A stretch of 64,000 bases of DNA from positions 23,722 through 87,721 of the forward strand of contig JAGVGJ010000032.1 in NCBI GenBank assembly GCA_020057115.1, given 5' to 3'. A program made the position numbers and the translations under genes. The notes under the pieces were generated by a model, which searched no databases, had not been told where the DNA came from, and saw only the letters and a program-made list of their open reading frames with translations. Source of the DNA: Candidatus Omnitrophota bacterium. GTDB taxonomy: Bacteria; Omnitrophota; Gorgyraeia; 2-01-FULL-45-10. Shown here one piece after another: positions 1-64,000 of this stretch (its first letter is position 1; each line of letters starts with the position of its first letter).

Positions 1-380
1 GTCTTTGTCTTCTTTAATATGCCGCATACGTCATCGGTCTTGCCTGGGGCTTTTGTGATGACCTTTGACAGGTATTTGCCAAGGCTGTCATGGGTCATGC
101 CGCGGTGGACCTTTACGCCCAAGCGAGGGACTTTAGCGAATATTTTGGTATTATTGGGCTTCGCATAAATTGCTTCGCTTAAGTCTTTTCCGACTTTATT
201 CTTATCGATGTCAAAGGCGGCCGAAAACTCTATGTCGTTTATATGATAACCGCCCAGATTAACATGCATTAAACCGGGAATAAAATCATCGCCCTTCGCA
301 TTTTTATAATACTCTACTCCCTGGACCAGCGAAGAGGCGCAGTTACCCACTCCGATGATCGCAACCCTGATCTTACCCAT
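1..380 (-). CDS. myo-inositol-1-phosphate synthase, N-terminal part (gene runs off the left edge; start codon at 378-380)
   Basis: The reverse-strand translation [27 protein letters not shown]... matches the Rossmann-type N-terminus of archaeal/bacterial MIPS. This ORF is absent from the provided track because it is truncated by the window edge. Confidence 0.75.
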
Positions 381-758
381 GTATTGATGCTCCTTTTTCA
401 AGTTATCATAAACTGGCGCAAGAGATAGGGGGCCGAATAAGCTCAAACCCGCAACTCTCCGTCGGATAATAGGTTACAACATTACCTCTTTTTTGTCAAC
501 GACTTACGGCATTCCTTCAGTTCTTATAGTTCTCTGCGGTGATGCGGGGGTCATTTCTTAAAACTCTATACACTACAACCGAAGACGACGGAAAACCGGA
601 AAACGGTTATGTAATGTAATGGAACGATGGCGAATACACCATACTTTTCGAGATATGACATCTTTATCGAAAAAGGTATGATGATCATCAAAAATAGAGC
701 TAAGATGACGGTTAAATTCTTATTCATGTCTCCTTCACAAATAAAAATGGGCGCTTAC

Positions 759-1928
759 CTAGGCATCAGAAAATTCTTCAGAATCCGTGTAAGCCTCTAT
801 CCTTCTGCCAAAAAATGAAAGTATCAATCCTGACATATAGCCGCCGACAAGAGCTATTGCAGCTGCGATAATAATACCTGTAAGCTGAGCTCTTCTGCTC
901 AACCCGCTTATAACGAACATAGCTGCAATGCCGCCCATTAAACCGGGCAGCCCATGTAGATACATGACACCGCAAGTATCCACTTTTTTGATATTCTTCT
1001 GCAGCCATGGAAGGATGACAGCAAAGCCGAACACAGACAAAGCCCCGGCTAACAACCCGATCGCCATAGAGCTGACCGGGTTTGCATGATCGCAAGTAGA
1101 ACCTATAGCCACGCCGCCGGCTAACGATGCATTTGCAATATCAGCAATTGAGATCTTGCGTCTTAAAGCACAAGAAGTGATGTAGGTAGCTAATGTTGCG
1201 CCGCAAAGAGCGATAACGACATTTATCGCTGTTTGTGGCACCTTTTGAACCGGCACAAGCGCTGCGCAAAAGCTTGGCCAAAAAATCCACAGGACCATGC
1301 TCCCTAACATTGAAAATCTATCGCTAACGGCATCCGATTCTATCGGCGTATTAAATTCTTTCTTTGTGGTCATCGTCATTATTAAGCCGAGCCCAAAGAT
1401 AGCTCCGAAAGCATGGATCAGTATAGAGCCTCCGGTATCCGCAAAACCGCCGTTAGGCAACAGCCTCAAACCGCCCGAGAGAAGTATCCATTCATTCAAC
1501 ATATAGCATGGCACAAAAAGCATCCCCAGAATGATATACTGCAGCATCTTCAATCTGCCCAACACCGCGCCGGCGCATATCAAAAGACCCGCTCCTGCAA
1601 ACTCTGCCAAGATCAGCCTCTCTATGCCTGCTTTAGCGCCTCCAAGCAAACCTGAGCTATTGATGCAAATATATAATGGGATTGCTACGCTTACCAACAG
1701 AAAGGTCGCTGTTAAAGCCGAGCGCCCATACTTTTTAACAAAAACCATCAAAAAACCAAAACCGACCAAAAGCATGGCCATTATGTGTATTGCCCGCTCG
1801 TATTTTTGGACATCAACCACTGGATCCAACGAATCAGCTGCCAGACAAATACCTGAAAATATTACCAATACTGCCAATATTATCGGAACTGCTGCCGCCC
1901 AGCGAAATTTTATCATCATTTTCTCCAT
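759..1928 (-). CDS. ammonium transporter, Rh-like branch of the Amt/MEP/Rh family
   Basis: It is a multi-TM protein carrying the Rh-type signature GGSILIHAFGAIFGLGL. The track ORF (to 1979) starts with TTG. The first ATG (MEKMMIKF...) at 1926-1928 has an AAGGT RBS, so the start was trimmed to it. Confidence 0.7.
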   Translation of the reverse strand: MEKMMIKFRWAAAVPIILAVLVIFSGICLAADSLDPVVDVQKYERAIHIMAMLLVGFGFLMVFVKKYGRSALTATFLLVSVAIPLYICINSSGLLGGAKAGIERLILAEFAGAGLLICAGAVLGRLKMLQYIILGMLFVPCYMLNEWILLSGGLRLLPNGGFADTGGSILIHAFGAIFGLGLIMTMTTKKEFNTPIESDAVSDRFSMLGSMVLWIFWPSFCAALVPVQKVPQTAINVVIALCGATLATYITSCALRRKISIADIANASLAGGVAIGSTCDHANPVSSMAIGLLAGALSVFGFAVILPWLQKNIKKVDTCGVMYLHGLPGLMGGIAAMFVISGLSRRAQLTGIIIAAAIALVGGYMSGLILSFFGRRIEAYTDSEEFSDA

Positions 1929-2045
1929 TATTAGTTTTACCTTTGCCAAAAATAAAGCGGCGAAAAGATGGGGAGCCAAATCCCAGAAGAAATTTCAGAA
2001 TTTCTATAAGGCCTTTCATCGTTTCTCCGCCTGAGATCTCATCCC

Positions 2046-3089
2046 TTACGATTTTTTAGCTTTCCACAGAAATTCATTTATGGCATTGGGCTTGCAATCG
2101 GGAGGGCATCCTTTAAGATCCAATTTCTTTTCCAATAATTGCTTCACTTTTTTGCGCTTTCCGCCGCGCCATATCTCTTTAAAAGAGTTATCGTAAATAT
2201 TCCCAAAAACGAACTCCTCGCTATCCCAATAAGCAACGCATGGCGCTATATCGCCGGCGGAATTTAGCACTGACATAAAAGACGTCCCCAGGCAGTGCGC
2301 GTAGCACCTCTCGCCGTGCTTCTTAAAAGAGTCTCTCCTGGCTATCACCTTAAAATCACCGTCCGATAATTTTTCGGCTTCGTCAAGGACCGGATTTATG
2401 ACATCAAGCGTAAACTCCCTATTTATTTTATACGCCTGTGACGAGCCTTTTGGAACAAAAGGTTTTATGACAAAATAATCGATACACGCCTCCTTCATCG
2501 CAACGATACCATCAAGCAGATAGTCTATATTTTCGGGAAGAAGGACATACTGCGCTCCAATATCCACGGAAAGCCCGCGTGAATTCCTTATTCTTACGGC
2601 ATGGGATGCGCTATGGACCACCTTATCAAAAACGTCCGGCTTAACGCCATGTATTTTCGCGTAATTTTCTCTCGTTCCGCCGTTAAAGCTGAACCTGAGG
2701 AATGTAAGCGACGGCAACATCTTTATCGCCATATCATCCTTTAAGAGATGGCCATTCGTATATAGGCCTACATCTATGCCCCTCATCTTTGTATAAGTAA
2801 TAATATTTACGATGTCCGGGTGAAGTAGCGACTCCCCTTCACCCGAGTATAGGATGCTCTTCAAGCCGCAATTCGCAGCCTCATCTACAAAATCAAGAAG
2901 CGAATCCGTAGCTAACATCCTGCCGGGATATCCCATAATGTCATAGGCGCAGAACATGCATCCGTGATTACAATTCCCTACAGGGCTTACCTCCATATAT
3001 AATGGATAGCAGTCGCCATACTCCAGGTATTCGCTGACTCTGTCGTTATGGAGCATAAGCTTAGGGCCATCAGAGATAAAATTAGTCAT
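2046..3089 (-). CDS. radical SAM protein with C-terminal SPASM/twitch-like cysteine cluster, function unknown
   Basis: It has a CNHGCMFC (CX3CX2C) motif and a SGEGESLL glycine-rich SAM motif. C-terminal cysteines CYAHC...C...CPPDC are present. The track start (3134) is a TTG. The ATG at 3087-3089 with an AAGGAA RBS is preferred. Confidence 0.7.
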   Translation of the reverse strand: MTNFISDGPKLMLHNDRVSEYLEYGDCYPLYMEVSPVGNCNHGCMFCAYDIMGYPGRMLATDSLLDFVDEAANCGLKSILYSGEGESLLHPDIVNIITYTKMRGIDVGLYTNGHLLKDDMAIKMLPSLTFLRFSFNGGTRENYAKIHGVKPDVFDKVVHSASHAVRIRNSRGLSVDIGAQYVLLPENIDYLLDGIVAMKEACIDYFVIKPFVPKGSSQAYKINREFTLDVINPVLDEAEKLSDGDFKVIARRDSFKKHGERCYAHCLGTSFMSVLNSAGDIAPCVAYWDSEEFVFGNIYDNSFKEIWRGGKRKKVKQLLEKKLDLKGCPPDCKPNAINEFLWKAKKS

Positions 3090-3120
3090 TAATATATTCC
3101 TTAATTTATGTGGTTGTCGA

Positions 3121-4233
3121 TTAAATTCCGACAAATTGCCGATAAACTGCCGATAATATATAGGATCGGGATCGATTAGATCTGTCAGCGGTTACCAACC
3201 AGCCATCTTTGACCCATCTACGGATCAGGTTCCGCGCCATGCGGCCGGATAAGCCTAATGCCTGAGCAACGTCCTGCGTAATAATATGCTCCTTCTTGGT
3301 AAAAAAAGAAAAGACGATGCGGGCCCGGCGATCAAGTTGTCTTATGAGCTTCGGTTCAGCCTGAACACCTTTTTGAGAAAGCCCAATAGCCTCATCTTTT
3401 GCCTGCGTAAATACTCTGGCCAGGAGAGCGGTAAAATATTCCACCCAGCTTGTCAGGTCTGTCTGAGCCCTGCCTTCGTAGTAGTTATGATGTTTGTGAG
3501 TGGTAAGCGAATTATAATAACCCTCCAAGTCGCGAGCGTGATGTTCTTCCATGGAAAAGAAACCGTGCAGGCCATAATTATCACGCTGCAAGATAAAAGT
3601 TGCCAGAAGCCTGGCCGTCCTGCCGTTGCCATCATAGTATGGATGTATCGTAACGAACTGATAATGCGCCAAAGCCGCAATCATAGGAACGGGTATTTTT
3701 TCTTTTTCTGCCCGATGTATCCAGCGCACCATTTCTGTCATAAGGCCCGACACATCCTTGGCCTCAGGCGGTAAGTAGACAAGCGCGCCGGTCGATGAAT
3801 CACGGATCGCGTTCTGGCCTTCACGATAAGGTGTGGCTTTGGCCCTTTTGCCGTTCCAAACGATCGCATGCAGGCGCTTTATAAGATCTTCGGTCAATTC
3901 GATATGCCTTGAGGCCCAGTCCTCGACTTTAAGAAGCGCGTCCCAGTAATTGCGCACTTCTTTAACGTCTCGCTCCCTTCCATGGAAATGCGCCTTAGGC
4001 TCAGCAATGACCCGCTCCGCTTCTTTCAGCGTAAGACGGTTACCTTCGATACGCGTTGAATAATGAGATGACCGGACTCGCGCTTTATGGCGAAGCTCAG
4101 CTTCAATAGCCGGGGATAAAGGCGTATTTTCCACCACTGCCTTGGCCGCTTCGATATCCATGAGCGACCGGGCAATATTCGGGCTTATCCTGTAAGCAGG
4201 TTTCCAGATGGGGTATTTATTGTTCGCTTTCAT
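3121..4233 (-). CDS. Fic/DOC family protein (class II, N-terminal inhibitory SxxxEG motif), paralog 1
   Basis: It carries the Fic active-site motif HPYYDGNGRTARL and the inhibitory motif STRIEGN. The N-terminal 37 codons of the track ORF lie in AT-rich promoter-like sequence. The start was moved to the ATG at 4231-4233 (MKANNKYPIW). Confidence 0.8.
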   Translation of the reverse strand: MKANNKYPIWKPAYRISPNIARSLMDIEAAKAVVENTPLSPAIEAELRHKARVRSSHYSTRIEGNRLTLKEAERVIAEPKAHFHGRERDVKEVRNYWDALLKVEDWASRHIELTEDLIKRLHAIVWNGKRAKATPYREGQNAIRDSSTGALVYLPPEAKDVSGLMTEMVRWIHRAEKEKIPVPMIAALAHYQFVTIHPYYDGNGRTARLLATFILQRDNYGLHGFFSMEEHHARDLEGYYNSLTTHKHHNYYEGRAQTDLTSWVEYFTALLARVFTQAKDEAIGLSQKGVQAEPKLIRQLDRRARIVFSFFTKKEHIITQDVAQALGLSGRMARNLIRRWVKDGWLVTADRSNRSRSYILSAVYRQFVGI

Positions 4234-4239
4234 AATATA

Positions 4240-4268
4240 ATTATACCATTTATAGGAAATAAATGCAA
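4240..4268 (-). promoter_or_regulatory. sigma70-like promoter for Fic paralog 1 (TTGCAT-17nt-TGGTATAAT), near-leaderless
   Basis: The minus-strand sequence reads TTGCATttatttcctataaatggTATAATtatattATG. It has an extended -10 TG and a 17-nt spacer. Confidence 0.4.
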
Positions 4269-4380
4269 CATCAATGATAATTTTATATAAAAAGTATCTT
4301 ATTATTTCCGATAAATTTCCTATTGTATCATACGATACTATCATCCTATTATATTTAGAATCCCAGAAGAATTTCTTAGA

Positions 4381-4477
4381 AAAGATCGGTTCGAACTTTA
4401 TTTTAAAAGAGCGCCGGATAAATTTTTCGTCGGAAGGTACCTTCCGACTCTATTTACCCGACGCCCCTTGTCCTAAC
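4381..4477 (-). repeat. conserved tRNA-Ser trailer element, copy A (contains 18-nt perfect palindrome TCGGAAGGTACCTTCCGA at 4430-4447)
   Basis: It shares about 90% identity with 21201..21329 downstream of tRNA-Ser(UGA), apart from a 33-nt indel. It sits between the tRNA 3' end and the Fic gene. Confidence 0.7.
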
Positions 4478-4569
4478 TGGCGGAGAGATAGGGATTCGAA
4501 CCCTAGGACAGCCTTTCAGCCGTCGCACGCTCTCCAAGCGTGTGCCTTAAACCACTCAGCCATCTCTCC
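4478..4569 (-). tRNA. tRNA-Ser (anticodon GGA), with CCA encoded
   Basis: Reverse complement GGAGAGATGGCTGAGTGGTTTAAGGCACACGCTTGGAGAGCGTG...GGGTTCGAATCCCTATCTCTCCGCCA. It has a long variable arm, a TTCGAAT T-loop and the anticodon loop TTGGAGA. Confidence 0.85.
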
Positions 4570-4572
4570 GCG

Positions 4573-5793
4573 TTAAAAATGATTCTTGAGAATATGATAT
4601 AACTTATCGTTCCTGGTAAAGTTCTCCGTCTTCCAGGAATTTATGATGTGGCTCTTCTCTTTATTCCACAAAGCATAGAATGTCTCCCAGCCGGTCACAG
4701 GCCCTTTCCGGTTGACCCAGGGCGGATTATCTACATACCTGTATATGCCGTCCGGAAATACGGAATTCGCAACGCTCTTATATGTCCAGTATGTCCAGTG
4801 GAAACGGTTCTTCTCGAATATGTAAAGGATGTCCTTCACCCAGACGAGCTCTCCATAATTGCCGTCCCTGCAGTTGACGCCGAACTCTCCCACGTAAAGA
4901 GGGACGTTATGTTTTGAAACATATTTCTTATATTGTTTCGCGAGAAGTTCGATCACGCTCTTGTCCCAGCTGATCTTGTTGACCTTACCGGGATATGTAA
5001 GCCCCGGGATCCAGTTGAACGCGAACTCGGTCGGGACGTATGCATGGACGCTGTAAGCGGTGTTCTTGTCCTTGGGCGTGCCCAAAAAGAAGATCCTGGC
5101 CGACCATTCGCTGCCCTCGAGGAATATGATATGGTTCTGGTCGACGTCGCGTATCTCTTTGGTGACACGCTCATAGAGATCTTTCAATGCAAGCTCCTGG
5201 TGGAGCGGTACTATCGGCTCGTTCAATACGTCATACCCGGCTACGGCGCTTGAGTCCTTATAACGCTCTGCGAGGAAACGCCACAGCCTTAAATACCTGT
5301 CCTGATTGAACGGGTCTTTGAAGAACTCGGGCTCGCCGACGCAGTCGGAATGCCAGTCGGGATTCTGCGCTCCGGGGGCGGCGTGCAGGTCGAGGATGCA
5401 GTAAAGACTGTGCGCTTCGCACCATTCTACGACGCGGTCGAGATATTTAAGGCCTTCCTCATTCAAGCTGAAAGCCCTTTCCTCAAACTCGACCAGGCGG
5501 TAATTGAACGGGACGCGAATGCAATTTGCGCCGGATTCTTTGATAAGTTTTATGTCATGCTCGCGGATGAATGTATCGCGCCACGCCCTGGTGAATTCTT
5601 CGACCGCTTCCCTGCCGGCAGATTTTTCAAGGCCTTCTTTAAATGCTTTCTCCGGTATGTTGCGGCCGCACATCATATAGCCTTCCATCATGAGCCAGCC
5701 GCCCAGGGCGAAGCCCTTGAGGGTGACGGGCCTTCCGGCGTCATCGACTATATCGGTCTTATTTACTTTCAGGAATGGCAGTTTTTTTGGCAT
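4573..5793 (-). CDS. glycoside hydrolase family 5 (cellulase/mannanase-like)
   Basis: It has the GH5 catalytic motifs VLNEP (acid/base Glu) and VGEFG (nucleophile Glu). No obvious signal peptide is present. Confidence 0.7.
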   Translation of the reverse strand: MPKKLPFLKVNKTDIVDDAGRPVTLKGFALGGWLMMEGYMMCGRNIPEKAFKEGLEKSAGREAVEEFTRAWRDTFIREHDIKLIKESGANCIRVPFNYRLVEFEERAFSLNEEGLKYLDRVVEWCEAHSLYCILDLHAAPGAQNPDWHSDCVGEPEFFKDPFNQDRYLRLWRFLAERYKDSSAVAGYDVLNEPIVPLHQELALKDLYERVTKEIRDVDQNHIIFLEGSEWSARIFFLGTPKDKNTAYSVHAYVPTEFAFNWIPGLTYPGKVNKISWDKSVIELLAKQYKKYVSKHNVPLYVGEFGVNCRDGNYGELVWVKDILYIFEKNRFHWTYWTYKSVANSVFPDGIYRYVDNPPWVNRKGPVTGWETFYALWNKEKSHIINSWKTENFTRNDKLYHILKNHF

Positions 5794-5818
5794 GGCACAT
5801 TGGTTGTTAACTTATCTC

Positions 5819-5859
5819 AAAAATAGGGACAGTCCCCTTCGGGGACAGTCCCTATTTTT
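5819..5859. terminator. bidirectional intrinsic terminator: AAAAATAGGGACAGTCCCC-TTCG-GGGACAGTCCCTATTTTT
   Basis: It is a perfect 19-bp inverted repeat flanked by A5 and T5 runs. It lies between the coiled-coil gene stop (5867) and the GH5 start (5793). Confidence 0.8.
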
Positions 5860-5866
5860 ACCTGTT

Positions 5867-6538
5867 TTATTCGCCCTCGCCCGTCTTCTTCTCCAGCGCG
5901 GCCTTGAACATGGAATTCATCTCTTCGAGCTTCGCCGCCTTGGCCTCGAGCTCCTCGTTTATCTTTTTAAGCTCTTCCGTCTTGCTGGACAGGTCCTCAT
6001 TCTCTTTTCTCATCTCGCTGACCTCGTCGGCGACAAGCGAGTGCTGTTCTTTAAGCGCCTGGTCGACAATGGCCTTCGCCTTGGAGGTCCTATCCATATC
6101 TTCTTCGAGCTCCTTATTCCGCCTTCTTATCTCTTCCATCTCTGCGCGGAGGAGCGTATTATCTTTTTCCGTGCGGTCGAATTCGTCTTTTTTTACGCCA
6201 GAGCCCTTCTCTTTTCTCAAGGATTCCATCTCATCTTTAAGGGCCTGGTTTTCCTTTATCACTTCACCGACCTTGGTCTTGAGCTGATTGTTGTGGTCTT
6301 TTAACTGCGGGAGGTAGGATTCAAGGCCGCTATTTATCTCCTTTAGCATGACTATCTCTTTGCGGGGATCATATTTCACCTTCTCCGGCGCGCTCGTCTT
6401 GATAGGAGCGGCCGTAGTCACCGATTGTACGGGCTTATCTGTTTTTTTCTTCCAGAACTCCCACCCAGCGGCGGACGCGGATGTTGCGGCGAATATCAAT
6501 ATAAGGCCAGCGATAAAAATAGAGACTGTCTTTCTCAT
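5867..6538 (-). CDS. secreted coiled-coil protein (signal peptide followed by a Lys/Glu-rich heptad-like region)
   Basis: The N-terminus MRKTVSIFIAGLILIFAATSASAAG looks like a signal peptide. The remainder is EEL/KEL-rich, and no enzymatic motif is seen. It lies directly downstream of the giant gene. Confidence 0.6.
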   Translation of the reverse strand: MRKTVSIFIAGLILIFAATSASAAGWEFWKKKTDKPVQSVTTAAPIKTSAPEKVKYDPRKEIVMLKEINSGLESYLPQLKDHNNQLKTKVGEVIKENQALKDEMESLRKEKGSGVKKDEFDRTEKDNTLLRAEMEEIRRRNKELEEDMDRTSKAKAIVDQALKEQHSLVADEVSEMRKENEDLSSKTEELKKINEELEAKAAKLEEMNSMFKAALEKKTGEGE

Positions 6539-6646
6539 ATAATGCCTCCGTATAATTTTTTATATATGGTAATTATTATAAGTATGGCATATAAGGGGGA
6601 TTTTTGCAATATTTTTGGGTATGTAGAAATATAGAGGGACGGCGTG

Positions 6647-9600
6647 TTACAGGGACATCAATACGGCATCCTGGGCGCGCTTCCAGGCCTTGATATCATT
6701 GAAGTTTATCTTCCTTATCGGGAGGGTATAGCCCTTCTCGAATATCTTCTTCAATATATCCTTCGGATCCTCCTTGCCGCTTGCGACAAGCGCTATCATG
6801 TTGAGAAGGTCCTGGTGGTCCTGAGCGGCCCTCTCCTCCGCAGTGAGGCGGTCGTAATCGAGGAGTTTTATTCCGAATGCGAAGAATGTAGCTGTGTCCG
6901 GGAATTCTCCTGCGGTGTCTATCGACACGACTCTTACCCTGTCAAGTCCGGGGGTATTTTTTTCTGCAAGGTCTTTCATGACGAGAGAGAATGTCTTCTC
7001 GAGTTTCTTTGGCAGGAATACGATCGCTCTTGCGTCTTTCGGCGCCGCAGCAGCTTCCATGGCCTTGGCGGCTTTTGTTATTATATCGGCTATCTCGAAA
7101 TCGCTTGCGTCTTCCATGCCGATAATAGATTTGGCGCTAACATTAAAATCTTTCTCAATAACGCCGCCGGCCCTATTGCCTATATTGGTGCCCGGGGCTT
7201 TCAACCCTAAATCCGGCAGGAACTGGACTACTACGTTAAGTTTGTTTGGCCAGGCGCTCGAGAGGCTTTCAGCTATAACAACAAATCTCAAACTTGCTTC
7301 TATCATTTGTTTATTCTCAGCGGAGAGGGGCGATGAGTCTAAAGCTTCAAGGAGCTGTTTTATCACTTTGTCGGCAGTTAAGGCGCTATTCTTTGTGAGG
7401 CTTCCGAGCACATCTTTTGCGGCATTGTTCAGCGCGGCCTGGTCAAGCTTTGAGCCAGGTATAAGCTGTTCGGCAACAATACGGTCAAGGGCTTGCGAGT
7501 AAGGACTGGCCACAAGCGAAGTCGGCGATGGGACAACCGGACCTATAACGCCGCTCGTTGAGATAGACTGGCCGCTGGTATCAAGGACTTTCTTGGATTC
7601 ATCGATTGGGCCCAGCTCATCGTAACCGGCAACTTCGAGGGTCCCGACGCTTCCATCTGCATCCGGATAAAGCGTGGCATTCATTTTGTATTTGCCCGCG
7701 TCATAATCTTTTTCATATATAGTAAATAGGGCTTTTGCTTTCGCGCGCGACTCCGCCCTCAGTGCCGGATCAAGCTTCGACAAGAATTTCCTGAATGCCG
7801 TTTTGTCTTTGGCAGGCGCTTGCAGGAAATCTACGGCGAAATGTGCGATCGTAGCGGTAGGTATCCCTCCGAGCTTCGGGTCCATCTCGACCGCTTTATT
7901 AAGAGAGGATGCGGCAGCGGTGAAGTGCTCCTCTAAACCGGTGTCTCTAAGTCTCTTCAAGGCCTCTCCGGCCTCTAAGAGATATTGCGTGATCTTATCC
8001 TCCGGCGTTATCGCCGCTTTCTCGACCGCCGGCGTAACCACCATAGCTGTTGGCGCGGCAGGCACAACCGGCCTTCTGACGTCACTAAGCCTGTAGATGA
8101 GGAGGTTCGCATCGTCATGGACTATCGAGTCTACGGTCTTCACGGTGCCATCGGGCTGGATCACATCTTTTTTGACCATATTCTTAGCCATCGAATCTAT
8201 CGTGCTCTTGCCCGCGGCTATCTGAAGTGCCTCATGTGAGGCCTTCATGAGAAAATAATCATTGGCAGTCTTGTCGGTAAAAGGCGCGTAGCTTCCGACC
8301 TTGAAATCGGCGGGGTCGTATATATCATTCCTCTCGGCATCCATAGCTTCATTGAACCTGTCATTTGCGAAAACTATGGCCCGCACATTATCTTTAACGA
8401 TTATATTGGCTCTCGCATAAGCCGGCAGAAGTGTCTCCACTTGATTCGGATCAAGCATATCTATGTTCTTAAGCGGTTCGATGGCTTTCTCCCGGACGAA
8501 CCCTAGGGCCGTCGCCTTCTTCTTAGATGATTCGCTTGTGATATTATCGGCAATATATTTATCCACTGCCGCGCGCTTGTCGCTTTCATTGGTAAGCATA
8601 GCATCGGACATTATCTCTTTTATCTTGGCTGTCAGGTCCGTAGGAACATCTCTACTTATAACGGCTATCGGCATGCCGCCGGCATTATAGTCATAGGTAC
8701 GCTTAAGCCTATTATCTATCAAGACAGAATTATAAGTAATAAACATCCTGGTGCTCCCGAGTCCGACCTTCGCCAGTTCAAGCGACATGGCGGCCTGCAG
8801 ATAAGCTTGATATGCTGATAACACCTTCTTTGTCTGGCCTACTTGGTCGCCTTCGGGCATCGTCGATGCTATAGTCTCTATCGCCTCGATCGCTGTCATC
8901 ATCTTACCGTTCATCGGATAACGGAAATCCTTCGCTATCCTGTATAATATGCACCCGACTATGGCGCCCTGTATGCCATGGCCCGATACATCGCCCATCT
9001 CCATAAGAGCGAAGCGGCCGTCCTTGCTTTCAGCGAATGAATGCCAGTCCCCGCCTGCCGCATTTGCCGCGTCGAAAGGATTTTGTATCATCTGCTTCCT
9101 AAATATATCTACATTCTGCGTCTTAATGCCTTTATCAAGCTCGGTCTGTATCGCGTTAAACTCTTCAGAAGTGACGCCAAACATGCTGATGGCCCTCGCC
9201 ATGCTTTCAGCGTCATTGTGCTCTTCGAGCGTCTCCATTACATCCTTCGAGAGGAGCGTCTTATTATGCTTCACGATCTCCTTGTTAATAGCATTGTCGA
9301 TGACATCGGCGGCCTTGCTCAGCTCTAGAGCTTTCGTTATTGCAGCTGTGGCCATCTGAAGCTGGACTCTATCTAATATATTGATCTTCATCTGTCCTCT
9401 TAAAGCATCTACAGCCTCTTTCTGCACTATCCCAGCGGCATTTAGATTTACAAGCATGTCCAGTGCCACGTTAAGGTCTATCGCCTCTACGCCTTCGTTA
9501 GCCTTTAAGGCCTCTTGTCTTATATCTTCAATGCTCTTGTCTTCCGCCGCTCTCAACTCTTCAGCGTCTTTTAAAGCTGCAGTGGCGGCATTCAGCAATT

Positions 9601-12600
9601 TCTTGTCTCTTGCCTGAAGTATGCTGATAGCGATCTTTAGATCATTTATGTCATTCTGCATCGGCACTATATTAGCATTCAATTTCTCGACAACGCGCTT
9701 TACGCTGAACCGCGCCTTATCCAGCTCGGCCGTTTTTACAAAACTGACCGCATGACGAAGTTTAGCGTCACCGAGCACCTTCTTAGCTTCACCGGCAAGG
9801 CCTGATTTTGCCCCTTCAAACATAGAAACAGCGTTCTTAAGGTTTCCGACATCCTTCATGCTCGGGACCGGCTTATTCTTTCCAAGGAGGACGACAAGCT
9901 CTGCCTTATGGAGAATCGCATTATTGGTAGCTGTGGCCAGGGCAGCGTCAATGTCTGGGGTGGCCGGCGAGACCGTAAGGTTCATGAAATCTAGGACTTT
10001 AAGCGTTCCGTCTGACATCCTGCCGATATTGCCGAGAATATTGCTCTCGGTATCCACGGTAAAATAGAGGCCTCTGGCCCTTAGACTCTCCAAGAATGAT
10101 TTGGTTTCGGTTTTCAAAGTTTCTCTTGCATTGTCATCTTGAGCCTGTTCCATTTCGTCCAGAAGGGTATTGTTGGCGCGCACCTGGAGTATTATCTTCT
10201 CTCCATTCGTCGCTTCGATCATATCGAAAGCAGCTATCGCGTCACCGCCTGAATCCTTTATCTTCTTTATGGCCTCAGCAAAATCTTTAGCGCCCATCTC
10301 CCTGGTCAACGCGCTCTCCGGAGTCTCTTTACGGCCTGTCATAACGCTCTGGAATCTCTTAAGCTCCACGGGAACCTGTTCATCGCCAGGAGTCCTAAGC
10401 TCAAAGGCTAGCGTATGCCTGCCGACGCCGTCCAGTTCCGCGACCAGCCCGTCTGCTATATCTCCTTTATAGCCTCCCGCGCGGGACGCCATATCGGCTA
10501 CGGCCTTTTGCGGTATGAGCGCCGAGAACCCGACGGCCGAAGGATCACTAATGCTTATGGCTTTACCTTTAACATAATCGACCACCCCGGCAGTGTATTG
10601 TGCGTCGTTCAATTTATTAAGAGCGGCTGTAACGTCTTCTATACGGTAATGGCTCTGCCCGGCCAGGCGGTCTATCTCGGAATTAAGTTTTTTACTTCTA
10701 GCTTCGGGATTATTGGCAGTCCGTTCAAGCTCAGCGCGAAGGTCACGTCTAAGGCCTTTCAGTACATCATTCCGCTCTTTTATCTCGTGCATGAGCTTAG
10801 CTGTAAGCTCCTTCTCTTTACCTTTCTCCAGGAGGCTGCTATCAAGATATATCTGATTCCTGCCCAGGCTATAGTGCGCCTTCTGGCCCCTTATAAATAT
10901 CAATGTCGTATCTTTAAGCATGTCGGCTATACCGAGTGAGCCTATCACTTCTTTAAGAAAAGCCGCTTTTTCGGGCGAATCAAGTCCGTCTATTATATCG
11001 CCTGCCTGGTGTCCGGCATTTTCATCAAGGGTCCTATCAAGCGTTATCCCGGTCTTAACCGCATTGCCTGCGCTAATATTGTAGGCAAGGAACTGGCCTC
11101 GCCGTAATGCAACTTTTATAAGAGTTGTGTAGCTGTCATTGGGCAGATTGTCCGCGCCGCGCCCGCCTACGATCGCAACACCGGCTGCGGCTGCTACGTC
11201 TGTACCCATAAGCCCCGCCAGAGGTCTCCACACGGTTACGACATTGCCTGAGATGCCCATAGCTATATCATCTAGAGTATAGTTCTTCTGCTCTCCTCCT
11301 TTGGTCAGGTTCTCGCAAATAATGTCCTCGCCTCTAACCTCTTTGACCAGCCTTAATGTACCTGAAGCGCTGAGTATGATATCTCCTTTTTGGGGCTGAT
11401 CTATGTTTCCGAGGATATTCGGGGACCTGTTATAAAAATTTGCCAGAAAAATGGATAGCGCCGGGAGATATTGGTCCTCTTTCATGGAGCCGGTGGGCCG
11501 CCACGCGCTTGCCGCGCCTTGTGAAAGCCGTCTATTGATCTGGTCGAGCTTAACGATATCTTCCCTGCCTGTTGAAAGGTTCTCCATGACAACATCATTT
11601 CCATCTATGCTGGTTACGGCCCTCGATGTTCCAGAAGCGCTAAGCATGATATCCCCGGCCTGAAGCTGCGTCCTCCTGCCTAATACTAATGGACCAATAT
11701 TCGAGCATCCTGTAAGAAAAGTTGCCAAAGATGCAGGATAAGCGCCTAAAGCGGGAGCCATTTTCTTTACGGCAGGCCTTGCCGCGATAGCGGCAGCTGG
11801 ACGAGCTGCCGGAGCGGCCTTTGCAATAACCGTTCTGTTCATGAGGCCTTGCGCGCCTTCTTCGTATTTCGCCACATTGCCAAGCGGATCTACTTCCAGT
11901 ATTCCGCCTTTACTGCCACGCTGGCGATAATTGCCGGACATGCCGCCGTCTATACAATATACGTCGCTGTCAAGCCCTGTAAAGTTTTTGATCTCTCCTG
12001 AGCCGACAGCATGCCCTACTATCAATCGGAAATTGACATCCTTGCCAAGGCCCATCTGCTTGCGCATCGCTTCATAAAGTCTTTCTCTGTCACTGCGTTC
12101 TGCTCCTTCGCTGGCCCATTCCTTTGCATATGGCCATATATCCATACCCCTTTCGGCGTCAAAAAACATCCCTATAGCTTCGTCAAGCCCTGCCATAAGA
12201 CCGCCTTTTGTCCCATCGACTTTAGCGGCATTGGCCGGATCATAAACATAATTAAATACTGCCGCGGGGATGCTGGCATGCGCGATTATATTACCGTCAA
12301 CAGCCGCTACGCGTTTGAGATTGAGGAAGAAATCTACAACACCGTCCTTCTTCATGTTCTGGAACGCGGCTCCGAATTCACCATACTTGTCTACTTCGGC
12401 AGAGCTGCCTTTATAATTTTCGTAAAACTCTTGCACTGTATTCATAACATCCATAACCGCTCTGGGGTTGAATCCCAGCTTAAAGGCTATATCCCCGGCC
12501 CTCTCCTGCGCCGTCTTGAGGTCGACCTTCCCCATCGTCCCCATATCTTCAAAAAGTTTTCGCATTACATAATCATGGTTGCCTTCTATGGTGATGACCA

Positions 12601-15600
12601 TGGCCCCTGCGGCTTGGGCCTCCTTTATCATCTTCATGATGAACTTTACAACCGCGACATTCTGTTTACCTCTATCTATATAATCACCTGCGAATGAAAC
12701 GACCTCTCCTTTTTTAAATGTAAATTTTACATTGCCCTGCTTGTCCACGGCTACAATGCCCGCGGCTGCCAGATGTTTTATAAGTTCGTTATAATCGGCA
12801 TACACATCCGGCACCGCCACCAGCCTCGTGGCTCCTATAAAGGCCACAAAGTTCCTATTGGTTTGCGGTGATATCTGTCTTAGCTGTTTAGTAGGCGCGG
12901 CGACGGCAAGGCCTTTCTGCGCGATAGCCTGCCTCATCTGAGGAGAGATCTTTGCGAGCTTTTCAGAGACAACCGCATTATACTTTTCAACAGCCAGCCT
13001 GATATTCTCCTGCGCTTGAGGAGAGAGATAATCGACACCGATGCTTCGCGATAAGATGATCTTGCTCGTCATGACTTCGATACTGAAAGCGATATTTTTA
13101 TACTTAGAATTATCGCGATATTTGTCGTCCAGGTTCTGTATATTACCGATCCCTTTTTCTTCTATCCTGCCATCGGCCGTCACCATGACATTTACTCCGG
13201 CATATCCCTGGCCAGCATTACCGCCCACGGATTCACCTGCAAGGACTTTGTCAAAAGCATTGGACTGCATCATAGCGACATTGTGATCCACTATAACGGC
13301 ACTACCGGCAATAGCGGCCTGCCGGACACCGCGCCCTGCGGCCTGCGCGAGCTCTTCGCTTACCATCCTGTTATGGGCCGCATATGCAAGATTATTGATC
13401 TTCTTGACCGGCTGCGGAGAGCGGCGCGCTAGCGGCGTACTCTGCTCCTGAGCATTTAGCCCATTGACAACTGCCGCGCGCTCCTGTATCTCATGGCGCA
13501 GTTGCTTTGCAAGTTCAGCCGGATCGGCAATATGTTTGGTATCTATGTAATACTGGTTTCTCTGAATACCGTAATGAGTTCCGTAGCATGCCTCGCCTAC
13601 TTGCGTAGAGACGGCATCATCAAGCCCGCCTATGAATAATATCGTCGCATCTTCCCCTAGAAGCGCCCTGTCTTCCTCACTTAAAGCACTCAGGGTGGCA
13701 TTAAGGTTCTTGACTTGCTGCTGGTTAAGGGCCAGCCGGCCGGCCAATGCATTACCGTTGTCAAGATTTAGCTTAGTCCCGGTGAACCTGCCGTCCGCGG
13801 AAGGTTGGATCGCCGTAAAAGATCCCTTCCATATTGCATTCTTTATCGGGTCTGCGTAAAAATCATTATTCATACCCGCGAAACCGCGGGACGGCTCTAC
13901 AGTCGTGCCGGCAACACCGGTAAGGATCGTCATGGTATCAAGTTTTGGCTGAGCAGCGGTCATATCCATAAAACGCGAGACTATGGTCGCCGCGCGAGCT
14001 TTTATTTCTTCGTTGAAATAACTCGGGGCGACAGACCACCTGTCCGGGTGTTTTTTAGAATCGACGGAAACTTCGTAGAAGTCGGCGTCGAAACCTACAA
14101 CGCTGTCCGGATCATAACTCCTGGTATTATTGTCATATCCCATGAAACCGTAATTGTTCTTCGCATTCTGAGTGTCTCTGTCGAAAACGCCGCGGTCCTT
14201 CATCTTATTGAATAGGTTGTTGATGGCCGTCCATATCTTATCCGTCTGGGCCTTCAGATCTTTTTTGCTCCTGTCGGCATCCGCCGTGATCTTTGTGAGC
14301 TTATCGTCGTATTCTTTGCGTTTTACAGGGCTCAATAGCCCCGGCCTTGCTCCGAGAGCGGCGACAGCCCTCTGCATGTCGCTGTCGACTTTTTGCTCTG
14401 CCTGTCTTATGCTTGTCAGCGCTTCATCTACCACCATGACCTTTGTCTGGACTATGGCAAATGGCACGTCTACGACCTGCTCCTGCCCATTTTCATCCAT
14501 TACCGTGAATCGAAGGTTCTCTATGACCTGCGGAACGAATATACTCCCGAGTTTTGCTTTGGCGCCTGCATACTTGCCGGATATGTCCTTCTGCATCTTA
14601 TCGACATCCTCAGGCCTTATCTTGGTCCCGTCCCTCTTTTTGTCCGTCCTGGGAAATTTAACGATTATGGTGCCGTACGTGGGGTCGACCATCTCATAGA
14701 CCAGCATCGAATTCCCCCTCAAGCTGACTATGTCGCCTTTGGCATCTCTCATCACATTGCCGGCCGGGTCTGTCAAATACCTGAGCGGTTTCTGTTGGAG
14801 GTTGCTCTTCACGATATTATTGGTCAGCATGCCAAGCGCATCCACAAGCGCCTTCACATTATCGATGCCATTCACGTCCACCCCGGCCTCTGAAAATGCC
14901 TGGATCATCTGTTTCAGCTGCTCTTCCTTGGTCTCCGGCTCGGACAATATGTCTCTTACTCTCTGCACGTCAAGATCGCTAAGCTTCAGCCGCTGTAATT
15001 CCGCAAATACGTTTATGGAAGTCCCGGGTTTACGCAATAGCGCCATCAGGTCATTCACCGCAAGCCGGTTCAAACCAGCCGCATCTCTCAAAAATGTCTC
15101 AAGCCTTGCGAGCTTCTGATCGCGGGTCATCTCCGGAGTAACAAATACCGAGGCCACCCATTTCGACAATGCGGCCTTTTTCATGGTCTGTTCATAAAGG
15201 ACGGCGTCCGGCATATTGAATCTTGCGCCCTCCCCTTGGGCCCTCTCTAAAACGCTCCTCTGGTATTCTCTTGTTTCGCGGACAAGGTCCCTCAGCTCAT
15301 CCGAAGCCATGCGGTTCAATTCCGCGGCGTGATATCCGGTGAGGCCGTCGACCATGCCGTTGGTGATAGTGGCCGTGCCGGTCTTTGATATCTTTTGGGC
15401 GAATGCCGCCGCCTGCTCGGCGCTAGCAACTATATGGGCATCGCGCATGGTATAACCGCGGTCCCTCCAGTATGCCTCTCGCGCTTCGTGGAAAAGGGAT
15501 TCTTGTTCAAATTTCAGGTTGCCTTTTGCATCAACAAAAGCCGGGCTTGAATTCAGGACTATCACTCTCGTGCCGTCGGAGCTTACAAAATTGAACGCCG

Positions 15601-17668
15601 GGCCCATATCGCTCCCGAGGTCGCTGGTTATCACTTTGGCATCTACGCCGTATGGCTTTGTCGCTACCGCGGCTATAGCGAGCTTTTCGAGCTCCGCCCT
15701 CTTCCTCGCATTAGCATCCAGGGTAGTGACAATCTTAGCGGTAGCCGCAGCAGCGCCGACTCTCTTTAAAGCGGACCCCGCGGTGATATCTTTTTGAAGC
15801 TCTGCCAGCGTTATCTCTGTCCCGTCTTCGCCGTCACCGAAATTCATCTTTTTGCCGTCCGGCAAAAGCAGCTGGACCGCGCCGTCTTCCTCGATCATCG
15901 CCTGTATCCTGACTGCAGCCCTGAAGGCATTGACATTATCCTTGCCCCATACGGCTTCGCCGAGAGATGAGAGCATGGTCGCTATCTGCATAGATGATGC
16001 TGAAGCCATTACAGGCGCCAGTTTATCGACCATTCCCGGCTCCTTGCCTGCGAGCAGGTTAAAATACGGGGATTGGTAACCTTCGTCATTCCTGAAGGTA
16101 GGTATGATAGATACGTAGGAGATATTGTTCTTCTTGAAGAGGTCGCAGAGGTTCTCGGTGTGGAATCCTCCGGAGACTATTACCGCATATTTCTTAGACG
16201 ACGGCGGGGCGCGCTCTCCAGGGAGGCCCATCTTCATATTCTTCAAGAATGCATCATCCCTCTTGAATGAATAGGCGTAAAATTCGGATATCTCATTCCT
16301 GTAGGCGTCGAGCTCATCGATACCGTCCGAAAGCTTTGCCTGTATCTTCCACTTCGGCGCTTGGTTTTCAATAAAGGATTTGAAGTTCTTTACGGCAAAT
16401 GAGCCTTCATTTGCGAGATAATATTTATAGTCATCTCTTGTTATCGCGATATTGAATATGTTCTTCGTGAGGGTGAGGTTCTTTGAGAGTTCATCCAGCT
16501 TCCTCTGGTCATCGTTCTGGTAGAGGCCTTCCTTTATCTTGGATTCGAGGGCCGCCATCTCTTCGAGTATCTTCGCCTTGTCGATGGCCTGGTACAGGGA
16601 TATATATACTATATATTTCTGGAGTTCCGGCATATCCTTGATCTCTATATTCGCGATCTTCGCCTTTTTTAATAGATATGTGTAAAAGTCGCCTTGCGCT
16701 ATTTTTTCTGCCTGGAATTCCACCGTCATAACCACCAATTCTTCGAGCTGCTTCTTGGGAAGGGATTTCTGAAGCAGATCGACAAGTTTCGACTTCTCAG
16801 TATCTGCCTTCTTGAAATCTATCCCGCCTTCCTGTTCGAGCGACTGCTGCAACAGATACAGGTTCGTATAGCTCTTTATGTTGATTGCCTGGCGATTGCC
16901 GTATTTCACGAGACAGAGGACATAGTCCTTGAAATCGAGCTTATTCTCTTTATATTCGGTGAACTTCTTGTCCAGATCGAGGAGCTCCGGTGGATAGAGT
17001 TTATTCTTTATGTTACCTAATATATAGCTGATCTCATTCAAGTACTTATCGACCTTATCCTTATATTTAAGGGAGTTTTTATAGACTTTGAGGTTATCGA
17101 CATAGAGCTTCGTGTCTTCAACGCCCCACAGAGCCGCCTTGTTCGGATTATTTATCGCAAAATACTCGGCGCCGTTCACGAGCCCGTCCTTTACGAAGTA
17201 GTCGCTCACGCGTTCCCTGGTATCGGGATCATTTATGGAGTCGAATATTGCAAGATCATAATCTCCGACACCACCTTCAAGATTTACAGAACGGATGCCA
17301 TATTCCTTATTAAAGTAATCGATCAGTTCGGATAGCTTGCGCTGGCAGGCGTAGTTGCAATGGGCATCCTGTATATGTATGACGGTCGTTGAAGACCCCG
17401 CATCATAACTATCTCTTATATGCCCCAGATTCTGAGGCAGGCTGAATGTCTTTACATTAAGCTCTTTGGTAGAGCTTGGGCTGCCCGGTTCCTCTGAGCC
17501 GACGCTCGTAAGCTCTGGAGTTGCCCTGGCAGCCCACGCTCTTTCTACAAGGGTATCGACCCCCCCTGTAGTAAACAAAAAGGACCACAAAGTGATGATC
17601 GAGATCACCTTTAATGGCCCTTTCCTGCTTATATGATTACTGCGGCTATCAGCCCGAGCGTCTTTCAT
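6647..17668 (-). CDS. giant secreted/anchored multidomain protein (3,673 aa): possible TIKI/ChaN-like region, PPP-type metallophosphatase domain, PP2C/SpoIIE-type phosphatase domain, tandem SH3-like modules, paired HEIxER modules
   Basis: A single uninterrupted ORF with an ATG start at 17666-17668 and a GAAGGGG RBS. The N-terminus has a TM/signal segment VISIITLWSFLFTTGGV. GxxH-like motifs HIQDAH (aa ~97) and SGGFH (aa ~499) suggest a TIKI/ChaN-like fold. GDYIDRG (aa 1661) and GNHD (aa 1696) mark the PPP domain. GGDWHSF (aa 2871), GDVSGHG (aa 2892) and NAGGMP (aa 2995) mark the PP2C domain. Confidence 0.85.
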   Translation of the reverse strand: MKDARADSRSNHISRKGPLKVISIITLWSFLFTTGGVDTLVERAWAARATPELTSVGSEEPGSPSSTKELNVKTFSLPQNLGHIRDSYDAGSSTTVIHIQDAHCNYACQRKLSELIDYFNKEYGIRSVNLEGGVGDYDLAIFDSINDPDTRERVSDYFVKDGLVNGAEYFAINNPNKAALWGVEDTKLYVDNLKVYKNSLKYKDKVDKYLNEISYILGNIKNKLYPPELLDLDKKFTEYKENKLDFKDYVLCLVKYGNRQAINIKSYTNLYLLQQSLEQEGGIDFKKADTEKSKLVDLLQKSLPKKQLEELVVMTVEFQAEKIAQGDFYTYLLKKAKIANIEIKDMPELQKYIVYISLYQAIDKAKILEEMAALESKIKEGLYQNDDQRKLDELSKNLTLTKNIFNIAITRDDYKYYLANEGSFAVKNFKSFIENQAPKWKIQAKLSDGIDELDAYRNEISEFYAYSFKRDDAFLKNMKMGLPGERAPPSSKKYAVIVSGGFHTENLCDLFKKNNISYVSIIPTFRNDEGYQSPYFNLLAGKEPGMVDKLAPVMASASSMQIATMLSSLGEAVWGKDNVNAFRAAVRIQAMIEEDGAVQLLLPDGKKMNFGDGEDGTEITLAELQKDITAGSALKRVGAAAATAKIVTTLDANARKRAELEKLAIAAVATKPYGVDAKVITSDLGSDMGPAFNFVSSDGTRVIVLNSSPAFVDAKGNLKFEQESLFHEAREAYWRDRGYTMRDAHIVASAEQAAAFAQKISKTGTATITNGMVDGLTGYHAAELNRMASDELRDLVRETREYQRSVLERAQGEGARFNMPDAVLYEQTMKKAALSKWVASVFVTPEMTRDQKLARLETFLRDAAGLNRLAVNDLMALLRKPGTSINVFAELQRLKLSDLDVQRVRDILSEPETKEEQLKQMIQAFSEAGVDVNGIDNVKALVDALGMLTNNIVKSNLQQKPLRYLTDPAGNVMRDAKGDIVSLRGNSMLVYEMVDPTYGTIIVKFPRTDKKRDGTKIRPEDVDKMQKDISGKYAGAKAKLGSIFVPQVIENLRFTVMDENGQEQVVDVPFAIVQTKVMVVDEALTSIRQAEQKVDSDMQRAVAALGARPGLLSPVKRKEYDDKLTKITADADRSKKDLKAQTDKIWTAINNLFNKMKDRGVFDRDTQNAKNNYGFMGYDNNTRSYDPDSVVGFDADFYEVSVDSKKHPDRWSVAPSYFNEEIKARAATIVSRFMDMTAAQPKLDTMTILTGVAGTTVEPSRGFAGMNNDFYADPIKNAIWKGSFTAIQPSADGRFTGTKLNLDNGNALAGRLALNQQQVKNLNATLSALSEEDRALLGEDATILFIGGLDDAVSTQVGEACYGTHYGIQRNQYYIDTKHIADPAELAKQLRHEIQERAAVVNGLNAQEQSTPLARRSPQPVKKINNLAYAAHNRMVSEELAQAAGRGVRQAAIAGSAVIVDHNVAMMQSNAFDKVLAGESVGGNAGQGYAGVNVMVTADGRIEEKGIGNIQNLDDKYRDNSKYKNIAFSIEVMTSKIILSRSIGVDYLSPQAQENIRLAVEKYNAVVSEKLAKISPQMRQAIAQKGLAVAAPTKQLRQISPQTNRNFVAFIGATRLVAVPDVYADYNELIKHLAAAGIVAVDKQGNVKFTFKKGEVVSFAGDYIDRGKQNVAVVKFIMKMIKEAQAAGAMVITIEGNHDYVMRKLFEDMGTMGKVDLKTAQERAGDIAFKLGFNPRAVMDVMNTVQEFYENYKGSSAEVDKYGEFGAAFQNMKKDGVVDFFLNLKRVAAVDGNIIAHASIPAAVFNYVYDPANAAKVDGTKGGLMAGLDEAIGMFFDAERGMDIWPYAKEWASEGAERSDRERLYEAMRKQMGLGKDVNFRLIVGHAVGSGEIKNFTGLDSDVYCIDGGMSGNYRQRGSKGGILEVDPLGNVAKYEEGAQGLMNRTVIAKAAPAARPAAAIAARPAVKKMAPALGAYPASLATFLTGCSNIGPLVLGRRTQLQAGDIMLSASGTSRAVTSIDGNDVVMENLSTGREDIVKLDQINRRLSQGAASAWRPTGSMKEDQYLPALSIFLANFYNRSPNILGNIDQPQKGDIILSASGTLRLVKEVRGEDIICENLTKGGEQKNYTLDDIAMGISGNVVTVWRPLAGLMGTDVAAAAGVAIVGGRGADNLPNDSYTTLIKVALRRGQFLAYNISAGNAVKTGITLDRTLDENAGHQAGDIIDGLDSPEKAAFLKEVIGSLGIADMLKDTTLIFIRGQKAHYSLGRNQIYLDSSLLEKGKEKELTAKLMHEIKERNDVLKGLRRDLRAELERTANNPEARSKKLNSEIDRLAGQSHYRIEDVTAALNKLNDAQYTAGVVDYVKGKAISISDPSAVGFSALIPQKAVADMASRAGGYKGDIADGLVAELDGVGRHTLAFELRTPGDEQVPVELKRFQSVMTGRKETPESALTREMGAKDFAEAIKKIKDSGGDAIAAFDMIEATNGEKIILQVRANNTLLDEMEQAQDDNARETLKTETKSFLESLRARGLYFTVDTESNILGNIGRMSDGTLKVLDFMNLTVSPATPDIDAALATATNNAILHKAELVVLLGKNKPVPSMKDVGNLKNAVSMFEGAKSGLAGEAKKVLGDAKLRHAVSFVKTAELDKARFSVKRVVEKLNANIVPMQNDINDLKIAISILQARDKKLLNAATAALKDAEELRAAEDKSIEDIRQEALKANEGVEAIDLNVALDMLVNLNAAGIVQKEAVDALRGQMKINILDRVQLQMATAAITKALELSKAADVIDNAINKEIVKHNKTLLSKDVMETLEEHNDAESMARAISMFGVTSEEFNAIQTELDKGIKTQNVDIFRKQMIQNPFDAANAAGGDWHSFAESKDGRFALMEMGDVSGHGIQGAIVGCILYRIAKDFRYPMNGKMMTAIEAIETIASTMPEGDQVGQTKKVLSAYQAYLQAAMSLELAKVGLGSTRMFITYNSVLIDNRLKRTYDYNAGGMPIAVISRDVPTDLTAKIKEIMSDAMLTNESDKRAAVDKYIADNITSESSKKKATALGFVREKAIEPLKNIDMLDPNQVETLLPAYARANIIVKDNVRAIVFANDRFNEAMDAERNDIYDPADFKVGSYAPFTDKTANDYFLMKASHEALQIAAGKSTIDSMAKNMVKKDVIQPDGTVKTVDSIVHDDANLLIYRLSDVRRPVVPAAPTAMVVTPAVEKAAITPEDKITQYLLEAGEALKRLRDTGLEEHFTAAASSLNKAVEMDPKLGGIPTATIAHFAVDFLQAPAKDKTAFRKFLSKLDPALRAESRAKAKALFTIYEKDYDAGKYKMNATLYPDADGSVGTLEVAGYDELGPIDESKKVLDTSGQSISTSGVIGPVVPSPTSLVASPYSQALDRIVAEQLIPGSKLDQAALNNAAKDVLGSLTKNSALTADKVIKQLLEALDSSPLSAENKQMIEASLRFVVIAESLSSAWPNKLNVVVQFLPDLGLKAPGTNIGNRAGGVIEKDFNVSAKSIIGMEDASDFEIADIITKAAKAMEAAAAPKDARAIVFLPKKLEKTFSLVMKDLAEKNTPGLDRVRVVSIDTAGEFPDTATFFAFGIKLLDYDRLTAEERAAQDHQDLLNMIALVASGKEDPKDILKKIFEKGYTLPIRKINFNDIKAWKRAQDAVLMSL

Positions 17669-17915
17669 GGTGGCTTAGCCCCTTCTTTCATTTTATAAAT
17701 ACTTTTTAAATCTTTAAATTATCTCCTCTAAAAAAATGCCTTTCCGAGCGTCGCTTCGGTCCAGCTTACTTCGAGCGTCCTTCAATTATAAGTTTACCTG
17801 ATGGATATGAAAATACAAGGAAACTTAGCTAGCTTTTTTCAATACTAACATTTGCTAGTTTTTCGGATAGAATTGGAGGCATGTGAGGCGGCGTCGGTAT
17901 CAGAGATACCGACAT

Positions 17916-17947
17916 CCGCCATATTTTTCAGAAGAAAAATATGGCGG
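17916..17947. repeat. 14-bp perfect inverted repeat CCGCCATATTTTTC-agaa-GAAAAATATGGCGG overlapping the 3' end of tRNA-Ser(CGA)
   Basis: The sequence is read directly. The right arm is the tRNA acceptor 3' strand plus CCA. A second hairpin (GGCGGCGTCGGTATC-agag-ATACCGAC..) follows at ~17885-17915. Confidence 0.5.
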
Positions 17948-18031
17948 AGAGGGAGAGATTTGAACTCTCGTACCCCGTTAGGGGTAACACGCTTTCGAGG
18001 CGTGCGCGATCAACCGCTCTGCCACCTCTCC
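17942..18031 (-). tRNA. tRNA-Ser (anticodon CGA), with CCA encoded
   Basis: Reverse complement GGAGAGGTGGCAGAGCGGTTGATCGCGCACGCCTCGAAAGCGTG-long arm-GAGAGTTCAAATCTCTCCCTCTCCGCCA. Confidence 0.85.
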
Positions 18032-18262
18032 GGTCATTACTGATAATCTATTCTAATCTGTCTAAATTTTTTCGCGCTTGCGCAAAATTTGGATCCCGCT
18101 TGAGAGTCTTACAAAGTTCTCTGGCCTTAACTATATCACCGGCATCGCGATACTGCGCGGCAAGACTATTATATAACAGATACTATACCACAACGGATAA
18201 CAGAAGCACAAACAGGATAGAAAAAATATGCCTCCTGGAATATGGATCTTGAAAGCAATGTG

Positions 18263-18667
18263 CTACAATTCCTGCCTGGCCCATATGTAGAACCTCTCGG
18301 CCTGTTTTAAGATCTCGAGAGCATCGTGTTGTGAAAAAACCGCATTGTCATATTCTATCAAAGACTTCTTCGCCAGAATACGGCGAAATGCGCTTAACTT
18401 ATCACCGACTCCATCGATCTTAAGATTCTGCTTCATAAGGTCCAGCGCAACCATATGGTCTCTGTCTATCGACCTCCTCCCGCCATATCTGACAAGAAGC
18501 GCATCGGCTATCGAAATAGCGCAATGTACCGCATTCAATCCAACCGCACTCCAGTAACCTTCTTTCTCAGCGTGAAGCATGGACTTATAGAATTCCTCTG
18601 CCTTCTTCTTATAATTCAAGTATTGAGACCTGTCGACTTCCGCTGTTTTAACCTTCTTCGATGTCAT
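18263..18667 (-). CDS. HEPN-domain protein (putative toxin of HEPN/MNT pair)
   Basis: It is a small 134-aa protein with an Rx4-6H-like motif (RRSIDRDH). It overlaps the upstream MNT gene by 4 nt (ATGA). Confidence 0.6.
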   Translation of the reverse strand: MTSKKVKTAEVDRSQYLNYKKKAEEFYKSMLHAEKEGYWSAVGLNAVHCAISIADALLVRYGGRRSIDRDHMVALDLMKQNLKIDGVGDKLSAFRRILAKKSLIEYDNAVFSQHDALEILKQAERFYIWARQEL

Positions 18668-19317
18668 ATTACCAACCTTTCAAGAGGCCTCCCCTGGACC
18701 AGTATATAAGCGCTCAGGATCTCTTTTACTATCGGCTCATTATCTTTATGCCTTCTCTTAAATTGATCTATCGATAATACATATGGCACGATCGCGGTCT
18801 GAAAATCACGAGCTACTGCATCTGCTATCAGGTCGAGGCTCTCCTCAACTTTCTCTTTGTCCCTAACGCTGCCGAGGACTACGATCAAGTCTATGTCGCT
18901 CTTTGGCCCCTCTCTTCTCCTGGCTACGCTTCCGAAAATAGCCACTGTCTCGACAGTCGCTTTCGGACGCGATACCGCTTTTTTTATAAGGGCCGTAACG
19001 GCAGGTAATATACTTTTCTCCTTTTCAAAGAAAGGCTTTACAAGGACCTTTACAATGTAGCTATCCGTATTAAGCGAGTAAAGATAGGCCTTACCTGCGG
19101 ACGAGGCTTTCACAACCCCGTCTTCTTTCAGGCTATTGAGGAATTTATTTATGGTAGTCGGGCTCGCGGTGAGAAGCCTTGCAAGCTGCCGCCCTGTCAA
19201 TCCGGCGCTTTCCTTGCACAGTATGCGTAATATGCCGGTCTTCAGCTTGTGATCGAACACCCTGTCGAGCGCATTATATATAAGCATGGGGTTTTCCTTG
19301 TCCATTAAATTGGACAT
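18664..19317 (-). CDS. nucleotidyltransferase (MNT/pol-beta superfamily) with N-terminal winged-helix domain (putative antitoxin)
   Basis: It has the GS-x(n)-DxD nucleotidyltransferase motif GSVARRREGPKSDIDLIVV. The N-terminal HTH-like region is TGRQLARLLTASPTTINKFLNSL. Confidence 0.65.
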   Translation of the reverse strand: MSNLMDKENPMLIYNALDRVFDHKLKTGILRILCKESAGLTGRQLARLLTASPTTINKFLNSLKEDGVVKASSAGKAYLYSLNTDSYIVKVLVKPFFEKEKSILPAVTALIKKAVSRPKATVETVAIFGSVARRREGPKSDIDLIVVLGSVRDKEKVEESLDLIADAVARDFQTAIVPYVLSIDQFKRRHKDNEPIVKEILSAYILVQGRPLERLVI

Positions 19318-19349
19318 ATGTCCACTATTATGGATATAGGATACCTTAT

Positions 19350-19375
19350 TTAACGGCCCTTGTCAAGGGGCGGGC
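19350..19375 (-). promoter_or_regulatory. putative promoter/operator of MNT-HEPN operon: -35 TTGACA embedded in palindrome CCCTTGACAAGGG
   Basis: It lies about 45 nt upstream of the MNT start codon. The sequence was read on the minus strand. Confidence 0.35.
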
Positions 19376-19431
19376 TCACTATTTCTGCTATCTTTTCTTC
19401 GCCTCTGCTGCCATCCTGGCTACTAATGCAA

Positions 19432-19481
19432 ACGTCCTGTTTAGGTACATCCTACTCGCAGGATGTACCTAAACAGGACGT
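19432..19481. repeat. 22-bp perfect inverted repeat with 6-nt loop (ACGTCCTGTTTAGGTACATCCT-actcgc-AGGATGTACCTAAACAGGACGT)
   Basis: The sequence is read directly. It is the strongest hairpin in the window and lies between the Fic2 cassette and the MNT/HEPN operon. Confidence 0.8.
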
Positions 19482-19495
19482 CCGATCATTTTACT

Positions 19496-19553
19496 TTACC
19501 CGTCGCCCCGTGTCTTAACTGGCGGTGTGTTCTCGAGTTTGTTCGAACTCACT
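19496..19553 (-). repeat. orphan copy of the tRNA-Ser trailer element (first ~27 nt) fused to a degenerate tRNA 3'-end remnant (GAGTTCGAACAAACTC...ACCGCCA)
   Basis: TTACCCGTCGCCCCGTGTCTTAACTGG matches 21303-21329 at 25 of 27 positions. The adjoining sequence retains a T-arm-like hairpin and ...CCGCCA. Confidence 0.55.
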
Positions 19554-19566
19554 TTATGAAAGAAAG

Positions 19567-19605
19567 TGTCATTGCGAGCCCCGCCGCAGGCGAGGCAAAG
19601 CAATC
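19567..19605 (-). repeat. REP-like element copy (GATTGCTTTG-hairpin-CTCGCAATGACA family), reverse orientation
   Basis: The motif matches the copies at 22266, 23595 and 25092. Confidence 0.6.
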
Positions 19606-19850
19606 TATCAAAGAAAAAAGTCTTTAACGCTTGGCTCGGCCCGGCCACAGGCCGGGCGCGTCCTCGCCACACACTCTGAAGCGTAATAATGTATGCATAA
19701 CGGCTAAAGGCTCATCCGCCCCACCTCAGCCTACAACTTGCCAACTACATGGGGCTTCGGTGGTTGCCGAGCCCCTCACCCCAAAAGATCTTGAGGCAAA
19801 AAGAACAAAAATGCCTCAATGGGCAGAATTTGGTTAAAAAGACCTTTCTT

Positions 19851-21011
19851 TTACTTCTCTCCTAATAAATCTAGCAATTCTTTGGCGCAAAAAACTTTCC
19901 CCCACCTCTTATTACTAGCTCCAGAAAGTATTTTCATCTCTTGCAGCTTCTTAACCGCGGCTTTGGCAGTGGGATAGCTAGTTTCTAATTTTTTAGCTGC
20001 ATAGGGAATCGTAACAAATGGATTCAAGAAAACTTGATCCAACAGTTTTAATGCATATGTTGATCCTCTATCTTTTTGAATAAGCTTACGATATTTATCT
20101 AATAGTTTAAGTATCGATTTAGAATTTTCTATGGCGTCCTTCGATTGGACTGCCACTGCCCGCAAGAAAAACTTAGCCCATTCTTCCCATTCGCCATTCT
20201 CGCTTACAGCTAATAGTCTTTCATAGTATTCGCTGCGATATTTCTCAAAAAAAGCACTGAGATAAAGCATGGGATATACCAAATATTCTCTTTCGCCTAA
20301 GAATAGAGTGGTAAGTAGCCTGCCCATCCTTCCGTTACCATCTAAAAATGGATGGATCGCTTCAAATTGATAATGGATCAAAGCGCATTGTATAAGACCG
20401 GGGAAATTATTTCTATCGTGCAAGAACTTTTCAAAATGCCCTAACGCATCGTTCATTTCACGTACAGGCGGTGGTACAAATTTTGCATTGTTTAGAGTGC
20501 ATCCCGCGGGACCTATCCAATTTTGGCTGCGCCTAAATTCGCCGAGAGTCAGATGCTCTCCTCTTACCCCCCTCATTAACTCTCTGTGGATCTCTCTAAT
20601 AAGACGAAGAGAAAGAGGAAGTTCTTTTAATCTTTGAATTCCATAGTTTATCGCTTTTACATAATTAACTACTTCGAGGACATCTGTTTTTTTAACCTCT
20701 TTTTGTTTTTCTTCCTTATTCGCTGCTTCAAAATAAAAAAGATCCGATAGGGATGCTTGAGTGCCCTCAATTTTCGAACTGAGAACAGCTTCTCTTTTAA
20801 TATAGGGCGTTATAAGGAGGTTGGGGTTAGGTAGTAACGCGCCAACACCTGAGAGATTGCCTAATTGACGATCGGCCTCAGAAAGCAAATTAACCATTTC
20901 TTTGCCGTAGACAATAGCTGGCGGAAGTGGGTTAGGCACAAAAGCCCAATAATCTCTTTCTGTTTTTATTATTTTTCCGGCTTTGCTATTTTTAAACCTG
21001 GCTATATCCAT
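19851..21011 (-). CDS. Fic/DOC family protein (class II), paralog 2
   Basis: It has the canonical HPFLDGNGRMGRL motif and the inhibitory SSKIEGT motif. The start is an ATG. Confidence 0.85.
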   Translation of the reverse strand: MDIARFKNSKAGKIIKTERDYWAFVPNPLPPAIVYGKEMVNLLSEADRQLGNLSGVGALLPNPNLLITPYIKREAVLSSKIEGTQASLSDLFYFEAANKEEKQKEVKKTDVLEVVNYVKAINYGIQRLKELPLSLRLIREIHRELMRGVRGEHLTLGEFRRSQNWIGPAGCTLNNAKFVPPPVREMNDALGHFEKFLHDRNNFPGLIQCALIHYQFEAIHPFLDGNGRMGRLLTTLFLGEREYLVYPMLYLSAFFEKYRSEYYERLLAVSENGEWEEWAKFFLRAVAVQSKDAIENSKSILKLLDKYRKLIQKDRGSTYALKLLDQVFLNPFVTIPYAAKKLETSYPTAKAAVKKLQEMKILSGASNKRWGKVFCAKELLDLLGEK

Positions 21012-21064
21012 AATTTCCTAATATTTTGCGCCTCACCGATAATAGGTAGTTAGCCCCAGCTTTA

Positions 21065-21125
21065 AGTATACTTTAGACTTTTAAAGAAATCAAGCTTTTT
21101 CTTTAATTGCTATTTTAGCAATTAA
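21065..21125 (-). promoter_or_regulatory. Fic2 promoter (TTGATT-17nt-TATACT) with upstream 23-nt palindrome TTAATTGCTA-ttt-TAGCAATTAA (candidate operator)
   Basis: The -10 is at 21065-21070, the -35 at 21088-21093 and the palindrome at 21103-21125 on the minus strand. Confidence 0.45.
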
Positions 21126-21200
21126 AGTACCTTATAATTCTATTTCAACCTCTTTCTCAAGTTTTTAGGGACATGCCATTTTACGCCCCCTATTGCCCCG

Positions 21201-21329
21201 AAAAAGATCGGTTCGAACTTTATTTTATCCCTCGCATTCGCTCGGGACGCTTCGCAGAAAGAGCGCCGGATAAATTTTTCGTCGGAAGGTACCTTCCGAT
21301 TCTTCTTACCCGACGCCCCGTGTCTTAAC
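21201..21329 (-). repeat. conserved tRNA-Ser trailer element, copy B (palindrome TCGGAAGGTACCTTCCGA at 21282-21299; carries 33-nt insertion relative to copy A)
   Basis: The alignment to 4381-4477 was done by eye. Confidence 0.7.
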
Positions 21330-21419
21330 TGGCGGAGGAGGTAGGATTCGAACCCACGGAGGCATTGCTGCCTCAACAGTTTTCAAGACTGCCGCGATCA
21401 ACCGCTCTGCCACTCCTCC
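21330..21419 (-). tRNA. tRNA-Ser (anticodon UGA), with CCA encoded
   Basis: Reverse complement GGAGGAGTGGCAGAGCGGTTGATCGCGGCAGTCTTGAAAACTGTTGAGGCAGCAATGCCTCCGTGGGTTCGAATCCTACCTCCTCCGCCA. Confidence 0.85.
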
Positions 21420-21524
21420 ACCCTAAAACGCCTAAAGAACAATTTTTCCCGCCAAACAACTTTATTGTAAAACTATGCGTCTTTAAAGAGGAGTTTGTCG
21501 GGACTCCCTCGCTTCGCTCGGTCG

Positions 21525-21560
21525 CAAGACTGCCGCGATCAACCGCTCTGCCACTCCTCC
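21525..21560 (-). pseudogene. partial duplicate of tRNA-Ser(UGA): 5' half only (positions 1 to ~36, ends inside the anticodon loop) plus ~30 nt of its upstream region
   Basis: GGAGGAGTGGCAGAGCGGTTGATCGCGGCAGTCTTG is identical to the 5' part of the full tRNA located 105 nt away. The upstream flank (cgggaaaactgttctttagatattttgtg) is also duplicated with about 80% identity. Confidence 0.7.
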
Positions 21561-21592
21561 GCACAAAATATCTAAAGAACAGTTTTCCCGTT

Positions 21593-22255
21593 CTAGAAAA
21601 ACAGCTGCCTCACTATCGCGATGTATATATCTCTCGACCCGAATATAAAATCCACAAAGAAGCGCTTTATGTGGAATGACGGGAATACGAGCCCGAACAT
21701 GAGCGCTATCACAAGGATATTCAGCATGTACACAAGCACGATCGAAAAGAAATAGCCTGACTTCACTATGTCCGGCTGTTTCACCTTCATTATCTCTATG
21801 GTCGATATAATATGGAAGGCGAGCGCGAACCCTATCAGAAATATGAATATCGAGCCGTTGATATTATACGATGCGAGAAGCACAAAATAAACTAAAGTTA
21901 TCAGTATCGCGTATATCGGGACAAAGTAGGGGCTGAGCTCTATCACGACATTCGATTTATCCATGCCGACACTTCCGCCCTCTTTCGACACCTGGAATGA
22001 ATTTATTTTCGCGCCAAATATCCAGGCGACGCCGGCATGCACAGCCTCGTGGCCCAAAACATAAAAGAATGTCGGCTTGTAAAATAAGAGGTGCAGTGCC
22101 ACATAGGCCGCGATACCCCATAAGAAATAATTAAGGCTCGCTGACAGTTCTTTTATCATGGCCATATTATGATAAAAGGCTACCGTCACGCCGAAGGCAA
22201 GCGGCACTACTAGGACCGCGATAGAAAATTTTAGCAATACCTTTAAGAATTCCAT
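21593..22255 (-). CDS. polytopic membrane protein with HExxH motif (GHEAVHAG), putative intramembrane zinc metalloprotease
   Basis: It has about six hydrophobic segments. An HEAVH motif sits at the start of a TM helix. No further family assignment is possible without a search. Confidence 0.45.
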   Translation of the reverse strand: MEFLKVLLKFSIAVLVVPLAFGVTVAFYHNMAMIKELSASLNYFLWGIAAYVALHLLFYKPTFFYVLGHEAVHAGVAWIFGAKINSFQVSKEGGSVGMDKSNVVIELSPYFVPIYAILITLVYFVLLASYNINGSIFIFLIGFALAFHIISTIEIMKVKQPDIVKSGYFFSIVLVYMLNILVIALMFGLVFPSFHIKRFFVDFIFGSRDIYIAIVRQLFF

Positions 22256-22265
22256 ATATTGATAT

Positions 22266-22304
22266 GATTGCTTCGTCGGCCCTTCGGGCCTCCTCGCAAT
22301 GACA
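22266..22304. repeat. REP-like element (GATTGCTTCGTC-GGCCC-TTCG-GGGCC-TCCTCGCAATGACA), immediately 3' of serS
   Basis: The sequence is read directly. It belongs to a family of at least 4 full copies. Confidence 0.65.
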
Positions 22305-22306
22305 CC

Positions 22307-23581
22307 TTACGGTTTAATGACCTCTTTACCGTCCATGTAAGGGACGAGCGCTTTCGGTATGCGGACAGATCCGTCCGCATTCTGGTAATTCTCCAGGATC
22401 GCCACGACGAGCCTTGCCAGCGCAACGCCCGAACCATTGAGCGTGTGGATATAACTCATCTTCTTCGACTCTTTCTGGCGGTAGCGTATATTCGCCCGGC
22501 GCGCCTGGAAGTCGGTGAAGCAGGAGCAGCTTGATACTTCGAGATATGAATTCACCCCGGCCGCGAACAGCTCTATGTCATAGCATTTGGCCGCGGAGAA
22601 TGATATGTCGCCCGTAGCCAATAGGACGACCCTATATGGCAGCTCAAGCGCCTGGAGCACGTCTTCCGCATCTTTAACAAGGCTCTCGAGTTCATCGAAT
22701 GATGTTTTGGGCCTCACGAACTTCACCATCTCGACTTTGTCGAACTGGTGGACCCTTATCAAACCCTTTGTATCTTTACCGTATGATCCGGCCTCGCGCC
22801 TGAAACATGCGGTATAAGCAGTATAGCGGATGGGCAGCTTGTCCTCATCCAGCACTTCGCCTGAGAGCATGTTCGTGACAGGGACCTCTGCGGTAGGTAT
22901 GAGAAAAAGGTCGTCATCTTTTAATTTGTACATGTCCTCTTCAAGTTTCGGGAGCTGGCCTGTCCCTGTCATGCTGCGCCTGTTTACCAAAAACGGCGGG
23001 AATATCTCCGTATAGCCATGCTTTTTTGTGTGCATGTCCAGCATGAAATTTATGAGCGCCCGCTCCAGGCGCGCGCCGGCTCCTTTAAATAATACGAAGT
23101 TTGAGCCTGTTATCTTTGCCGCGATACCGAAACATATAATATCAAGTATTTCGCTAAGCTCAATATGGGTCCTTGGAGTAAAGTTAAATTTAGGAATATT
23201 GCCCCATGAACGGACTATTTTATTGGCCTGCGGGCTGCCTACAGGTACGGATTTATCTGGTATATTTGGGATAGAATACATAAATGAGGCCATTTTTTCA
23301 TCAATTTCCCCCACTTTATTATCTAATTCGCCTATTTTTTGGGAAACTGACTTCATTCTCTCTATAACCTCTTTTGCATTCTTCTTCTCCTTCATAAGGA
23401 TCGATATCTCATCGTTCGCCTTATTCCTCTGGGCCTTAAGCTCCTCGACCTCTACCAATAGCTTTCTGCGGCCCTCATCCAGGGCCAATAATTCATCTAC
23501 ATTGATCTTCAGCAGGTTCCTGTTCTTAAGGGCCTCTTTGACCAGGTTGCTATTTTCTCTTATGAACTTTATATCCAACAT
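22307..23581 (-). CDS. serS: seryl-tRNA synthetase
   Basis: It has an N-terminal coiled-coil arm (MLDIKFIRENSNLVKEALKNR...). The class II core motifs and length (424 aa) are typical of SerRS. Confidence 0.85.
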   Translation of the reverse strand: MLDIKFIRENSNLVKEALKNRNLLKINVDELLALDEGRRKLLVEVEELKAQRNKANDEISILMKEKKNAKEVIERMKSVSQKIGELDNKVGEIDEKMASFMYSIPNIPDKSVPVGSPQANKIVRSWGNIPKFNFTPRTHIELSEILDIICFGIAAKITGSNFVLFKGAGARLERALINFMLDMHTKKHGYTEIFPPFLVNRRSMTGTGQLPKLEEDMYKLKDDDLFLIPTAEVPVTNMLSGEVLDEDKLPIRYTAYTACFRREAGSYGKDTKGLIRVHQFDKVEMVKFVRPKTSFDELESLVKDAEDVLQALELPYRVVLLATGDISFSAAKCYDIELFAAGVNSYLEVSSCSCFTDFQARRANIRYRQKESKKMSYIHTLNGSGVALARLVVAILENYQNADGSVRIPKALVPYMDGKEVIKP

Positions 23582-23594
23582 ATAGCTCCTTATA

Positions 23595-23629
23595 GATTGC
23601 TTCGGCCGCTTCGCGGCCTCGCAATGACA
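23595..23629. repeat. REP-like element copy between serS and rtcB
   Basis: GATTGCTTCGGCCGCTTCGCGGCCTCGCAATGACA. Confidence 0.65.
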
Positions 23630-23635
23630 AAGTGT

Positions 23636-25069
23636 TTATCCTTTTATTACTCCGATAGGCCGCATGCGCGCAACGCGTTTCGAAATGCCTGCGCCTTCTA
23701 CGATCCGAACGACTTCATTCACGTCTTTATATGCTTCCGGCGCCTCTTCGGCTAATGTCTCCCGGCCGCTCGACTTTACTATTATACCCTTATCTTCGAG
23801 TTCGCGCGATATAGATCTGCCGCGGCAGGCCCTTATTGCCGCAGAACGGGACATGAGCCGCCCGGCTCCATGACACGTCGAATAGAATGTCTCTTCCGCC
23901 TTCTTCGTTCCTGTCAGAAGATATGAATTCCTGCCCATGTCCCCCGGTATTATGACAGGCTGCCCGGTCTTTTGGTATTTTTGGGGGATCTCCGGATGTC
24001 CCGGAGGAAAAGCCCTGGTCGCGCCTTTTCTGTGGACGCAGAGGGTCTTCTCTTTTCCGTCTATCGTATATTTTTCCAATTTTGCTATATTATGGGCGAC
24101 GTCGTATATGAGGTCCATGCCGAGGTCTTTTGGCGACATCTGGAATACTTTCTCGAACACGCCTCTTGCAAGATGCATGAGGCACTGCCTGTTAGCCCAC
24201 GCATAATTCGCCGCGCATCTCATGGCGCCGAGATAGTTTTGCGCTTCCTTTGAATTTACCGGCGCGCAAGCAAGCTGCCTGTCCGGAACGCTGATATTAT
24301 ACTTGGAGAGACATCCTATCATGTCGCGCGTATAATCGTCGCACACCTGATAGCCGAGGCCGCGCGAACCGGAGTGTATCATGAGCACAACCTGTCCTAC
24401 GGCGAGGTCGAATACGGATGCCGCATCTTTATCGAATATCTCGTCGACCACCTGGACTTCCATAAAGTGGTTGCCTGAGCCCAATGTTCCCGACTGGTTC
24501 TTACCGCGCTCGTAAGCTCTAGGCGAGACCGCGTCCGGGTTAGCGCCTTTTATCGCGCCGTGTTCTTCAGTGTATTCGAGATCATCATGGTTACCATAGC
24601 CGCGCTCGACGACCCACTTGGAGCCCTCGACAAGAAGTTTCCTCTCTTCGGACGCGCTTATCTTTATATCGCCTTTCGACCCGACGCCTGCCGGGACATC
24701 ATTATAAAGAGCATAGACCAGGTCTCTTATCCTGGGTTTCACATCCTTCTCGGTGAGGTTCGTCTTCACAAGTCTGATCCCGCAATTGATATCATACCCT
24801 ACAAATCCAGGCACCAGCACGCCGGTTTCGGAATCAAATGCACCGACGCCGCCAATCGGCGCTCCATATCCCCAATGCAGGTCAGGCATGCCAAAAGAAT
24901 ACCTCACTATCCCCGGAAGGAACGCGACATTCGCGACCTGCTCCGCGGCTTTGTCGGAACGGATATCCTCAAGCATCGCCTCATCGGCATAGATGATGCC
25001 GTCGACGCGCATACCTTGCTTATAGCTCTTGGGAATACGCCACCTGAACTCGTCTATCCGCTCGAACAT
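23636..25069 (-). CDS. rtcB: RNA-splicing ligase RtcB (3'-phosphate/5'-OH RNA ligase)
   Basis: The 477-aa sequence has conserved RtcB blocks (e.g. ...HNxxKxE..., NHFMEVQ, HSGSRGLG). Confidence 0.8.
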   Translation of the reverse strand: MFERIDEFRWRIPKSYKQGMRVDGIIYADEAMLEDIRSDKAAEQVANVAFLPGIVRYSFGMPDLHWGYGAPIGGVGAFDSETGVLVPGFVGYDINCGIRLVKTNLTEKDVKPRIRDLVYALYNDVPAGVGSKGDIKISASEERKLLVEGSKWVVERGYGNHDDLEYTEEHGAIKGANPDAVSPRAYERGKNQSGTLGSGNHFMEVQVVDEIFDKDAASVFDLAVGQVVLMIHSGSRGLGYQVCDDYTRDMIGCLSKYNISVPDRQLACAPVNSKEAQNYLGAMRCAANYAWANRQCLMHLARGVFEKVFQMSPKDLGMDLIYDVAHNIAKLEKYTIDGKEKTLCVHRKGATRAFPPGHPEIPQKYQKTGQPVIIPGDMGRNSYLLTGTKKAEETFYSTCHGAGRLMSRSAAIRACRGRSISRELEDKGIIVKSSGRETLAEEAPEAYKDVNEVVRIVEGAGISKRVARMRPIGVIKG

Positions 25070-25091
25070 CCGCTCTATTCCTTCATTGATA

Positions 25092-25136
25092 GATTGCTTC
25101 GTCGTCCCGCCTTCGGCGGGACTCCTCGCAATGACA
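25092..25136. repeat. REP-like element copy between rtcB and archease
   Basis: GATTGCTTCGTCGTCCCGCCTTCGGCGGGACTCCTCGCAATGACA. Confidence 0.65.
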
Positions 25137-25158
25137 GAGGGTTGTTACACGTCAGGTA

Positions 25159-25578
25159 TTACACGTCAAATATTATATCTACTTTGAAACCGTCCTTAGA
25201 CTCTTTGACGGCAAGGCCGCTATAGGTGATGGCCTTTATCTCTGTCTTTAGGCGGTTCCTGTTATCGCCTACGGGCCGGCCGAAGACTTTTGCCTTTATC
25301 GCCGTATCCGATAATTCCTCTATCTCAAATCTTGAAAATATGATAGATTTCGTATAGAAATTATACAAAAGCTCGTCGAGCCAAGCCACGAGGAGCTCAT
25401 CGGAGTTCGGGGCGGAGAGCTTGATATCCATAGAGACAGGCTCTTTCAATCCTTCAAGGTCCGCTATTATGTCGAACATCGAAAAGGCGGCATTTGCGAA
25501 CAACTCCTTCAAAGTGCCGCCGTAGACATGAACGCCTATATCCGCTGTATGCGGGAACTGCTCGTAACGTTTCATCAT
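25159..25578 (-). CDS. archease (RtcB activator)
   Basis: The MMKRYEQFPHTADIGVHVYG segment carries the archease HTAD motif. The track start (TTG at 25626) was trimmed to the ATG at 25576-25578. Confidence 0.7.
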   Translation of the reverse strand: MMKRYEQFPHTADIGVHVYGGTLKELFANAAFSMFDIIADLEGLKEPVSMDIKLSAPNSDELLVAWLDELLYNFYTKSIIFSRFEIEELSDTAIKAKVFGRPVGDNRNRLKTEIKAITYSGLAVKESKDGFKVDIIFDV

Positions 25579-25970
25579 TCTACCGATATAGCTTTTGAGG
25601 TCTGCCAGAGACCGTGTATGTTGCAATAGGATGCTGCGAGTATAGTGCCGGCCTTATCGGTTTTGAAGGATAACGTGACTTCAGGATGGGTATAAACCGT
25701 GCTCATGTTAGGCCCCTGGGCAGACTCACCATGGGCTGTAAAGTCAAAGCGTCCGAGCTCGATGGGGAATTTCTCGGCTGCAGGATGAAAATATACGCTT
25801 ATCCAGCGGATATGGTGTTCGGTAGTATTGGGGTGGGCGATCTCTTTACCGACGGTGACTGTTATCTTCGTCAATGCGCCCTTCTTGGCCGAGACGGGGG
25901 CATCTATTACCGGAACATGCTTTTCGGTCTTAAAATCTGCTGACTGCAAAAGATCTTTAAGCTCTGCCAT
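25575..25970 (-). CDS. superoxide reductase (neelaredoxin/1Fe-SOR class)
   Basis: EKHVPVI, HHIRWI and CNIHGLW ligand motifs are present. The ATG at 25968-25970 has an AGGAGG RBS. Confidence 0.7.
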   Translation of the reverse strand: MAELKDLLQSADFKTEKHVPVIDAPVSAKKGALTKITVTVGKEIAHPNTTEHHIRWISVYFHPAAEKFPIELGRFDFTAHGESAQGPNMSTVYTHPEVTLSFKTDKAGTILAASYCNIHGLWQTSKAISVE

Positions 25971-25983
25971 CTTAAACCTCCTA

Positions 25984-28134
25984 TTATTTTTTGTACATCT
26001 CAAGCCCGATGCGTTTTAAAGCCTTGTCTATCGATATGACTTTAACCTTTATTTTATCACCAACGGATATTACTTCATAAGGATTTTTTATAAAGCGCTG
26101 GCTCATCTTGGATACATGCATAAGTCCGTCCTGGTGGACCCCGATATCGACGAAGGCTCCGAAGTCAGTGACATTTGTCACGACGCCATCCATGACCATC
26201 CCCATAGAGAGGTCGTCTATCTCGTTTATGGCGGCGCTGAATTCCACGGACGTGAACTCCTCGCGCGGGTCGAGGCCCGGTTTCTTAAGCTCTCTGATCA
26301 TATCCTCTAGCGTCGGTATCCCCACCTCACCGGTGACATAGCTATTGATATCGATGCCCGATATCGCCTTTTCATTGCCGATAAGCTCTTTTATGCCTAT
26401 ATGCGCGTCCCGGGCCATCTCTTCTACTATGTGAAAGCTCTCCGGATGTATGGCGGAATTATCCAGCGGATCTTCGCTGTCCCTTATCTTTAAAAATCCT
26501 GCCGCCTGCTCGAATACTTTGTCGCCTACGCCGGGGACTTTAAGAAGGTCCTTCTTCGCCTTGAACGGCCCTTTTTCCCTGCGGTAATTTATTACATTCT
26601 TTGCTATGAAAGGCCCTATGCCGGAAACATAGGTCAATAATTCCTTGGAGGCGGTATTTAGCTCAACGCCCACGAAGTTCACGCATGACTCGACGGTCAT
26701 GTCTAGCGACTTCTTGAGCTCCGTCTGGTTGACATCATGCTGGTATTGGCCGACGCCGATCGATTTAGGGTCTATCTTGACTAGTTCCGCGAGAGGATCC
26801 TGGATGCGCCTGGCTATCGATATCGCGCCTTTTACCGTTATGTCAAGATCCGGAAATTCTTCACGGGCAGAGTCTGACGCGGAATAGACGCTCGCCCCGG
26901 CCTCGCTGGTCATAACTACTTTGGCGCTGAGGCCGTGTTTTTTAACGATCCCGTCCATAAAACTGAACGCCTCTTTCGACGCGGTGCCATTACCTACGGA
27001 TACCAGTTCCACCCCGTGTTTTTTTATCATATCTACGACAGCCTTCTCGGCCTCCTCCTTCAGGCGGTCCGACATCTGGAGATATACGGGCTTAAACTCT
27101 TTAAAGTTACCGCTCCGGTCAACCACGGCGACTTTGCATCCTGTCTTTATGCCAGGATCGATTCCCATAATCGTCTTGTGTCCGGCGGGAGCGGCAAGGA
27201 GAAGGTTCCGAAGATTTTTCGCGAATACATTTATAGCCTCCAGCTCCGAGATGTCTATCCTCTCTTTGAACATCTCGACCTCAAGTGAAGTTGATAGCGA
27301 CCTTCTGAATGTTGTCGCAATGGCCTTTAAAAGGTCTTTATGGAATAAGGACTTCGGGTTCTTCGCGGTCTTAAGGATCATAGAGCTTATGGCTTCTTCC
27401 TCCGGGACTTCCACAGACCATGACAGGACTTTCTCTTTCGAGCCGCGCCTTATCGCCAGCACCCTGTGGGACGGGGATCTCGACAGGAGTTCCGAAAAAT
27501 TATAGTATGCCTCGAATTTTGTCTTCGTGCCGTCGAGTTCATGCCTTACTTTCGACACGAGAACGCCGGTCTTCTTGTAAAGGTCCCTGAGCGCGGCTCG
27601 GACATCCGCATTCTCGGAGATATTCTCGATAACGATCTCAAGCGCTTCTTCGAGCGCAGCTTCCAGAGTTGCGACGCCTTTTGACGGATCGACATATCCC
27701 GATATCAGCTTATCCCTGTCGCCTTCGGAAGGCTGTTCTTTTAAGATGAGGTCCGCGAGGGGTTCCAAGCCTTTCTCTTTGGCTATCGTGGCCTTGGTGC
27801 GCTGTTTCGGTTTATATGGCAGGTAAAGGTCTTCGAGGGCGAATTTCTGGCGGCACTTCAGTATCTTGGCCTTTAGATCATCGGTCAACTTTCCTTGCTC
27901 GGATATGGACTTAACTATCGTATCTTTGCGTGCTTCAAGCTCGGCGTAATAAGTGAACTTTTCGCTTATCGAGCGTATCTTCGTCTCATCGAGTGAGCCG
28001 GTCTGCTCTTTCCTGTACCTTGCGATAAACGGTATCGTGGAGCCTTTGCCGAGGAGCGAGAGCGTATTCTTTAACGCGCCCTCGTCGATACCGAGCTCTT
28101 CCAGAAGATATTCAAATATTATGGCTGTGTTCAT
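25984..28134 (-). CDS. tex: transcription accessory protein Tex (YqgF/HhH/S1 domains)
   Basis: 716 aa. A C-terminal S1 domain (GMVMDGVVTNVTDFGAFVDIG) and helix-hairpin-helix motifs are present. Confidence 0.8.
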   Translation of the reverse strand: MNTAIIFEYLLEELGIDEGALKNTLSLLGKGSTIPFIARYRKEQTGSLDETKIRSISEKFTYYAELEARKDTIVKSISEQGKLTDDLKAKILKCRQKFALEDLYLPYKPKQRTKATIAKEKGLEPLADLILKEQPSEGDRDKLISGYVDPSKGVATLEAALEEALEIVIENISENADVRAALRDLYKKTGVLVSKVRHELDGTKTKFEAYYNFSELLSRSPSHRVLAIRRGSKEKVLSWSVEVPEEEAISSMILKTAKNPKSLFHKDLLKAIATTFRRSLSTSLEVEMFKERIDISELEAINVFAKNLRNLLLAAPAGHKTIMGIDPGIKTGCKVAVVDRSGNFKEFKPVYLQMSDRLKEEAEKAVVDMIKKHGVELVSVGNGTASKEAFSFMDGIVKKHGLSAKVVMTSEAGASVYSASDSAREEFPDLDITVKGAISIARRIQDPLAELVKIDPKSIGVGQYQHDVNQTELKKSLDMTVESCVNFVGVELNTASKELLTYVSGIGPFIAKNVINYRREKGPFKAKKDLLKVPGVGDKVFEQAAGFLKIRDSEDPLDNSAIHPESFHIVEEMARDAHIGIKELIGNEKAISGIDINSYVTGEVGIPTLEDMIRELKKPGLDPREEFTSVEFSAAINEIDDLSMGMVMDGVVTNVTDFGAFVDIGVHQDGLMHVSKMSQRFIKNPYEVISVGDKIKVKVISIDKALKRIGLEMYKK

Positions 28135-28204
28135 ATTTTAAGCGGATATTTTACCGAAAAATAGCACCCCTCTCCCATAAGCCGAGAAGGAGGGCGCTGG
28201 AAGC

Positions 28205-28885
28205 TTACTGTTTATCGCCCTTCAGTTTTTCAGGATGATGTCTGACTATCTCTGCCTGGACCAGGTATATCACGTCTTCGGCGATATTTGTCGTATGGTC
28301 GCATATTCGTTCCAGGAAACGCGCGATGAGGAGAAGCTGCACCGCCCGGGGAGCGGTGGAGCCGTCTTTTACCATAAAATCTTCTACGAGTTCCTTGTGT
28401 ATCATGTTGCGCAACTCATTGGCTTCGGGATCCGAGAGAAGGACCTTCTTCGCCAGTTCAATGTCACCTTTAACGAACGAGTCTATGGCCATCTTGACCA
28501 TGCTCTGGGCCACGGCGGCAAGCTTCGGTATGTCGACGAGCGGTTTTAAGATCGGCTTGTCGACTATCTCGAGCGTCCGCTGGGCGATGTCTACGGCTAT
28601 ATCCGCGATCCTCTCAAGCTCGGAGTTGATCTTCATGCCTGTCGTGATGAAACGGAGGTCCTTCGCCATCGGCTGGTACCGCGCTATCAGGTCTATGCAC
28701 TTCTCGTCTATAGCGACCTCGAGCTCATCGACATTATTATCATTCGCGATTATCTTTTTCGCCAGTTCCTTATCTCTGTTCTTCAGCGCCTCTATGGAAA
28801 GATAGATCGCCTCTTCCGCGTAAGCGCCCATCTTCAGTATGTCCTGGTTCAGGCCCTTCAATTCATCGTCGAAATGTCGCTGCAT
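28205..28885 (-). CDS. phoU: phosphate signalling regulator PhoU
   Basis: Duplicated PhoU helical repeats are present. The gene sits next to pstB. Confidence 0.8.
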   Translation of the reverse strand: MQRHFDDELKGLNQDILKMGAYAEEAIYLSIEALKNRDKELAKKIIANDNNVDELEVAIDEKCIDLIARYQPMAKDLRFITTGMKINSELERIADIAVDIAQRTLEIVDKPILKPLVDIPKLAAVAQSMVKMAIDSFVKGDIELAKKVLLSDPEANELRNMIHKELVEDFMVKDGSTAPRAVQLLLIARFLERICDHTTNIAEDVIYLVQAEIVRHHPEKLKGDKQ

Positions 28886-28895
28886 GGCTCCCCCT

Positions 28896-29651
28896 TTATC
28901 CGTATCTTCCGGTTATATAATCTTCAGTGCGCCTGTCCTTAGGCGCGGTAAATATATCCTCGGTCCTGCCGAACTCGATCAGCTCTCCGAGCAGCATAAA
29001 TCCCGTATCATCCGAGACGCGCGCTGCCTGCTGCATGTTGTGCGTTACTATTATTATAGTATAGTTATTCTTCAATTCACGCATTAATTCTTCGATCCGC
29101 GCGGTGGCCTGGGGATCGAGCGTAGAACACGGCTCGTCCATGAGAAGGACCTCGGGCTTGACCGCGATAAGCCGCGCAATACAGAGCCGCTGCTTCTGCT
29201 CTAGTGTTAGCCTCAATGCCGGCTCATTCAGCCTGTCCTTTAGCTCATCCCATAAAAGGACGCTCTTAAGGCTACGCTCGACTATTTCGTCAAGGGTATC
29301 GCGCTTAATGCTATCGGCGTGGATCCTTTCGCCAAAGACGATGTTCTCGTAGACGGAGAGCGGGAACGGGTTCGGCCTCTGGAAAACCATGCCGACCTTC
29401 TTGCGCAGTTTTACGAGGTCGGCTCCCGGACCAAAGATATCCTCGCCGTCAACGAGCACTTTGCCGGCAGTCCGCACACCTTCGATGAGGTCATTCATCC
29501 TGTTGAAGACGCGAAGGAGCGTCGATTTCCCGCAGCCGGAAGGCCCGATGATAGCTGTTATCCGGTTCGCCCCGAAACTTGAGTCAACGTCTTTCAGGGC
29601 GTGGAAAGGGCCGTACCACAGATTGAGCTTATCCGTCTTGATTTTTGCCAT
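28896..29651 (-). CDS. pstB: phosphate ABC transporter ATP-binding protein PstB (copy 2 in operon order)
   Basis: Walker [10 protein letters not shown], an ABC signature and the Pst-type C-terminus are present. Confidence 0.85.
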
Positions 29652-30397
29652 TATCCGAACTTCCCTCTGATATAACCGTCCGTGCGCTTGTCGTGCGGGG
29701 CGGTAAAGATCTTGTCTGTTTTATCGAGCTCTATGAGTTCGCCGCCAAGGAAGAACGCCGTCCTGTCCCCGACCCTCGCTGCCTGTTTCACATTATTGGT
29801 AACGAGCACTATTGTGTATTTCTCTTTAAGCTGGACCATGGCGTCTTCGACCTTCGCTGTCGAGATCGGATCGAGCCCTGAGCAAGGCTCGTCGAAAAGT
29901 ATCACTTCCGGCTCCACTGCGAGCGTGCGCGCGATACAAAGGCGCTGCTGCTGCCCGCCCGAGAGCTTGAATGCCGACTCGTCGAGCCTGTCCTTTACCT
30001 CTTCCCAGAGGTACCCCTGCTTAAGCGACTCTTCAACCTTTGAGGCGATCTTCTTCTTATCCTTCTCGCCGTGCATCCTGACTCCATACGCGACATTTTC
30101 GAATATGGAGAGCGGAAGCGGCAGGGGCAGAGCGAATACCATGCCGACCCTCCTGCGCAGCGCTTCTACGTCGATAGACCTGACATCCTGCCTCTCAAGC
30201 TCCACCATGCCGTCCATCCTGAAGTAGGGATTAAGATCGTTCAGCCGGTTGAGCGTCCTTAAGAATGTCGTCTTCCCGCTGTTCGAAGGCCCGATGATGC
30301 TTAGGATCTCATGCTTGAAGATCTCCATCTCCATGTCCCTTAGTACGCGGTTCGCGCCGAACCAGGCGCTGAACTTATGCACCTCTATCTTTACCAT
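29651..30397 (-). CDS. pstB: phosphate ABC transporter ATP-binding protein PstB (copy 1)
   Basis: Walker [10 protein letters not shown] and an LSGGQQQR signature are present. Confidence 0.85.
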
Positions 30398-31239
30398 TTC
30401 TTTTTCTTTCTGAACTTATAGCGTATGATTATCGCAACCAGATTCATGAAAAGAACAAGTGTAAGCAGTACAAGGGCTGTACCGTAGCGGATCTTCTCAT
30501 CGACATTAGGCACCTGCGTCGAGATGACATAGAGATGGTACGGAAGCGCCATCGCCTGGTCGAATACAGACTTCGGAAGCTGCGGCAGGTAAAATGCCGC
30601 GACCGTGAACAGTATCGGCGCGGTCTCGCCTGCGGCTCTGCCAAGGCCGAGAATAGTGCCGGTCAATATGCCCGGTATAGCGTTAGGCAGGACTATGTGA
30701 CGGATCGTCTGCCATTTACTAGCGCCAAGCGACAGGCTCACCTCGCGGAATGACTGCGGCACGCTTTCAAGGGCTTCCCGCGACGACGTGATTATTATCG
30801 GCAGTATCATGATCCCGAGCGTCAGCGAGCCGGCAAGTATCGACGCGCCGAACTTGAAGAAGATCACAAATAGCGCGAGCCCAAAAAGGCCGTAAACCAC
30901 GGACGGGACTCCCGCGAGATTGACGATCGCAAGCTTGATGAGACGGTTCAATATGTTATCTTTGGAGTATTCGCTCAAATATATGGCGGCTAGAAGCCCT
31001 ATGGGCAGCGCGAACACTATTGCACCGGTAACAAGATACAAGGTACCGACAATAGCGGGAAATATGCCTCCCGCGCGCATCCCCTGTCTCGGGATGTCGG
31101 TAAGGAATTGCCAGTTTATGGCCGGAAGGCCCTTCTGGATAATAATTACGACGATCATTCCTACCGGCACCACTATCAAAAGGGTCGCCAGAAAAAGAAA
31201 AAAGAAAGCGATATTCTGTGTTCTGTGCGGATTGCGCAT
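30391..31239 (-). CDS. pstA: phosphate ABC transporter permease PstA
   Basis: It is a multi-TM permease in the pst operon. Confidence 0.8.
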   Translation of the reverse strand: MRNPHRTQNIAFFFLFLATLLIVVPVGMIVVIIIQKGLPAINWQFLTDIPRQGMRAGGIFPAIVGTLYLVTGAIVFALPIGLLAAIYLSEYSKDNILNRLIKLAIVNLAGVPSVVYGLFGLALFVIFFKFGASILAGSLTLGIMILPIIITSSREALESVPQSFREVSLSLGASKWQTIRHIVLPNAIPGILTGTILGLGRAAGETAPILFTVAAFYLPQLPKSVFDQAMALPYHLYVISTQVPNVDEKIRYGTALVLLTLVLFMNLVAIIIRYKFRKKKKW

Positions 31240-32102
31240 TACTGCCTCTTATGCAGAAATAAGTCCGCGGTCACATTGATCGCGAAACTTATGATAAATA
31301 ACACTATCCCGATGGCAAAGAGCGCAAAATAATGCTCACTCCCCACCACTGCCTCGCCCATCTCCGCCGCGATCGTCGCGGTGAGCGTCCTTACCGGCAC
31401 GAGGATGCTATGCGGAATAACTGCGGCATTGCCTGTTATCATCATCACCGCCATAGTCTCGCCGATCACGCGGCCAATGCCGAGCATCACTGCGGCAAGG
31501 ATACCGCTTGAAGCGGCCGGAAGCATCACGCGCCATATCGTTTGCCAGTGCGTAGCGCCGAGCGCCAGAGCACCTTCCTTATATGTCTTGGGAACGGAAT
31601 AGAGCGCGTCCTCGGCGATCGTAACTATGGTCGGCATGGCCATAAATGCGAGCATGATCGAGCCGGAGAGCGCCGTCAGTCCAGTCGGCAGGTGGAAGAC
31701 GGTCTTTACGAATGGCACTAGCGTCACCATCCCTATAAAACCGAGGACGACACTCGGTATCGCCGCAAGAAGCTCTACGCCTGCCTTGAGAACTTCTTTC
31801 GTTTTTACAGGAGCTATCTCTGCGATGTAGATGGCACATCCGACGCCGATCGGGATCGAAATGATCGCCGCTCCCGCGGTCACCAGAAGCGATCCGAGTA
31901 TAAGAGGGAATATGCCGAGCTGAGGCGGTTCGGATATCGGATACCAGCTTTTGCCGAAAAGGAACTTAAGAGGGCTCTCGATATTGAATAGCGCGAGCCC
32001 TTCCTTGAGCAGGAATAAAAATATCAGCACTACAAAAAATATCGACGCCATGCCGCATATGAAGATAAGGTTCTCGATCATGAATTCTTTTATCTTGCGC
32101 AT
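31239..32102 (-). CDS. pstC: phosphate ABC transporter permease PstC
   Basis: It is a multi-TM permease with an EAA-like loop. Confidence 0.8.
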   Translation of the reverse strand: MRKIKEFMIENLIFICGMASIFFVVLIFLFLLKEGLALFNIESPLKFLFGKSWYPISEPPQLGIFPLILGSLLVTAGAAIISIPIGVGCAIYIAEIAPVKTKEVLKAGVELLAAIPSVVLGFIGMVTLVPFVKTVFHLPTGLTALSGSIMLAFMAMPTIVTIAEDALYSVPKTYKEGALALGATHWQTIWRVMLPAASSGILAAVMLGIGRVIGETMAVMMITGNAAVIPHSILVPVRTLTATIAAEMGEAVVGSEHYFALFAIGIVLFIISFAINVTADLFLHKRQ

Positions 32103-32108
32103 ATCGCC

Positions 32109-32963
32109 CTATTTTTTGATCGGCACGAAATCCGTAGCCAGTACCAGGTCCTGACCTTCTTTTGAAAGCGTGAAATCTACGAATTTTTTCGTAAGCCCTG
32201 CCGGCGTTCCATTGGTATAAAGGAAGAGCGGCCGCGATATCGGGTAACTGCCGTTCAGGACATTCTCTATAGAAGGCGCCACAAAACCCGACGCGCCATC
32301 TTTCGCGACAACGACCGGTTTTTGTTTAGGCGAAATATAACCCATGCCGTAATAGCCGATAGCGGCTCGATTGCCGGCAACCTCGTCGGCGATAGCCTGT
32401 GACGACGATAGCATGAGAGCGCCCGGCGCGAACTCTTCCCTGCTTGAGGGGTCCATCTTCCTTAAGACGTGCTCCTTAAAATAAACGTGCGTTCCGGAAT
32501 TGACCTCCCGCGACAGGATGACGATCTTTTCATCTTTGCCGCCAAGCTCTTTCCAGTTCGCTATCCTGCCGGTAAATATCCCGGCGAGCTCGTCCATGGT
32601 AAGCTTGTCGACGGGGTTTTCGGGATTCACGACTACCGCGAGTCCATCGAGAGCAACCTTTATTTCATTAGGGTTTATGCCCTTCTTCTGGGCCAACACG
32701 ATCTCTTTCGCCTTTACGTTCCTAGAACTCATAGCTACATCGCAAGTACCGCTTATGAGACTAGAAAACCCGGTACCGGATCCACCCCCCGTAACCGCTA
32801 CAAAATCGCCTGTGTTCTTCTCCATATATTTCTCAGCCCATGCTTGTCCCAAGTTCACCATCGTATCCGAACCTTTGATCTGTATTGAGTTTTTATCTCT
32901 TGCGGCAAACGCGGAAGTCGCAAATGTTACTGCTACCAGAAGTAATAACCATTTTTTGATCAT
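32109..32963 (-). CDS. pstS: phosphate-binding protein PstS
   Basis: It has a signal peptide and a periplasmic binding protein fold (TGGGSGTGF). Confidence 0.8.
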   Translation of the reverse strand: MIKKWLLLLVAVTFATSAFAARDKNSIQIKGSDTMVNLGQAWAEKYMEKNTGDFVAVTGGGSGTGFSSLISGTCDVAMSSRNVKAKEIVLAQKKGINPNEIKVALDGLAVVVNPENPVDKLTMDELAGIFTGRIANWKELGGKDEKIVILSREVNSGTHVYFKEHVLRKMDPSSREEFAPGALMLSSSQAIADEVAGNRAAIGYYGMGYISPKQKPVVVAKDGASGFVAPSIENVLNGSYPISRPLFLYTNGTPAGLTKKFVDFTLSKEGQDLVLATDFVPIKK

Positions 32964-32984
32964 ATCTGACCCCTCTTTCTATTT

Positions 32985-33030
32985 AAATTATATCTTACCC
33001 ATATTATATCCATATTAACTTGATGTTAAA
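32985..33030 (-). promoter_or_regulatory. Pho-box-like direct repeats upstream of pstS (TTAACA-n5-TTAATA-n5-TATAAT-n5-TAAGAT)
   Basis: The repeats have 11-bp periodicity on the minus strand, 15-60 nt upstream of the pstS start. Confidence 0.35.
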
Positions 33031-33042
33031 TCTGCGTAAAAT

Positions 33043-33708
33043 CTAGAACGATATCTTATTCTTTAGCCACAACACATTAGCCTCGTACCATTTATCTCCG
33101 GTACCCCTGGTCGATTGCAACATATATGAGATATCGAACTTCACGTATTTGGTCAATTCGACCTCTACGCCTGACTGGAACCTGTTCTGGTTAAAACCCC
33201 TGCCATTGGAGGATATGAATATCTCATCCGAGGTATAGGGAGCTATCTTCATCCCCTTGAACTCAAAAGGGTATTTTAGTACGAACCTGTTGCGATATCT
33301 AACCTGGTCGAGGGCGTACCTGAAATGCCTGTATTCTATGCGGTTACGGTCCTCAAACCTAAACTTCCATATATCCTGCTTCCAGGTGAGGTTCGTATAG
33401 ATATCGTCCTCTTCCCTCCATTTGCGCTTGTACCTTTCGAATATAAGGCGGTAACCCAGGGCAAGTTCGAATCTCTTGTCGAACGCCCAGGCAAATCCCC
33501 AGTCGTAATGCTGATAGAAAAACTCCGTAGCGGTCTCGGCGAACCGGAATTCCTCCTCCATCGTGAACTTCGTAGCCTTGCCTATCTTCACGTCCTGGGC
33601 ATTCGTGTTCCAGATCTGGAAGTCGCCATTATCATAAGCATAGGCTTCAAAACTAACTGCCGCAAAACACAAAATCAAAACCGCTAACTTAATAACATTC
33701 TTAAACAT
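33043..33708 (-). CDS. outer-membrane beta-barrel protein (DUF2490-like), signal peptide
   Basis: It has a signal peptide and aromatic-rich amphipathic beta strands. It sits next to the pst operon and could be a phosphate-regulated porin. Confidence 0.45.
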   Translation of the reverse strand: MFKNVIKLAVLILCFAAVSFEAYAYDNGDFQIWNTNAQDVKIGKATKFTMEEEFRFAETATEFFYQHYDWGFAWAFDKRFELALGYRLIFERYKRKWREEDDIYTNLTWKQDIWKFRFEDRNRIEYRHFRYALDQVRYRNRFVLKYPFEFKGMKIAPYTSDEIFISSNGRGFNQNRFQSGVEVELTKYVKFDISYMLQSTRGTGDKWYEANVLWLKNKISF

Positions 33709-33801
33709 GCTACACTCCTCTCTTTTTAAAAAGAGTATAGATCATTGATATTAAATCCGCTTCAAGTAGATGTAAAATATAGGTAAAGCTTTGGAGAGGC
33801 A

Positions 33802-35580
33802 CTAGGGCCTTGGAAGGACTATCCAGAATTTTGATCCGAAACCTTCGGAGCTTTCCACGCCGACGCTGCCGTTATGAAGCTCGACGATATGTTTAACGAT
33901 GGAAAGCCCGAGGCCCGTTCCTCCGAGTTCGCGCGAGCGCGCTTTGTCCACGCGATAGAACCGCTCAAATATACGGCTAATATCTTTTTCGGGAATGCCA
34001 ATACCCGAATCTTCCACGACAATTTTTATTTTACCGTCCACATCCTGGCTGTAAATCCTGACGAGCCCTTTTTCTTTGTTAAATTTTACAGCATTATCGA
34101 TAAGATTTGTAAAGACCTGTTCGATCCTGTTCTTATCCGCTTTGATTAAAAGGCTTGCCGGTAATTCATCTTTAATTTCTACGCCCTTCTTCCTTAACTG
34201 AGACTTAAATCCTAAAATAACTCCTTCGGCAAGTTGGCGCAGGCTTATATCCTTTTTCTCCAGAGTTATTTCTTTTGACTCCAGATGTGACAGAGAAAGC
34301 AAGTCGTTAACTAGATTGTTCAGCCGTTCCGCGTGTTCCTGTATTATCGCCAGGAAGTCGCGACTATTCTCTTTATCGTCCAGGGCGCCCTCAAGAAGCG
34401 TCTCGATAAACCCCTTTATGGAAGTGAGCGGTGTCTTTAATTCGTGCGATACGTTGGCGATAAAATCGCTGCGTATAGTCTCAAGTTTTCTTATCTCGGT
34501 TATATCATGAATAACTACTAAACATCCCGTCACTTCATTATCATCAAAAATAGGTGTTGCGTTAACCTCAAATATCTTGTTTACCGGATACATAAGAGCT
34601 AACTCTGCTGATGCGCCCTGTCCTTTCCTTAAAACAGCGTTGATGACTTCTGGAATATCATTGTTACGTATAACTTCCAAAAAGACTTTCCCTTCTACGT
34701 CTTTTTTAGAAACCCCGAAAATCTTCTCGGTCGTAGGATTTATAGAAATTACACGCCCCTTTTTATCTACGACGATAACCCCCTCGATCATGCTGTTGAA
34801 AATCGCGGCAAGCTTCTGGTTTTGCGTTTTAACCTCTTTGATCTTGTCTTCTATGTCCTGAGCCATCTTGTTGAGGGTATCCGCAAGTTCCCCGATCTCA
34901 TCTTTAGGTATCTGGATTATCCTGCGGCTAAAATCGCCTTCGGAGAATTTACGAGAGATCTGTGTCATTCTATTGATCGGCCTGATAACATTTCCGGCTA
35001 CCACAGATCCAAGTAGAAACGCAAGCCCCAGAGCAAAGATGAGCCCGATAAAAACTATTTTTCTAATGGCAAGCAATGTTTTTTGCACGCTCTCCAGAGG
35101 CAGCGCTAATCTCAAAACGCCGGTAATTTCACTTTTATCTTTGAGAGGAATGGCTACATAGAGCATGTCTATCTTGAGGGTCGGCGAATAACGTGTATCG
35201 ATGCCTATATCACCAGTTAAAGCAATTCTTACCTCTTGCCGATTTATGTGATTCTCCATGCTCAGAATCTCTTGTTTGGGTTTTTCAGAATCGGAGAGAA
35301 CCGCACCTTTCTTATTAATAACGGTAATTCGACACTTTGTTTTCGGCCCCAGTAGCTTAACTAAAATATCTAGAGAGGCGAAGTCTTCTTTTTTTATACT
35401 TTCGGCGGTGATCTGGTTCTCGATCAGATTTGCCTGGGCAACAAGAGAGGCCTGGATATTATGAAGGGAATTTTCTTCGAGATTCTTGTCCAAAAAAAAT
35501 GCCATGAAACCGAAAGATACTGATATTACGAAGGCATAAGAAAGGATCAGCTTTGACTTAAAGCTTATTTTGATCGCCAT
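33802..35580 (-). CDS. phoR: sensor histidine kinase PhoR-like (TM, HAMP, PAS, HisKA, HATPase)
   Basis: An H-box SHELKTPL and N/G boxes are present. It sits next to phoB. Confidence 0.75.
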   Translation of the reverse strand: MAIKISFKSKLILSYAFVISVSFGFMAFFLDKNLEENSLHNIQASLVAQANLIENQITAESIKKEDFASLDILVKLLGPKTKCRITVINKKGAVLSDSEKPKQEILSMENHINRQEVRIALTGDIGIDTRYSPTLKIDMLYVAIPLKDKSEITGVLRLALPLESVQKTLLAIRKIVFIGLIFALGLAFLLGSVVAGNVIRPINRMTQISRKFSEGDFSRRIIQIPKDEIGELADTLNKMAQDIEDKIKEVKTQNQKLAAIFNSMIEGVIVVDKKGRVISINPTTEKIFGVSKKDVEGKVFLEVIRNNDIPEVINAVLRKGQGASAELALMYPVNKIFEVNATPIFDDNEVTGCLVVIHDITEIRKLETIRSDFIANVSHELKTPLTSIKGFIETLLEGALDDKENSRDFLAIIQEHAERLNNLVNDLLSLSHLESKEITLEKKDISLRQLAEGVILGFKSQLRKKGVEIKDELPASLLIKADKNRIEQVFTNLIDNAVKFNKEKGLVRIYSQDVDGKIKIVVEDSGIGIPEKDISRIFERFYRVDKARSRELGGTGLGLSIVKHIVELHNGSVGVESSEGFGSKFWIVLPRP

Positions 35581-35587
35581 TTAACAC

Positions 35588-36280
35588 CTACTCTTCATCT
35601 TCGAACCTATATCCGTAATTCTTCACGGTTACGATGCGCGATGATTCGTCCTTTAACTTCTTACGCAATGTCCTTATATGTACGTCCACGGTACGAGTCT
35701 GAATCTCCGCAGCATGATCAAATCCCCATATGGTATCTAACAGATGATCCCGAGACAAGACTCTGCCTCTTGATTTTATCAGCGCTTTAAGAAGCTCGAA
35801 TTCTTTTGCGGTAAGCTCTATTGGCTTGCTCTTAACAGTTACTGTGATTTTAGCCAAATCTACGGTTAGATCCCCTACTTTTAACACCTCCAGCAGCTTA
35901 TCTTTGTCTTTGCCGCGGCGCAAAACCGCCTTTATTCGCGCGATCAATTCTCTGGGACTAAAAGGCTTTGTCACATAGTCATCTGCCCCTAATTCAAGCC
36001 CAACGACTTTATCTGACTCCTGGCTTTTTGCCGTTAACATGATGATCGGGATCGATGCGGTTTTACTATCACCCTTGAGAGTCTTGCAGACTTCCAAACC
36101 GTCTATTCCGGGAAGCATTAAGTCCAAAATAATTATATCTGGGTGTTCGCCCCTTGCTGATTCTATGGCGGCTTCTCCATCGCGAACGGATAGGGTCTTA
36201 AACCCTTCCTTCTTGAGGTTATACTCAAGCATCTTTACTATATCTTTTTCGTCTTCTACTATTAAAATAACTTCTCTCAT
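35588..36280 (-). CDS. phoB: response regulator PhoB/OmpR family
   Basis: It has a receiver domain plus a winged-helix DNA-binding domain. The track N-terminal extension overlaps tRNA-Arg, so the start was set to the ATG at 36278-36280 (MREVILIVEDE). Confidence 0.8.
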   Translation of the reverse strand: MREVILIVEDEKDIVKMLEYNLKKEGFKTLSVRDGEAAIESARGEHPDIIILDLMLPGIDGLEVCKTLKGDSKTASIPIIMLTAKSQESDKVVGLELGADDYVTKPFSPRELIARIKAVLRRGKDKDKLLEVLKVGDLTVDLAKITVTVKSKPIELTAKEFELLKALIKSRGRVLSRDHLLDTIWGFDHAAEIQTRTVDVHIRTLRKKLKDESSRIVTVKNYGYRFEDEE

Positions 36281-36310
36281 TTTCGATTCTCGATTTTCGA
36301 TTGCTCTAAT

Positions 36311-36385
36311 TGGCGCGCCTGGGCAGAATCGAACTGCCATTTCTAGCTCCGGAGGCTAGTGCGTTATCCGTTACGCGACAGGCGC
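36311..36385 (-). tRNA. tRNA-Arg (anticodon CCG), with CCA encoded
   Basis: Reverse complement GCGCCTGTCGCGTAACGGATAACGCACTAGCCTCCGGAGCTAGAAATGGCAGTTCGATTCTGCCCAGGCGCGCCA. Confidence 0.8.
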
Positions 36386-36407
36386 TGTTGAAAAAAATCC
36401 CCTATAT

Positions 36408-38282
36408 CTACTTTCTCTCGCCGGATCTGTATTTTTCAATGAGGTCCGTGAATATGGGCTTTGGTATCGCGCCAAGGCGGATAGCTATATCATACTCTTT
36501 TATAGCCAGGTCATATTGCCCGTTCTTAAAATATGTGACAGCGAGGTTATAGTGGGCCGCTCCGTATCCCGGAGCTATCTGGATGGCCTTTTTGTATGCA
36601 GCCATAGAGTCCTGAAGCTTTTCCATGGCGCCATACAATGTGCCAAGATCATTATACGAATTCGGAAGGTCCGGGTTAAGCTCGATAGCTTTTTTGCACA
36701 GTTCAATGGCCTTCTCATTCTCGCCCTTAGCGAAATATATCATACCGAGCCCGCTATACGCGTATGCGAGGCTGGGCGCTGTTTCGATAGCCCTTCTATA
36801 AGCCTCCTCGGCATCGTCAAGCCTGCCTAGAGCTGCATAGACTATGCCCAGATTTACATATGCCAGGACATAATCTTTCGGGTCTATCTCTGTCGCCTTC
36901 TTGAACATCTCTATAGCTGCGGTCCTGTTGCCGAGGTCATCGAGGACGCTGCCCAAACTTATGTAAGCCGAACCGTATGTAGGATTCAATTCTATAGAGC
37001 GCTTGTAACATTCTATAGCTTCATACTTGCGCCCCATGTCATTATAGATATTGCCGAGATTATTGTGCATCAGGAAGCTTTCGGGGGCGTATTTCAATGT
37101 CCTTGTATAAAAAGTCACGGGATCATTCCAGTAACTGTTCTGGTAGATCGTAAGCCCGGAATAGAATACGGTTATGATCAGCATTAAAACTACGGCAAGT
37201 ATTTTATAAGGTTTTTTTCTCGATAGCCATGCCAGGGCGCCTGCTATTATGAGAAAGAATCCTATCGACGGAAGATAGAGCCAGTGCTCAGCCATATAAG
37301 CGTTGATCGGATACAGGTTTGATACCGGCAATATGCACAGGACAAGCCACGACAATGCGAAGAATAGAAGCGGATTCTTTCTTCTCGACAAAAATATCAG
37401 CCCGATAAGAGAAAGAAGTATTGCCACCCCGGCTACCGCTTTCGGATCCATAAAATTGAACAGCTTTAACCCATACTCCATGCGAAGGTCGACCGGCAAA
37501 AAAAGTATCCTGGCGTAATTGGTGACAGCGACAAAGAAACCCGGCAGCCTCTGCAAGACCGTGGTGGGATGTGCAACATGGATGAGAGCTTTTAAGACAG
37601 CCGTCCTTATAATAAAATATGCTACTGTTACGGCAAGCACCGGAAGGATCCTTCTTAAAATATTGGCCTTCCTGGCGAAAGCATAATGGTATATCAGTAT
37701 AAGGATCATGAATATAAGGGCGCTCTCCCTGGAGAGAAGCCCCAGGAAATAGAAAAATAAAGAGAGGATGAAGCATGGGACGCTCGCGCGGCGATCATCT
37801 TTTACGTAAAATATAAATGCAAATATCACGAACAGCGCGACTATCGGGTCCGCGCGTCCCGAGATATATGCCACAGCTTCGGTATGAGCCGGATGGACTA
37901 TGAAGAGGGTCGAGGCGAAGAGGGCTATTAATCTATCCCCGAAAAGAAGCCACAAGAGCCAGAATACCGACAATGCGACCATGATATGGAGGAGTATGTT
38001 CGTGATATGATAGCCCGTGGGGTCGAGCCCCCAGAAGCGGTATTCGAGCATATATGTCAATGTCTGCAGCGGGCGATAAAAATTACTTATCCTTGCAGCG
38101 CCTGAATCGACATCTTTAGTGAATATGGTCGCGATATTCGACAGGCTCTTTATATAGACATTATCCTTAACGAGATTTATATCGTCAAGAAGGAGCTTGC
38201 CGGTCACGGAGTTAGCATAGACAATGATGCCCAGCATTATTATGGTAACTATCGAAAGGATGGCAAAACGTCTATCGGTCAT
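36408..38282 (-). CDS. polytopic membrane protein with C-terminal TPR repeats (PMT/TMTC-like glycosyltransferase architecture)
   Basis: It has about 11 TM helices, followed by at least 6 TPR units (YNDLG..., AYISLG..., AYVNLG...). Confidence 0.6.
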   Translation of the reverse strand: MTDRRFAILSIVTIIMLGIIVYANSVTGKLLLDDINLVKDNVYIKSLSNIATIFTKDVDSGAARISNFYRPLQTLTYMLEYRFWGLDPTGYHITNILLHIMVALSVFWLLWLLFGDRLIALFASTLFIVHPAHTEAVAYISGRADPIVALFVIFAFIFYVKDDRRASVPCFILSLFFYFLGLLSRESALIFMILILIYHYAFARKANILRRILPVLAVTVAYFIIRTAVLKALIHVAHPTTVLQRLPGFFVAVTNYARILFLPVDLRMEYGLKLFNFMDPKAVAGVAILLSLIGLIFLSRRKNPLLFFALSWLVLCILPVSNLYPINAYMAEHWLYLPSIGFFLIIAGALAWLSRKKPYKILAVVLMLIITVFYSGLTIYQNSYWNDPVTFYTRTLKYAPESFLMHNNLGNIYNDMGRKYEAIECYKRSIELNPTYGSAYISLGSVLDDLGNRTAAIEMFKKATEIDPKDYVLAYVNLGIVYAALGRLDDAEEAYRRAIETAPSLAYAYSGLGMIYFAKGENEKAIELCKKAIELNPDLPNSYNDLGTLYGAMEKLQDSMAAYKKAIQIAPGYGAAHYNLAVTYFKNGQYDLAIKEYDIAIRLGAIPKPIFTDLIEKYRSGERK

Positions 38283-38677
38283 TGTACCTTGAACTGTCTC
38301 CTGACATTCTTTCTTGTAAAGTAGACCACGACGAAGGCGTGGTAGAAGATCGATATGTAATTTTTTATGTCGGAAGGGATGAATGTTATTATCTCGCCGT
38401 TAAAAATAAGAAGCCCGAACAACAAGAGGACCTTTGTAAGGACTATGTATCCGGAGAAGAAGACTAGAAGGAGCCATGCCCAGCGCCAGCGTTTGAAGAG
38501 GCCCATCCCTATCGCGATGGATGTCATGGAGGCGACCAGAACGAAAAGGAATACATTTAAAGGCTTTTTGCAGGCATCCAATAAAGAGGATGTGATAAGG
38601 CTCGATATCGTCGAAAGCCCTATCAAAAGTTCTGTGACAGCTATTATGTTTACGGCTCGCCTGGCGATCATAATCAT
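38279..38677 (-). CDS. small integral membrane protein, unknown
   Basis: It has four hydrophobic segments. It overlaps the downstream gene by 4 nt. Confidence 0.4.
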   Translation of the reverse strand: MIMIARRAVNIIAVTELLIGLSTISSLITSSLLDACKKPLNVFLFVLVASMTSIAIGMGLFKRWRWAWLLLVFFSGYIVLTKVLLLFGLLIFNGEIITFIPSDIKNYISIFYHAFVVVYFTRKNVRRQFKVQ

Positions 38678-38701
38678 ACTATATCATAATAACCATTTAT
38701 C

Positions 38702-39307
38702 TTAAAGACCGATGATGCGACCCAGGATGACGTCGGCCTGTTTTGCAGCCGCTATATTAACGCGCGGGGACAGCGCCGGCAGATTTTCGATATCCGACTT
38801 AAGATCGCCCACGATTATCAGATCATCCTTCATCTTGTGTATCTTGATGTCATCGCTTGAACCTATTCCTCCGAGACCGGAGACCGACACCGCGAATTTC
38901 CCGGCCGCTAAAAGTTCGGATACGAGGATGCTTTTATATTCAGCCTTATCGAGACACTCGGCAACTGCGTCGCATCCGCCGAATATTTTTCTTACATTGC
39001 CCTTCTCGATCTTTTCAACTATCGCTTCTATCTCGATGTCCGGGTTTATGCTGCGCAGGTTATCGGCCAGCGCCTCTACCTTGTATCTGCCGACCTGGGT
39101 GAGAAAGAAGAACTGCCTGTCGAGGTTCGACGGCACGATTTTATCAAAATCGGCTATCACGAATTTCCTGAATCCGCACCGCACAAGATTGGCGGCGCAA
39201 TTTGAACCAAGCCCACCGGCGCCGGCGATACCTATCCGAGCAGTCTCGACCTTTCTGAAGCTTTCCGATCCCAATTTCTTTATAAGGTCTTCGCGCAAGC
39301 TTTCCAT
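38702..39307 (-). CDS. thiF: ThiF/MoeB-family sulfur-carrier adenylyltransferase
   Basis: Rossmann motif GAGGLGS. The gene sits next to thiH/G/S. Confidence 0.7.
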   Translation of the reverse strand: MESLREDLIKKLGSESFRKVETARIGIAGAGGLGSNCAANLVRCGFRKFVIADFDKIVPSNLDRQFFFLTQVGRYKVEALADNLRSINPDIEIEAIVEKIEKGNVRKIFGGCDAVAECLDKAEYKSILVSELLAAGKFAVSVSGLGGIGSSDDIKIHKMKDDLIIVGDLKSDIENLPALSPRVNIAAAKQADVILGRIIGL

Positions 39308-40417
39308 CTATATCTTCATCCAGTCTTTTAAGACAGGCTGGTATCCCCTTCTTTCGAGGAGAGACCTTATCTCTTCAACGCTTCTTTCGTCCGATATTTC
39401 GAACTGCGGCCTGTCGTGATCATTTATTATCCTGGTATGGCCGCCGACGCATGTCGTGGAACCGGCAGACATCCTCGTCACGCCCAAAGGCATTATATTT
39501 TCGCGCAATATCGGGTCTTCCCTGGTAGATACCGCTATGCCGAGCCTCGGCATGAATAACCTCAAGGCTGTTATTATCTGGACGATATTCCTGTCCGACA
39601 CCTCGAAGCCGGGTTTGAAATCTCCTGCATGCGGCCGGAGCCTCGGAATAGAAATACCGATCTCAACGTCAGGATAGGCATCCTGGAGGTATTTGGCATG
39701 CAGGCCCATAAGGAATATCTCCCGTCTCCAACTGGCTAGGCCGAGCAACGTCCCGATATTGACGTTCCTCATCCCGGCCATTGCGCCCCTCTCGGGAGCG
39801 TCAAGCCGAAAAAGGAAATCTCTCTTAGGTCCGGAAGGATGGAGCGTCTCGTACAGCTTCTCGTCATAGGTCTCCTGGTATATAGTCAACCCGTCGACGC
39901 CTTCAGAGATGAGCTCTCTATATTCTTCTTCCGTCAGGGCATATACTTCGATGGCTATCGAGCTGAAGTATTCCTTAAGGATCTTCACGCAATCCTTGAT
40001 GTAGCTGACGGGGCTTTCGCTCCTTGAGTCGCCGGTCAACACAAGTATGGACCTAAGCCCGGTGGAGGATATGAACTCTGCTTCCTTCTTGACCTCATCG
40101 AGCCCTAGCTTCTTGCGCTGGAAAGCATTGTCTGCCTTGAACCCGCAATAGAGGCAGCGGTTATCGCAATAATTGGCTATATATATCGGAGTGTATAATT
40201 GGATGGTCTTGCCGAAATGTTTGAGCGTGATCTCCCGGGCTTTCGCGGCCGCGAGCTCAAGGTATTTTTCGGCTTCCTGCGAGAGCGTGGCTACAAATCC
40301 GGCCTGGCTTAAAACTTCAGAGGCGAGCGCCCTTTCGATCTCATGCCTTGAGATCGAATGAAAAAGCCCGTCGGTATCAAGGCCTTCGGTTCTCTTTATG
40401 ACTTCGTAATAACTCAT
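39308..40417 (-). CDS. thiH: 2-iminoacetate synthase ThiH (radical SAM tyrosine lyase)
   Basis: A CDNRCLYCGF motif is present, in thi context. Confidence 0.75.
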   Translation of the reverse strand: MSYYEVIKRTEGLDTDGLFHSISRHEIERALASEVLSQAGFVATLSQEAEKYLELAAAKAREITLKHFGKTIQLYTPIYIANYCDNRCLYCGFKADNAFQRKKLGLDEVKKEAEFISSTGLRSILVLTGDSRSESPVSYIKDCVKILKEYFSSIAIEVYALTEEEYRELISEGVDGLTIYQETYDEKLYETLHPSGPKRDFLFRLDAPERGAMAGMRNVNIGTLLGLASWRREIFLMGLHAKYLQDAYPDVEIGISIPRLRPHAGDFKPGFEVSDRNIVQIITALRLFMPRLGIAVSTREDPILRENIMPLGVTRMSAGSTTCVGGHTRIINDHDRPQFEISDERSVEEIRSLLERRGYQPVLKDWMKI

Positions 40418-40425
40418 ATGCGCGA

Positions 40426-41199
40426 TTATTCTTCTCTTAAAAACCCGGTGAGCGGCGAGGATGCGCTTGGTTGCATGAAACCGAAAGGGATCCCTGAGAG
40501 ATACGCGAGCCTGCCAGCCTTGACAGCCATGTTAAATGAGCTCGCTATATTTACCGGATCGCTGGCTATGGCTATCGCGGTATTTATGAGGACTGCCGCG
40601 CAGCCCATCTCCATGCATTCGCAAGCATCCGAAGGCTTCCCTATCCCGGCATCAACGATAACAGGGGCTTTTATCTCCCTGACCATTATCTCTATAAGCT
40701 CTCTTGTCTTCACTCCCCTGTTCGACCCTATGGGCGAGCCGAGCGGCATTACCGCCGCTGCGCCGGCATCGGCAAGTCGCCTTGCCATGGAAAGGTCGGG
40801 GCTCATATACGGAAGGACGACGAACCCTTCCTTGACCAAGATCTCCGTCGCTTTTAATGTCTCCATGTTGTCAGGCAAGAGATATTTATTATCCGCTATG
40901 ACTTCTATCTTTATCCAATTGCCGCCGCCGGATGCCTTCGCAAGACGGGCTATCCTCACGGCCTCATCCGCATTCCTCGCGCCGGATGTATTCGCCATCA
41001 GGATGCAGCCCTTCGGGATATAGTCGAGTATATTGTCCGTCTTCGAAGTATCGTCGACCCTTCTTAATGCGACGGTGACAACCTCGGCCTGCGAAGCTTC
41101 AAGGGCCTTCTTCATGAGGGAATAACTTGAGAACTTGCCTGTCCCTATGAAGAGCCTGTTTTTTATAGATCTATCGCCTATCTTTAAGATATCTTCCAT
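40426..41199 (-). CDS. thiG: thiazole synthase ThiG
   Basis: It has a TIM-barrel fold. The sequence matches ThiG blocks ([17 protein letters not shown]). Confidence 0.8.
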
Positions 41200-41408
41200 T
41201 ATCCGCCGCCTACAAAACTTACTATCTCAAGATCATCATCTTCTTTGAGAGCTATAGCGCCTATCTCCTCTTTCGGGATTATGCGGCGGTTGTGCTCCAC
41301 GACCACGCGCTCGCATGACAGACCTTTTGAAATAAGAAGCCCTGTTATGTTAAGGGTTGAGCCGACTTCTTCGTATTTACCGTTTATTTTTACTTTCACG
41401 CTTCGCAA
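41199..41408 (-). CDS. thiS: sulfur carrier protein ThiS
   Basis: It is small and beta-grasp-like, and ends in GG. The start is probably an internal GTG/ATG, because the track start is a TTG. Confidence 0.6.
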
Positions 41409-42049
41409 AGCTCCTTACATCTTTTCAGTTTTTCTTTGAGGCTCTTGGTCCTTGCAACTATATCGTCAGCTTCCATTATATCCCTTATGACCGCGATATT
41501 CCTGGCGCCGTCGCGCGTAACCTCGTCCACATTCTCAAGCGTTATGCCGCCTATGAGTACGACGGGCTTGCGCGCTATTGCCATGATCTCTTTTATATCC
41601 TTCGTCCCCAGGAAATAGTCTTTCGTCTTCGTATGGAATATGGGCCCGTATGCAATATAATCGACGTCAGACTCATTCGCTTTTTCGAATTGCTCGATCG
41701 AATGGGTGGATACCCCGACTATCTCGTCATTACCTATTATCTGCCGGACAGCGTTTATAGGAAAGCGCTCCATATCATCCTGGCCTAGATGTACGCCATC
41801 GGCGCCGACCCTGTGCGCGAGATGCGGATCGTCATTAACAATAAAAACAACATTATGCTTTTTACAGAGGACTAAAAGTTCTGAGCCTAGTTTTTCGAGC
41901 TCCGTTTCGGATTTCTCTTTTTCCCGCATCTGGATTATGTCGACGCCGCCTTTTATCGCAAGTTTCGCCACCTCAAGAGCGCTTCGGCCTTTGCCGTATT
42001 TCTCGTTCAGCACCAGATAAAGGCTGTAATTATCGATCTTAGGCGTCAT
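41396..42049 (-). CDS. thiE: thiamine-phosphate synthase ThiE
   Basis: Conserved ThiE blocks are present (VHLGQDD, IGVSTH). Confidence 0.8.
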   Translation of the reverse strand: MTPKIDNYSLYLVLNEKYGKGRSALEVAKLAIKGGVDIIQMREKEKSETELEKLGSELLVLCKKHNVVFIVNDDPHLAHRVGADGVHLGQDDMERFPINAVRQIIGNDEIVGVSTHSIEQFEKANESDVDYIAYGPIFHTKTKDYFLGTKDIKEIMAIARKPVVLIGGITLENVDEVTRDGARNIAVIRDIMEADDIVARTKSLKEKLKRCKELCEA

Positions 42050-42077
42050 CTTTTTTTATCCATTCTGTCATTGCGTT

Positions 42078-43013
42078 TTAAGCCAAAAATTCCTGGAATA
42101 GCCACGTGGAAAGATATCTCTCTCCTGTATCCGGGAGTATCACCACGATCGTCTTTCCTGATGATTCTTTTCGTTTGGCGACCTCTAAAGCGGCCCACAT
42201 CGCGGCGCCGCACGATATCCCCGCAAATATCCCTTCGGAGCGGGCGAGCTTTCTCGCAATAGCGCCTGCGTCATCATTCGATACCTGCATTATCTCGTCG
42301 ATCACCTTGCGGTCAAGGACATCCGGCACAAATCCTGCCCCGATCCCCTGTATCTTATGGGGACCCGGCTTTCCGCCGGAAAGGACCGGAGAATCGGCCG
42401 GCTCGATACCTATCACTTTGACTGAAGGCTTCTTCTCTTTCAATACTTCGCCCACGCCCGTTATAGTCCCGCCTGTCCCGATACCGGCAATAAATATATC
42501 CACTCCCCCGTCAGTATCATTCCATATCTCCATAGCGGTCGTCTTGCGATGTATCTCAGGGTTCGCCGGATTTTTGAATTGCTGCGGTAGGAAGCTGCCC
42601 GGTGTTTTTCTGGCTAGCTCTTCGGCTGCCTCAACCGCTCCGCGCATGCCTTTTGCTCCCGGAGTCAGGACTATCTCCGCGCCCATTATCTTTAATAACT
42701 GTCTTCTTTCCATGCTCATAGTGTCAGGCATGGTGAGTATCAGCTTATAACCTTTTGCGGCTGCGACGAATGCAAGGGCTATGCCGGTATTGCCGCTCGT
42801 CGGTTCTATTATGACCGCGCCTTTCTTGAGGCTTCCGTCCTTCTCGGCCGCTTCTACCATCGCGACGCCAATTCTATCCTTTATGCTTGAAAGCGGATTA
42901 AAGAACTCCAGCTTCGCCAGAATAGTCGCATTTAATCCTTCCGCGAGCTTATTTATCTTAACAAGAGGGGTATTCCCTGTTGTTTTTGTTATATCTTCAA
43001 ATATTCGAGCCAT
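42078..43013 (-). CDS. cysK: cysteine synthase (O-acetylserine sulfhydrylase), copy 1
   Basis: A PLP lysine motif SIKDR and a GTGGT loop are present. Confidence 0.8.
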
Positions 43014-43087
43014 GAGCGCTCCTTTTTTAAATTATCACTGAAGATATATTATATCATAAATCATCGCTACAGCATTGCATCGTTTGT

Positions 43088-43801
43088 TTAAATCGCCAAC
43101 GCCTTTAAGAACCTTTCCTTTCCCGTTTCATCTATCAATACGCCCAACCTCTGCCTGGATTTAGCATTCTCCTTATAGAATTTAACGACCCTGGCAATAA
43201 CCATCAAAACCTCGTCCTCTGTAAAGATATTATCCAGCTTAAGCCCTGAACGCGGGCTTCTCCCCCCGCATCCGCCTAAGTAAACTATAAACCCAGAACG
43301 AGGGCTTGGCCCTGCCTGGGCGGCCTGACCATGTATTCCTATCTCGGCTGCCTGCGCGCGAGTGCACGTATTAGGGCAACCTGAAATGGCTATCTTGAAT
43401 TTATGCGGAAGGTCCATGCCGCACTTGATCCCCAGTTCTTTTTCGATTCTCTCGAAGAGAGAGAATGTGTCTACAAGGCCGGCCTTGCACCAGTTATTCC
43501 CGGGGCAACAAGTCACTGCCCTGAGGCGCGCACCGGATGTGCCTGGCTTTATGCCTGCGGCTTTCATATCAGCCTCAACCGCGGGGATATCGTTAAGACT
43601 TATGAATGGGATCTCCATGCCCTGCCTCACCGTAGCGTGGATAAACCCTTTCCCATACTTCTCGGCTATAGCGGCTAATTTAATAAGATGCCCTTTCTTA
43701 TAAACGCCTTCGGACATGCGCGTCCTGAATATAAAGAACCCTTCCTGTCTCTGTCTTAAGAAACCACGGCCTTTCAGGCCTTCGTAATCTATATTTTCCA
43801 T
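43088..43801 (-). CDS. small nitrite/sulfite reductase-like protein (4Fe-4S/siroheme-binding domain)
   Basis: It has cysteine clusters CCPGNNWC and CPNTC typical of the sulfite/nitrite reductase hemoprotein domain. It is only 237 aa. Confidence 0.55.
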   Translation of the reverse strand: MENIDYEGLKGRGFLRQRQEGFFIFRTRMSEGVYKKGHLIKLAAIAEKYGKGFIHATVRQGMEIPFISLNDIPAVEADMKAAGIKPGTSGARLRAVTCCPGNNWCKAGLVDTFSLFERIEKELGIKCGMDLPHKFKIAISGCPNTCTRAQAAEIGIHGQAAQAGPSPRSGFIVYLGGCGGRSPRSGLKLDNIFTEDEVLMVIARVVKFYKENAKSRQRLGVLIDETGKERFLKALAI

Positions 43802-43823
43802 TGTTTCCTCCGTATCATCATTA

Positions 43824-45062
43824 TCACATATCTCTCATCACTTCTTCGGCTGCCTTTATTGTCTTGTCGATATCTTTACCTGTATGCCCGAAAGATAAAA
43901 AATTGGCCTCAAACTCTGATGGCGCAAAATATATCCCGCGACGGAGCATGCCTCTATAAAATTTTCTGAATATCTTCTTATCCTTGAACTTTATACTGAA
44001 GATGGATCCAAAACGGACTATCTTTAGATCTATGTGACGCCGGCCCGCCTCTTTCATAAGACTGATGGTTAAACAAGCTGCTAGCTTTTCCGGCCTGTTA
44101 TAACTATACCTTAAATCCCGGAGCGCCTTTAAGGTCGAGAGGCCTGCCTGCATCACGACTGGATTCCCAGAGAATGTGGAAGCCTGATAGACTTCACCAA
44201 GTGGCGCAAGTTTATTCATTATCCTGCGGCCTCCTCCATAAGCACCTACAGGGAGCCCGCCGCCTATTATCTTGCCCAATATAATAAGGTCCGGCTTGAC
44301 GCCTAATTTTACGGCAAGCGATCCGAAATAGAATCGAAAACCAGTTATTACCTCGTCGGCAATAAGAAGCGCTCCATACTTTTTTGTAATGACCCTCAGA
44401 TATTTTATAAAATCGATATCCGGAAGCGTAACGCCGTAATTGCCTCCGCAGGGCTCAAATATTACCGCTGCTATCTCCTTGTCGTATTTTGTAAATATCT
44501 TATCCATGCTTTTTTTGTCTCCGTAAGGAGCGACTATCGTGTGTTTAGTAAAATCCCGCGGGACGCCATCGCTCTGAGGTATCCCCAATGTCGCAAGCCC
44601 GGATCCTCCTTTAGCCAACAGATAGTCCGCATGACCGTGATAAGAGTTCCTGAACTTTATGATCTTATCGCGGCCTGTATATCCTCTTGCAAGTCGAATC
44701 GCCCCCATCACGGCTTCTGTCCCGGAATTAACGAATCTTATCTTCTCGATAACCGGGATGGCTTTAGATATCGCCTTTGCAAGCTCGATCTCTCTAATAT
44801 TGGTAGTGCCAAAACTAAAACCGCTGTCCAGGGCCTTCTTGACATCTCTTGTGATTTTTGGGGAGGCATGGCCTAATATCAGGCTGCCCCAGGAAAGAAC
44901 ATAGTCTATATATCCTTTCCCGGCATGATCATAAACTTTTGAGCCGGATCCCTTCTTTATCACGAGAAGATCGCCGCCGACATAATTGAATGCCCGAACC
45001 GGGCTATCCACTCCGGCGACGAGATATTTTTTCGCTTTTTTTATCAACTTCTCTTTAGCCAT
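43824..45062 (-). CDS. hemL: glutamate-1-semialdehyde 2,1-aminomutase
   Basis: It has a class III aminotransferase fold and the block order typical of HemL. Confidence 0.8.
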   Translation of the reverse strand: MAKEKLIKKAKKYLVAGVDSPVRAFNYVGGDLLVIKKGSGSKVYDHAGKGYIDYVLSWGSLILGHASPKITRDVKKALDSGFSFGTTNIREIELAKAISKAIPVIEKIRFVNSGTEAVMGAIRLARGYTGRDKIIKFRNSYHGHADYLLAKGGSGLATLGIPQSDGVPRDFTKHTIVAPYGDKKSMDKIFTKYDKEIAAVIFEPCGGNYGVTLPDIDFIKYLRVITKKYGALLIADEVITGFRFYFGSLAVKLGVKPDLIILGKIIGGGLPVGAYGGGRRIMNKLAPLGEVYQASTFSGNPVVMQAGLSTLKALRDLRYSYNRPEKLAACLTISLMKEAGRRHIDLKIVRFGSIFSIKFKDKKIFRKFYRGMLRRGIYFAPSEFEANFLSFGHTGKDIDKTIKAAEEVMRDM

Positions 45063-45952
45063 CCGGCTATATCCTTTGCATGATACGTTATTATCATATC
45101 TGCGCCCGCGCGCTTAATAGAGTCCATGATCTCGAGCACGATTTTTTCCTCGTCCCAATAGCCCAATTGCGCGCCGGCCTTCACCATAGAATATTCACCG
45201 CTTACATTATATGCTGCCAAAGTATGATCGAACCGTCGGCTCGCGTCCTTGATAATGTCTAGATAAGATAACGCGGGTTTCACCATTACGATATCTGCGC
45301 CCTCGTCAATATCAGCCTCTATCGCTTTCATGGCTTTTAATATATCTTTATGGTCGAGCTGATAAGCCCGTCTGTCTCCAAATTTTGGGGACGAACGAGC
45401 CGCATCCCTGAAAGGGCCGTAGAAGTTCGATACGAATTTCGCGGAATATCCCATTATCTTTGTTCCATTAAGCCCGCTCTTGTCCAGCGCAGTCCTTATG
45501 GCGCGGACTTGCCCCTTAGTCATGGCCGACGGCGCAACATAGTCTGCTCCGGCTTCAGCATGCGAAAGAGCGATCTTCGCAAGCGCTTCCAAGGTTTTTT
45601 TATTATCTATTTTCTGCCCTGGACCCTTCAATATTCCACAATGTCCATGCAACGTATATGCACATAAGCAGACATCCGTCATAACTGTGATACCCGGCAT
45701 ACTGTGCTTTAAAGCTTTTATTGCAAGACTAACTACACTATCTCTTTTATGCGCGGTTGCGCCAAACTTATCCTTCTTATCCGGCACTCCGAATAGGAGC
45801 ACTTTCGTTATGCCTGATTTCAATAATTTATCCGCTTCCCGGACGAGCATATCCGCAGAGAACCTGAAAACGCCGGGCATAGAATACACTCTCTCGCGGA
45901 TGCCTTTGCCTGGCTTCACAAATAACGGATATATGAGATCTCGTGTCTTCAT
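45044..45952 (-). CDS. hemB: porphobilinogen synthase
   Basis: Active-site blocks are present (e.g. SAMTKG, YQLD). Confidence 0.8.
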   Translation of the reverse strand: MKTRDLIYPLFVKPGKGIRERVYSMPGVFRFSADMLVREADKLLKSGITKVLLFGVPDKKDKFGATAHKRDSVVSLAIKALKHSMPGITVMTDVCLCAYTLHGHCGILKGPGQKIDNKKTLEALAKIALSHAEAGADYVAPSAMTKGQVRAIRTALDKSGLNGTKIMGYSAKFVSNFYGPFRDAARSSPKFGDRRAYQLDHKDILKAMKAIEADIDEGADIVMVKPALSYLDIIKDASRRFDHTLAAYNVSGEYSMVKAGAQLGYWDEEKIVLEIMDSIKRAGADMIITYHAKDIAGWLKRS

Positions 45953-46674
45953 TAGCTTTCTCGAAAGTAATTTACTGCCTCGCCGACGACTAAAACAGCC
46001 GGAGACTTTATCCTTCGACGCTTCACTTCGTCTGCTATCGTCTCTATCGTAGCCTTTGTGATCCTGGCCTCAGGAGTCGTTACCTTTTCCATAAAAGCGC
46101 AAGGCGTCGAGGCGGGCCTTCCGCTCTTGACGAGAGCCTTCACGACATTCGCTATATTGGCAACGGCCATTAGATATACGAGCGTCTCACAATCCGGAGC
46201 ATCTATATCTGCCGACGGATCTCTCTTTCTGCCTGTCAATATAGCGACAGACTGAACCTTGTCCTTCACGGTTAGCGGTATGCCAAAACTCTCAGGACCG
46301 GCTATCGCCGAAGTTATCCCCGGTATCACCTCAATATCGACACCGCTCTCTAATAGGAATCTAGCCTCTTCGGCGCCGCGGCTAAAGATGAAAGGATCGC
46401 CGCCTTTAAGACGCACGACATGTTTAAACTTAAGCGAGTTATTATAAAGAAGGCGGTTTATCTCATCCTGCTCTTTGAGATGTATCCGGTCGGACTTTCC
46501 GACGCAGATCTTCTTCGCAGACTTCTTTACATGCTTTAGAAGTAACGGCGAAGAGAGAAAGTCGTAGAGAACGCAATCGGCTCTCTTCAAGGCTTTAAGT
46601 CCTTTTACGCTGATGAGCTCCGGATCGCCCGGACCGGCCCCAACTATATAAACTCTTCCTTTCTTACGCATCAT
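45952..46674 (-). CDS. cobA: uroporphyrinogen-III C-methyltransferase (SUMT)
   Basis: An N-terminal VGAGPGDPELI motif is present. Confidence 0.8.
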   Translation of the reverse strand: MMRKKGRVYIVGAGPGDPELISVKGLKALKRADCVLYDFLSSPLLLKHVKKSAKKICVGKSDRIHLKEQDEINRLLYNNSLKFKHVVRLKGGDPFIFSRGAEEARFLLESGVDIEVIPGITSAIAGPESFGIPLTVKDKVQSVAILTGRKRDPSADIDAPDCETLVYLMAVANIANVVKALVKSGRPASTPCAFMEKVTTPEARITKATIETIADEVKRRRIKSPAVLVVGEAVNYFRES

Positions 46675-47323
46675 TTAAACCTCGAAATATCTCAAACAGG
46701 TCCGCCCTGTCCCGGCGAATCTGGACAGCAAGCCTTCCCTGCAATGGATGCGGCTCCATTATCTCCGAAGGGATCATCTCTCTTATCCTCTTTTCGTATC
46801 CCAGCCTTATGAGCGCGGCATGAGCGACTACCAAAGAATCAAAATCGCCATTATCAAGCTTGGCCAGCCTCTCATCTATGTCCCCGCGCACATCTGTCAC
46901 GATGAGGTCTGGTCTCACGCGCAAAATAGCGTCTTTGCGCCTGCGGCTGGACGTGGCTACACGCGACCCTGACGGCAAACTCTTTAAAGAATGCCCGGCG
47001 TTAGAAACAAGACACTCGAACGGGCTGATCGAACGGGTCAGCGCCGCTATCATCAATCCTTCGGGCATGATCTCTTCCAGGTCCTTCGCGCTATGGACGG
47101 CTATATCTATATCGCCGACGACGAGGGCCTCTTCTATCTCGCGGGTAAAGAAATCTCCCATTTCCCGGCCAAGGAGGCTTGTCAGCTTATCTTTATCTCC
47201 GCGCGTTTCGATAGGGATCGTATCCATGCGAAGATGCGGCATGCGCGAACGTATCTCATCGACCTGTTTTAGGGCGAGCTTACTTGATCGCGTTCCGACC
47301 CTGATACTCTTTATCATAAACAT
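46664..47323 (-). CDS. hemC: hydroxymethylbilane synthase, C-terminally truncated form (219 aa; lacks the cofactor-binding domain 3)
   Basis: It aligns by eye to E. coli HemC residues ~1-205 and stops at the position equivalent to ...LNHH. The dipyrromethane Cys region is absent. Confidence 0.6.
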   Translation of the reverse strand: MFMIKSIRVGTRSSKLALKQVDEIRSRMPHLRMDTIPIETRGDKDKLTSLLGREMGDFFTREIEEALVVGDIDIAVHSAKDLEEIMPEGLMIAALTRSISPFECLVSNAGHSLKSLPSGSRVATSSRRRKDAILRVRPDLIVTDVRGDIDERLAKLDNGDFDSLVVAHAALIRLGYEKRIREMIPSEIMEPHPLQGRLAVQIRRDRADLFEIFRGLNDA

Positions 47324-48284
47324 CCCCGTAATGGATCCGCATAGCTTCTTCCACTAAATATGAGGCCATATCTATGCGGTCACGCCTGCGCCCATTATTC
47401 TCAAGAATTACGCTGTTCAGGCTATCGAGGTCCTGTAAAAGAATGCCCTCGATATTACCGGCTTCCGGCTCTATATCCCTTGGCACCGCAAGATCGTATA
47501 TATAAAGAGGCCGGCCCCGTTTTTTGATCGCGCCCGACAGATCTTCTCTCTTTAAGACAAAATGCGGGCTCGACGTAGCACATACAAGCGCATCCGCTTT
47601 TAAAATTATCTGCGGAAGATCTTTCAAGAGCGCAACTTCACCGTCTGAGCGTCCGGCCAATCTCTTCGCTTTTTCGAAATTTTTGCGCGCAACGAATGTA
47701 AGGCCGATATTTACCGGCCTACAGTTTGCGATGAGCTCGGCTATCTTGCCGGTACCGACTACGATAAGGCGCAGCCCGCCTTTCGGTTTTATGCGAGATG
47801 AGATATCGTTAAAGACGATCGTCGATATGTTATCCATATCCTGATCGAGCCTTGAACGGATTCGGATATCTTTCGATAGCGCCAATGCCTCATGCCACAA
47901 TCGGGAGATAGTAAAAGGAAGATCCGCCTTAAATGCCCAATTCTCGAGCTGCGACAGTATCTCTTTCTCCCCCTGAAATTGGGACTCGAGGCCAGCCGCA
48001 AGCCGAAGGGCATGGCGAAAGACATCTCTCTTGCCGTGCACAACATGCGCGTATCTTCGCAGATCAGGAAATGTATTGAAGAGCTTTTCGGCGCGGGTAA
48101 AAGCCTCGTCTCGATCGTCCGCAATGCCGTAAAGTTCTATGCGGTTGCATGTAGCAAGCAGAGCCGACTGGCGTGGCCCTGCGCTTTCACAGAAGCCGGC
48201 TATCGCCTTACTTTCGCGATAAATATGCTCGCGCGCGCTTAAGGGAGAGCTTTTGTGGTCTACTCCTATAAGATAGAAAAACAT
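47280..48284 (-). CDS. hemA: glutamyl-tRNA reductase (short form, ~334 aa)
   Basis: It has an N-terminal catalytic domain (TCNRIELY) and an NADPH-binding domain (VVGTGKIAE). The C-terminal dimerisation region appears absent. Confidence 0.7.
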   Translation of the reverse strand: MFFYLIGVDHKSSPLSAREHIYRESKAIAGFCESAGPRQSALLATCNRIELYGIADDRDEAFTRAEKLFNTFPDLRRYAHVVHGKRDVFRHALRLAAGLESQFQGEKEILSQLENWAFKADLPFTISRLWHEALALSKDIRIRSRLDQDMDNISTIVFNDISSRIKPKGGLRLIVVGTGKIAELIANCRPVNIGLTFVARKNFEKAKRLAGRSDGEVALLKDLPQIILKADALVCATSSPHFVLKREDLSGAIKKRGRPLYIYDLAVPRDIEPEAGNIEGILLQDLDSLNSVILENNGRRRDRIDMASYLVEEAMRIHYGDVYDKEYQGRNAIK

Positions 48285-48732
48285 CCCAGTGCTCCTTTAG
48301 GAAATTCTTAAGATCACGGCTCAAGACCGGGTCTTTTCCGTCTGTATATACGGCGACCAGGGCCTTGGATATGCGTAATATGGCGGGAGATATAAAATCG
48401 CTAGCTCGCGGTTTGTCGACTACATTGACCGGGACTTTCAGCTTTCTCGCCCATCGGCTGATATCTTCATTGGCCTTATTGTCTGAGGTGGCGACGATGA
48501 CAATGTCGGCCTTCTTTAAATCAGAGGCGCGTATGGCCCTCCTGGTCCATCTGATCTTGCGCAGCTTCACAAGGTTTTTCAAGCGCGACGTCAACGCTGG
48601 CGATACCACATGTAGTTTCGCGCCGGAGGCTAAGAATGAATCCGCTTTGCGCTCGGCGACCTTGCCGCCGCCCGCGATCAGTGCGGACTTTCCTTCCAAA
48701 TTTATTGCTATCGGATAATAAGAGAGTCTCAT
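48208..48732 (-). CDS. sirC: precorrin-2 dehydrogenase / sirohydrochlorin ferrochelatase (CysG N-terminal-like)
   Basis: Rossmann motif LIAGGGKVAERK. The start was trimmed to the ATG at 48730-48732. Confidence 0.65.
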   Translation of the reverse strand: MRLSYYPIAINLEGKSALIAGGGKVAERKADSFLASGAKLHVVSPALTSRLKNLVKLRKIRWTRRAIRASDLKKADIVIVATSDNKANEDISRWARKLKVPVNVVDKPRASDFISPAILRISKALVAVYTDGKDPVLSRDLKNFLKEHWDVFLSYRSRPQKLSLKRARAYLSRK

Positions 48733-48749
48733 TGGATTTATTTTTCGGA

Positions 48750-49685
48750 TCAAAACTCAAAATACTGGGTCATTGAAAAATATCTCTCCCCCGTATCGGG
48801 AAAGACAGTCACAACCCTCTTCCCGGCGCCTATCGCTTTCGCCACCTTCAAAGCTGCCCAGAGAGCCGCTCCCGAGGAAAAACCGCAGAATATGCCCTCT
48901 TGCCTTACTACCAGTTTTGCGGTTTCATAAGCATCCCGGTCCTTAACCACGATGATATCATCAATTACCGACCTATTCAAGATATCCGGAACAAAACCTG
49001 CTCCTATGCCCTGGATCTTATGCGGGCCTGCTGGCTTACCGGATAGGACCGCACTTGCCTCCGGCTCCACGGCTATGACCTTTATCTTTGGATCATATTC
49101 CTTCAGCACCTCTCCTATCCCTGTAATTGTCCCGCCCGTACCGACTCCCGCCACGAAGCAATCGAGCCTTCCCCCTGTCTGCTTAAGGATCTCTTTTGCC
49201 GTAGTCTTTCTGTGTATCTCCGGATTTGCCGGATGCTTGAATTGTTGCGGCATGAAGGCATTACGCGTCTTAGAGAATATCTCTTCCGCTTTCTTTATGG
49301 CGCCCTTCATCCCTTCGCTGCCTTTTGTGAGTACTACCTCGGCTCCGTAACTTCTCAGGATATGGATCCTCTCCAGGCTCATCGTCTCGGGCATGGTTAA
49401 TATACATCTATATCCTTTGACTGCCGAGACCATGGCTAGTCCTATGCCGGTATTCCCGCTCGTAGGTTCTATGATCGTCGATCCTGGCTTTACGATACCA
49501 TTTCGCTCGGCGTCTTCGATCATGGCAAGAGCTATCCTATCCTTTACGCTTCCGGCCGGATTTAACAGCTCGAGTTTGGCGAGTATCTCTGCCGAATCCG
49601 GGCCGGATATCTTTTTAAGTTTCACTAATGGCGTATTGCCGATAGACTCCAGGATATTCTCGCTCATCTTCAGATCTTCGCGCAT
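48750..49685 (-). CDS. cysK: cysteine synthase, copy 2
   Basis: It is a paralog of 42078..43013. The start was set to the ATG at 49683-49685, which has an AAGGAGG RBS. The track version starts 117 nt upstream and would overlap the PiT gene. Confidence 0.75.
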   Translation of the reverse strand: MREDLKMSENILESIGNTPLVKLKKISGPDSAEILAKLELLNPAGSVKDRIALAMIEDAERNGIVKPGSTIIEPTSGNTGIGLAMVSAVKGYRCILTMPETMSLERIHILRSYGAEVVLTKGSEGMKGAIKKAEEIFSKTRNAFMPQQFKHPANPEIHRKTTAKEILKQTGGRLDCFVAGVGTGGTITGIGEVLKEYDPKIKVIAVEPEASAVLSGKPAGPHKIQGIGAGFVPDILNRSVIDDIIVVKDRDAYETAKLVVRQEGIFCGFSSGAALWAALKVAKAIGAGKRVVTVFPDTGERYFSMTQYFEF

Positions 49686-49732
49686 TGCAATCCCCTCCTT
49701 ATATAATATTGCGTATTTCCCGCCGCGATCAT

Positions 49733-50704
49733 TTATCTCTTCAAGAAAAGGCCTGATAATAGATATGCTATTGCGACCGAAAGGACAGGCGTGATAGCCC
49801 ATACGATGAATGTCTTCTTGGTCAAGTGCTGATCTAATGTGTGTCTATGTCCGTCTTTTACGGAACTGATCGCAAATATCGAAGCAAGATTAAGCTGTAC
49901 CAGCGATTGCGGTATGCCCAAGAAAGAAGCGAATATAAGAAGCGTCGCCGTTACAAATGAGACGAGCGTCCCCGAAGCCTTCCCTAACGGCACTATCTCC
50001 CGCCCCACAGTCTCAAGGAGCTTTCCTCCCATCAACCAGGCCCCTAACCCGAATAGAGGAGCGATACATAACAATCCCAAGCGTATATCCAGGATACCCG
50101 CCCCGTATATAGGTCCGACGGCATTTGCGACATTATTCGTGCCGATCGCGAACGCGACATAGCAACTCGCTATTAAAGCGGATCTTTTCAGTTTCTTCTC
50201 GTTCGCGAACATCGTTTGATAAATATGAAGATTATCATGTTTGGGCGGATATATGAGCCTGTACAATATGAGGGTCAAGACATATGACGCCAGAGGCAAC
50301 AGGATCCACATCGGCAATATTTTATAGAACAATGTCTTCGTATTAAGATGCTGGAAGTGCATACCGACTCCTACGATCGCGCCGACAGTAACCTGGCTTG
50401 TGGATTGCGGGATCTTCAGCATGTTCGCCAGAAATAGGCTTGATGTCGCGGAGCTTAAAATAACCAATACAGCCTCGAGGGTTATAAGCTCCTTCGGTAT
50501 CAAGCCTTTTCCCAGCGTCATCGCTACATTCCTACCCAGGATCACCGCACCGATGACAACAAAGACCCCGAATATGTACAGTGCGGTCTTCTTCTTTATC
50601 AGTTTGCCTCCGTAGGCGGCGGCAAAGGACGGAGCTACGCCGCTGGCGCCCATGTTAATGGCAAAGAATATGACCACTATGACCAACAATCCATACTTCA
50701 ACAT
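49733..50704 (-). CDS. PiT-family inorganic anion permease (possibly a CysP-type sulfate permease given context)
   Basis: Duplicated PiT motifs GTNNVANAVGP and NDVANA-like are present. It sits in a sulfur-assimilation context. Confidence 0.6.
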   Translation of the reverse strand: MLKYGLLVIVVIFFAINMGASGVAPSFAAAYGGKLIKKKTALYIFGVFVVIGAVILGRNVAMTLGKGLIPKELITLEAVLVILSSATSSLFLANMLKIPQSTSQVTVGAIVGVGMHFQHLNTKTLFYKILPMWILLPLASYVLTLILYRLIYPPKHDNLHIYQTMFANEKKLKRSALIASCYVAFAIGTNNVANAVGPIYGAGILDIRLGLLCIAPLFGLGAWLMGGKLLETVGREIVPLGKASGTLVSFVTATLLIFASFLGIPQSLVQLNLASIFAISSVKDGHRHTLDQHLTKKTFIVWAITPVLSVAIAYLLSGLFLKR

Positions 50705-50720
50705 CTCTATGCCTTCTTTC

Positions 50721-51434
50721 TTACTTCGCTGTCTTCTTTAGCGGCCTCGTGTGTATCCCGCATTCTCCGCCGCACTTTGAGGTGCCTATCCAGCGGCCGG
50801 CGCGCTCATTGTCATCATTCGTTATCTTTGAGCACGGCGCGCAACCGAGCGAGCGGTACCCTTCAGCGTAGAGAGGATTGACCGGGACCTGATAGAGCGC
50901 GAGATATTGCCATACTTCGCGTTCTTTCCAGATGAGAATAGGATTCAACTTCACCAAGCCCTTGTCTCTCTCCTCGACCTCTTTAAAGTCGGTCCGCGTG
51001 CGCCCCTCTGTGCAGCGCAGGCCCGTCACCCAGCACTTAACATGCATCTCTTCGATAGCCTGCTGGACAGGCTCGACTTTCAGTATGTCGCAACATTTGT
51101 CCGGATCGGTCAAGTAAAGTTTATCGGATATAGGAGCGTCGTTCTTATAGACCTTTGTCTCCGGATACCTCTTCACGACCTCGCCCATGAACTTAACCGT
51201 CTCCGGCGGCTTGAACCTGGTAGTTACAACGAAGCCGCGTATCTTCGGGTTCACTCTCTTGGCCAAGTCCCACACCACGACAGAATCCTTTCCGAGAGAA
51301 TTGGCTACGACCAGAGAATCGCCGTATTTCTCATACGCCTCTTTTATAAGTTGTTTAGACCTCTCCACCTTCTCCTTAAAATTCAGCGTCTCCACTAATG
51401 TCTTCAGATCATCTTTATTATTCAACAGACTCAT
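50721..51434 (-). CDS. APS/PAPS reductase family protein (PP-loop SLGKDS; CC...CxxC Fe-S cysteines; C-terminal ECGIH)
   Basis: Motifs were read from the translation. The cysteine pairs suggest an Fe-S APS-reductase type. Confidence 0.65.
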   Translation of the reverse strand: MSLLNNKDDLKTLVETLNFKEKVERSKQLIKEAYEKYGDSLVVANSLGKDSVVVWDLAKRVNPKIRGFVVTTRFKPPETVKFMGEVVKRYPETKVYKNDAPISDKLYLTDPDKCCDILKVEPVQQAIEEMHVKCWVTGLRCTEGRTRTDFKEVEERDKGLVKLNPILIWKEREVWQYLALYQVPVNPLYAEGYRSLGCAPCSKITNDDNERAGRWIGTSKCGGECGIHTRPLKKTAK

Positions 51435-51470
51435 TTTTCTTCTCCTTTTGTTTTTCCTTTTTCTATAAAT

Positions 51471-51512
51471 AAAAAAACCCGCATTCCTTTTAGCTCTCTT
51501 CCGGCAGCGGGT
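51471..51512 (-). terminator. intrinsic terminator/attenuator: GC stem (CCCGC...GCGGG) followed by T7 on the minus strand, between the Rrf2 gene and the APS-reductase gene
   Basis: Minus-strand GACCCGCTGCCGGAAGAGAGCTAAAAGGAATGCGGGTTTTTTTATT. Confidence 0.45.
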
Positions 51513-51624
51513 CGTCTATCTTATGTGCTATATTGTCACATAAAACATCCTCCGCGCGCAAGAGAGCCACGCATTTGCATACAACACATCATTCCATAAC
51601 AATTAACTGCCATCGACATCTCCC

Positions 51625-52065
51625 TTAAATAGAATAAGCTGCTATATTCTGTGCAGCGCTTATCTCCTTGACCATGTCTTCGAAAGTCGTGTTGTCTACT
51701 ATTTCGGATGTTACCTGAAAGACCTTTTTCCAGATGCCCCTGAACGCGCATTTATATATATCTCCGCACTTTGAATAGCCTTCCTTTACACATGCGATCG
51801 GCTCTATAGGGCCATCCATGAACCTTATAACCTCTCCTATTGTTATAGCCTCCGGGGGTTTAGACAGAAGATATCCACCCACTTTACCGCGCCTTGACTC
51901 GATAAAACCGCCCCTTTTTAAGTCTAATAGTACCTGCTCTAAGAATTTTACAGGGGCATCTATGTGCTTTGCCACCTCATGTATGGTCACCGGAGCCCCA
52001 CCATAATGAAGAGCTAGGTCTAATACTGCTTTTAGTGCGTAATCTCCCTTAAAAGTGATCTTCAT
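51625..52065 (-). CDS. Rrf2-family transcriptional regulator (IscR/CymR-like)
   Basis: It has an N-terminal wHTH (ALKAVLDLALHYGG...PVTIHEVAKH). It is positioned upstream of the cysteine/sulfur genes. Confidence 0.7.
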   Translation of the reverse strand: MKITFKGDYALKAVLDLALHYGGAPVTIHEVAKHIDAPVKFLEQVLLDLKRGGFIESRRGKVGGYLLSKPPEAITIGEVIRFMDGPIEPIACVKEGYSKCGDIYKCAFRGIWKKVFQVTSEIVDNTTFEDMVKEISAAQNIAAYSI

Positions 52066-52105
52066 GACAACCTCTATATCTCTATAATCTCTATTAACAT
52101 AGTAT

Positions 52106-52134
52106 AGTATACATTAAAATAAAAATAGTGTCAA
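52106..52134 (-). promoter_or_regulatory. consensus sigma70 promoter for the Rrf2 gene (TTGACA-17nt-TATACT)
   Basis: The -35 is at 52129-52134 and the -10 at 52106-52111 on the minus strand. The start codon lies 41 nt downstream and has a GAGG RBS. Confidence 0.6.
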
Positions 52135-52140
52135 GTCTTT

Positions 52141-52179
52141 TTTAAAAAAATTCAGCCCATCCAAAACGGATGAGCTGAA
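52141..52179 (-). terminator. intrinsic terminator on the minus strand (TTCAGCTCATCC-gtttt-GGATGGGCTGAA followed by T7)
   Basis: It is a 12-bp stem with one mismatch, followed by TTTTTTT. It lies downstream of the btuB-like gene and its repeat-rich trailer. Confidence 0.6.
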
Positions 52180-52304
52180 TAATTTGGTGAGGGGGTATCC
52201 CTCTCACTATATACGTATCTCTGAAATCATTGTTGCTATTATACAGTTATGAATCATAAGGAACAAGGAATTTCTGAAATCAGAGAGGTGCGTTTTAGAG
52301 AACT

Positions 52305-52460
52305 ATTCGGACATGTCTAAAGGCTCGAAAATGTCCACTTAAGGGACAAAAATCGCTTATTTTGTCCAATTCTGTCCGGACTTTTCGATAGACATTTTAC
52401 ATAACTTCTTTAAACGCAAGCGGATACAAAATGTCCATCTTTTTGGGTGGACATTTTGGA
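52305..52460. repeat. cluster of at least 7 copies of a ~10-nt motif (T/A)GGACA(T/A)TTT in both orientations, including palindrome AAAATGTCCA-n10-TGGACATTTT (52428-52457)
   Basis: The sequence is read directly. The spacing is irregular and the region is non-coding. Confidence 0.6.
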
Positions 52461-52493
52461 TTTAGACGATTTATGCCCAGTAACTTTACGGAA

Positions 52494-54494
52494 CTAAAAA
52501 TCCCCGCTTATCCCAATCTCGAATGTTCTGCCAGGCTCCGGAGTAAAGTAATTAATTCTTCCGCGCTTATATCCGGAAGAATTGTACTCTTTATTAAGTA
52601 TGTTATATGCAGCAACAAATACCTCAAGCCACTTATATTTGTATGATATCTTCGCATCTAATGTATTGTAATGGCCAAGCACATCGACATTGGCCGCATC
52701 TATGTATGTTTTCCCCACCCATGTTGATGCCACATAAGCCGTAAAACCGAAATCCGTATATATATTCATCCCGATGGTTCCTTTATTAATCGGAACGTTA
52801 ACTAGAAATTTATTCTTAAAAGCGCCGTCGCTGTCATCCACGGCTCTCGTATACGTATAATTACCGAAGAACGACACGGGGTCCGTAATTTTATAATCTG
52901 CGCTTACTTCTATGCCATCGTGAAACGTCCTGCCATAATTTTGATATTGTCTGCTGGCATTGTCATACCAGATCTCATTATTTATCTTCATCCAATACAC
53001 GCTCACACTCGTCATAAGGCGCTCATTAAAATGATGGCGCACGCCTATTTCGTAGTTTGTAGCTTCCTCTGGCAATAAATTCGTATTAGCGGAGCTCCCA
53101 TAAGTAAACATCTGGCCTATGGTAGGAGCTCGAAAGGCTTGGCCAAAGTTTCCGTACAATTCGGAATCTTTCTGATAGGCCCATACTACACCACAACTGG
53201 GCGTTACTTTCGACATCAGCTTGTCTTTAGAATTTGATGGCAGCCTCCTATCATCAAAGTTAAACTTTATCCAGTCATAGCGCACTCCACAAATAATCTT
53301 CAGGGCTTCTAAAAGCCTGATCTCATCCTGAAGATATGGCCCTACCATGTTTCTTACGACATCGTAACTGGCGGTCGGTGCGCCGCGTCTATTTTGAAAT
53401 GGCGCATTATTCTCTTCATAATCAAAGTCGTTTCTCTCAAGGTCGATCCCAGTGACAAAAGAATGATTCATGTTTAATAATTCTGCTGTTGTCGTGAAGC
53501 GAACGGGCAGACCAAATGTATTCTCAGCCTCAATCTGCTCTCTTGTAGTGCTTTGTGTTGAACCGCTGGTATAAAATGACTCCATCCCGTCAAACCGATA
53601 ATAGAATACCGTGTCGAGATTAGAGGATGCTCCGATATCCCAGCTATGAGTAAGGTCCATCGAGAACTTATCCGCACCGGTGGAATCATTTTCTGTTCCG
53701 GGCCTGGCCTGACGCCTGTTTTGCGCGATCTGGGCCGCCGACAATGCCCACGGAAATGCCCCTTGAGTCTTAGCGCTGTAGTCGAAATTAAACTTTAAAT
53801 TATGGTCATCGTTTATTGAATAATCGAATTTACCATAGACTTGTATATTTTCATAATCGCCATGTTCGCGGAATCCGTTCGTCAGTCTGCTGCTTACGCC
53901 CATGTAATACCCGAAGCGGTTAAATTCCCCCGACAGATATGCTGCATAATTCTGTGTAGCATAGGTGCCGTATGAAAAAAAGACGCCGGCATGCGGGGCG
54001 CCGCTCGGTTTTTTAGTTATGATATTGATTACACCCGACATGGCATTATCGCCATAAAGGCTCGAGGCAGGTCCTCTCATAACTTCTATACGTTCGACAT
54101 TGTTGATAGGTATCAGATCCCAGTTCACCAACTTATCTTTGCCCTTATTTTGGGGTATCCCGTCCACTAAGACAAGTTGATGGCTCGACATTCCACCATA
54201 AAAACCGCGCATATTTATTGTCCCACCCGCGCCCACACCGGTGGCATCATACGCATAAATGCCCTGAAGATCTTTCAGGGCATCCGGGACGGTCTTGGCA
54301 TCAGACCTTTCTATATCTTTTTCTGTGACAATACTCACGCTGGCGGCGACATCCGACAACCCCTTTGCTACTCTGGATGGGGTTACTACTATAGGCTCGA
54401 GAGTCATGGCATTTGATGCGGCTGGTTTATCTTCGGCACGCGCCATACCGGCCATTGCCAGTAATAATACTACACAAATCCATATTTTCTTCAT
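52494..54494 (-). CDS. TonB-dependent outer-membrane receptor (BtuB-like corrinoid receptor by context)
   Basis: It has a signal peptide, a TonB-box-like EPIVVTPSR and a plug plus 22-strand barrel length. The terminal aromatic residue is F. A cobalamin riboswitch candidate lies upstream. Confidence 0.75.
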   Translation of the reverse strand: MKKIWICVVLLLAMAGMARAEDKPAASNAMTLEPIVVTPSRVAKGLSDVAASVSIVTEKDIERSDAKTVPDALKDLQGIYAYDATGVGAGGTINMRGFYGGMSSHQLVLVDGIPQNKGKDKLVNWDLIPINNVERIEVMRGPASSLYGDNAMSGVINIITKKPSGAPHAGVFFSYGTYATQNYAAYLSGEFNRFGYYMGVSSRLTNGFREHGDYENIQVYGKFDYSINDDHNLKFNFDYSAKTQGAFPWALSAAQIAQNRRQARPGTENDSTGADKFSMDLTHSWDIGASSNLDTVFYYRFDGMESFYTSGSTQSTTREQIEAENTFGLPVRFTTTAELLNMNHSFVTGIDLERNDFDYEENNAPFQNRRGAPTASYDVVRNMVGPYLQDEIRLLEALKIICGVRYDWIKFNFDDRRLPSNSKDKLMSKVTPSCGVVWAYQKDSELYGNFGQAFRAPTIGQMFTYGSSANTNLLPEEATNYEIGVRHHFNERLMTSVSVYWMKINNEIWYDNASRQYQNYGRTFHDGIEVSADYKITDPVSFFGNYTYTRAVDDSDGAFKNKFLVNVPINKGTIGMNIYTDFGFTAYVASTWVGKTYIDAANVDVLGHYNTLDAKISYKYKWLEVFVAAYNILNKEYNSSGYKRGRINYFTPEPGRTFEIGISGDF

Positions 54495-54496
54495 CT

Positions 54497-54650
54497 TTTC
54501 CTCCGTCGCGGATACTTTCCAGAATAGACAATCGACCGGACTCGCTCTTTATTTATAAGAGATTACCGTTGCGGGGCAGTGCTCCGGATTTCACGGAGAC
54601 TTCCTTTATCTATCCGGCTACATTCGCATGTTTTAATTAATATTCTATAC
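54497..54650 (-). ncRNA. candidate cobalamin (AdoCbl) riboswitch in the btuB-like 5' leader
   Basis: Minus-strand AAGGAAGTCTCCGTGAAATCCGGAGCACTGCCCCGCAACGGTAATC matches the conserved core ..GGAA..GGTGnAAnTCC....C.G.CCCGCnACnGTAA. A partial B12-box AGTCCGG lies downstream. Confidence 0.6.
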
Positions 54651-55167
54651 CGACCCTTCTTCGCATCCCTTTGTCATAGGGATGTTTGGTCTTTGCTATT
54701 TTACTCACAAGATCAGCGCGTCTGATCACCTCCCCTTTCGCGCCCCGGCCTGTTAATACGAGTTCCAAACCCCGGGGCTTTGATTTCATTATATGTAATA
54801 CTTCGTCTTTTTTTAAGAAACCGTCTCTTAGGGAAATTATTATTTCATCCAGGATAATCATATCGTATTTGTTGTTATTATAGAGTAATTCAATACATCG
54901 CAATCCTTTTAAGCACTCTCTTCGAACCTTATCCGGATTCAATTTCTTATAAAAATGCGGATGTTTCCTGGCAAACCCAAAAATATCCACCCCAATTTTT
55001 TTTAATATCTTATGTTCACCATAACCCCATCTTTTCGGGTCTTTATGAAAATATATGTAAGCGACTTTAAAACCGTGCCCCACAGCTCTTATGGCCAGCC
55101 CGATCGCTGCTGTAGTCTTTCCCTTGCCGGTGCCTGTATAGATATGAATTAAACCTTTTTTCGTCAT
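54637..55167 (-). CDS. cobO: corrinoid adenosyltransferase (CobA/CobO/BtuR type)
   Basis: A P-loop YTGTGKGKTTAA is present and the size is typical. Confidence 0.75.
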   Translation of the reverse strand: MTKKGLIHIYTGTGKGKTTAAIGLAIRAVGHGFKVAYIYFHKDPKRWGYGEHKILKKIGVDIFGFARKHPHFYKKLNPDKVRRECLKGLRCIELLYNNNKYDMIILDEIIISLRDGFLKKDEVLHIMKSKPRGLELVLTGRGAKGEVIRRADLVSKIAKTKHPYDKGMRRRVGIEY

Positions 55168-55964
55168 TTTTTACGTACCTTTCGCTTTTCTTCTTCCGAA
55201 ACAAGAATAATATATGGTTTTAAGGATATCGGGTTCTTTTCCACAACGACTACTGTCTTGTAAACATCTTCGATGGTCTTGTAATCCAGGACGTCCTGTG
55301 GCGAGCCTTCTTTATATACGGCACCTCCAGACAAGAGCGCCACCCTATCGCAATATTCGCTGGCAAGGTTAAGGTCATGCAGGATTATGATCACGGTAAG
55401 GGATAATTCTCTGTTTAACCTTTTCAATAGATCAAGAACTCGAACCTGATGCGTTATGTCAAGATGTGATGTGGGTTCATCCAGAAGAAGATATTTTGGC
55501 TCTTGCGCCAGAGCACGCGCGATCAGGACGAGCTGCCTTTCTCCGCCCGATATCTCTGACATAGCCCTATCCTTAAACTTAAGGGTATCGGTCAATGTCA
55601 TCGCGTTGTCGGCGATCTCTTCATCATGTTTCGTCTCCAGAAACTGAAGGCCTCTGTAATGAGGTATTCTCGAAAGAAGAACAAATTCCCCCACATTGAG
55701 GTCATCGGTAGATACGCTTTGAGAAACAACCGATATGGTTCTGGCCAGCTCCCTGAGATCTATATGCCATATGTTATTCCCCCGAAGGAGTATCTCTCCT
55801 TTTTCCGGTTTAAGGACACGGGTCATGGAGCGCAAAAGCGTTGTTTTGCCGGATCCGTTCGGGCCTATTATCCCGAAGAAACCGCCTTCTTCAATCGCAA
55901 GATTCACATCTTTAAGATGAAATCTCTTATCATAACCGCATGTCAGGTTCTTTATCTCAAACAA
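55164..55964 (-). CDS. ABC transporter ATP-binding protein (BtuD/FecE-like)
   Basis: Walker A GPNGSGKTT and an LSGGERQ signature are present. The start codon is TTG. Confidence 0.75.
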   Translation of the reverse strand: MFEIKNLTCGYDKRFHLKDVNLAIEEGGFFGIIGPNGSGKTTLLRSMTRVLKPEKGEILLRGNNIWHIDLRELARTISVVSQSVSTDDLNVGEFVLLSRIPHYRGLQFLETKHDEEIADNAMTLTDTLKFKDRAMSEISGGERQLVLIARALAQEPKYLLLDEPTSHLDITHQVRVLDLLKRLNRELSLTVIIILHDLNLASEYCDRVALLSGGAVYKEGSPQDVLDYKTIEDVYKTVVVVEKNPISLKPYIILVSEEEKRKVRKK

Positions 55965-56967
55965 CAGACTTTCCTTTCTTAGTTAACGCGTAAATAAAAA
56001 AGCTGCCCCCCAATATGCCGGTAATTACACCGACCGGTAGCTCGGAAGGTGCGACGATTATCCTAGCCAGAGTATCACAGAAGATCAGAAAACACGCTCC
56101 GCCTAAAAATGAACCCGCCAGAAGGGCTCTGTGATCAGAGCCTATGAACATACGCACGAGATGTGGAATGATCAGGCCGACAAAACCGATGATCCCTCCT
56201 ACGGAAACAGCACATCCGGTAAGGAGCGATGCCAGAACAAAAAGCACTCTTTTCGCTCTTTCCGTATTTATGCCTAGATGCGTGGCTTCCTCTTCTCCCA
56301 GACGTAACGCGTTTAGGTCTTTCCAGAAGATATATGACAAAGCCAGCCCTGCCAAAGATGTAAATAGCATTACCTTGATAAGGAACCAGCTTGGCTCTTC
56401 CAATGAACCCATTATCCAGAAGACAATCCCATGGAGATCCTCCGTACGGGAAACGGCCATGATAAGCATTATAAAAGACGACGATATGAAGCTTATCATA
56501 ACACCGGTCAAGAGCAGACCCTGTATCTTTAGCGTCTTCTTTCTGATGTTAATAACGTATATAATCGAAATAACAATAGCCGCCCCAATGAAACCCGCAA
56601 ACGGCAATGTCAGTAACCCCATCGACCGATATATCCGTAAGATGATCGCCAGGCTGACTCCCAGCGCCGCGCCGCCGGAAATACCCATCGTATAAGGTTC
56701 GACTAGCGGGTTTCGGAAGAGTCCCTGCAGGATAACTCCGGCCAGACTCAAAGCTCCGCCGATGGCAAAACCCAGAATGATACGCGGAAGGCGAATGTCA
56801 AAAAGAATGCTATATTCCGTAGTATTATGACCGGCGATAATGGCATGCAATGATCTTTTGACTGATAGAGCGGTGGAGCCCAGGCACAATGACATCGCCG
56901 CTATCAGGAGAAGCGCTCCTACTAATATCATTACCCGCGCTGCCCGGGGCATTGTCCTATTACTCAT
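55957..56967 (-). CDS. ABC transporter permease, FecCD/BtuC family
   Basis: It is multi-TM and has the FecCD family block order. Confidence 0.75.
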   Translation of the reverse strand: MSNRTMPRAARVMILVGALLLIAAMSLCLGSTALSVKRSLHAIIAGHNTTEYSILFDIRLPRIILGFAIGGALSLAGVILQGLFRNPLVEPYTMGISGGAALGVSLAIILRIYRSMGLLTLPFAGFIGAAIVISIIYVINIRKKTLKIQGLLLTGVMISFISSSFIMLIMAVSRTEDLHGIVFWIMGSLEEPSWFLIKVMLFTSLAGLALSYIFWKDLNALRLGEEEATHLGINTERAKRVLFVLASLLTGCAVSVGGIIGFVGLIIPHLVRMFIGSDHRALLAGSFLGGACFLIFCDTLARIIVAPSELPVGVITGILGGSFFIYALTKKGKSVV

Positions 56968-57830
56968 TTATTCTTCTCCGATAACTCCGGATGGAGCAGA
57001 GCGCTTATCTCTTCCAGACTTTTGACAAAAGTGACGGGGGTAGGGCCGCATATCTTCTGCGAACTGATGATATAGATCCTATCGTGTTTCACGGCATTCA
57101 GCGTTTTAAGCTTTTGCCACGCTTCTCTTTCCGCCTCGCCCGCAAAACCCATCGTCACGATCAGTATTACATCCGCATCTCTTCTCAAAACCTCTTCCTT
57201 ACTATAACTACCGATTTTGGAGCCTTCAGCGATGTTCTCTCCGCCAGCCAGTTTCACAAAATCGTTTATTATGTAGTCGCTGTTAGCTGTAAAGAGAGGC
57301 TTCGCCCCGATCTCGATAAAAACTTTTGGCTTAACGAGCATGGCTGTCCTGGACTTAATGTCTGCGACCTTCTCTTTCGCCGCCTTAACTATCTCCCGTG
57401 CCTGAAGCTCTTGCCCCACAGCTATGCCTAATTCCAGAAACTGATCGCATAGAATGGTAAAATTCTTTGGTGCCGGGAATATTCTTACATCTATTCCCAG
57501 GTCTCTAAGCTTTTGGATAGTCTTAGGATTTGTAAGAGATGTCGCCAGCACCAAGTCGGGTTTTAATGCTACGATCTTCTCCAGGTCCACTTTAGTCAAA
57601 GAGCCGATCTTTTCTTTATAGCGCGCCGCGGGCGGAGTCACGCAGTAGGTGGTATCGCCGACAAGCTTATCCTCCGCTCCCAGCAGATACAGCTCCTCGG
57701 TCGTTGACGGCGCAAGAGAGATTATCCGCTTTGGATGATTTTCAGACGCGTACAGATCGTTGATAGGCATGGCCTGAAGCATGGCCGCAGCAAACAGGAT
57801 CGACGCGAGGAGAGGCCCGCGTCTTTTCAT
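56964..57830 (-). CDS. periplasmic substrate-binding protein (BtuF-like, cluster A-II)
   Basis: The start was set to the ATG at 57828-57830 (MKRRGPLLASILFAAAMLQA signal peptide, GGAGG RBS). Confidence 0.7.
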   Translation of the reverse strand: MKRRGPLLASILFAAAMLQAMPINDLYASENHPKRIISLAPSTTEELYLLGAEDKLVGDTTYCVTPPAARYKEKIGSLTKVDLEKIVALKPDLVLATSLTNPKTIQKLRDLGIDVRIFPAPKNFTILCDQFLELGIAVGQELQAREIVKAAKEKVADIKSRTAMLVKPKVFIEIGAKPLFTANSDYIINDFVKLAGGENIAEGSKIGSYSKEEVLRRDADVILIVTMGFAGEAEREAWQKLKTLNAVKHDRIYIISSQKICGPTPVTFVKSLEEISALLHPELSEKNK

Positions 57831-58477
57831 TACATAACCTCCAAAAACCATCGACCATCCCGCAACGTCTTGTTGCCTTTCTTGAATTTGACCTTTTCCT
57901 TAAAGAGCGGGCCATCATAGGTGAATGTATGGAACTCGCCTTTTTCTCCGCACAGATCAACATTTCCTATGGCGCTCAAATCTTTTATGAATTTGTCGTC
58001 AATTTCGCGGCCCAACCATTCTTCTCCGAGGATATCGTTTCTCGTCGATACTACGATTGACTTAAATCCAGAATCGATTATATCCCTAATCAACTTTTCG
58101 GTATCATTTGTCCATACCGGCAAAATCGCTCCTACCTTCAATTCGCCGCATACCTTATCTATCCAATCCCTATGTTCCTGTAAATAAATATCCCCAAAAA
58201 CAATGCCTTCTATACCTTCTTTCGTTTTCAGCTCTTCAATTAATACTTTAAATTCATCCGTGTAGCCTTTCCGGGGCATGGCTTTTTGTAAGAGAGGAAT
58301 ACCAATCAGGTTTGCCTGTCTTCGGATGATATCGGCTGATAAACCATGAGATACGGAATCGCTCCCATCAGAGTTTGTAAAATTAACCACCGAAACTATT
58401 TGATAACCTTGTTGCTTCGCCTTATAACAGGCAAAACAACTGTCTTTCCCGCCGCTCCATAAAGAAACTACTTTCAT
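57830..58477 (-). CDS. PP-loop ATP pyrophosphatase of the Dph6/MJ0570 (diphthine-ammonia ligase-like) family
   Basis: An N-terminal SGGKDS PP-loop is present. It is embedded in the cobamide operon. Confidence 0.55.
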   Translation of the reverse strand: MKVVSLWSGGKDSCFACYKAKQQGYQIVSVVNFTNSDGSDSVSHGLSADIIRRQANLIGIPLLQKAMPRKGYTDEFKVLIEELKTKEGIEGIVFGDIYLQEHRDWIDKVCGELKVGAILPVWTNDTEKLIRDIIDSGFKSIVVSTRNDILGEEWLGREIDDKFIKDLSAIGNVDLCGEKGEFHTFTYDGPLFKEKVKFKKGNKTLRDGRWFLEVM

Positions 58478-58491
58478 AAAAACTCTCCTTT

Positions 58492-59442
58492 CTATATCAA
58501 CCAGAATAAAACCGCTCCTGTAATCACAAACAAAGCGGATGTAATATAAGCTATCTTAATGGCCTCCTTGATATGTAATTTATTTAAATGATTGGAATCA
58601 TCTCCTATATACGGTTTCTGAACCGCTATAGAATCGTAACAGTTCAATCCCCCGAGCCGCACTCCAAGGGCGCCGGCGACCGCCGCTTCCGGAATACCAC
58701 TATTGGGGCTGGCATTCTTGCGCCCGTCGCGTATCGCGATATTCCATGTCTTGACCGGATCATGGCCGCTTACCCAGCCTGCCATTACCAGAAATACCAC
58801 TGATAGCCTGGCAGGTATATAATTGGCGGCATCGTCTATCTTCGCGGCAGCCCGGCCGAAATGTATATACCGTTTATTTTTATAGCCGACCATGGAATCG
58901 AGCGTATTAACGGCTTTATACGCCATAGCAAGTGGAGCACCGCCCAAAAGAGCGTAGAAGAGGGGCGATATTATGCCGTCAACGATATTCTCGGCGACCG
59001 TCTCTACCGTAGCCCTTACTATCTCCCTCTCGTCCAGATTCGCCGTATCTCTGCCCACTATTCTGGAGAGCGATGTCCTGGCCTTATTCAGATCTCCTTC
59101 ATTTAATGCATTGAAGACCGCCAGGCTTTCCACGCCCAGGTCCTTCACCGATAGTGACGTATAAATAATTATCGTCGAGATAAGAACTCCGAGATAATTA
59201 TTAAACGAATATGCCGCCTGCGTTATCGCGAACGTTATTAGCCAGGCCGTAGCTATTATCGTGATGGCGAAAAGAGCGCTGGAGGCGCGTTCATTCTTGA
59301 TGACAGACCTGAACGGCCCTTCCAATTTCCCGATAAGCCAGCCGATCCCTCTTACCGGATGCGGAAATGTAGGCGGATCGCCGAAGATTAGATCCAATAG
59401 ATATGCGGCGAGAATACAGACGATCCGCATCCTAATCTCCAT
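58492..59442 (-). CDS. cbiB: adenosylcobinamide-phosphate synthase CbiB/CobD
   Basis: It is a membrane protein with CbiB blocks. Confidence 0.75.
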   Translation of the reverse strand: MEIRMRIVCILAAYLLDLIFGDPPTFPHPVRGIGWLIGKLEGPFRSVIKNERASSALFAITIIATAWLITFAITQAAYSFNNYLGVLISTIIIYTSLSVKDLGVESLAVFNALNEGDLNKARTSLSRIVGRDTANLDEREIVRATVETVAENIVDGIISPLFYALLGGAPLAMAYKAVNTLDSMVGYKNKRYIHFGRAAAKIDDAANYIPARLSVVFLVMAGWVSGHDPVKTWNIAIRDGRKNASPNSGIPEAAVAGALGVRLGGLNCYDSIAVQKPYIGDDSNHLNKLHIKEAIKIAYITSALFVITGAVLFWLI

Positions 59443-60958
59443 TCTTTATTATCTTATAGAGGCATTTCATGTCTATGTTCTTCCGGACAAGGCCGGCTAA
59501 CTTATCCAGCTCATGATCGGGATCGAAGCTGGCTTTATTAACCAGGGGAGCCCAGCATTTTTTAGCCCTTATCCTGTTCAAAAGATCTCTTCTGAATGCA
59601 TTTGCGTCAAATATGCCATGTATGTATGTTCCAAATAACCTGTCATCCATCGCTATTATGCCATCGGTATCCCGGACAGCTTTCCCCTTTCGCTCTATTA
59701 TGTTGAAAGCCGGACTATGTTTTCCGGTATTCCTCGATCTGCCATGATGTATCTCATAGCCTGATACATCCAGCCCCGAGGACGCCTCTTTTGCCTTAAC
59801 CTGCGAAAGGACCTTATCTCTACCGAAGACCGTCTCCATCTTCAGCATCCCTAATCCGTTCGTCTCTTTTTGAGACGATTCGGTTCGATGCGGATCACGT
59901 ATCCTAGTCCCAAGCATCTGGAACCCTCCACATATCCCCATCAATATGGGTAATGCGTCTTTCCCCATAAGGCCGATTATCTTTTTCGCGAGTCCCGACT
60001 CCTTAAGATATCGCAGGTCATTTACCGTATTCTTCGTCCCCGGAATTATAATAATATCCGGTCTGTTTAATGCCTCAGGGTTTTTTATATAGCGCAAATT
60101 TACATCCGGCTCCTTCTCCAGCGCGTCAAAATCTGTAAAATTAGAGATATGCGGAAGATATATCACGTCAATGTTCAGCTTTCGCCGACCGGCTCTATCC
60201 GACCCTTTAAAATTATCCAGAGGCACCGAGTCTTCCTCTGATATTCTTATGCCACTGCGGCCCGATGGGTGAAAATACGGGATGACCCCGAGGACTTTTA
60301 TGCCCGTTCTCTTTTCCAGGAAATCTATGCCGGGCTTAAGGAGCTTGATGTCTCCCCTGAATTTATTTATTATAAATCCTTTTATCTGTTCCCTCTCTTC
60401 GCGCTCCAGGAGCTCGAGCGTCCCGACAAGCGACGCGAAGACACCGCCTTTATCAATATCACCGACTAAGACAACAGGCGCGCCGGCGTAGCGAGCCATT
60501 TTGAGGTTAACGATATCGTGCGCTTTTAAATTTATCTCGGCAGGGCTTCCGGCACCCTCCATCACTATCAGCTCATATTTTTTACGAAGCCTGTCGAACG
60601 AGCCGAAGACCTCTTTGGACAGTCGTTTCTTATGCCGTATATAACGCAGTGCGCTCATATTCGCTATAGGCTTTCCATGAACTATCACCTGCGCGTGCTT
60701 GTCCGCTGTGGGTTTCATCAATATAGGGTTCATGTCGACATGCGGCTCGATCCGGCAAGCCTCGGCCTGGAAGGCCTGTGCCCGGCCTATCTCGCCACCT
60801 TCTTTGGTAACAAAAGAATTAAGAGCCATGTTCTGCGCTTTGAACGGGCAGACTTTATGTCCGTCCTGTAAAAAGATCCTGCACAAGGCGCTAACTATAA
60901 CGCTCTTGCCTACGCCTGAGCCTGTTCCGCAGATATGCACTGTTTTCGCGCGGTTCAT
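59432..60958 (-). CDS. cobQ: cobyric acid synthase CobQ/CbiP
   Basis: It has an N-terminal CobQ ATPase domain and a C-terminal GATase1 domain. Confidence 0.8.
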   Translation of the reverse strand: MNRAKTVHICGTGSGVGKSVIVSALCRIFLQDGHKVCPFKAQNMALNSFVTKEGGEIGRAQAFQAEACRIEPHVDMNPILMKPTADKHAQVIVHGKPIANMSALRYIRHKKRLSKEVFGSFDRLRKKYELIVMEGAGSPAEINLKAHDIVNLKMARYAGAPVVLVGDIDKGGVFASLVGTLELLEREEREQIKGFIINKFRGDIKLLKPGIDFLEKRTGIKVLGVIPYFHPSGRSGIRISEEDSVPLDNFKGSDRAGRRKLNIDVIYLPHISNFTDFDALEKEPDVNLRYIKNPEALNRPDIIIIPGTKNTVNDLRYLKESGLAKKIIGLMGKDALPILMGICGGFQMLGTRIRDPHRTESSQKETNGLGMLKMETVFGRDKVLSQVKAKEASSGLDVSGYEIHHGRSRNTGKHSPAFNIIERKGKAVRDTDGIIAMDDRLFGTYIHGIFDANAFRRDLLNRIRAKKCWAPLVNKASFDPDHELDKLAGLVRKNIDMKCLYKIIKNGD

Positions 60959-62013
60959 TTAAAGACCTTTTCGATGCTTTTTATCAACCGATCGTTATCA
61001 TCTCTCTTCCTTACCGCTACACGAAAAAACTTATCGCCCAATCCCCTGAAATTCCCGCAATCGCGGATATAGATGCCTTCACGCAATAACCGCCGCGTCA
61101 GTTCACTGGCGCCGCGGATAGGGGCCTTTTCGAGTTTACAAAGAATAAAATTCGCCGACGGCGGATAGGCCTTTAATCCTTTTATATTGCTCAGTCTTTC
61201 GGCCATATATTGCCGTTCTCTGGATACAAATAGCCTCGTCCGGTCCACATACGCCCTATCAGCTATGATCGTTTCGCCCGCGATCTGCGCCGGACCGTTT
61301 ACGTTCCACGGGTATTGAAGTTTAGTGATTTTGTCAACCGTATCTCTGCGCCCTATAACGTATCCAAGCCTTAATCCCGGTATTGCAAATAATTTGGTAA
61401 GCGACCTTATAATAACCACCGATCCGTTATTAACCGCCTCCGATATGACTGCCTTGCTCTTCGCTTGCCCGGTAAATCCGATGAACGCTTCATCGAGCAC
61501 CAGAAAGCCTCTACGCTTCTTCAAGAAACGGGACAGATATACTACATCGTCACTATGCAACAAGGTACCGGTTGGATTATTCGGGTTACATAAAAATAAG
61601 GCGTCGTGGCGCGGCAGACATTTTGCCAGCTTGCCGCAATCGACCTTAAAGTTATCTTTTTCGGAGGTATTGAAAAACGCTGGTCTCGAGCCATTAGATC
61701 TGACGGCGAATTCATACTCGCTAAATGTCGGCGTAATGATGAGCGGCTTTCTTATTTTAAAAGCTCTGGGGATAAGATAAATGAGCTCTATTGAACCGTT
61801 GCCTACAGCGATATTCTCAGGAGTTACGTCGTCCGATATCGATATCTTCCTTCTCAACCGGTCCGATGACGGGTCCGGATACCGCAGGACGAAATCAGTC
61901 TTTTTTGAAATGATATCCACCAACCCTTCGGGCAAACCCAATGGATTTGTGTTCACGCTGAAGTCTATGATCTCTCGCCTCGAACAATTCCCGCCATGGA
62001 TTCGATCTATCAT
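60955..62013 (-). CDS. cobD: L-threonine-O-3-phosphate decarboxylase (class I/II aminotransferase fold)
   Basis: It has aminotransferase-like sequence. Its position between cobQ and cobS supports the assignment. Confidence 0.65.
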   Translation of the reverse strand: MIDRIHGGNCSRREIIDFSVNTNPLGLPEGLVDIISKKTDFVLRYPDPSSDRLRRKISISDDVTPENIAVGNGSIELIYLIPRAFKIRKPLIITPTFSEYEFAVRSNGSRPAFFNTSEKDNFKVDCGKLAKCLPRHDALFLCNPNNPTGTLLHSDDVVYLSRFLKKRRGFLVLDEAFIGFTGQAKSKAVISEAVNNGSVVIIRSLTKLFAIPGLRLGYVIGRRDTVDKITKLQYPWNVNGPAQIAGETIIADRAYVDRTRLFVSRERQYMAERLSNIKGLKAYPPSANFILCKLEKAPIRGASELTRRLLREGIYIRDCGNFRGLGDKFFRVAVRKRDDNDRLIKSIEKVFK

Positions 62014-62753
62014 ATTCTATAACCCAATAATATTAAGCTAAATAGAAGCGACGCGGCCTCGGCTATTTCATTGGCGGCGCCTACTGTGTCTCCTGTCATA
62101 CCACCGATCTTTTTCTTCGCGTATCGTATGAATACAGAGACCACTGCCAACATGATAACGAACAGGATGACGCCTCTTATGCCGATGAGGAACCAATTCA
62201 GAAGAAGCGTAAATACGGCCCCGATGAAGATATCGCCCTTCTTCGCGTATTCTATAAAATATTTCGCCTTGCCCTCACCCCGCGCATATTTGGATGTAGC
62301 GCAAGCGAACGTTTGAGACCATCTGGCAAATACTACCGCTATTATTAAAACCTTCCACAGGTCTTCCGGGCGGATACTTGAGAGTATGGCAAATTTAAAG
62401 AGCAGGATGAGCGCGACGCCCACGGCGCCCATAGTACCAACGCGGCTATCCCGCATTATTCTTAAAATATCTTCCTTGGGGCGGTTTCCGTAAAAACCAT
62501 CGCAGGTATCCGCAAATCCGTCTAAATGTATGCCGCCTGTTATAACGACCCATGCAATAAGGATCAGGGCGCTTGTAACAAGCGGTGGAATAGGCGCTGA
62601 AAAATATGCTATGCCGGCCAGAAAAAGGCCTATTAAGAGACCCGCTATCGGGAAATAAATAAGAGATCTCCCGAGATCGTTATCGTCAACCTTTCCCTTA
62701 ATTTTGAAAGGGATGATCGTTAAGAACTGTAAAGCGACTAGAAGTCTTTTCAT
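62010..62753 (-). CDS. cobS: adenosylcobinamide-GDP ribazoletransferase (cobalamin synthase)
   Basis: It is a membrane protein with CobS family blocks. Confidence 0.75.
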   Translation of the reverse strand: MKRLLVALQFLTIIPFKIKGKVDDNDLGRSLIYFPIAGLLIGLFLAGIAYFSAPIPPLVTSALILIAWVVITGGIHLDGFADTCDGFYGNRPKEDILRIMRDSRVGTMGAVGVALILLFKFAILSSIRPEDLWKVLIIAVVFARWSQTFACATSKYARGEGKAKYFIEYAKKGDIFIGAVFTLLLNWFLIGIRGVILFVIMLAVVSVFIRYAKKKIGGMTGDTVGAANEIAEAASLLFSLILLGYRI

Positions 62754-63808
62754 TCGCCCTTTTCGGAAACACCGGCGCTTTCGAACGTCGCCATCTCGTT
62801 CAATATCTTAGTGCCTGCCTCTATTATGCCCATGGCTAATGCGGCGCCTGTTCCTTCCCCCAGCCTTAAATTCAGGTCAAGTATAGGCTTAAGCCCTAAA
62901 AACGCGAGCGCCGCCTTATGGCCTTGCTCGACTGAGCAATGAGCGGCTATCATGTAATCTCTGACTTTCGGCTCCAATGTGTATGCTATCACCGCGGCCG
63001 CCCCGGAAATGAATCCGTCTATAACTACCGGGATCCTGTGCGCCGCGGCTGCCAGTATTACTCCGGCCAGGCCGCCTATCTCAAATCCGCCAACCTTAGA
63101 CAGGATATCTATTCCGTCTTTTGGGTTCGGCTTATTTACTTTCAAAGCCTCTTTGATAGCGGCGATCTTACCGGCCAGGGTTTTGTCATCTATGCCCGTG
63201 CCTCTACCCGTCACCTCTTCCACATTCCGGCCGGTTATGACGGCGACGATAGCGCTCGAAGGAGTCGTGTTCCCGATGCCCATATCACCCGTGCCAACTA
63301 TATCTATTCCAGCCGACAGCGCCTCATTGAATGCCTCTATGCCGTTCTCGACGGACTTAATAGCCTCGTCCTTCGACATCGCGGGTCCTTTTGCCATATT
63401 CTTCGTGCCATAATTGACTTTCTTTATCACAAGCTCCGGATTACTGTTAAGATCACACGCAACTCCCATATCGACGATAACTACCCTTGCGCCTACGTGC
63501 CTTGCGAGAACGTTTATCCCCGCCCCGCCATTTAAGAAATTGTAGACCATCTGAGGGGTCACTTCCTGCGGGAAAGCGCTTACATTATTCGCGACAACGC
63601 CATGATCACCGGCCATCGTGAATATAACTTTGTGTTTTAGCTCTGGTTTCTTGACCTTTGTTATTTCGACGATCTGCTTGGCTAAATCTTCCAATCTTCC
63701 AAGGCTCCCCTGCGGCTTCGTCAGATTGTCGAGCCTCTTCTGCGTTTCCCCTGATAACGAATTGTCTATTTTTCCGATCTTTGATATCGTTTCGTTCAAT
63801 AACTTCAT
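62750..63808 (-). CDS. cobT: nicotinate-nucleotide--dimethylbenzimidazole phosphoribosyltransferase
   Basis: CobT family blocks are present (GEMGIGNTT, GGLAG). Confidence 0.8.
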   Translation of the reverse strand: MKLLNETISKIGKIDNSLSGETQKRLDNLTKPQGSLGRLEDLAKQIVEITKVKKPELKHKVIFTMAGDHGVVANNVSAFPQEVTPQMVYNFLNGGAGINVLARHVGARVVIVDMGVACDLNSNPELVIKKVNYGTKNMAKGPAMSKDEAIKSVENGIEAFNEALSAGIDIVGTGDMGIGNTTPSSAIVAVITGRNVEEVTGRGTGIDDKTLAGKIAAIKEALKVNKPNPKDGIDILSKVGGFEIGGLAGVILAAAAHRIPVVIDGFISGAAAVIAYTLEPKVRDYMIAAHCSVEQGHKAALAFLGLKPILDLNLRLGEGTGAALAMGIIEAGTKILNEMATFESAGVSEKGE

Positions 63809-63838
63809 ATGCCCGCCTATTTTATGCTTCGACTTCGC

Positions 63839-64000
63839 TCAGCATAAAACCCTGAGCCTGTCGAAGGGTTTTATTTTAACTGGTATCCCAGCCTTCATCA
63901 TGATAACCTCATCAGCTTTGGCCGCTATTATCTGATTTGCCAGGCCGACCAGATCGCGGAATCGCCTCGACAGCGGATCGCCCGGAACTATCCCTTCGCC
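63839..64000 (-). CDS. cobU: adenosylcobinamide kinase/GDP-transferase CobU, C-terminal part (gene continues beyond the right edge)
   Basis: The translation GEGIVPGDPLSRRFRDLVGLANQIIAAKADEV resembles the CobU C-terminus ([23 protein letters not shown]). Confidence 0.65.
   Translation of the reverse strand, partial: GEGIVPGDPLSRRFRDLVGLANQIIAAKADEVIMMKAGIPVKIKPFDRLRVLC

What the first reader, a model, noticed from the sequence alone, without database searches (positions are those of the whole stretch)
3121..4569. Two divergent Fic-family paralogs are each the first gene downstream of a tRNA-Ser plus conserved-element module
Fic1 (3121..4233; HPYYDGNGRTAR, inhibitory STRIEGN) follows tRNA-Ser(GGA). 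Fic2 (19851..21011; HPFLDGNGRMGR, SSKIEGT) follows tRNA-Ser(UGA). Both have their own sigma70-like promoter between element and gene. Fic2 additionally has a 23-nt palindromic operator-like site. A repeated tRNA-Ser to element to Fic cassette suggests either a tRNA-Ser-targeting mobile cassette carrying a Fic effector/toxin, or a functional coupling between Fic proteins and serine tRNA biology that I do not know to be described.
Basis: partly seen in the sequence, partly recalled or inferred. Interest (0 to 1): 0.7.

Follow-up and report, generated by a model that had tools for sequence, protein, structure and literature searches.

The report
Fic defence genes at tRNA-Ser hotspots
Two unrelated, self-contained Fic (SoFic-like AMPylase) genes sit just after two serine tRNA genes because those tRNA ends are landing sites for mobile DNA, not because Fic proteins work with serine tRNA.

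Summary
Two Fic genes (3121-4233 and 19851-21011, minus strand) are each the first gene after a tRNA-Ser. Both tRNAs are followed by a near-identical ~100-nt element (93/98 nt), although the tRNAs are only 70% alike.

It is mobile DNA, not Fic/tRNA-Ser biology.
- The Fic proteins are 23% identical. Each travels as a one-gene module with its own promoter and is found in unrelated contexts elsewhere.
- Fic2 has foreign composition (GC3 34% vs ~57%) and lies in a 1.8-kb islet bounded by a 30-nt direct repeat.
- Its 94% homolog sits beside a tyrosine integrase and a 21-nt tRNA-Ser(GGA) 3' fragment. An 80% homolog sits inside a duplicated mnmE 3' end.
- In related Omnitrophota the same tRNA-Ser(UGA)/tRNA-Ser(CGA) interval is empty (20 nt) or holds other cargo, such as an R-M system or a nucleotidyltransferase.
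- Of 80 Fic1-family loci, none has an upstream co-directional tRNA-Ser.

The element is a terminator-like hairpin plus a 26-nt box centred on TTCGAA. In four other contigs that box lies beside a large serine recombinase gene, between a Fic1 homolog and a tRNA.

Both proteins match the PADLOC SoFic anti-phage model. Verdict: defence cargo at tRNA integration hotspots, a new member of a known kind.

The parts
4478..4569 (-). tRNA-Ser(GGA), with encoded CCA
   Evidence: ARAGORN; Rfam tRNA, 53.3 bits.
4406..4477 (-). Element copy 1, arm: 72 nt directly after the CCA. Contains a long, imperfect, GC-rich hairpin (about 4409-4467) followed by a U-rich tail, so it looks like a terminator.
   Evidence: RNA fold of 4370-4480: -41.8 kcal/mol, z=-5.2. 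Part of the 80-nt match (4406-4485) that is 93.75% identical to the UGA copy. No Rfam family matches.
4380..4405 (-). Element copy 1, 26-nt box TAAAATAAAGTTCGAACCGATCTTTT, centred on the palindrome TTCGAA. Putative recombination site.
   Evidence: 26/26 identical to 21202-21227 (family D8). 19/19 match to L114 and 18/19 to L121, L151 and L153, next to a large serine recombinase gene and a tRNA.
4234..4324 (-). Fic1 promoter/operator region: extended -10 TGGTATAAT about 8 nt before the ATG with no Shine-Dalgarno (probably leaderless), bracketed by a 15-nt inverted repeat (4248-4262 / 4302-4316).
   Evidence: 85.6% identical over 90 nt to the upstream region of the 92% homolog in L005, which sits in an unrelated context. 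Inverted repeat. The consensus promoter scan found nothing here.
3121..4233 (-). Fic1: 370-aa Fic-domain protein with an N-terminal inhibitory motif STRIEGN and the active-site loop HPYYDGNGRTAR.
   Evidence: Pfam Fic 3e-20. PADLOC SoFic model 1.6e-53. Nearest solved structure 4rgl, 1.6e-21. Thousands of homologs at about 70% identity across phyla.
21330..21419 (-). tRNA-Ser(UGA), with encoded CCA
   Evidence: ARAGORN; Rfam.
21202..21329 (-). Element copy 2: arm (21258-21329), a 30-nt mini-hairpin insert (21228-21257) and the 26-nt box (21202-21227).
19807..21145 (-). Fic2 module: a perfect 27-nt palindrome (21101-21127), the TTGATT-17-TATACT promoter (21065-21093) and the CDS 19851-21011 (386 aa; Fic_N plus Fic, with a C-terminal region that aligns to the SoFic model and structures over nearly its whole length).
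   Evidence: 90% DNA identity over exactly this span to L001-L004. The same unit is 67-84% identical in four more contexts. GC 39.4% and GC3 34.1% against a window GC of 47.8%. PADLOC SoFic 4e-120 over the full profile. SoFic structures 3.6e-35.
19526..19806 (-). Right arm of the Fic2 islet: GC-rich, structured, non-coding. It includes one REP-like hairpin and ends in a motif that resembles a tRNA 3' end, AAAGTGAGTTCGAACAAACTCGAGAACACACCGCCA (third GTTCGAAC box at 19541).
   Evidence: Aligns with L001 12640-12953, including an identical GAGAACACACCGCCA. The same terminal motif follows Fic1 homologs in L121, L151 and L114. No convincing small ORF.
19496..19525 (-). Direct repeat of the tRNA-Ser(UGA) 3' end plus the first 24 nt of the element (CCGCCAGTTAAGACACGGGGCGACGGGTAA). 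Distal boundary of the 1.8-kb Fic2 islet.
   Evidence: 29/30 identical to 21306-21335 and 27/30 to 4454-4483 (family D3).
19433..19480 (-). Perfect 20+ bp hairpin directly after the repeat. Possibly the terminator of an older insertion.
   Evidence: Fold -63.5 kcal/mol, z=-7.6; terminator-like scan hit.
18263..19317 (-). MNT (winged-HTH plus nucleotidyltransferase, 18664-19317) and HEPN (18263-18667) toxin-antitoxin pair. Further accessory cargo in the same interval between the two tRNAs.
   Evidence: Pfam; PADLOC candidate families PDC-M05A and PDC-S09; weak NCBIfam MntA hit.
17942..18031 (-). tRNA-Ser(CGA). In relative L014 it lies only 20 nt after tRNA-Ser(UGA), so it marks the far side of the insertion hotspot.
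21525..21568 (-). Partial 5' copy of tRNA-Ser(UGA) ending at the anticodon loop. Its upstream ~28 nt are duplicated too.
   Evidence: family D2 (93%); sequence.
22307..23581 (-). Seryl-tRNA synthetase. Used as the conserved anchor for the synteny comparison.
   Evidence: Pfam; related loci.

Best explanation
Both Fic genes are horizontally mobile, single-gene defence/toxin modules of the SoFic type: class II Fic AMPylases with a built-in inhibitory helix. They have come to rest in integration hotspots at the 3' flank of tRNA-Ser genes.

Shown:
- Each gene travels with its own promoter and operator and is found in unrelated genomic contexts elsewhere.
- The interval between tRNA-Ser(UGA) and tRNA-Ser(CGA) is a variable site in related Omnitrophota.
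- Fic2 lies in a compositionally foreign 1.8-kb islet bounded by a 30-nt direct repeat.
- Close homologs sit at recombinase-associated junctions: a tyrosine integrase plus a tRNA-Ser(GGA) 3' fragment in one case, a duplicated mnmE 3' end in another.

Inferred:
- The shared ~100-nt element is the tRNA-proximal end of an integrative element family. Its hairpin plus U-tract terminates the tRNA transcript and insulates the cargo. Its 26-nt box centred on TTCGAA is a recombination site.
- In four metagenomic contigs the same box lies next to a large serine recombinase (LSR) gene, at the inner edge of the inverted repeats that flank it, between a Fic1 homolog and a tRNA.
- The recombinase has been lost from the window or acts from elsewhere in the genome.
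- The Fic proteins probably act as in SoFic: they are auto-inhibited, are released on phage infection, AMPylate host targets and abort the infection. They probably repress their own transcription through a C-terminal DNA-binding domain acting on the palindrome.
For: 1. The modules are mobile.
- The Fic2 span 21145-19807 (palindrome, promoter and gene) is 90% identical to L001-L004 and 67-84% identical in L174, L176, L181 and L189. Those are five different neighbourhoods.
- The Fic1 promoter plus gene is conserved in L005 between unrelated genes.

2. The site is a hotspot. SerRS-anchored synteny shows tRNA-Ser(UGA) and tRNA-Ser(CGA) 20 nt apart in L014, 356 nt in L016, 5.3 kb in L017 and 3.3 kb in the window. 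After tRNA-Ser(UGA), L020 carries a DNA methylase plus an MjaI restriction enzyme and L019 a DUF6036 nucleotidyltransferase; L018 carries the same gene by sequence. L017 carries porin, binding-protein and kinase genes.

3. Islet signatures.
- A 30-nt direct repeat, 29/30 identical.
- GC3 of 34% against roughly 53-66% in most neighbouring genes.
- The right arm is homologous to L001 and ends in an identical GAGAACACACCGCCA.

4. Recombinase links.
- The 94% homolog of Fic2 follows a Phage_integrase gene in a prophage-like region. A 21-nt exact copy of the window's tRNA-Ser(GGA) 3' end plus the first 3 trailer bases lies between them.
- The 80% homolog lies between 211-240-nt direct repeats of the mnmE 3' end, 91% identical.

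5. Box and LSR.
- AAGTTCGAACCGATCTTTT matches 19/19 or 18/19 in L114, L121, L151 and L153, about 100-125 nt 3' of the adjacent tRNA end (tRNA-Ser, tRNA-Asp, or in L114 a partial tRNA-Asp copy).
- There it lies in the 3' part of a ~510-aa Resolvase/Recombinase/Zn-ribbon gene placed directly after a Fic1 homolog.
- It sits at the inner edge of 124-144-nt inverted repeats that flank that gene.
- GTTCGAAC occurs exactly three times in the 64-kb window, all at these junctions.

6. Defence identity. PADLOC SoFic model: 4e-120 for Fic2 and 1.6e-53 for Fic1. Both hit PHROG 5978. Homologs at 30-32% identity, annotated MloA, sit near the ends of several Streptococcus Javan phage genome records.

7. Literature. 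SoFic is a standalone Fic defence protein (10.1101/2022.05.11.491447; PMC12249575). In E. coli, 18 defence hotspots lie in tRNA loci (PMC10121019). Fic/Doc genes are frequent on genomic islands (PMC4454073).
Against: - No integrase or serine recombinase gene lies in the 64-kb window. tblastn with the LSR finds only a weak hit over the element itself.
- The Fic1 locus has no distal repeat and no compositional anomaly: GC 49%, GC3 51%.
- Exact-pattern searches for the element found nothing in viral or metagenome collections. The element family therefore rests on two and a half copies in one genome plus a 19-nt box elsewhere.
- The peptide-level match to the LSR C-terminus (E=0.001) is inflated by the overlap with antisense tRNA sequence.
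- Part of the right-arm similarity to L001 comes from a REP-like element that is common in these genomes.
- The closest 'empty site' genome shares only 69% SerRS identity, so it is a distant relative.
- The two element copies share the same inner end point. One copy may therefore derive from the other by gene conversion rather than from two independent integrations.
- No Fic activity or defence phenotype has been tested.
Confidence: 0.75

Rival explanations
1. Functional coupling. The Fic proteins act on serine-tRNA biology (for example they modify SerRS, tRNA-Ser or its partners), or their expression is tied to the tRNA-Ser transcript. The tRNA / element / Fic order would then be selected for function.
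For: - Two independent Fic genes follow two tRNA-Ser genes in one window.
- The nearest Fic2 homolog also follows a tRNA-Ser(GGA) 3' fragment.
- SerRS and the RNA ligase RtcB lie just upstream of tRNA-Ser(UGA).
- One Fic2 homolog is inserted at mnmE, a tRNA-modification gene.
Against: - 0 of 80 Fic1-family loci have a co-directional upstream tRNA-Ser. The tRNAs found nearby are Asp, Pro, Cys, Gln, Lys, Arg and Ser, on either strand.
- 4 of 6 distinct Fic2 contexts have no tRNA.
- The 92% homolog of Fic1 has a coding gene, not a tRNA, upstream.
- A strong hairpin with a U-tract separates tRNA and Fic, and each Fic gene carries its own conserved promoter.
- The mnmE 3' end is a classical integration site: SGI1 integrates at trmE (my own knowledge).
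- In relatives, the tRNA-Ser(UGA) flank holds unrelated cargo.
Confidence: 0.04
2. Ordinary trailer. The conserved element is simply the native terminator and trailer of tRNA-Ser genes in this lineage, kept alike by gene conversion between tRNA-Ser loci. The two Fic genes landed next to it by chance or by generic insertion into permissive intergenic DNA.
For: - The element folds as a terminator-like hairpin with a U-rich tail.
- tRNA T-arm and acceptor similarity could seed gene conversion.
- Fic1 has no distal repeat and a native-like composition.
- The element was not found anywhere else by exact-pattern search.
Against: - tRNA-Ser(CGA) in the same window lacks the element.
- tRNA-Ser(UGA) in six related Omnitrophota loci lacks it.
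- The first 24 nt recur after the motif resembling a tRNA 3' end at the far end of the Fic2 islet.
- The 26-nt box recurs next to LSR genes beside other tRNAs and Fic1 homologs in other genomes.
- The chance that two of a genome's few Fic genes are each the first gene after a tRNA-Ser is of order 1e-5 under random placement (my estimate).
Confidence: 0.1
3. One integration plus an internal duplication. Only one locus arose by site-specific integration. The arm plus box at the other tRNA-Ser was copied by recombination between the two tRNA-Ser 3' ends, and the second Fic module was then inserted or swapped in separately.
For: - The two copies are 95% identical and end at exactly the same base...CCGATCTTTT.
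- Sequence diverges completely 1 nt further on.
- The cargo differs: the Fic proteins are 23% identical and have different promoters.
Against: The data do not distinguish this from two integrations of related elements. A shared end point is also what a defined recombination site would give. This is a variant of the best explanation rather than a contradiction of it.
Confidence: 0.11

Closest known systems
SoFic single-gene anti-phage defence system (Millman et al. 2022; SoFic of Shewanella oneidensis; EcSofic)
   Same: A standalone class II Fic protein of about 370-390 aa, with Fic_N, an internal inhibitory motif, the HxFx(D/E)GNGRxxR loop and a C-terminal domain. Fic2 matches the PADLOC SoFic model end to end (4e-120) and SoFic structures at 3.6e-35. 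Fic1 matches at 1.6e-53.
   Different: Neither protein reaches the NCBIfam SoFic equivalog cut-off: 194.6 and 53.3 bits against 550. Fic1 is closer to the 4rgl / FICD-like branch. No AS1-like small downstream gene is evident. Defence activity is untested, and the host is an uncultured member of the Omnitrophota.
tRNA-associated genomic islands and defence-island integration hotspots (Williams 2002; Hochhauser et al. 2023, PMC10121019)
   Same: Accessory and defence cargo lies immediately 3' of a tRNA gene. The site has variable content or is empty in relatives. There is a direct repeat of the tRNA 3' end, the cargo has foreign composition, and several insertions have piled up at one site (Fic2 islet plus MNT/HEPN).
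   Different: The islets are tiny (1-2 kb, one gene) and carry no recombinase. The repeat lies mostly in the trailer (6 nt of tRNA plus 24 nt) rather than inside the tRNA. The Fic1 locus has no distal repeat.
Decayed or cis-mobilisable integrative elements (CIMEs) and SGI1-type integration at the trmE/mnmE 3' end
   Same: Att-flanked DNA with no recombination module of its own. The 80% Fic2 homolog sits between about 240-nt direct repeats of the mnmE 3' end, as SGI1-family elements do.
   Different: No evidence here that a helper element mobilises these islets. The comparison rests on my own knowledge of CIMEs and SGI1.
Large-serine-recombinase integrative elements and invertible segments
   Same: A palindromic core (TTCGAA, with central CG) lies at the junctions. 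In L114, L121, L151 and L153 an LSR gene lies immediately next to the box and the tRNA.
   Different: Known LSR elements rarely target tRNA flanks. I do not know of a described LSR element whose recombinase gene is bracketed by 124-144-nt inverted repeats with outer ends at a tRNA CCA end. No LSR gene is present in the window.
Prophage morons and Fic/Doc genes on genomic islands (Khater & Mohanty 2015, PMC4454073)
   Same: A self-contained gene with its own promoter, located at the edge of a mobile element. Fic/Doc genes are reported to be frequent on islands with integrases. Distant homologs annotated MloA sit near the ends of several Streptococcus Javan phage genome records.
   Different: No close relative was found in the IMG/VR viral contigs.

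Membership tests
Fic/Fido AMPylase, class II (internal inhibitory helix) | Fic domain above Pfam's gathering score | tested here: met
   Fic1 73.3 bits and Fic2 76.3 bits against a cut-off of 24. Fic2 also has Fic_N at 95.4 bits.
Fic/Fido AMPylase, class II (internal inhibitory helix) | Active-site loop HxFx(D/E)GNGRxxR | tested here: met
   Fic2 has HPFLDGNGRMGR, an exact match. Fic1 has HPYYDGNGRTAR, with Tyr in place of Phe.
Fic/Fido AMPylase, class II (internal inhibitory helix) | Inhibitory motif (S/T)xxxE(G/N) in the same chain, N-terminal to the Fic core | tested here: met
   STRIEGN in Fic1 and SSKIEGT in Fic2, both N-terminal to the core.
Fic/Fido AMPylase, class II (internal inhibitory helix) | AMP transfer to a protein target | not testable with these tools
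   Needs biochemistry.
SoFic anti-phage defence system | Full-length match to the PADLOC SoFic profile as a standalone gene | tested here: met
   Fic2 4e-120 over profile positions 5-358 of 361. Fic1 1.6e-53 over positions 42-357 of 361.
SoFic anti-phage defence system | NCBIfam equivalog NF046030 cut-off of 550 bits | tested here: not met
   Fic2 194.6 bits and Fic1 53.3 bits. They are SoFic-like, not SoFic orthologs.
SoFic anti-phage defence system | Small downstream antitoxin gene (AS1, 47 aa in E. coli; PMC12249575) | tested here: inconclusive
   Only overlapping short ORFs with no support lie in 19330-19860. Fic1 is followed directly by a radical SAM gene.
SoFic anti-phage defence system | Protection against phage | not testable with these tools
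   Needs a phage challenge in a host.
tRNA-targeting integrative element / genomic islet | Insertion abutting the 3' end of a tRNA gene, leaving the tRNA intact | tested here: met
   Both loci.
tRNA-targeting integrative element / genomic islet | Direct repeats (attL/attR) that include the tRNA 3' end | tested here: inconclusive
   Met for Fic2: 30 nt, 29/30 identical, 21306-21335 against 19496-19525. Not met for Fic1: no second copy found within the 3.1 kb of window that lies beyond Fic1.
tRNA-targeting integrative element / genomic islet | Empty or differently occupied site in related genomes | tested here: met
   Locus 2: L014 is empty (20 nt) and L016-L020 hold other cargo. Locus 1: the 86% and 79% radical SAM orthologs have a different upstream gene, and the 86% one (the only one with DNA available) shows no tRNA or Fic.
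tRNA-targeting integrative element / genomic islet | Recombinase gene inside the element | tested here: not met
   None in the window. Recombinases are found only next to homologs elsewhere.
tRNA-targeting integrative element / genomic islet | Atypical base composition | tested here: inconclusive
   Fic2 has GC3 34%, against roughly 53-66% in most neighbouring genes. Fic1 has GC3 51%, which is close to native.
Large-serine-recombinase element | LSR gene (Resolvase + Recombinase + Zn_ribbon_recom) next to its att site | tested here: not met
   Present in L114, L121, L151 and L153 but absent from the window. Only the 19-26-nt box is shared.
FicT/FicA or Doc/Phd toxin-antitoxin module | Separate small antitoxin gene upstream that supplies the inhibitory helix | tested here: not met
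   The inhibitory motif is internal, and no upstream partner ORF exists.

The most novel reading that the evidence does not exclude
The arm plus the GTTCGAAC box may define an undescribed family of elements driven by a large serine recombinase. Such elements would dock at the CCGCCA 3' end of tRNA genes (Ser, Asp). They would shuffle single-gene defence cassettes by recombination (insertion, deletion or inversion) at palindromic TTCGAA boxes. A cassette would consist of a Fic1- or Fic2-type gene, a structured spacer and a terminal motif resembling a tRNA 3' end. The window would then hold two recombinase-less products of that system. The LSR gene bracketed by 124-144-nt inverted repeats, seen in four metagenomic contigs, would be its active form.
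Probability: 0.2. Interest if true: 0.55.

Novelty: new member of a known kind. Interest (0 to 1): 0.3.

Why it matters
It replaces an appealing idea, that Fic enzymes are wired to serine-tRNA biology, with a mundane and testable one. tRNA-Ser 3' flanks in Omnitrophota are landing pads for small defence and toxin cargo, and SoFic-like genes are among the most mobile of that cargo.

It extends the tRNA-hotspot / defence-island pattern, known mainly from Enterobacteria and Pseudomonas, to an uncultured phylum.

It also flags a short conserved junction (hairpin plus TTCGAA box) and an oddly built serine-recombinase locus. These could be followed up as a cassette-exchange system and as a marker for finding defence islets in metagenome-assembled genomes.

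Tried and rejected
- Exact look-ups of Fic1, Fic2 and the 100%-identical protein P0121 in the contig index found nothing. The source contig and the rest of the genome could not be examined.
- Exact-pattern searches for the element were all empty: the 5' core in viral and metagenome contigs, and the hairpin arm and the box in viral contigs.
- IMG/VR holds only distant Fic2 relatives (26-39% identity) and no Fic1 relatives.
- Rfam gave only tRNAs at gathering thresholds. At permissive thresholds it gave only sub-threshold hits that overlap the tRNAs or the big hairpin. I therefore rejected the idea that the element is a known sRNA or riboswitch.
- I considered that the element is the 3' coding remnant of an LSR gene. 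The tblastn hit (E=0.001) is driven by KIGSNF plus antisense-tRNA residues, so I keep only the DNA-level box match.
- I considered that the terminal motif resembling a tRNA 3' end is the displaced host tRNA end. I rejected this because the motif is conserved between elements sitting at different tRNAs and in different hosts.
- I looked for an attR downstream of Fic1 and for further box copies in the window. There were none.
- A box-like hit inside the L016 SerRS gene was dismissed as chance.
- I looked for an AS1-like small gene after Fic2 and found nothing convincing.
Full report
**1. What is there**

All relevant genes are on the minus strand.
- ARAGORN finds tRNA-Ser(GGA) at 4478-4569, tRNA-Ser(CGA) at 17942-18031 and tRNA-Ser(UGA) at 21330-21419.
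- Fic1 (3121-4233) and Fic2 (19851-21011) are genuine Fic-domain proteins (Pfam).
- Each is the first gene after its tRNA, at 244 nt and 318 nt.
- Gene order at locus 1: GH5 cellulase, tRNA-Ser(GGA), Fic1, radical SAM/SPASM enzyme, ammonium transporter.
- Gene order at locus 2: RtcB, SerRS, a 220-aa ORF, tRNA-Ser(UGA), Fic2, an MNT/HEPN toxin-antitoxin pair, tRNA-Ser(CGA), and then a 3673-aa ORF.

**2. The conserved element**

Directly after the CCA of both tRNAs comes a 72-nt arm and then a 26-nt box, TAAAATAAAGTTCGAACCGATCTTTT. The UGA copy has a 30-nt hairpin inserted between the two.
- The copies match at 93/98 nt. The tRNAs match at 70.5%, and sequence on either side matches at about 52%.
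- The arm folds into a long GC-rich hairpin followed by a U-rich tail (z = -5.2 and -3.0). It therefore looks like a terminator.
- Rfam has nothing for it.
The tRNA end CCGCCA plus the first 24 nt of the arm recurs at 19496-19525, 29/30 identical, about 325 nt beyond the Fic2 stop codon (family D3). Fic2 thus sits in a 1.8-kb segment bounded by 30-nt direct repeats.

**3. The two Fic genes are independent mobile modules, not paralogs in the usual sense**

- They share 23% identity over 295 aligned residues.
- Fic2 is SoFic-like (PDB SoFic 3.6e-35). Fic1 is nearer to 4rgl and to FICD-type proteins.
- Both have thousands of homologs at about 65-77% identity spread over Omnitrophota, Nitrospirota, Elusimicrobiota, Planctomycetota and even Methanoperedens.
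- Fic2 has GC 39% and GC3 34% in a window of 48% GC, where most neighbouring genes have GC3 of roughly 53-66%. Fic1 is close to native at GC3 51%.
- DNA homology to other contigs covers exactly promoter plus gene and stops there.
  - For Fic2 the span is 21145-19807. It is 90% identical in L001-L004 and 67-84% identical in L174/175, L176-178, L181-188 and L189-193.
  - The perfect 12+3+12 palindrome (21101-21127) and the TTGATT-17-TATACT promoter travel with the gene.
  - For Fic1, the last ~90 nt upstream are 86% identical in L005. There the gene lies between an unrelated coding gene and a cation-transporter-like gene.

**4. Where the homologs sit**

- The 94% Fic2 homolog (L001-L004) follows a tyrosine integrase in a prophage-like region with a tape-measure-like protein, IstB and Bro-N. 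Between the integrase and the Fic gene lies ATCCCTATCTCTCCGCCAGTT, an exact 21-nt copy of the window's tRNA-Ser(GGA) 3' end plus the first 3 trailer bases. ARAGORN finds no intact tRNA in those loci.
- The far end of that islet is homologous to the window's right arm. It ends in the same motif, which resembles a tRNA 3' end: GTTCGAAC...GAGAACACACCGCCA.
- The 80% homolog (L176) lies between 211-240-nt direct repeats of the mnmE 3' end, 91% identical at DNA level and 55/59 at protein level. That is the signature of an integrative element. From my own knowledge, trmE/mnmE is the SGI1 attachment site.
- Other Fic2 homologs sit in a defence-like island (HTH, MazG-like, helicase/S24 and HNH genes), between spoVG and murA, or between a giant gene and prfB. 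None of these loci has a tRNA.

**5. The tRNA-Ser(UGA) flank is a hotspot**

I anchored on SerRS and fetched 80 related loci. The order SerRS, a ~220-aa ORF (seen where I listed ORFs, in L014 and L017), then tRNA-Ser(UGA) recurs in related Omnitrophota loci. What follows the tRNA is not conserved:
- L014: tRNA-Ser(CGA) follows after 20 nt.
- L016: 356 nt with a small ORF.
- L017: 5.3 kb with porin, binding-protein, histidine-kinase and methyltransferase genes.
- L019: a DUF6036 nucleotidyltransferase (L018 carries the same gene by sequence).
- L020: a DNA methylase plus an MjaI restriction enzyme.
- L032 (Planctomycetia): a 16-nt repeat of the tRNA 3' end about 190 nt downstream.

None of these loci carries the window's element. 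So the 3.3 kb between the two tRNA-Ser genes in the window (Fic2 islet plus MNT/HEPN) is accessory DNA at a recurrently used site.

**6. Is Fic tied to tRNA-Ser?**

Of 80 Fic1-family loci from metagenomes, 13 have any tRNA within 4 kb: Lys, Pro (3), Asp (3), Arg, Cys (2), Gln and Ser-UGA (2).
- None has a tRNA-Ser upstream on the same strand.
- The two Ser cases are convergent: the tRNA lies downstream of Fic on the opposite strand, at 283 nt and 2.2 kb.
- The 92% homolog of Fic1 has no tRNA or element upstream.
- The nearest radical SAM orthologs (86% and 79%) are preceded by a different gene; where DNA was available (the 86% one), there is no tRNA or Fic.

The pattern is 'near integration sites of many kinds', not 'near tRNA-Ser'.

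**7. The box links the element to a serine recombinase**

- AAGTTCGAACCGATCTTTT matches 19/19 in L114 and 18/19 in L121, L151 and L153. In each case it lies about 100-125 nt 3' of the adjacent tRNA end: tRNA-Ser(UGA), tRNA-Asp(GUC), or in L114 a partial tRNA-Asp copy.
- All four loci had been fetched only because they carry a Fic1 homolog.
- In each, the Fic1 homolog is followed by a conserved ~390-nt spacer and then a ~510-aa large serine recombinase with Resolvase, Recombinase and Zn_ribbon_recom domains.
- The recombinase ORF, as listed, runs into or ends close to the antisense of the tRNA or tRNA copy.
- The recombinase gene is bracketed by 124-144-nt inverted repeats that are 95-99% complementary. 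Their outer ends reach the tRNA CCGCCA end in L121 and L151, and a partial tRNA-Asp copy in L114. In L121, whose sequence I read, the inner end falls at GTTC|GAAC.
- In the window, GTTCGAAC occurs exactly three times in 64 kb: in the two boxes and in the terminal motif of the Fic2 right arm.
- The spacer after the Fic1 homologs ends in the same kind of motif, AAAGTAG-GTT..AAC...CCGCCA, as the right arm after Fic2 in the window and in L001.

I read the box as a recombination site and the arm as the tRNA-proximal end of such elements. This step is inference. There is no recombinase in the window, and the peptide-level match to the recombinase C-terminus is weak and partly due to antisense tRNA sequence.

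**8. Function of the cargo**

- Both proteins hit the PADLOC SoFic model: Fic2 at 4e-120 over the full length and Fic1 at 1.6e-53. Both hit PHROG 5978.
- Neither reaches the NCBIfam SoFic equivalog cut-off.
- SoFic is a standalone Fic AMPylase that protects against phage (10.1101/2022.05.11.491447). It is toxic when active and has been proposed to act by abortive infection (PMC12249575).
- Distant homologs annotated MloA sit near the ends of several Streptococcus Javan phage genome records.
- The neighbouring MNT/HEPN pair, and the R-M and nucleotidyltransferase cargo seen in relatives, fit a small defence islet.
- Literature already records that Fic/Doc genes are common on genomic islands (PMC4454073). 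It also records that 18 E. coli defence hotspots lie in tRNA loci (PMC10121019).

**9. Verdict**

The cause is integration-site biology.
- The 'functional coupling' alternative is not supported.
- The finding is a new member of a known kind.
- The only element of real novelty is the arm plus TTCGAA-box junction and the unusual serine-recombinase locus bracketed by inverted repeats, with which it is associated elsewhere. These deserve a targeted follow-up but cannot be resolved from this window.

Noticed in passing
window 19568-19578 (-), 22293-22303 (+), 23618-23628 (+), 25125-25135 (+); L001 12720-12752 and 12865-12897: A REP-like intergenic hairpin, GATTGCTTCG-[GC-rich hairpin]-CTCGCAATGACA. 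There are four copies in the window where 0.02 are expected, all in intergenic gaps around RtcB, SerRS and the Fic2 right arm. It also occurs in a related genome.
   Followed up: partly
window 21228-21257 and about 21500-21520 (-): A mini-hairpin, CGAGCGAA(T)GCGAGGGA, occurs twice. One copy is the 30-nt insert that interrupts the UGA copy of the element. The other lies right after the partial tRNA copy.
   Followed up: no
window 21525-21596 (-); L032 8474-9150: A partial 5' copy of tRNA-Ser(UGA), with its ~28-nt upstream region, ends at the anticodon loop and lies 105 nt upstream of the real gene. A Planctomycetia contig has three partial 5' copies upstream of its tRNA-Ser(UGA). The origin is unexplained; possibly scars of integration at the anticodon loop.
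   Followed up: partly
L121 5499-5622 / 7178-7301; L151 5504-5635 / 7141-7272; L114 5471-5614 / 7169-7312: A large serine recombinase gene is bracketed by 124-144-nt inverted repeats that are 95-99% complementary. In L121 and L151 one outer end reaches a tRNA CCGCCA end; in L114 it reaches a partial tRNA-Asp copy. The inner end falls at GTTC|GAAC in L121. A Fic1 homolog lies just outside. I do not recognise this architecture.
   Followed up: partly
L114 7298-7830: Tandem full and partial tRNA-Asp copies, with a small ORF that looks like a GIY-YIG nuclease (judged by eye, not searched against a domain library) between them, next to the recombinase locus. This looks like repeated insertion at one tRNA.
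   Followed up: no
window 23636-25069 (-): The RNA ligase RtcB (Pfam 1.3e-176) lies directly upstream of SerRS and the tRNA-Ser pair. This RNA-repair / seryl-tRNA neighbourhood sits next to HEPN and Fic toxins. It is probably coincidental.
   Followed up: no
window 6647-17668 (-): A giant 3673-aa ORF starts 274 nt after tRNA-Ser(CGA). Its only domain hit is a weak Metallophos match. A Fic2 homolog elsewhere (L189) also sits next to a protein of more than 2300 aa.
   Followed up: no
window 17900-17947 (-): The tRNA-Ser(CGA) trailer, CCGCCATATTTTTCTTCTGAAAAATATGGCGG, forms a hairpin that uses the tRNA 3' end. It resembles the start of the L121-type arm, CCGCCAAATTTTCTTCTCAGAAAATTTGGC.
   Followed up: no
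window 4233-4262 and 4248-4316 (-): Fic1 seems to be leaderless: its extended -10 (TGGTATAAT) ends about 8 nt before the ATG and there is no Shine-Dalgarno. A 15-nt inverted repeat with a TTTATCGG-like core brackets the promoter. TTTATCGG recurs at the 3' end of the gene.
   Followed up: partly
L181 7246-7670: In one Fic2-family context the gene is followed by a ~105-aa ORF and a 34-aa ORF. By eye I took these for an AbrB/MazE-like pair, but no domain hit is on record. They are possible antitoxin-like partners and are absent from the window.
   Followed up: no

Follow-up and report, generated by a model that had tools for sequence, protein, structure and literature searches.

Bacteria of the phylum Omnitrophota encode long secreted or membrane-bound polypeptides that string together unrelated enzyme domains, including Ser/Thr phosphatases (bioRxiv 10.1101/2023.11.21.568195; 10.64898/2026.06.07.730766). 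Most of these proteins carry a signal peptide or transmembrane (TM) helices, and glycoside hydrolases are often encoded next to them (10.1101/2023.11.21.568195; 10.64898/2026.06.07.730766). Among the catalogued Omnitrophota long proteins, 46% are predicted to be membrane-anchored with their bulk in the cytoplasm, and a 'signal-transduction' Pfam module is common (10.64898/2026.06.07.730766). The origin of the giant genes and their uptake of domains were explicitly left open by West-Roberts et al. 2023 (10.1101/2023.11.21.568195), and the text of both reports (10.1101/2023.11.21.568195; 10.64898/2026.06.07.730766) does not mention ChaN, TraB, erythromycin esterase, zincin or Metallophos.

Here we analysed a 64,000-nt stretch of Omnitrophota DNA (the window), in which a complete, uninterrupted open reading frame (ORF) on the minus strand (6647..17668) encodes a protein of 3,673 amino acids (aa) plus a stop. 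The initial annotation had reported this single 11-kb ORF, and our analysis confirmed it, with no internal stops. It starts with ATG, preceded at about 12 nt by the ribosome-binding site GAAGGGG, and in DNA of 48% GC an ORF of this length cannot have originated by chance. GC and GC3, determined per ORF segment, were uniform along its length and within the range of the window's remaining genes, and no long internal DNA repeats were found inside it. Inspection of the sequence also located every motif that the initial annotation had quoted, each at the position it had given.

The genes around the giant are those for tRNA-Ser, HEPN/NTase, Fic, a coiled-coil protein and GH5. The GH5 gene lies two genes downstream and has no obvious signal peptide, and the neighbouring SerRS is 67-77% identical to those of Omnitrophota metagenome-assembled genomes (MAGs), a similarity that assigns the window to this phylum. 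A search of genome contigs with the giant's sequence returned no match, and relatives of the giant occurred at none of 80 SerRS-adjacent loci. There is no conserved operon partner: P0035, P0065 and P0013 each lie in a gene context of their own, distinct from that of the window. The PADLOC defence models had no match, and the surroundings held neither the secretion-system or PilZ genes reported near true giants nor STAS or anti-sigma (partner-switching) genes.

The protein resembles the 'Archaeovorins' and related long multi-enzyme proteins of the same phylum in carrying divergent, unrelated enzyme domains on one chain, with a predicted N-terminal signal peptide, an N-terminal region that Pfam leaves unannotated and a glycoside hydrolase gene nearby. 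However, it is only 3.7 kaa long, compared with at least 10-30 kaa, and it lacks internal TM helices, a T2SS-like locus upstream and a PilZ gene downstream, as well as any glycosyltransferase, SecA-like, C39/S8 or dockerin content. Archaeovorins proper are described by at least 30,000 aa, many TM helices, glycosyltransferase/methyltransferase/NUDIX/SecA-like domains and an upstream T2SS-like locus, whereas we found 3,673 aa, one hydrophobic segment and Metallophos as the only Pfam family above its cut-off. The giant further differs in having a scaffold that is recognizable as a normal family of ~900 aa with an insertion. The initial annotation had presented two phosphatase folds on one exported chain as an undescribed architecture. 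This framing misses the context, because the host phylum is already known for multi-enzyme long polypeptides; the giant is a variant among these and not a categorically new phosphatase architecture.

There is also a likeness to MARTX and polymorphic toxins, effector arrays that possess a conserved delivery head and a releasing peptidase. As in these, a conserved N-terminal module is combined with a variable enzymatic payload, as seen when the giant is compared with L081, P0137 and others. A protease-like module recurs between the cassettes of the giant, and the MARTX effector RRSP is among the fold neighbours of its N-domain. In contrast to these toxins, the giant lacks translocation regions with repeats as well as CPD, Rhs/YD and an immunity gene. 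Its payload is internal and bracketed by a conserved C-domain instead of being C-terminal, and its processing is purely hypothetical.

The family scaffold and its linker

The first ~620 and the last ~280 residues of the giant match the two ends of a family of exported proteins of ~900-1,000 aa. We found 117 homologues of the N-domain, nearly all from named Omnitrophota, and the complete ones are ~890-1,080 aa long. Judged by sequence, the giant is therefore a member of an Omnitrophota-restricted family and not a de novo giant. A normal member consists of an N-terminal export signal, a ~550-aa domain of the ChaN/EreA/TraB/TIKI fold, a disordered linker and a ~270-aa alpha/beta C-domain. Structure predictions covered this scaffold (P0041, AF2) and module X, described below.

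The N-domain (aa 48 to ~600; 15869..17527, minus strand) carries the motifs HIQDAHCN, EGG and SGGFH. HIQDAH is at aa 98, and SGGFH, which reads TGGFH in the family consensus, is at aa 499. A constellation of His/Asp/His/Cys...Glu...His is invariant in the family, as are GGFH and the E of EGG; the first motif, (T)VIH-IQDAH, is not a clean GxxH. The domain shares its fold with the EreA/ChaN/TraB-PrgY-GumN/TIKI superfamily, and its invariant GxxH-type motif (GGFH) and conserved His and Glu are apparent further likenesses, but it differs in a ~290-residue all-helical insertion and in an extra invariant Cys/Asn (DAHCN). Aa 1-620 had no Pfam or NCBIfam match even at E<=10, including PF01963, PF04187 and PF05139, and a Foldseek search of the scaffold model against the PDB gave no significant match. 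The resemblance to TIKI/TraB/ChaN enzymes that the initial annotation had seen in the N-terminus thus held for the fold but not for membership of a sequence profile.

At the other end, the C-domain (aa 3391-3673; 6650..7498, minus strand) was recognized by blastp, by comparison of the tails and by a Rossmann-like model. With blastp it matched aa 636-902 of P0041 at E=6e-27 and P0007 at E=8e-15, and its extreme C-terminal tail, ...IRKINFNDIKAWKRAQDAVLMSL, is conserved with the family. A word-indexed search with aa 2700-3673 had returned no relatives before blastp recovered those of the C-domain, because the word filter overlooks matches of ~30% identity.

Homology to the N-domain ends at approximately aa 590-690 of the giant by blastp, and in the AF2 model of P0041 a disordered linker occupies aa 583-647, exactly between the two domains. 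These boundaries and this model place the ~2,750 extra residues of the giant (aa ~630-3390; 7499..15781, minus strand) in the disordered inter-domain linker of the family. A second giant, L081 on contig Ga0268280_1000188, of over 3,900 aa, has only the N-domain in common with the first, and its payload differs.

Domains of the insert

From its N-terminal side, the insert comprises a first module X, a PPP phosphatase, two small tandem repeats and a second module X, followed by an orphan region, by a helical segment that contains short internal repeats and by a PP2C-like domain. Module X is a previously undescribed, zincin-like module of ~180 aa with an HExxER motif. Copy 1 (aa 1258-1441; 13346..13897, minus strand) contains RHEIQER, scored 150.5 bits with the module X HMM and was detected as an internal repeat at E=8e-8; copy 2 (aa 2168-2348; 10625..11167, minus strand) contains MHEIKER. 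Across 20 copies, conservation of H130, E131, E134 and R135 is 90% or higher. The HExxH zinc-binding motif of zincin metallopeptidases is absent from module X, which has HExxER instead, and some copies in other proteins have no HE at all. A third copy suspected near aa 700-750 (LFHEAREA) was rejected, as the HMM detected two copies only. The N-domain occurs together with module X and other content in P0122, P0123, P0125-P0127, P0130 and P0137, and in further Omnitrophota long proteins module X adjoins PGM/PMM, PGI and transaldolase domains. Module X may process its own chain as a peptidase and so release cassettes, or it may be a structural connector that moves together with them.

The PPP domain (aa 1596-1940; 11849..12883, minus strand) is of the lambda/Shelph/Pnkp-like type. 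It scored 26.7-30.6 bits with PF00149, above the cut-off of 21.5, and matched PHROG 246 (NinI/lambda-like Ser/Thr phosphatase) at E=4.9e-11 over aa 1613-1803; in the PDB it matched the Shewanella phosphatase 1v73 (E=5e-7) and Pnkp 4j6o (E=7e-5). Motifs II and III, GDYIDRG (1661-1667) and GNHD (1696-1699), are present as the initial annotation had claimed, and the degenerate first metal motif that it had pointed out, PDVYAD at 1620, was visible in the alignment with 1v73. There DVYA stands opposite DVHG of 1v73 and DIHG of 4j6o, so that Asp is kept, His is replaced by Tyr1623 and Gly by Ala. Downstream, IAHAS at 1795 lies within the PHROG alignment, and VGHAV at 1884 pairs with YGHTP of 4j6o only in a weak second fragment. 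The candidate metal ligands D1621, D1662, N1697/H1698, H1797 and H1886 are kept. The domain shares GDxxDRG, GNHD and, less clearly, downstream His motifs with lambda PPase/NinI, Shelph 1v73, Pnkp 4j6o and RLPH2, and differs from bacterial-type PPPs in reading PDVYA instead of GDxHG, with one M1 metal-ligand His replaced by Tyr, and in being embedded within a 3.7-kaa chain. On these sequence comparisons the assignment as a PPP-type phosphatase is solid.

The second phosphatase-like region (aa 2864-3198; 8075..9079, minus strand) is more divergent. GGDWHSF (2872), GDVSGHG (2892) and NAGGMP (2995) are present, and PF07228 matched at E=0.061, its 13.7 bits falling short of the cut-off of 25, over profile positions 2-90 of 192 only. 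The best PDB match was the PP2C domain of Rv1364c (3ke6; E=0.073). A tblastn search of plasmids with this tile gave 22 weak matches, in which 11 of the 12 annotated ones were SpoIIE phosphatases, compared with three unrelated matches for each of two control tiles. HDDANLLIYRL was the top PSSM match in the whole protein (23.6, the next being 14.1) and is colinear with the N-terminal motifs; NAGGMP, with NAGG where NAGH is expected, ranked third to fifth. There is no recognizable TDG motif, the candidate FANDRFNE ranking 111th by PSSM. The C-half alone gave P=0.055 in hhalign, better than 20 shuffles and nine control tiles, and the candidate metal ligands D2874, D2893 and D3185/3186 are kept. 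The region had no NCBIfam match, no relatives at E<=1e-3 among 1.84 billion representatives and no match even at E<=10 in a word-indexed search.

Like the SpoIIE/RsbU/SiaA PP2Cs (PF07228; 3ke6), the region has GGDW..., GDVSGHG and a terminal hDD-x-x-LL in the right order, and its top Pfam, PDB and plasmid matches all come from the PF07228-type family; it differs from them in its ~335 aa with large insertions compared with ~200 aa, in NAGG for NAGH, in the lack of an identifiable TDG and in its score below the Pfam cut-off. Taken together, these signals indicate that aa 2864-3198 are probably a divergent SpoIIE-type PP2C-like domain. The SpoIIE/PP2C domain of the initial annotation thus kept its motifs and a PP2C HMM match at its position, but the match is sub-threshold and the TDG motif is missing.

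The initial annotation had regarded over half of the protein as unplaceable. The module X copies, the C-domain and two tandem repeats of ~90 aa (aa 1981-2149; 11222..11728, minus strand) have now been placed, while ~1,500 aa of the insert are still orphan (630-1257, 1442-1595, 2349-2863 and 3199-3390). The tandem repeats (GDI[M/I]LSASGT...VWRP; internal repeat E=5e-15) show only a weak YajC/SH3-like resemblance, with TIGR00739 YajC at E=0.0038, below its cut-off. Protein-kinase-like regions suspected by eye at aa ~960-1260 and ~2400-2640 found no support in Pfam tiles, NCBIfam, phmmer against the PDB or plasmid tblastn.

Predicted export, activity and meaning of the giant chain

ChaN, TraB and TIKI proteins act outside the cytoplasm, and the nearest solved PPP relative, the Shewanella phosphatase, is itself exported. 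The N-terminal segment of the giant (aa 1-47; 17528..17668, minus strand) has six K/R in aa 1-20, a 15-residue hydrophobic stretch at aa 20-34 and AWA|A at aa 44-47, with WAA conserved throughout the family consensus. From its sequence and hydropathy it is predicted to be a Sec signal peptide or an N-in signal anchor, in agreement with the TM/signal segment of the initial annotation. Hydropathy of the whole protein revealed no further strongly hydrophobic segment, and only 9 of the 3,673 residues are Cys. Since six K/R precede the hydrophobic region, the positive-inside rule predicts an N-in, C-out orientation. The whole chain would be Sec-exported and function either in the envelope or extracellularly.

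The reading we prefer, with a probability of roughly 0.6 as a whole, is that the giant is a family member with cassettes in its linker, that it is exported by Sec, that its phosphatases are extracytoplasmic and that module X serves for processing or as a connector. The phosphatase domains would act on substrates outside the cytoplasm, removing phosphate either from surface molecules of prey or host or from organic phosphate. Such an envelope or extracellular role would parallel what has been proposed for the long multi-enzyme proteins of this phylum, whose members may be predators or epibionts.

Either phosphatase domain could be inactive because of its active-site deviations, namely His to Tyr in PPP motif I, and NAGG for NAGH with no recognizable TDG in the PP2C-like domain. 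It is conceivable, though unlikely, that both of these domains and the zincin-like modules are dead relics with a binding or structural role in a long surface protein, leaving at most the N-domain catalytic. The HExxE of module X, the copies elsewhere that have lost HE and the extreme divergence of two orphan phosphatase domains would fit such a scaffold, but the majority of metal ligands are kept in both phosphatase domains, and the conservation of H, E, E and R in module X also argues against it.

SpoIIE-type phosphatases usually work in the cytoplasm, classically as regulators, and the plasmid matches include a SiaA-type SpoIIE gene beside SiaB/SiaC genes. The giant might accordingly be held by an uncleaved anchor with its bulk in the cytoplasm, like the 46% of catalogued long proteins mentioned above (10.64898/2026.06.07.730766), where PP2C and PPP would act on the cell's own signalling proteins through partner-switching or Ser/Thr signalling. 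We consider this quite improbable, given the charge ahead of the hydrophobic region, the conserved AxA site after it, the extracytoplasmic relatives of the N-domain, the very low Cys content and the lack of STAS or anti-sigma genes nearby. A bolder form of the exported reading, in which the ~900-aa ChaN/TIKI-fold family is a seed scaffold for a subset of Omnitrophota long proteins, enzyme cassettes enter its linker along with a mobile module X, this module cuts the exported chain and a secreted polyprotein frees two phosphatases at the cell surface or into prey, is in our estimation very doubtful. Finally, an assembly chimera or accidental fusion of adjacent genes is exceedingly improbable: neither the exact protein nor the SerRS next to it turned up in the public collections that were searched, and no full-length homologue exists, but the ORF begins and ends with the matching domains of one family, ordered and in frame, its GC and GC3 are even throughout and typical for genes of the window, no long repeats could seed misassembly, other family members have inserts with module X, and 11 kb contain zero internal stops.

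Returning to the preferred reading of an exported family member with cassettes in its linker, the combination of PPP and PP2C-like domains on one exported chain is unusual, yet it is expected from cassette accretion in Omnitrophota and calls for no new principle. Two Omnitrophota domain families that had not been described before emerge from the analysis, namely the head with the ChaN/TIKI fold and the zincin-like module with HExxER, and HMMs of both may serve as markers for those regions of much larger proteins that Pfam leaves dark. In this small and fully resolved example one can name the ancestral state, which is the ~900-aa family, the site of insertion, which is the disordered linker, and a connector module that recurs. 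Taking up cassettes in a permissive linker would mirror, on a small scale, the growth of giant genes in the phylum, and would make the gene a miniature of how Omnitrophota giant multi-enzyme proteins may be built.

A family scaffold with an expanded linker

The giant gene is a single uninterrupted ORF on the minus strand of the window (6647-17668, 3,673 aa), with an ATG start preceded by GAAGGGG, and all motifs quoted in the initial annotation were found at the residue numbers it gave. GC (0.47-0.54) and GC3 (0.49-0.62) of all eleven sub-segments of the ORF lay inside the spread of the 24 other window genes (GC 0.481 +/- 0.038, GC3 0.565 +/- 0.090), and the only internal DNA repeat was 30 nt long with a 73% match. 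The ORF is therefore real and has no compositional seam. Exact matches to the giant protein and to the neighbouring SerRS were absent from the public protein collection; the best relatives of the SerRS came from Candidatus Omnitrophota MAGs (67-77% identity).

Using aa 1-620 as a query, we found 117 proteins (E down to 4e-201). The named ones were nearly all from Omnitrophota, with one from Auribacterota, and none of the 117 had a Pfam annotation in this N-domain region. Complete members of this family are about 890-1,080 aa long. N-terminal homology of the giant to the family stops at about aa 590-690, and at the other end aa 3391-3673 matched, in local blastp, aa 636-902 of the 902-aa member P0041 (E=6e-27) and the C-terminal domain of P0007, another member (E=8e-15). 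The extreme C-terminal tail is common to the family (...IF.G..L.IRPIDW..ID.WK.AQ..L.S[VL]) and the giant (IRKINFNDIKAWKRAQDAVLMSL). P0041 is 48% identical to the giant in the aligned region of the N-domain and 32% in the C-domain. Its AlphaFold2 model, made from a 50-sequence alignment, has an N-domain with pLDDT above 90 over aa ~50-480, a disordered linker at aa 583-647 and an alpha/beta C-domain with pLDDT of about 70-80. From the homology at both ends and the disordered linker of this model, we therefore conclude that the giant is a normal family protein with about 2,750 residues set in its inter-domain linker. Two ends from a single family, in frame and in the family's order, make it very unlikely that the ORF is an assembly chimera or artefact.

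The N-domain matched nothing in Pfam or NCBIfam even at E<=10, and Foldseek of the scaffold model against the PDB was not significant. Fold neighbours of the N-domain were two EreA-like 'succinoglycan biosynthesis' proteins (2rad and 2qgm), a TraB family protein (8bqs_DQ), HopBA1 (5t09), the MARTX effector RRSP (5w6l) and the erythromycin esterase EreC (6xcq), all of which we take to belong to the EreA/ChaN/TraB/TIKI superfamily; the TIKI/TraB/ChaN guess first made for the N-terminus is supported at the fold level only. Invariant in the family alignment were H, D, H, C, N and Q (HIQDAHCN...Q), E-G (EGG) and T-G-G-F-H, residues that would fit a metal-dependent or His/Glu hydrolase site. The C-domain resembled generic three-layer alpha/beta (Rossmann-like) folds, without specific assignment.

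Contents of the insert and of related proteins

A PPP phosphatase occupies aa 1596-1940 of the giant. Pfam Metallophos scored over its cut-off where a metallophosphatase had been read from motifs, PHROG 246 ('NinI-like serine-threonine phosphatase') matched aa 1613-1803 (E=4.9e-11), and PDB matches were a Shewanella cold-active phosphatase (E=5e-7), the Pnkp phosphatase domain (E=7e-5) and RLPH2. The nearest solved PPP relative is itself an exported enzyme. The motifs GDYIDRG, GNHD, IAHAS and VGHAV are present, and the first metal motif is indeed degenerate: motif I has PDVYA, in which Tyr replaces the His ligand of metal 1, a change that makes catalytic activity uncertain.

A PP2C domain had also been proposed, at what we delimit as aa 2864-3198. 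SpoIIE was the best Pfam match there, as that proposal implied, but it stayed below threshold (E=0.061, 13.7 bits vs 25). The top match among 177,635 PDB sequences was the PP2C domain of Rv1364c (E=0.073). In tblastn against 7.3 Gb of plasmids this tile gave 22 weak matches, and 11 of the 12 annotated ones were 'SpoIIE family protein phosphatase' (best E=0.02 over 137 residues); two other giant tiles, used as controls in the same search, gave three unrelated matches each. With a profile from seven plasmid phosphatases, biased to the first two PP2C motifs, the second-best match across the entire giant was the terminal DD motif, colinear with the first, and HDDANLLIYRL was the top PSSM match across the entire giant (23.6 vs 14.1 for the next). 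The C-terminal half without the first two motifs gave P=0.055 in hhalign, better than 20 shuffles and nine control tiles. Counter to the assignment, NAGG stands where NAGH is expected. The domain has no recognisable TDG motif and is about 130 residues over the usual length, and no relatives appeared in a full HMMER scan of 1.84 billion representatives or in a word-indexed search at E<=10. Judged by these sequence comparisons, aa 2864-3198 are probably homologous to PP2C/SpoIIE, with catalytic competence left open.

The insert also holds two copies of a zincin-like module of ~180 aa, module X, at aa 1258-1441 (HMM 150 bits) and aa 2168-2348 (193 bits), which are 31% identical (E=8e-8). In a search of representatives, module X accounted for almost all matches: it turned up in 22 other long proteins (1.2-4.3 kaa), some of them with two or three copies, and the named carriers were Omnitrophota. 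The AF2 model from 20 copies was confident (pLDDT 85.7, pTM 0.82) and placed the conserved HExxER on a long helix after the sheet, at the helix position where zincins have HExxH. In P0122, P0123, P0125-P0127, P0130 and P0137, module X occurs together with the N-domain type of the giant, and some of these proteins have family-type C-terminal tails. In a second Omnitrophota carrier family (P0118-P0121, P0124, P0132 and P0138), the conserved N-terminal domain, with the signal peptide …LLFQQTGFAQ…, and the conserved C-terminal tail (…ET..ELKAFL…) both differ from those of the giant's family. Here module X adjoins sugar-phosphate enzymes: it lies directly upstream of PGM/PMM, and it shares chains with PGI and transaldolase domains.

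A tandem pair of ~90-aa repeats at aa 1981-2149 (internal match E=5e-15) gave a weak YajC/SH3-like hint and nothing more. About 1,500 insert residues (aa 630-1257, 1442-1595, 2349-2863 and 3199-3390) had no detectable relatives in Pfam, NCBIfam or the representatives.

The sole relative from the metagenome scan, L081, is a second giant ORF of over 3,900 aa (9989-21695 in the fetched locus, from contig Ga0268280_1000188) that runs past the end of that locus. Its N-domain, 51% identical to that of the giant, is all that the two have in common; the more than 3,300 residues that follow are unrelated to the giant and include several TM segments, a SAM-methyltransferase-like region and HExxH motifs. 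P0137 has an MBL-fold domain, P0095, from the N-domain search, has an acetyltransferase domain (PF00583), and the partial match P0084 ends within a stretch that by eye resembles the start of a protein kinase. From these differing payloads it follows that domains have been added repeatedly in the inter-domain region of the family. P0106 and P0125 (ACFL5Y_01240 / ACFL5Y_01245), neighbouring partial gene calls from an Omnitrophota MAG, look like two pieces of a single expanded family member: one is an N-domain fragment, and the other, of 1,849 aa, repeats most of the N-domain and has module X.

Genomic neighbourhood

A greedy caller with a 70-aa minimum placed the ~55 window ORFs on the minus strand, bar a few short, probably spurious ones; a listed plus-strand ORF at 17941-18252 overlaps a tRNA and is spurious. 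Cumulative GC skew declines monotonically from position 1 to position 64000 of the window. Three minus-strand tRNA-Ser genes lie at 4478-4569, 17942-18031 and 21330-21419 (anticodons GGA, CGA and UGA), the second immediately upstream of the giant, and the SerRS gene (22307-23581, minus) is within 20 kb with them. Adjacent genes for RtcB RNA ligase and archease (23636-25626) adjoin this cluster, and together they are a tRNA-repair and tRNA-charging neighbourhood. Two of the tRNA-Ser genes exactly bracket the giant gene, a coiled-coil ORF and GH5, and the next two bracket a HEPN/NTase pair and a Fic gene; these spaces could be island-like insertion slots.

The HEPN (134 aa) and wHTH-nucleotidyltransferase (217 aa) genes at 18263-19317, upstream of the giant, have a stop/start overlap and are a typical HEPN/MNT toxin-antitoxin module. 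Two Fic/DOC-domain genes, one with Fic_N, flank the region downstream (3121-4344) and upstream (19851-21011) of the giant; GC (0.39) and GC3 (0.34) of the latter are markedly under those of its neighbours, suggesting recent acquisition. Directly downstream of the giant, a gene with its own GGAGG ribosome-binding site (5867-6538) encodes a 223-aa protein in which a long coiled coil comes after a clear signal peptide (…ATSASA|AG); this protein might be exported as a partner of the giant. Also downstream are genes for a GH5 cellulase, the second Fic protein, a radical-SAM/SPASM protein and an ammonium transporter. A complete pst-type phosphate uptake set (a PstS-like binding protein, PhoU, and two each of permeases and ATPases) with a PAS/HAMP histidine kinase spans 28205-35580, beginning about 10 kb upstream of the giant; it is linked to the giant gene by proximity only, not by a shared operon. 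No T2SS-like or PilZ neighbourhood, as described for true Omnitrophota giants (10.1101/2023.11.21.568195), surrounds the giant in the window.

Proposed export and role

In the giant, six K/R residues at the N-terminus precede a hydrophobic core of 15 residues and an AxA that is conserved. A hydropathy scan found no further strongly hydrophobic segment; the Ala/Gly-rich aa 2150-2168, the sole other stretch just over the cut-off, are probably not membrane-spanning. Cys content is 0.2%. These features point to a chain that would leave the cytoplasm whole via Sec. Its phosphatase domains would then work on extracytoplasmic phospho-substrates, and module X may be a cassette-releasing peptidase or else a connector. 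Less likely rival readings are a dead-enzyme scaffold, which the Tyr in motif I favours and the retained PPP motifs oppose, and a cytoplasm-facing regulatory protein, which the signal-like N-terminus opposes.

The export reading follows the published picture of Omnitrophota long proteins, which are multi-enzyme, mostly have a signal peptide or TM helices, have neighbouring glycoside hydrolases and, as has been proposed, may act on prey/host surfaces (10.1101/2023.11.21.568195; 10.64898/2026.06.07.730766). The giant is like them on a small scale, but it is shorter than the 10-kaa threshold of published catalogues and, by size and by content, does not qualify as an Archaeovorin. Neither text mentions ChaN, TraB, erythromycin esterase, zincin or Metallophos, and SpoIIE, PP2C, PF07228 and PF00149 are not mentioned in 10.64898/2026.06.07.730766. 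'Serine/threonine phosphatases' are already among the listed giant-protein domain types (10.1101/2023.11.21.568195). The pairing of two phosphatases, which the initial annotation did not know as a described architecture, is by itself not very surprising in Omnitrophota. New here are an identifiable scaffold family of ~900 aa, the insertion in its linker, an HExxER module that recurs and the particular PPP + PP2C-like payload. The architecture, family membership, phyletic restriction and, at the level given for each, domain identities of the giant are established. The giant gene is a tractable model for domain accretion by giant genes.

Follow-up and report, generated by a model that had tools for sequence, protein, structure and literature searches.

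The orphan sequence at 19496-19553 in a tRNA-Ser locus of an uncultured Omnitrophota genome is probably an att-type junction. It would mark the far end of a 1.8-kb cassette that lacks an integrase and has the SoFic-type gene Fic2 as its cargo. It is best read as an attR-type or inter-cassette junction of a CIME-like Fic cassette, put at a tRNA-Ser 3′ end by a tyrosine integrase that is now absent. The evidence is a direct repeat, homology of its ends to other loci, an integrase linked to such ends elsewhere, and a break of synteny at the locus.

As a kind, the feature is familiar and is an ordinary island scar. It is mildly unusual in that its att-like region is a palindrome and that single-gene Fic cassettes recur between repeats of the target 3′ end, and we regard both as modest novelties.

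The direct repeat and the tRNA-Ser trailers

The minus strand carries archease, RtcB, serS, a 220-aa ORF, tRNA-Ser(UGA), Fic2, an HTH-nucleotidyltransferase with HEPN, tRNA-Ser(CGA) and a 3673-aa ORF in this order. In the window, i.e. the whole 64-kb stretch analyzed, a repeat search pairs 19496-19525 with 21306-21335 as a 30-nt direct repeat, 29/30 identical (97%) at a spacing of 1810 bp. The 27-mer TTACCCGTCGCCCCGTGTCTTAACTGG has three window matches at ≤3 mismatches, located at 19496 (0), 21306 (1) and 4454 (3), and the expectation from shuffles is 0.00. The sequence-only reading had described such an imperfect repeat, and it is borne out by the alignment of the two copies. Its 25/27 identity is to be replaced by 26/27 for the UGA trailer and 24/27 for the GGA trailer.

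The letters of 19496-19553 are TTACCCGTCGCCCCGTGTCTTAACTGGCGG joined directly to TGTGTTCTCGAGTTTGTTCGAACTCACT. All three 27-mer copies open on the minus strand with CCGCCA, which at 21330 and 4478 is the 3′ end encoded in the genes of tRNA-Ser(UGA) and tRNA-Ser(GGA), respectively. These 6 nt, TGGCGG on the plus strand, are the only tRNA share of the 30-nt repeat, and the other 24 nt belong to the trailer downstream. The earlier term of a tRNA 3′-end direct repeat thus fits CCGCCA but not the remainder, and since most of the repeat is trailer, it can hardly count as the classical displaced fragment of a tRNA 3′ part.

The pseudo-tRNA end next to it consists of box A GTTCGAAC (19541-19548), 10 nt and box B ACACACCGCCA (19520-19530). 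No tRNA is called at 19496-19620 by ARAGORN or by the Rfam tRNA model at E≤10, in agreement with the earlier view that the orphan does not fold as a tRNA. Among tRNA features, only the T-loop-like GTTCGAA and CCGCCA align, and no remnant of an anticodon or variable arm is found. The T-arm-like hairpin described earlier holds as an alignment, since MAFFT pairs GTGAGTTCGAA of the orphan with GTGGGTTCGAA, the real T-arm, if 5 inserted nt are allowed ahead of the acceptor part. It does not hold as a fold, which is weak at -13.1 kcal/mol and z = -0.85 and not better than that of shuffled sequence.

On its other side, the orphan retains the initial ~40 nt of trailer sequence, through GATCGGA (19481-19487). 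The perfect 22-bp inverted repeat that comes next stands where the central hairpin of the trailer would be, and it occurs once across the window and all fetched loci. A 58-aa ORF at 19496-19672 overlaps the orphan and is judged spurious, because the homologous stretch beside a prophage elsewhere (L082, below) has no called gene.

The UGA and GGA trailers are homologous over ~125 nt with 92–100% identity by blastn, and both contain a long hairpin centered on TCGGAAGGTACCTTCCGA (z -3.3 and -5.0). The UGA trailer has a 30-nt GC-rich insertion at 21228-21257 that is absent from the GGA copy, and its 3′ end is the GTTCGAAC box (21210-21217). Each of the two is followed by a Fic gene, Fic1 (3121-4344) behind GGA and Fic2 behind UGA. 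The trailer of tRNA-Ser(CGA) at 17942 differs from them. The trailer pattern CCCGNCGCCCCNTGTCNTAACTGG had 0 matches in a metagenome scan, and the trailer and pseudo-end patterns had 0 in viral sequence scans.

Table 1. Features of the tRNA-Ser locus and of the related trailer copy in the window
Feature	Position	Strand	Evidence
tRNA-Ser(GGA) (4478-4569) with third trailer copy (4380-4477)	4380..4569	-	ARAGORN, blastn
tRNA-Ser(CGA), limit of the variable interval on the far side	17942..18031	-	ARAGORN
HTH-nucleotidyltransferase + HEPN, second accessory module with its own promoter	18263..19386	-	Pfam; PADLOC PDC-M05A
Perfect 22-bp inverted repeat, 6-nt loop	19432..19481	.	z -7.7; terminator-like on the minus strand
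Direct-repeat copy 2 with trailer-like continuation	19481..19525 (repeat 19496-19525)	-	Repeat search; alignments; 75.7% over 74 nt to L175 63-132
Pseudo-tRNA end	19520..19553	-	86% to L082 12925-12953; motif match in L175-177 and L082/83
GTCATTGCGAG-type hairpin repeat, in the right-end region of the putative cassette	19563..19640	.	Syntenic with L082 12833-12891
Fic2, SoFic-type Fic/AMPylase, predicted defense gene	19851..21011	-	Pfam Fic_N + Fic; PADLOC SoFic E 4.4e-120
Fic2 promoter/operator block	21012..21145	-	blastn to L082/L175/L178/L181/L085
Trailer of tRNA-Ser(UGA)	21202..21329	-	blastn, folds
Direct-repeat copy 1	21306..21335	-	CCGCCA + first 24 nt of trailer; 29/30 repeat
tRNA-Ser(UGA), intact, anchor of the putative attL-type side	21330..21419	-	ARAGORN; Rfam tRNA 49.3 bits

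Fic2 and the variable interval

As the sequence-only reading had it, Fic2 is alone between the repeats, being the sole ORF of ≥120 aa there. It matches the PADLOC model PDLC03963 (SoFic) over the full length, residues 20-383 of 386, and Fic1 matches it more weakly (E 2.4e-53). Against the NCBIfam SoFic equivalog, Fic2 scores 194.6 bits with a cut-off of 550 and is therefore a SoFic relative, not an equivalog. SoFic is a single-gene abortive-infection AMPylase of anti-phage defense (PMC12249575), and the full-length model match makes a defense role of Fic2 a prediction. A downstream antitoxin AS1 is described for the E. coli SoFic. Behind Fic2, the window and its relatives share no small ORF, and homology stops about 34–44 nt past the stop codon.

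The Fic2 homologues reach 94, 92 and 90% aa identity. Viral Fic relatives are ≤39% identical, and a metagenome protein search with Fic2 gave relatives of ≤71% among the matches listed. The unit common to all close homologues is Fic with about 120–135 nt upstream, so that every one of them retains the promoter/operator block. This block has a near-consensus promoter, TTGATT-17-TATACT (21093-21065), and overlapping palindromes at 21081-21127. A 27-bp palindrome upstream of Fic (TTAAAGAAA-N8-TTTCTTTAA), of which a second copy follows the integrase in the island locus L181, was considered as a recombinase core site and rejected. It is more likely an operator, because the window has one copy and this overlaps the -35 element of the good promoter.

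No integrase accompanies Fic2, just as had been noted. No recombinase domain is found by Pfam within about 10 kb, among the ORFs lying at 2–30 kb of the window, and the integrases of L082 and L181 find nothing better than E 0.88 by tblastn in the whole window. Neither an excisionase nor another element gene remains in the window.

The interval between the two tRNA-Ser genes varies among relatives. The window's serS (22307-23581) is 68–77% aa identical to serS of Candidatus Omnitrophota MAGs. In the distant relatives L001 and L003 (serS 68–69% aa), serS, a ~220-aa ORF, tRNA-Ser(UGA) and then tRNA-Ser(CGA) follow each other, with a gap between the tRNA genes of 20 and 356 bp, respectively, compared with 3.3 kb in the window. 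In L004, the two genes are 5.3 kb apart with ordinary genes between. Hence, the interval is variable and the window's 3.3 kb is accessory, and it holds two accessory modules, the SoFic-type Fic2 and the HTH-nucleotidyltransferase/HEPN pair.

The GC content is 0.37–0.42 in Fic2 and about 0.45–0.55 in the flanks. Both the synteny break and the deviant composition expected of a tDNA island are therefore present, the former as judged against distant relatives. The 220-aa neighbor gene has its best homologue at 87% aa, its own contig's copy aside, and serS is 69–77% aa identical to its counterparts in GTDB genomes. Both stay below the 94% aa of Fic2, which together with the low GC points to Fic2 as foreign DNA. 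As a query against genome contigs it gave no match, and the serS query gave distant relatives only (≤77% aa). The closest neighbor contig (L081, 84% aa) ends 34 nt past the 220-aa gene, before the expected tRNA position.

The nucleotidyltransferase matches a PADLOC candidate system, PDC-M05A. The closest relative of its module (L184) is 85% identical over 18465-19386, and the homology ends at 19386. The module was considered as owner of the orphan trailer, but with the L184 homology already lost at 19386, neither the orphan nor the 22-bp hairpin is likely to be part of it. Inspection found no second pseudo-end between HEPN and tRNA-Ser(CGA).

Homologous ends at other Fic loci

Fic with its upstream unit occurs in at least 6 contexts. 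It lies beside a prophage integrase (L082-84) and, in a related species, ahead of the same tRNA-Ser(CGA) (L175-177). In L178, Fic is the only gene enclosed by two 211-nt copies of the mnmE 3′ end, which are direct repeats of 91% identity. The remaining contexts are an RM-Fic-HTH-integrase island (L181-183, with Fic-HTH-57 aa-integrase in L181), a position between ~150-nt inverted repeats (L085) and one after a helicase-like gene (L187). Among the matches listed for more distant Fic loci, about 10/80 lie no more than ~500 nt from a tRNA or tmRNA.

The box A-N10-box B motif is specific. Among the 187 fetched loci it is found only in L082/83 and L175-177, and it occurs once in the window. The span between the T-loop-like G and the CCA end measures 29 nt in all three versions, compared with 24 nt in real tRNAs, and the central 10 nt between the boxes differ among the three. 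Since three independent contexts share these boxes and this non-tRNA length, they look like an element-carried feature and not a tRNA decaying in place.

The L175-177 loci are the same tRNA-Ser locus in a related species, with a Fic of 92% aa identity and a downstream tRNA-Ser(CGA) of 88% nt identity to the window's. The pseudo-end, CCGCCA and trailer are contiguous there, just upstream of Fic, in an attP-like arrangement. In L175, this stretch is 75.7% identical to the orphan over 74 nt and forms the left arm of a 158-nt palindrome whose arms are 80% complementary (DNA fold -65.9 kcal/mol, z -12.9). L175 relates to the window as attP would to attL plus attR, and for that reason the orphan is read as the distal junction of the Fic cassette.

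The L082 Fic is 94% aa identical to Fic2, and Fic2 with 134 nt upstream is 90% nt-identical to it over 1348 nt. On the L082 plus strand, phage replication genes and a tape-measure gene are followed by an excisionase-like HTH and the tyrosine integrase (8613-9707). Fic and Bro-N come next, and a 63-aa ORF precedes the housekeeping gene ABC-F. This integrase is 47% identical to that of L181. Between the integrase and Fic, the left boundary of the putative cassette is ATCCCTATCTCTCCGCCAGTT, made up of the final 18 nt of a tRNA-Ser gene and GTT. It is identical to the end of the window's tRNA-Ser(GGA), and trailer-like sequence follows. A second ACACACCGCCATTGTT lies directly behind Fic, so Bro-N and the 63-aa ORF are bracketed too.

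Behind the Bro-N block, L082 reads ...GTTCGAACTGAGTTGAGAACACACCGCCA joined to TTGTTTTTG, immediately ahead of ABC-F. This right end, a GTCATTGCGAG repeat and then GTTCGAAC-N10-ACACACCGCCA, is syntenic with window 19520-19640, and the similarity breaks exactly after CCGCCA. The sequence following the first L082 end, TTGTTGACGCTCAGGCGAACCC, equals what trails tRNA-Ser(UGA) in L007. That L007 trailer also has GGCGGTGTGTTC, the inverse of box B, 59 nt past the tRNA and just before a methyltransferase gene.

A mobile-cassette footprint with attL/attR-like repeats, the first of two possibilities raised from the sequence alone, is thus favored by the integrase link in L082, the recurring right-end motif and the near-adjacent tRNA-Ser genes of distant relatives.

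Origin of the junction

In the most probable course of events, a circular element whose attP is the pseudo-tRNA end (GTTCGAAC-N10-ACACACCGCCA) followed by trailer would have recombined with the tRNA-Ser(UGA) 3′ end, at or just after CCGCCA. This crossover point is placed where similarity breaks, and the event itself is suggested by the arrangement of sequences it would have left. The catalysis may have been by a tyrosine integrase from a larger element such as the L082 prophage. The attL side would then read tRNA-CCGCCA-trailer-Fic2, at 21335 and downward, and the attR side at 19553-19481 would read pseudo-end-CCGCCA and the former sequence behind the tRNA. The repeats at 21306-21335 and 19496-19525 would thereby be functional att sites, and the cassette would have been mobile and might still be so.

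The 24–40 nt trailer-like stretch after the orphan CCGCCA could derive from an att core common to both sites or, after tandem accretion, from an older neighboring cassette as its left end. The tandem layout in L082 makes the older-cassette origin plausible, and the lack of a second pseudo-end before tRNA-Ser(CGA) leaves the tandem-array version incomplete. The integrases of the linked loci and their homologues being absent from the window, the cassette would now be a relic of the CIME type, moving only with help in trans. Against this course of events count the small tRNA share of the repeat and the lack of any element gene in the window. The trailer, moreover, is a good terminator-like hairpin and might be native to the locus and imitated by the element.

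The empty site of such a cassette would have tRNA-Ser(UGA)...CCTCCTCCGCCA joined to GTTAAGACACGGGGCGACGGGTAAAGTAAAATGATCGG, and the circle junction would have ...GTTCGAACAAACTCGAGAACACACCGCCA joined to GTTAAGACACGGGGCGTCGGGTAAGAAGAATCGGAAGG. Under the accretion layout, the L082 prophage would have at its left end an intact tRNA-Ser that finishes with ATCCCTATCTCTCCGCCA.

Displaced tDNA fragments mark island ends in Islander (PMC4383910). Like the tRNA/tmRNA-integrated islands there, the putative cassette lies between an intact tRNA and a direct repeat, holds accessory cargo of low GC, breaks synteny and has cargo relatives beside tyrosine integrases. Unlike them, it has a repeat in which 6 nt come from the tRNA end and 24 nt from downstream, no integrase, and one gene in 1.8 kb. 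Phage mv4 (10.1101/2023.11.06.565760) is alike by description, being reported as a temperate element with a tyrosine integrase that uses a tRNA-Ser 3′ end as attB, in the unrelated host Lactobacillus.

CIMEs and tandem accretion are known, e.g. for ICESt1-related elements (PMC5704250). CIMEs keep att-like sites and have lost integration and transfer genes, as the window has repeats with Fic2 alone between. Likewise, the accretion layout in L082 is an integrase-bearing element and then integrase-less cassettes ending in the same att-like sequence, and a prophage with an integrase that abuts a Fic cassette is compatible with CIME mobilization in trans. The differences are that the integrase-bearing neighbor in L082 is a prophage, any ICE/IME origin is putative and the host here belongs to Omnitrophota, known only from metagenomes.

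A close precedent is found in Dehalococcoides, where tandem islands with and without integration modules lie behind ssrA (PMC3146451). They share with the present case the tandem position behind one small-RNA gene, the short 3′-end direct repeat bounding each island, the lack of an integration module in many, and a conserved non-target motif just upstream of the repeat, comparable to box A/box B. They differ in having a serine recombinase, the tmRNA T-loop as target, reductive dehalogenase cargo and a much larger size.

Integron attC cassettes are alike in forming single-gene integrase-less arrays, with imperfect palindromes between and a tyrosine recombinase at one end. The integron assignment is rejected nonetheless, as TIGR02249 (IntI) gives 26.9 bits for the L181 integrase at a cut-off of 265 and no match for the L082 integrase. 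By inspection, no RYYYAAC...GTTRRRY pair occurs in the right order, and GTTAAGA follows CCGCCA on the 5′ side of the palindrome. The similarity breaks after CCGCCA, within the 5′ arm, whereas the boundary of an attC cassette would lie in the R′ box.

Site-specific integration here would be unnecessary if the trailer and pseudo-end were a self-standing palindromic repeat, terminator- or MITE-like, and Fic2 came between its copies by homologous recombination or module swap. The near-perfect 158-nt palindrome of L175, the long hairpins of the trailers and the commonness of GTCATTGCGAG-type hairpin repeats in this genome speak for it. So does the spread of the Fic and promoter module over its several contexts, some of which lack these ends (L085, L187, L181), so that a swap-in by homologous recombination is possible. 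We nevertheless consider this unlikely. The copies in the window, L082, L175 and L007 all start exactly at ...CCGCCA and none is free-standing; there are 3 in 64 kb, each abutting a CCGCCA end, and 0 in 80 serS loci of other Omnitrophota. The L082 ends, moreover, adjoin a tyrosine integrase and bracket successive cargo blocks. Nor is this the pattern of MITE/REP-type elements, which have many dispersed copies with terminal inverted repeats and target-site duplications; no target-site duplication is seen.

A present function would be another reason to keep the orphan, as a terminator or insulator between Fic2 and the nucleotidyltransferase-HEPN operon or as a promoter element, with the trailer likeness being functional. 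Its place between two transcription units fits this, as do the adjacent hairpin, which resembles a terminator on the minus strand, and a weak match to a promoter at 19516-19488. The trailer structure cannot form in the orphan, however, because the 3′ arm of the hairpin is missing there, and a function leaves the conserved pseudo-tRNA box and its recurrence at other cassette ends unexplained, which makes this highly improbable to us. We give the least credence to the second possibility raised from the sequence alone, an eroded third tRNA-Ser gene left by a local duplication of tRNA and trailer that decayed in place. The T-loop-like box, the CCGCCA end and the same trailer behind it would suit such a decayed 3′ end, and the locus already has, at 21525-21563, a partial duplicate from the 5′ half of tRNA-Ser(UGA). 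Yet the 29-nt version with box B is conserved in L082, next to ABC-F, and in L175-177, and relatives have just two tRNA-Ser genes at the locus. The cloverleaf or several collinear arms of an in situ tRNA gene or pseudogene are not found either.

The Fic cassette with att-type ends could also belong to something larger, which we offer as a doubtful though not negligible extension. Omnitrophota would have a family of integrase-less defense cassettes of one or a few genes that insert at tRNA-Ser CCA ends via a ~160-bp palindromic attP, are stacked in integron-like arrays and are moved in trans by phage-type tyrosine integrases, with the orphan at 19481-19553 as an inter-cassette junction. Its cargo would include SoFic-type Fic, Bro-N and possibly RM and nucleotidyltransferase-HEPN. 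Its attP would comprise GTTCGAAC-N10-ACACACCGCCA, a hairpin in the center and TGGCGGTGTGT as the inverted partner.

In summary, the cassette would account for the gain of a predicted anti-phage SoFic-type gene in an uncultured Omnitrophota genome and for the varying interval between the two tRNA-Ser genes among genomes. The signature GTTCGAAC-N10-ACACACCGCCA plus trailer is usable for finding cassette boundaries, empty sites and circles in Omnitrophota metagenomes. If the palindromic site is a working attP served in trans, it would represent a compact system for shuttling defense genes in a phylum without genetics.

tRNA-Ser ends and a partial tRNA duplicate

The 5′ half of tRNA-Ser(UGA) and about 27 nt of its upstream region are duplicated, with 88% identity over 66 nt, and the partial copy precedes the intact gene by 141 bp. 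The identity ends within the anticodon, after G35, and a GC-rich CGAGCGAAGCGAGGG-type repeat lies in the 75 nt separating the two 5′ copies. This duplicate is unaccounted for by the 3′-end integration model, in which a tyrosine integrase, now absent, inserted the Fic2 cassette at the tRNA-Ser(UGA) 3′ end. Also upstream of a tRNA-Ser(UGA), locus L007 has a duplicated stretch of about 250 nt that adjoins a masked run of N, with ...TTTTCCCGCCAGCTATCAA present twice on the minus strand.

The tRNA-Ser(CGA) 3′ end is repeated in inverted orientation just downstream, the two arms forming a perfect hairpin of 15 bp (TCCGCCATATTTTTC/GAAAAATATGGCGGA). This inverted end echoes the CCGCCA...TGGCGG symmetry of the 158-nt L175 palindrome, located upstream of a Fic homologue. 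Directly downstream of tRNA-Ser(CGA) is a single ORF of 3673 aa, whose sole Pfam match is a weak one to Metallophos (E 8.7e-6). CCA is encoded in all four window tRNA genes, and tRNA-Ser genes without it occur in several Omnitrophota relatives (compared: L001, L005, L006 and L111).

Hairpins and palindromes around the cassette

Beside the orphan trailer, an inverted repeat with perfectly matched 22-bp arms around a 6-nt loop (RNA fold z −7.7) occupies the exact place of the trailer's central hairpin, and the promoter of the HTH-nucleotidyltransferase gene is just downstream. No second copy of it was found in the window and none in any of the 187 fetched loci. Hairpin repeats of the GTCATTGCGAG...CTCGCAATGAC type fill the intergenic gaps 3′ of the 220-aa ORF, serS and RtcB, and are also found towards the right end of the Fic cassette. 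They look like members of a repeat family characteristic of Omnitrophota.

The −35 element of the Fic promoter is covered in all contexts by two overlapping palindromes, TTAAAGAAA-N8-TTTCTTTAA and CTTTAATTGCTA-TTT-TAGCAATTAAAG. L181 carries a second copy, 81% identical, 3′ of its integrase gene, so Fic-HTH-integrase is bracketed there by the palindrome.

Coordinates of the features
Feature	Sequence	Position
3673-aa ORF	window	6647-17668 (-)
tRNA-Ser(CGA) end hairpin	window	17915-17948
22-bp inverted repeat	window	19432-19481
GTCATTGCGAG...CTCGCAATGAC-type repeats	window	19568, 22293, 23618, 25125
	L082	12680-12900
	L185	~690
Overlapping palindromes	window	21081-21127
	L181	2635-2661 and 5582-5608
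tRNA-Ser(UGA) 5′ half, intact / duplicate	window	21384-21449 / 21525-21589
Duplicated stretch	L007	~7650-7950
mnmE 3′-end direct repeats	L178	9603-9813 / 11311-11521
gidA 5′-end duplicate	L178	16938-17196
Inverted repeats around Fic2 homologue	L085	~860-1000 and ~2800-2950

Fic2 homologues in other settings

In L178, a Fic2 homologue (80% aa identity) is the sole gene between direct repeats of the mnmE 3′ end (211 nt, 91%), and the gidA 5′ end is likewise duplicated farther downstream. Here the Fic-only cassette occupies a second insertion hotspot. The homologue in L085 (90% aa identity) lies between inverted repeats of about 150 nt and adjoins MazG-like, helicase and HNH genes. L085 carries the same Fic module in another vehicle.
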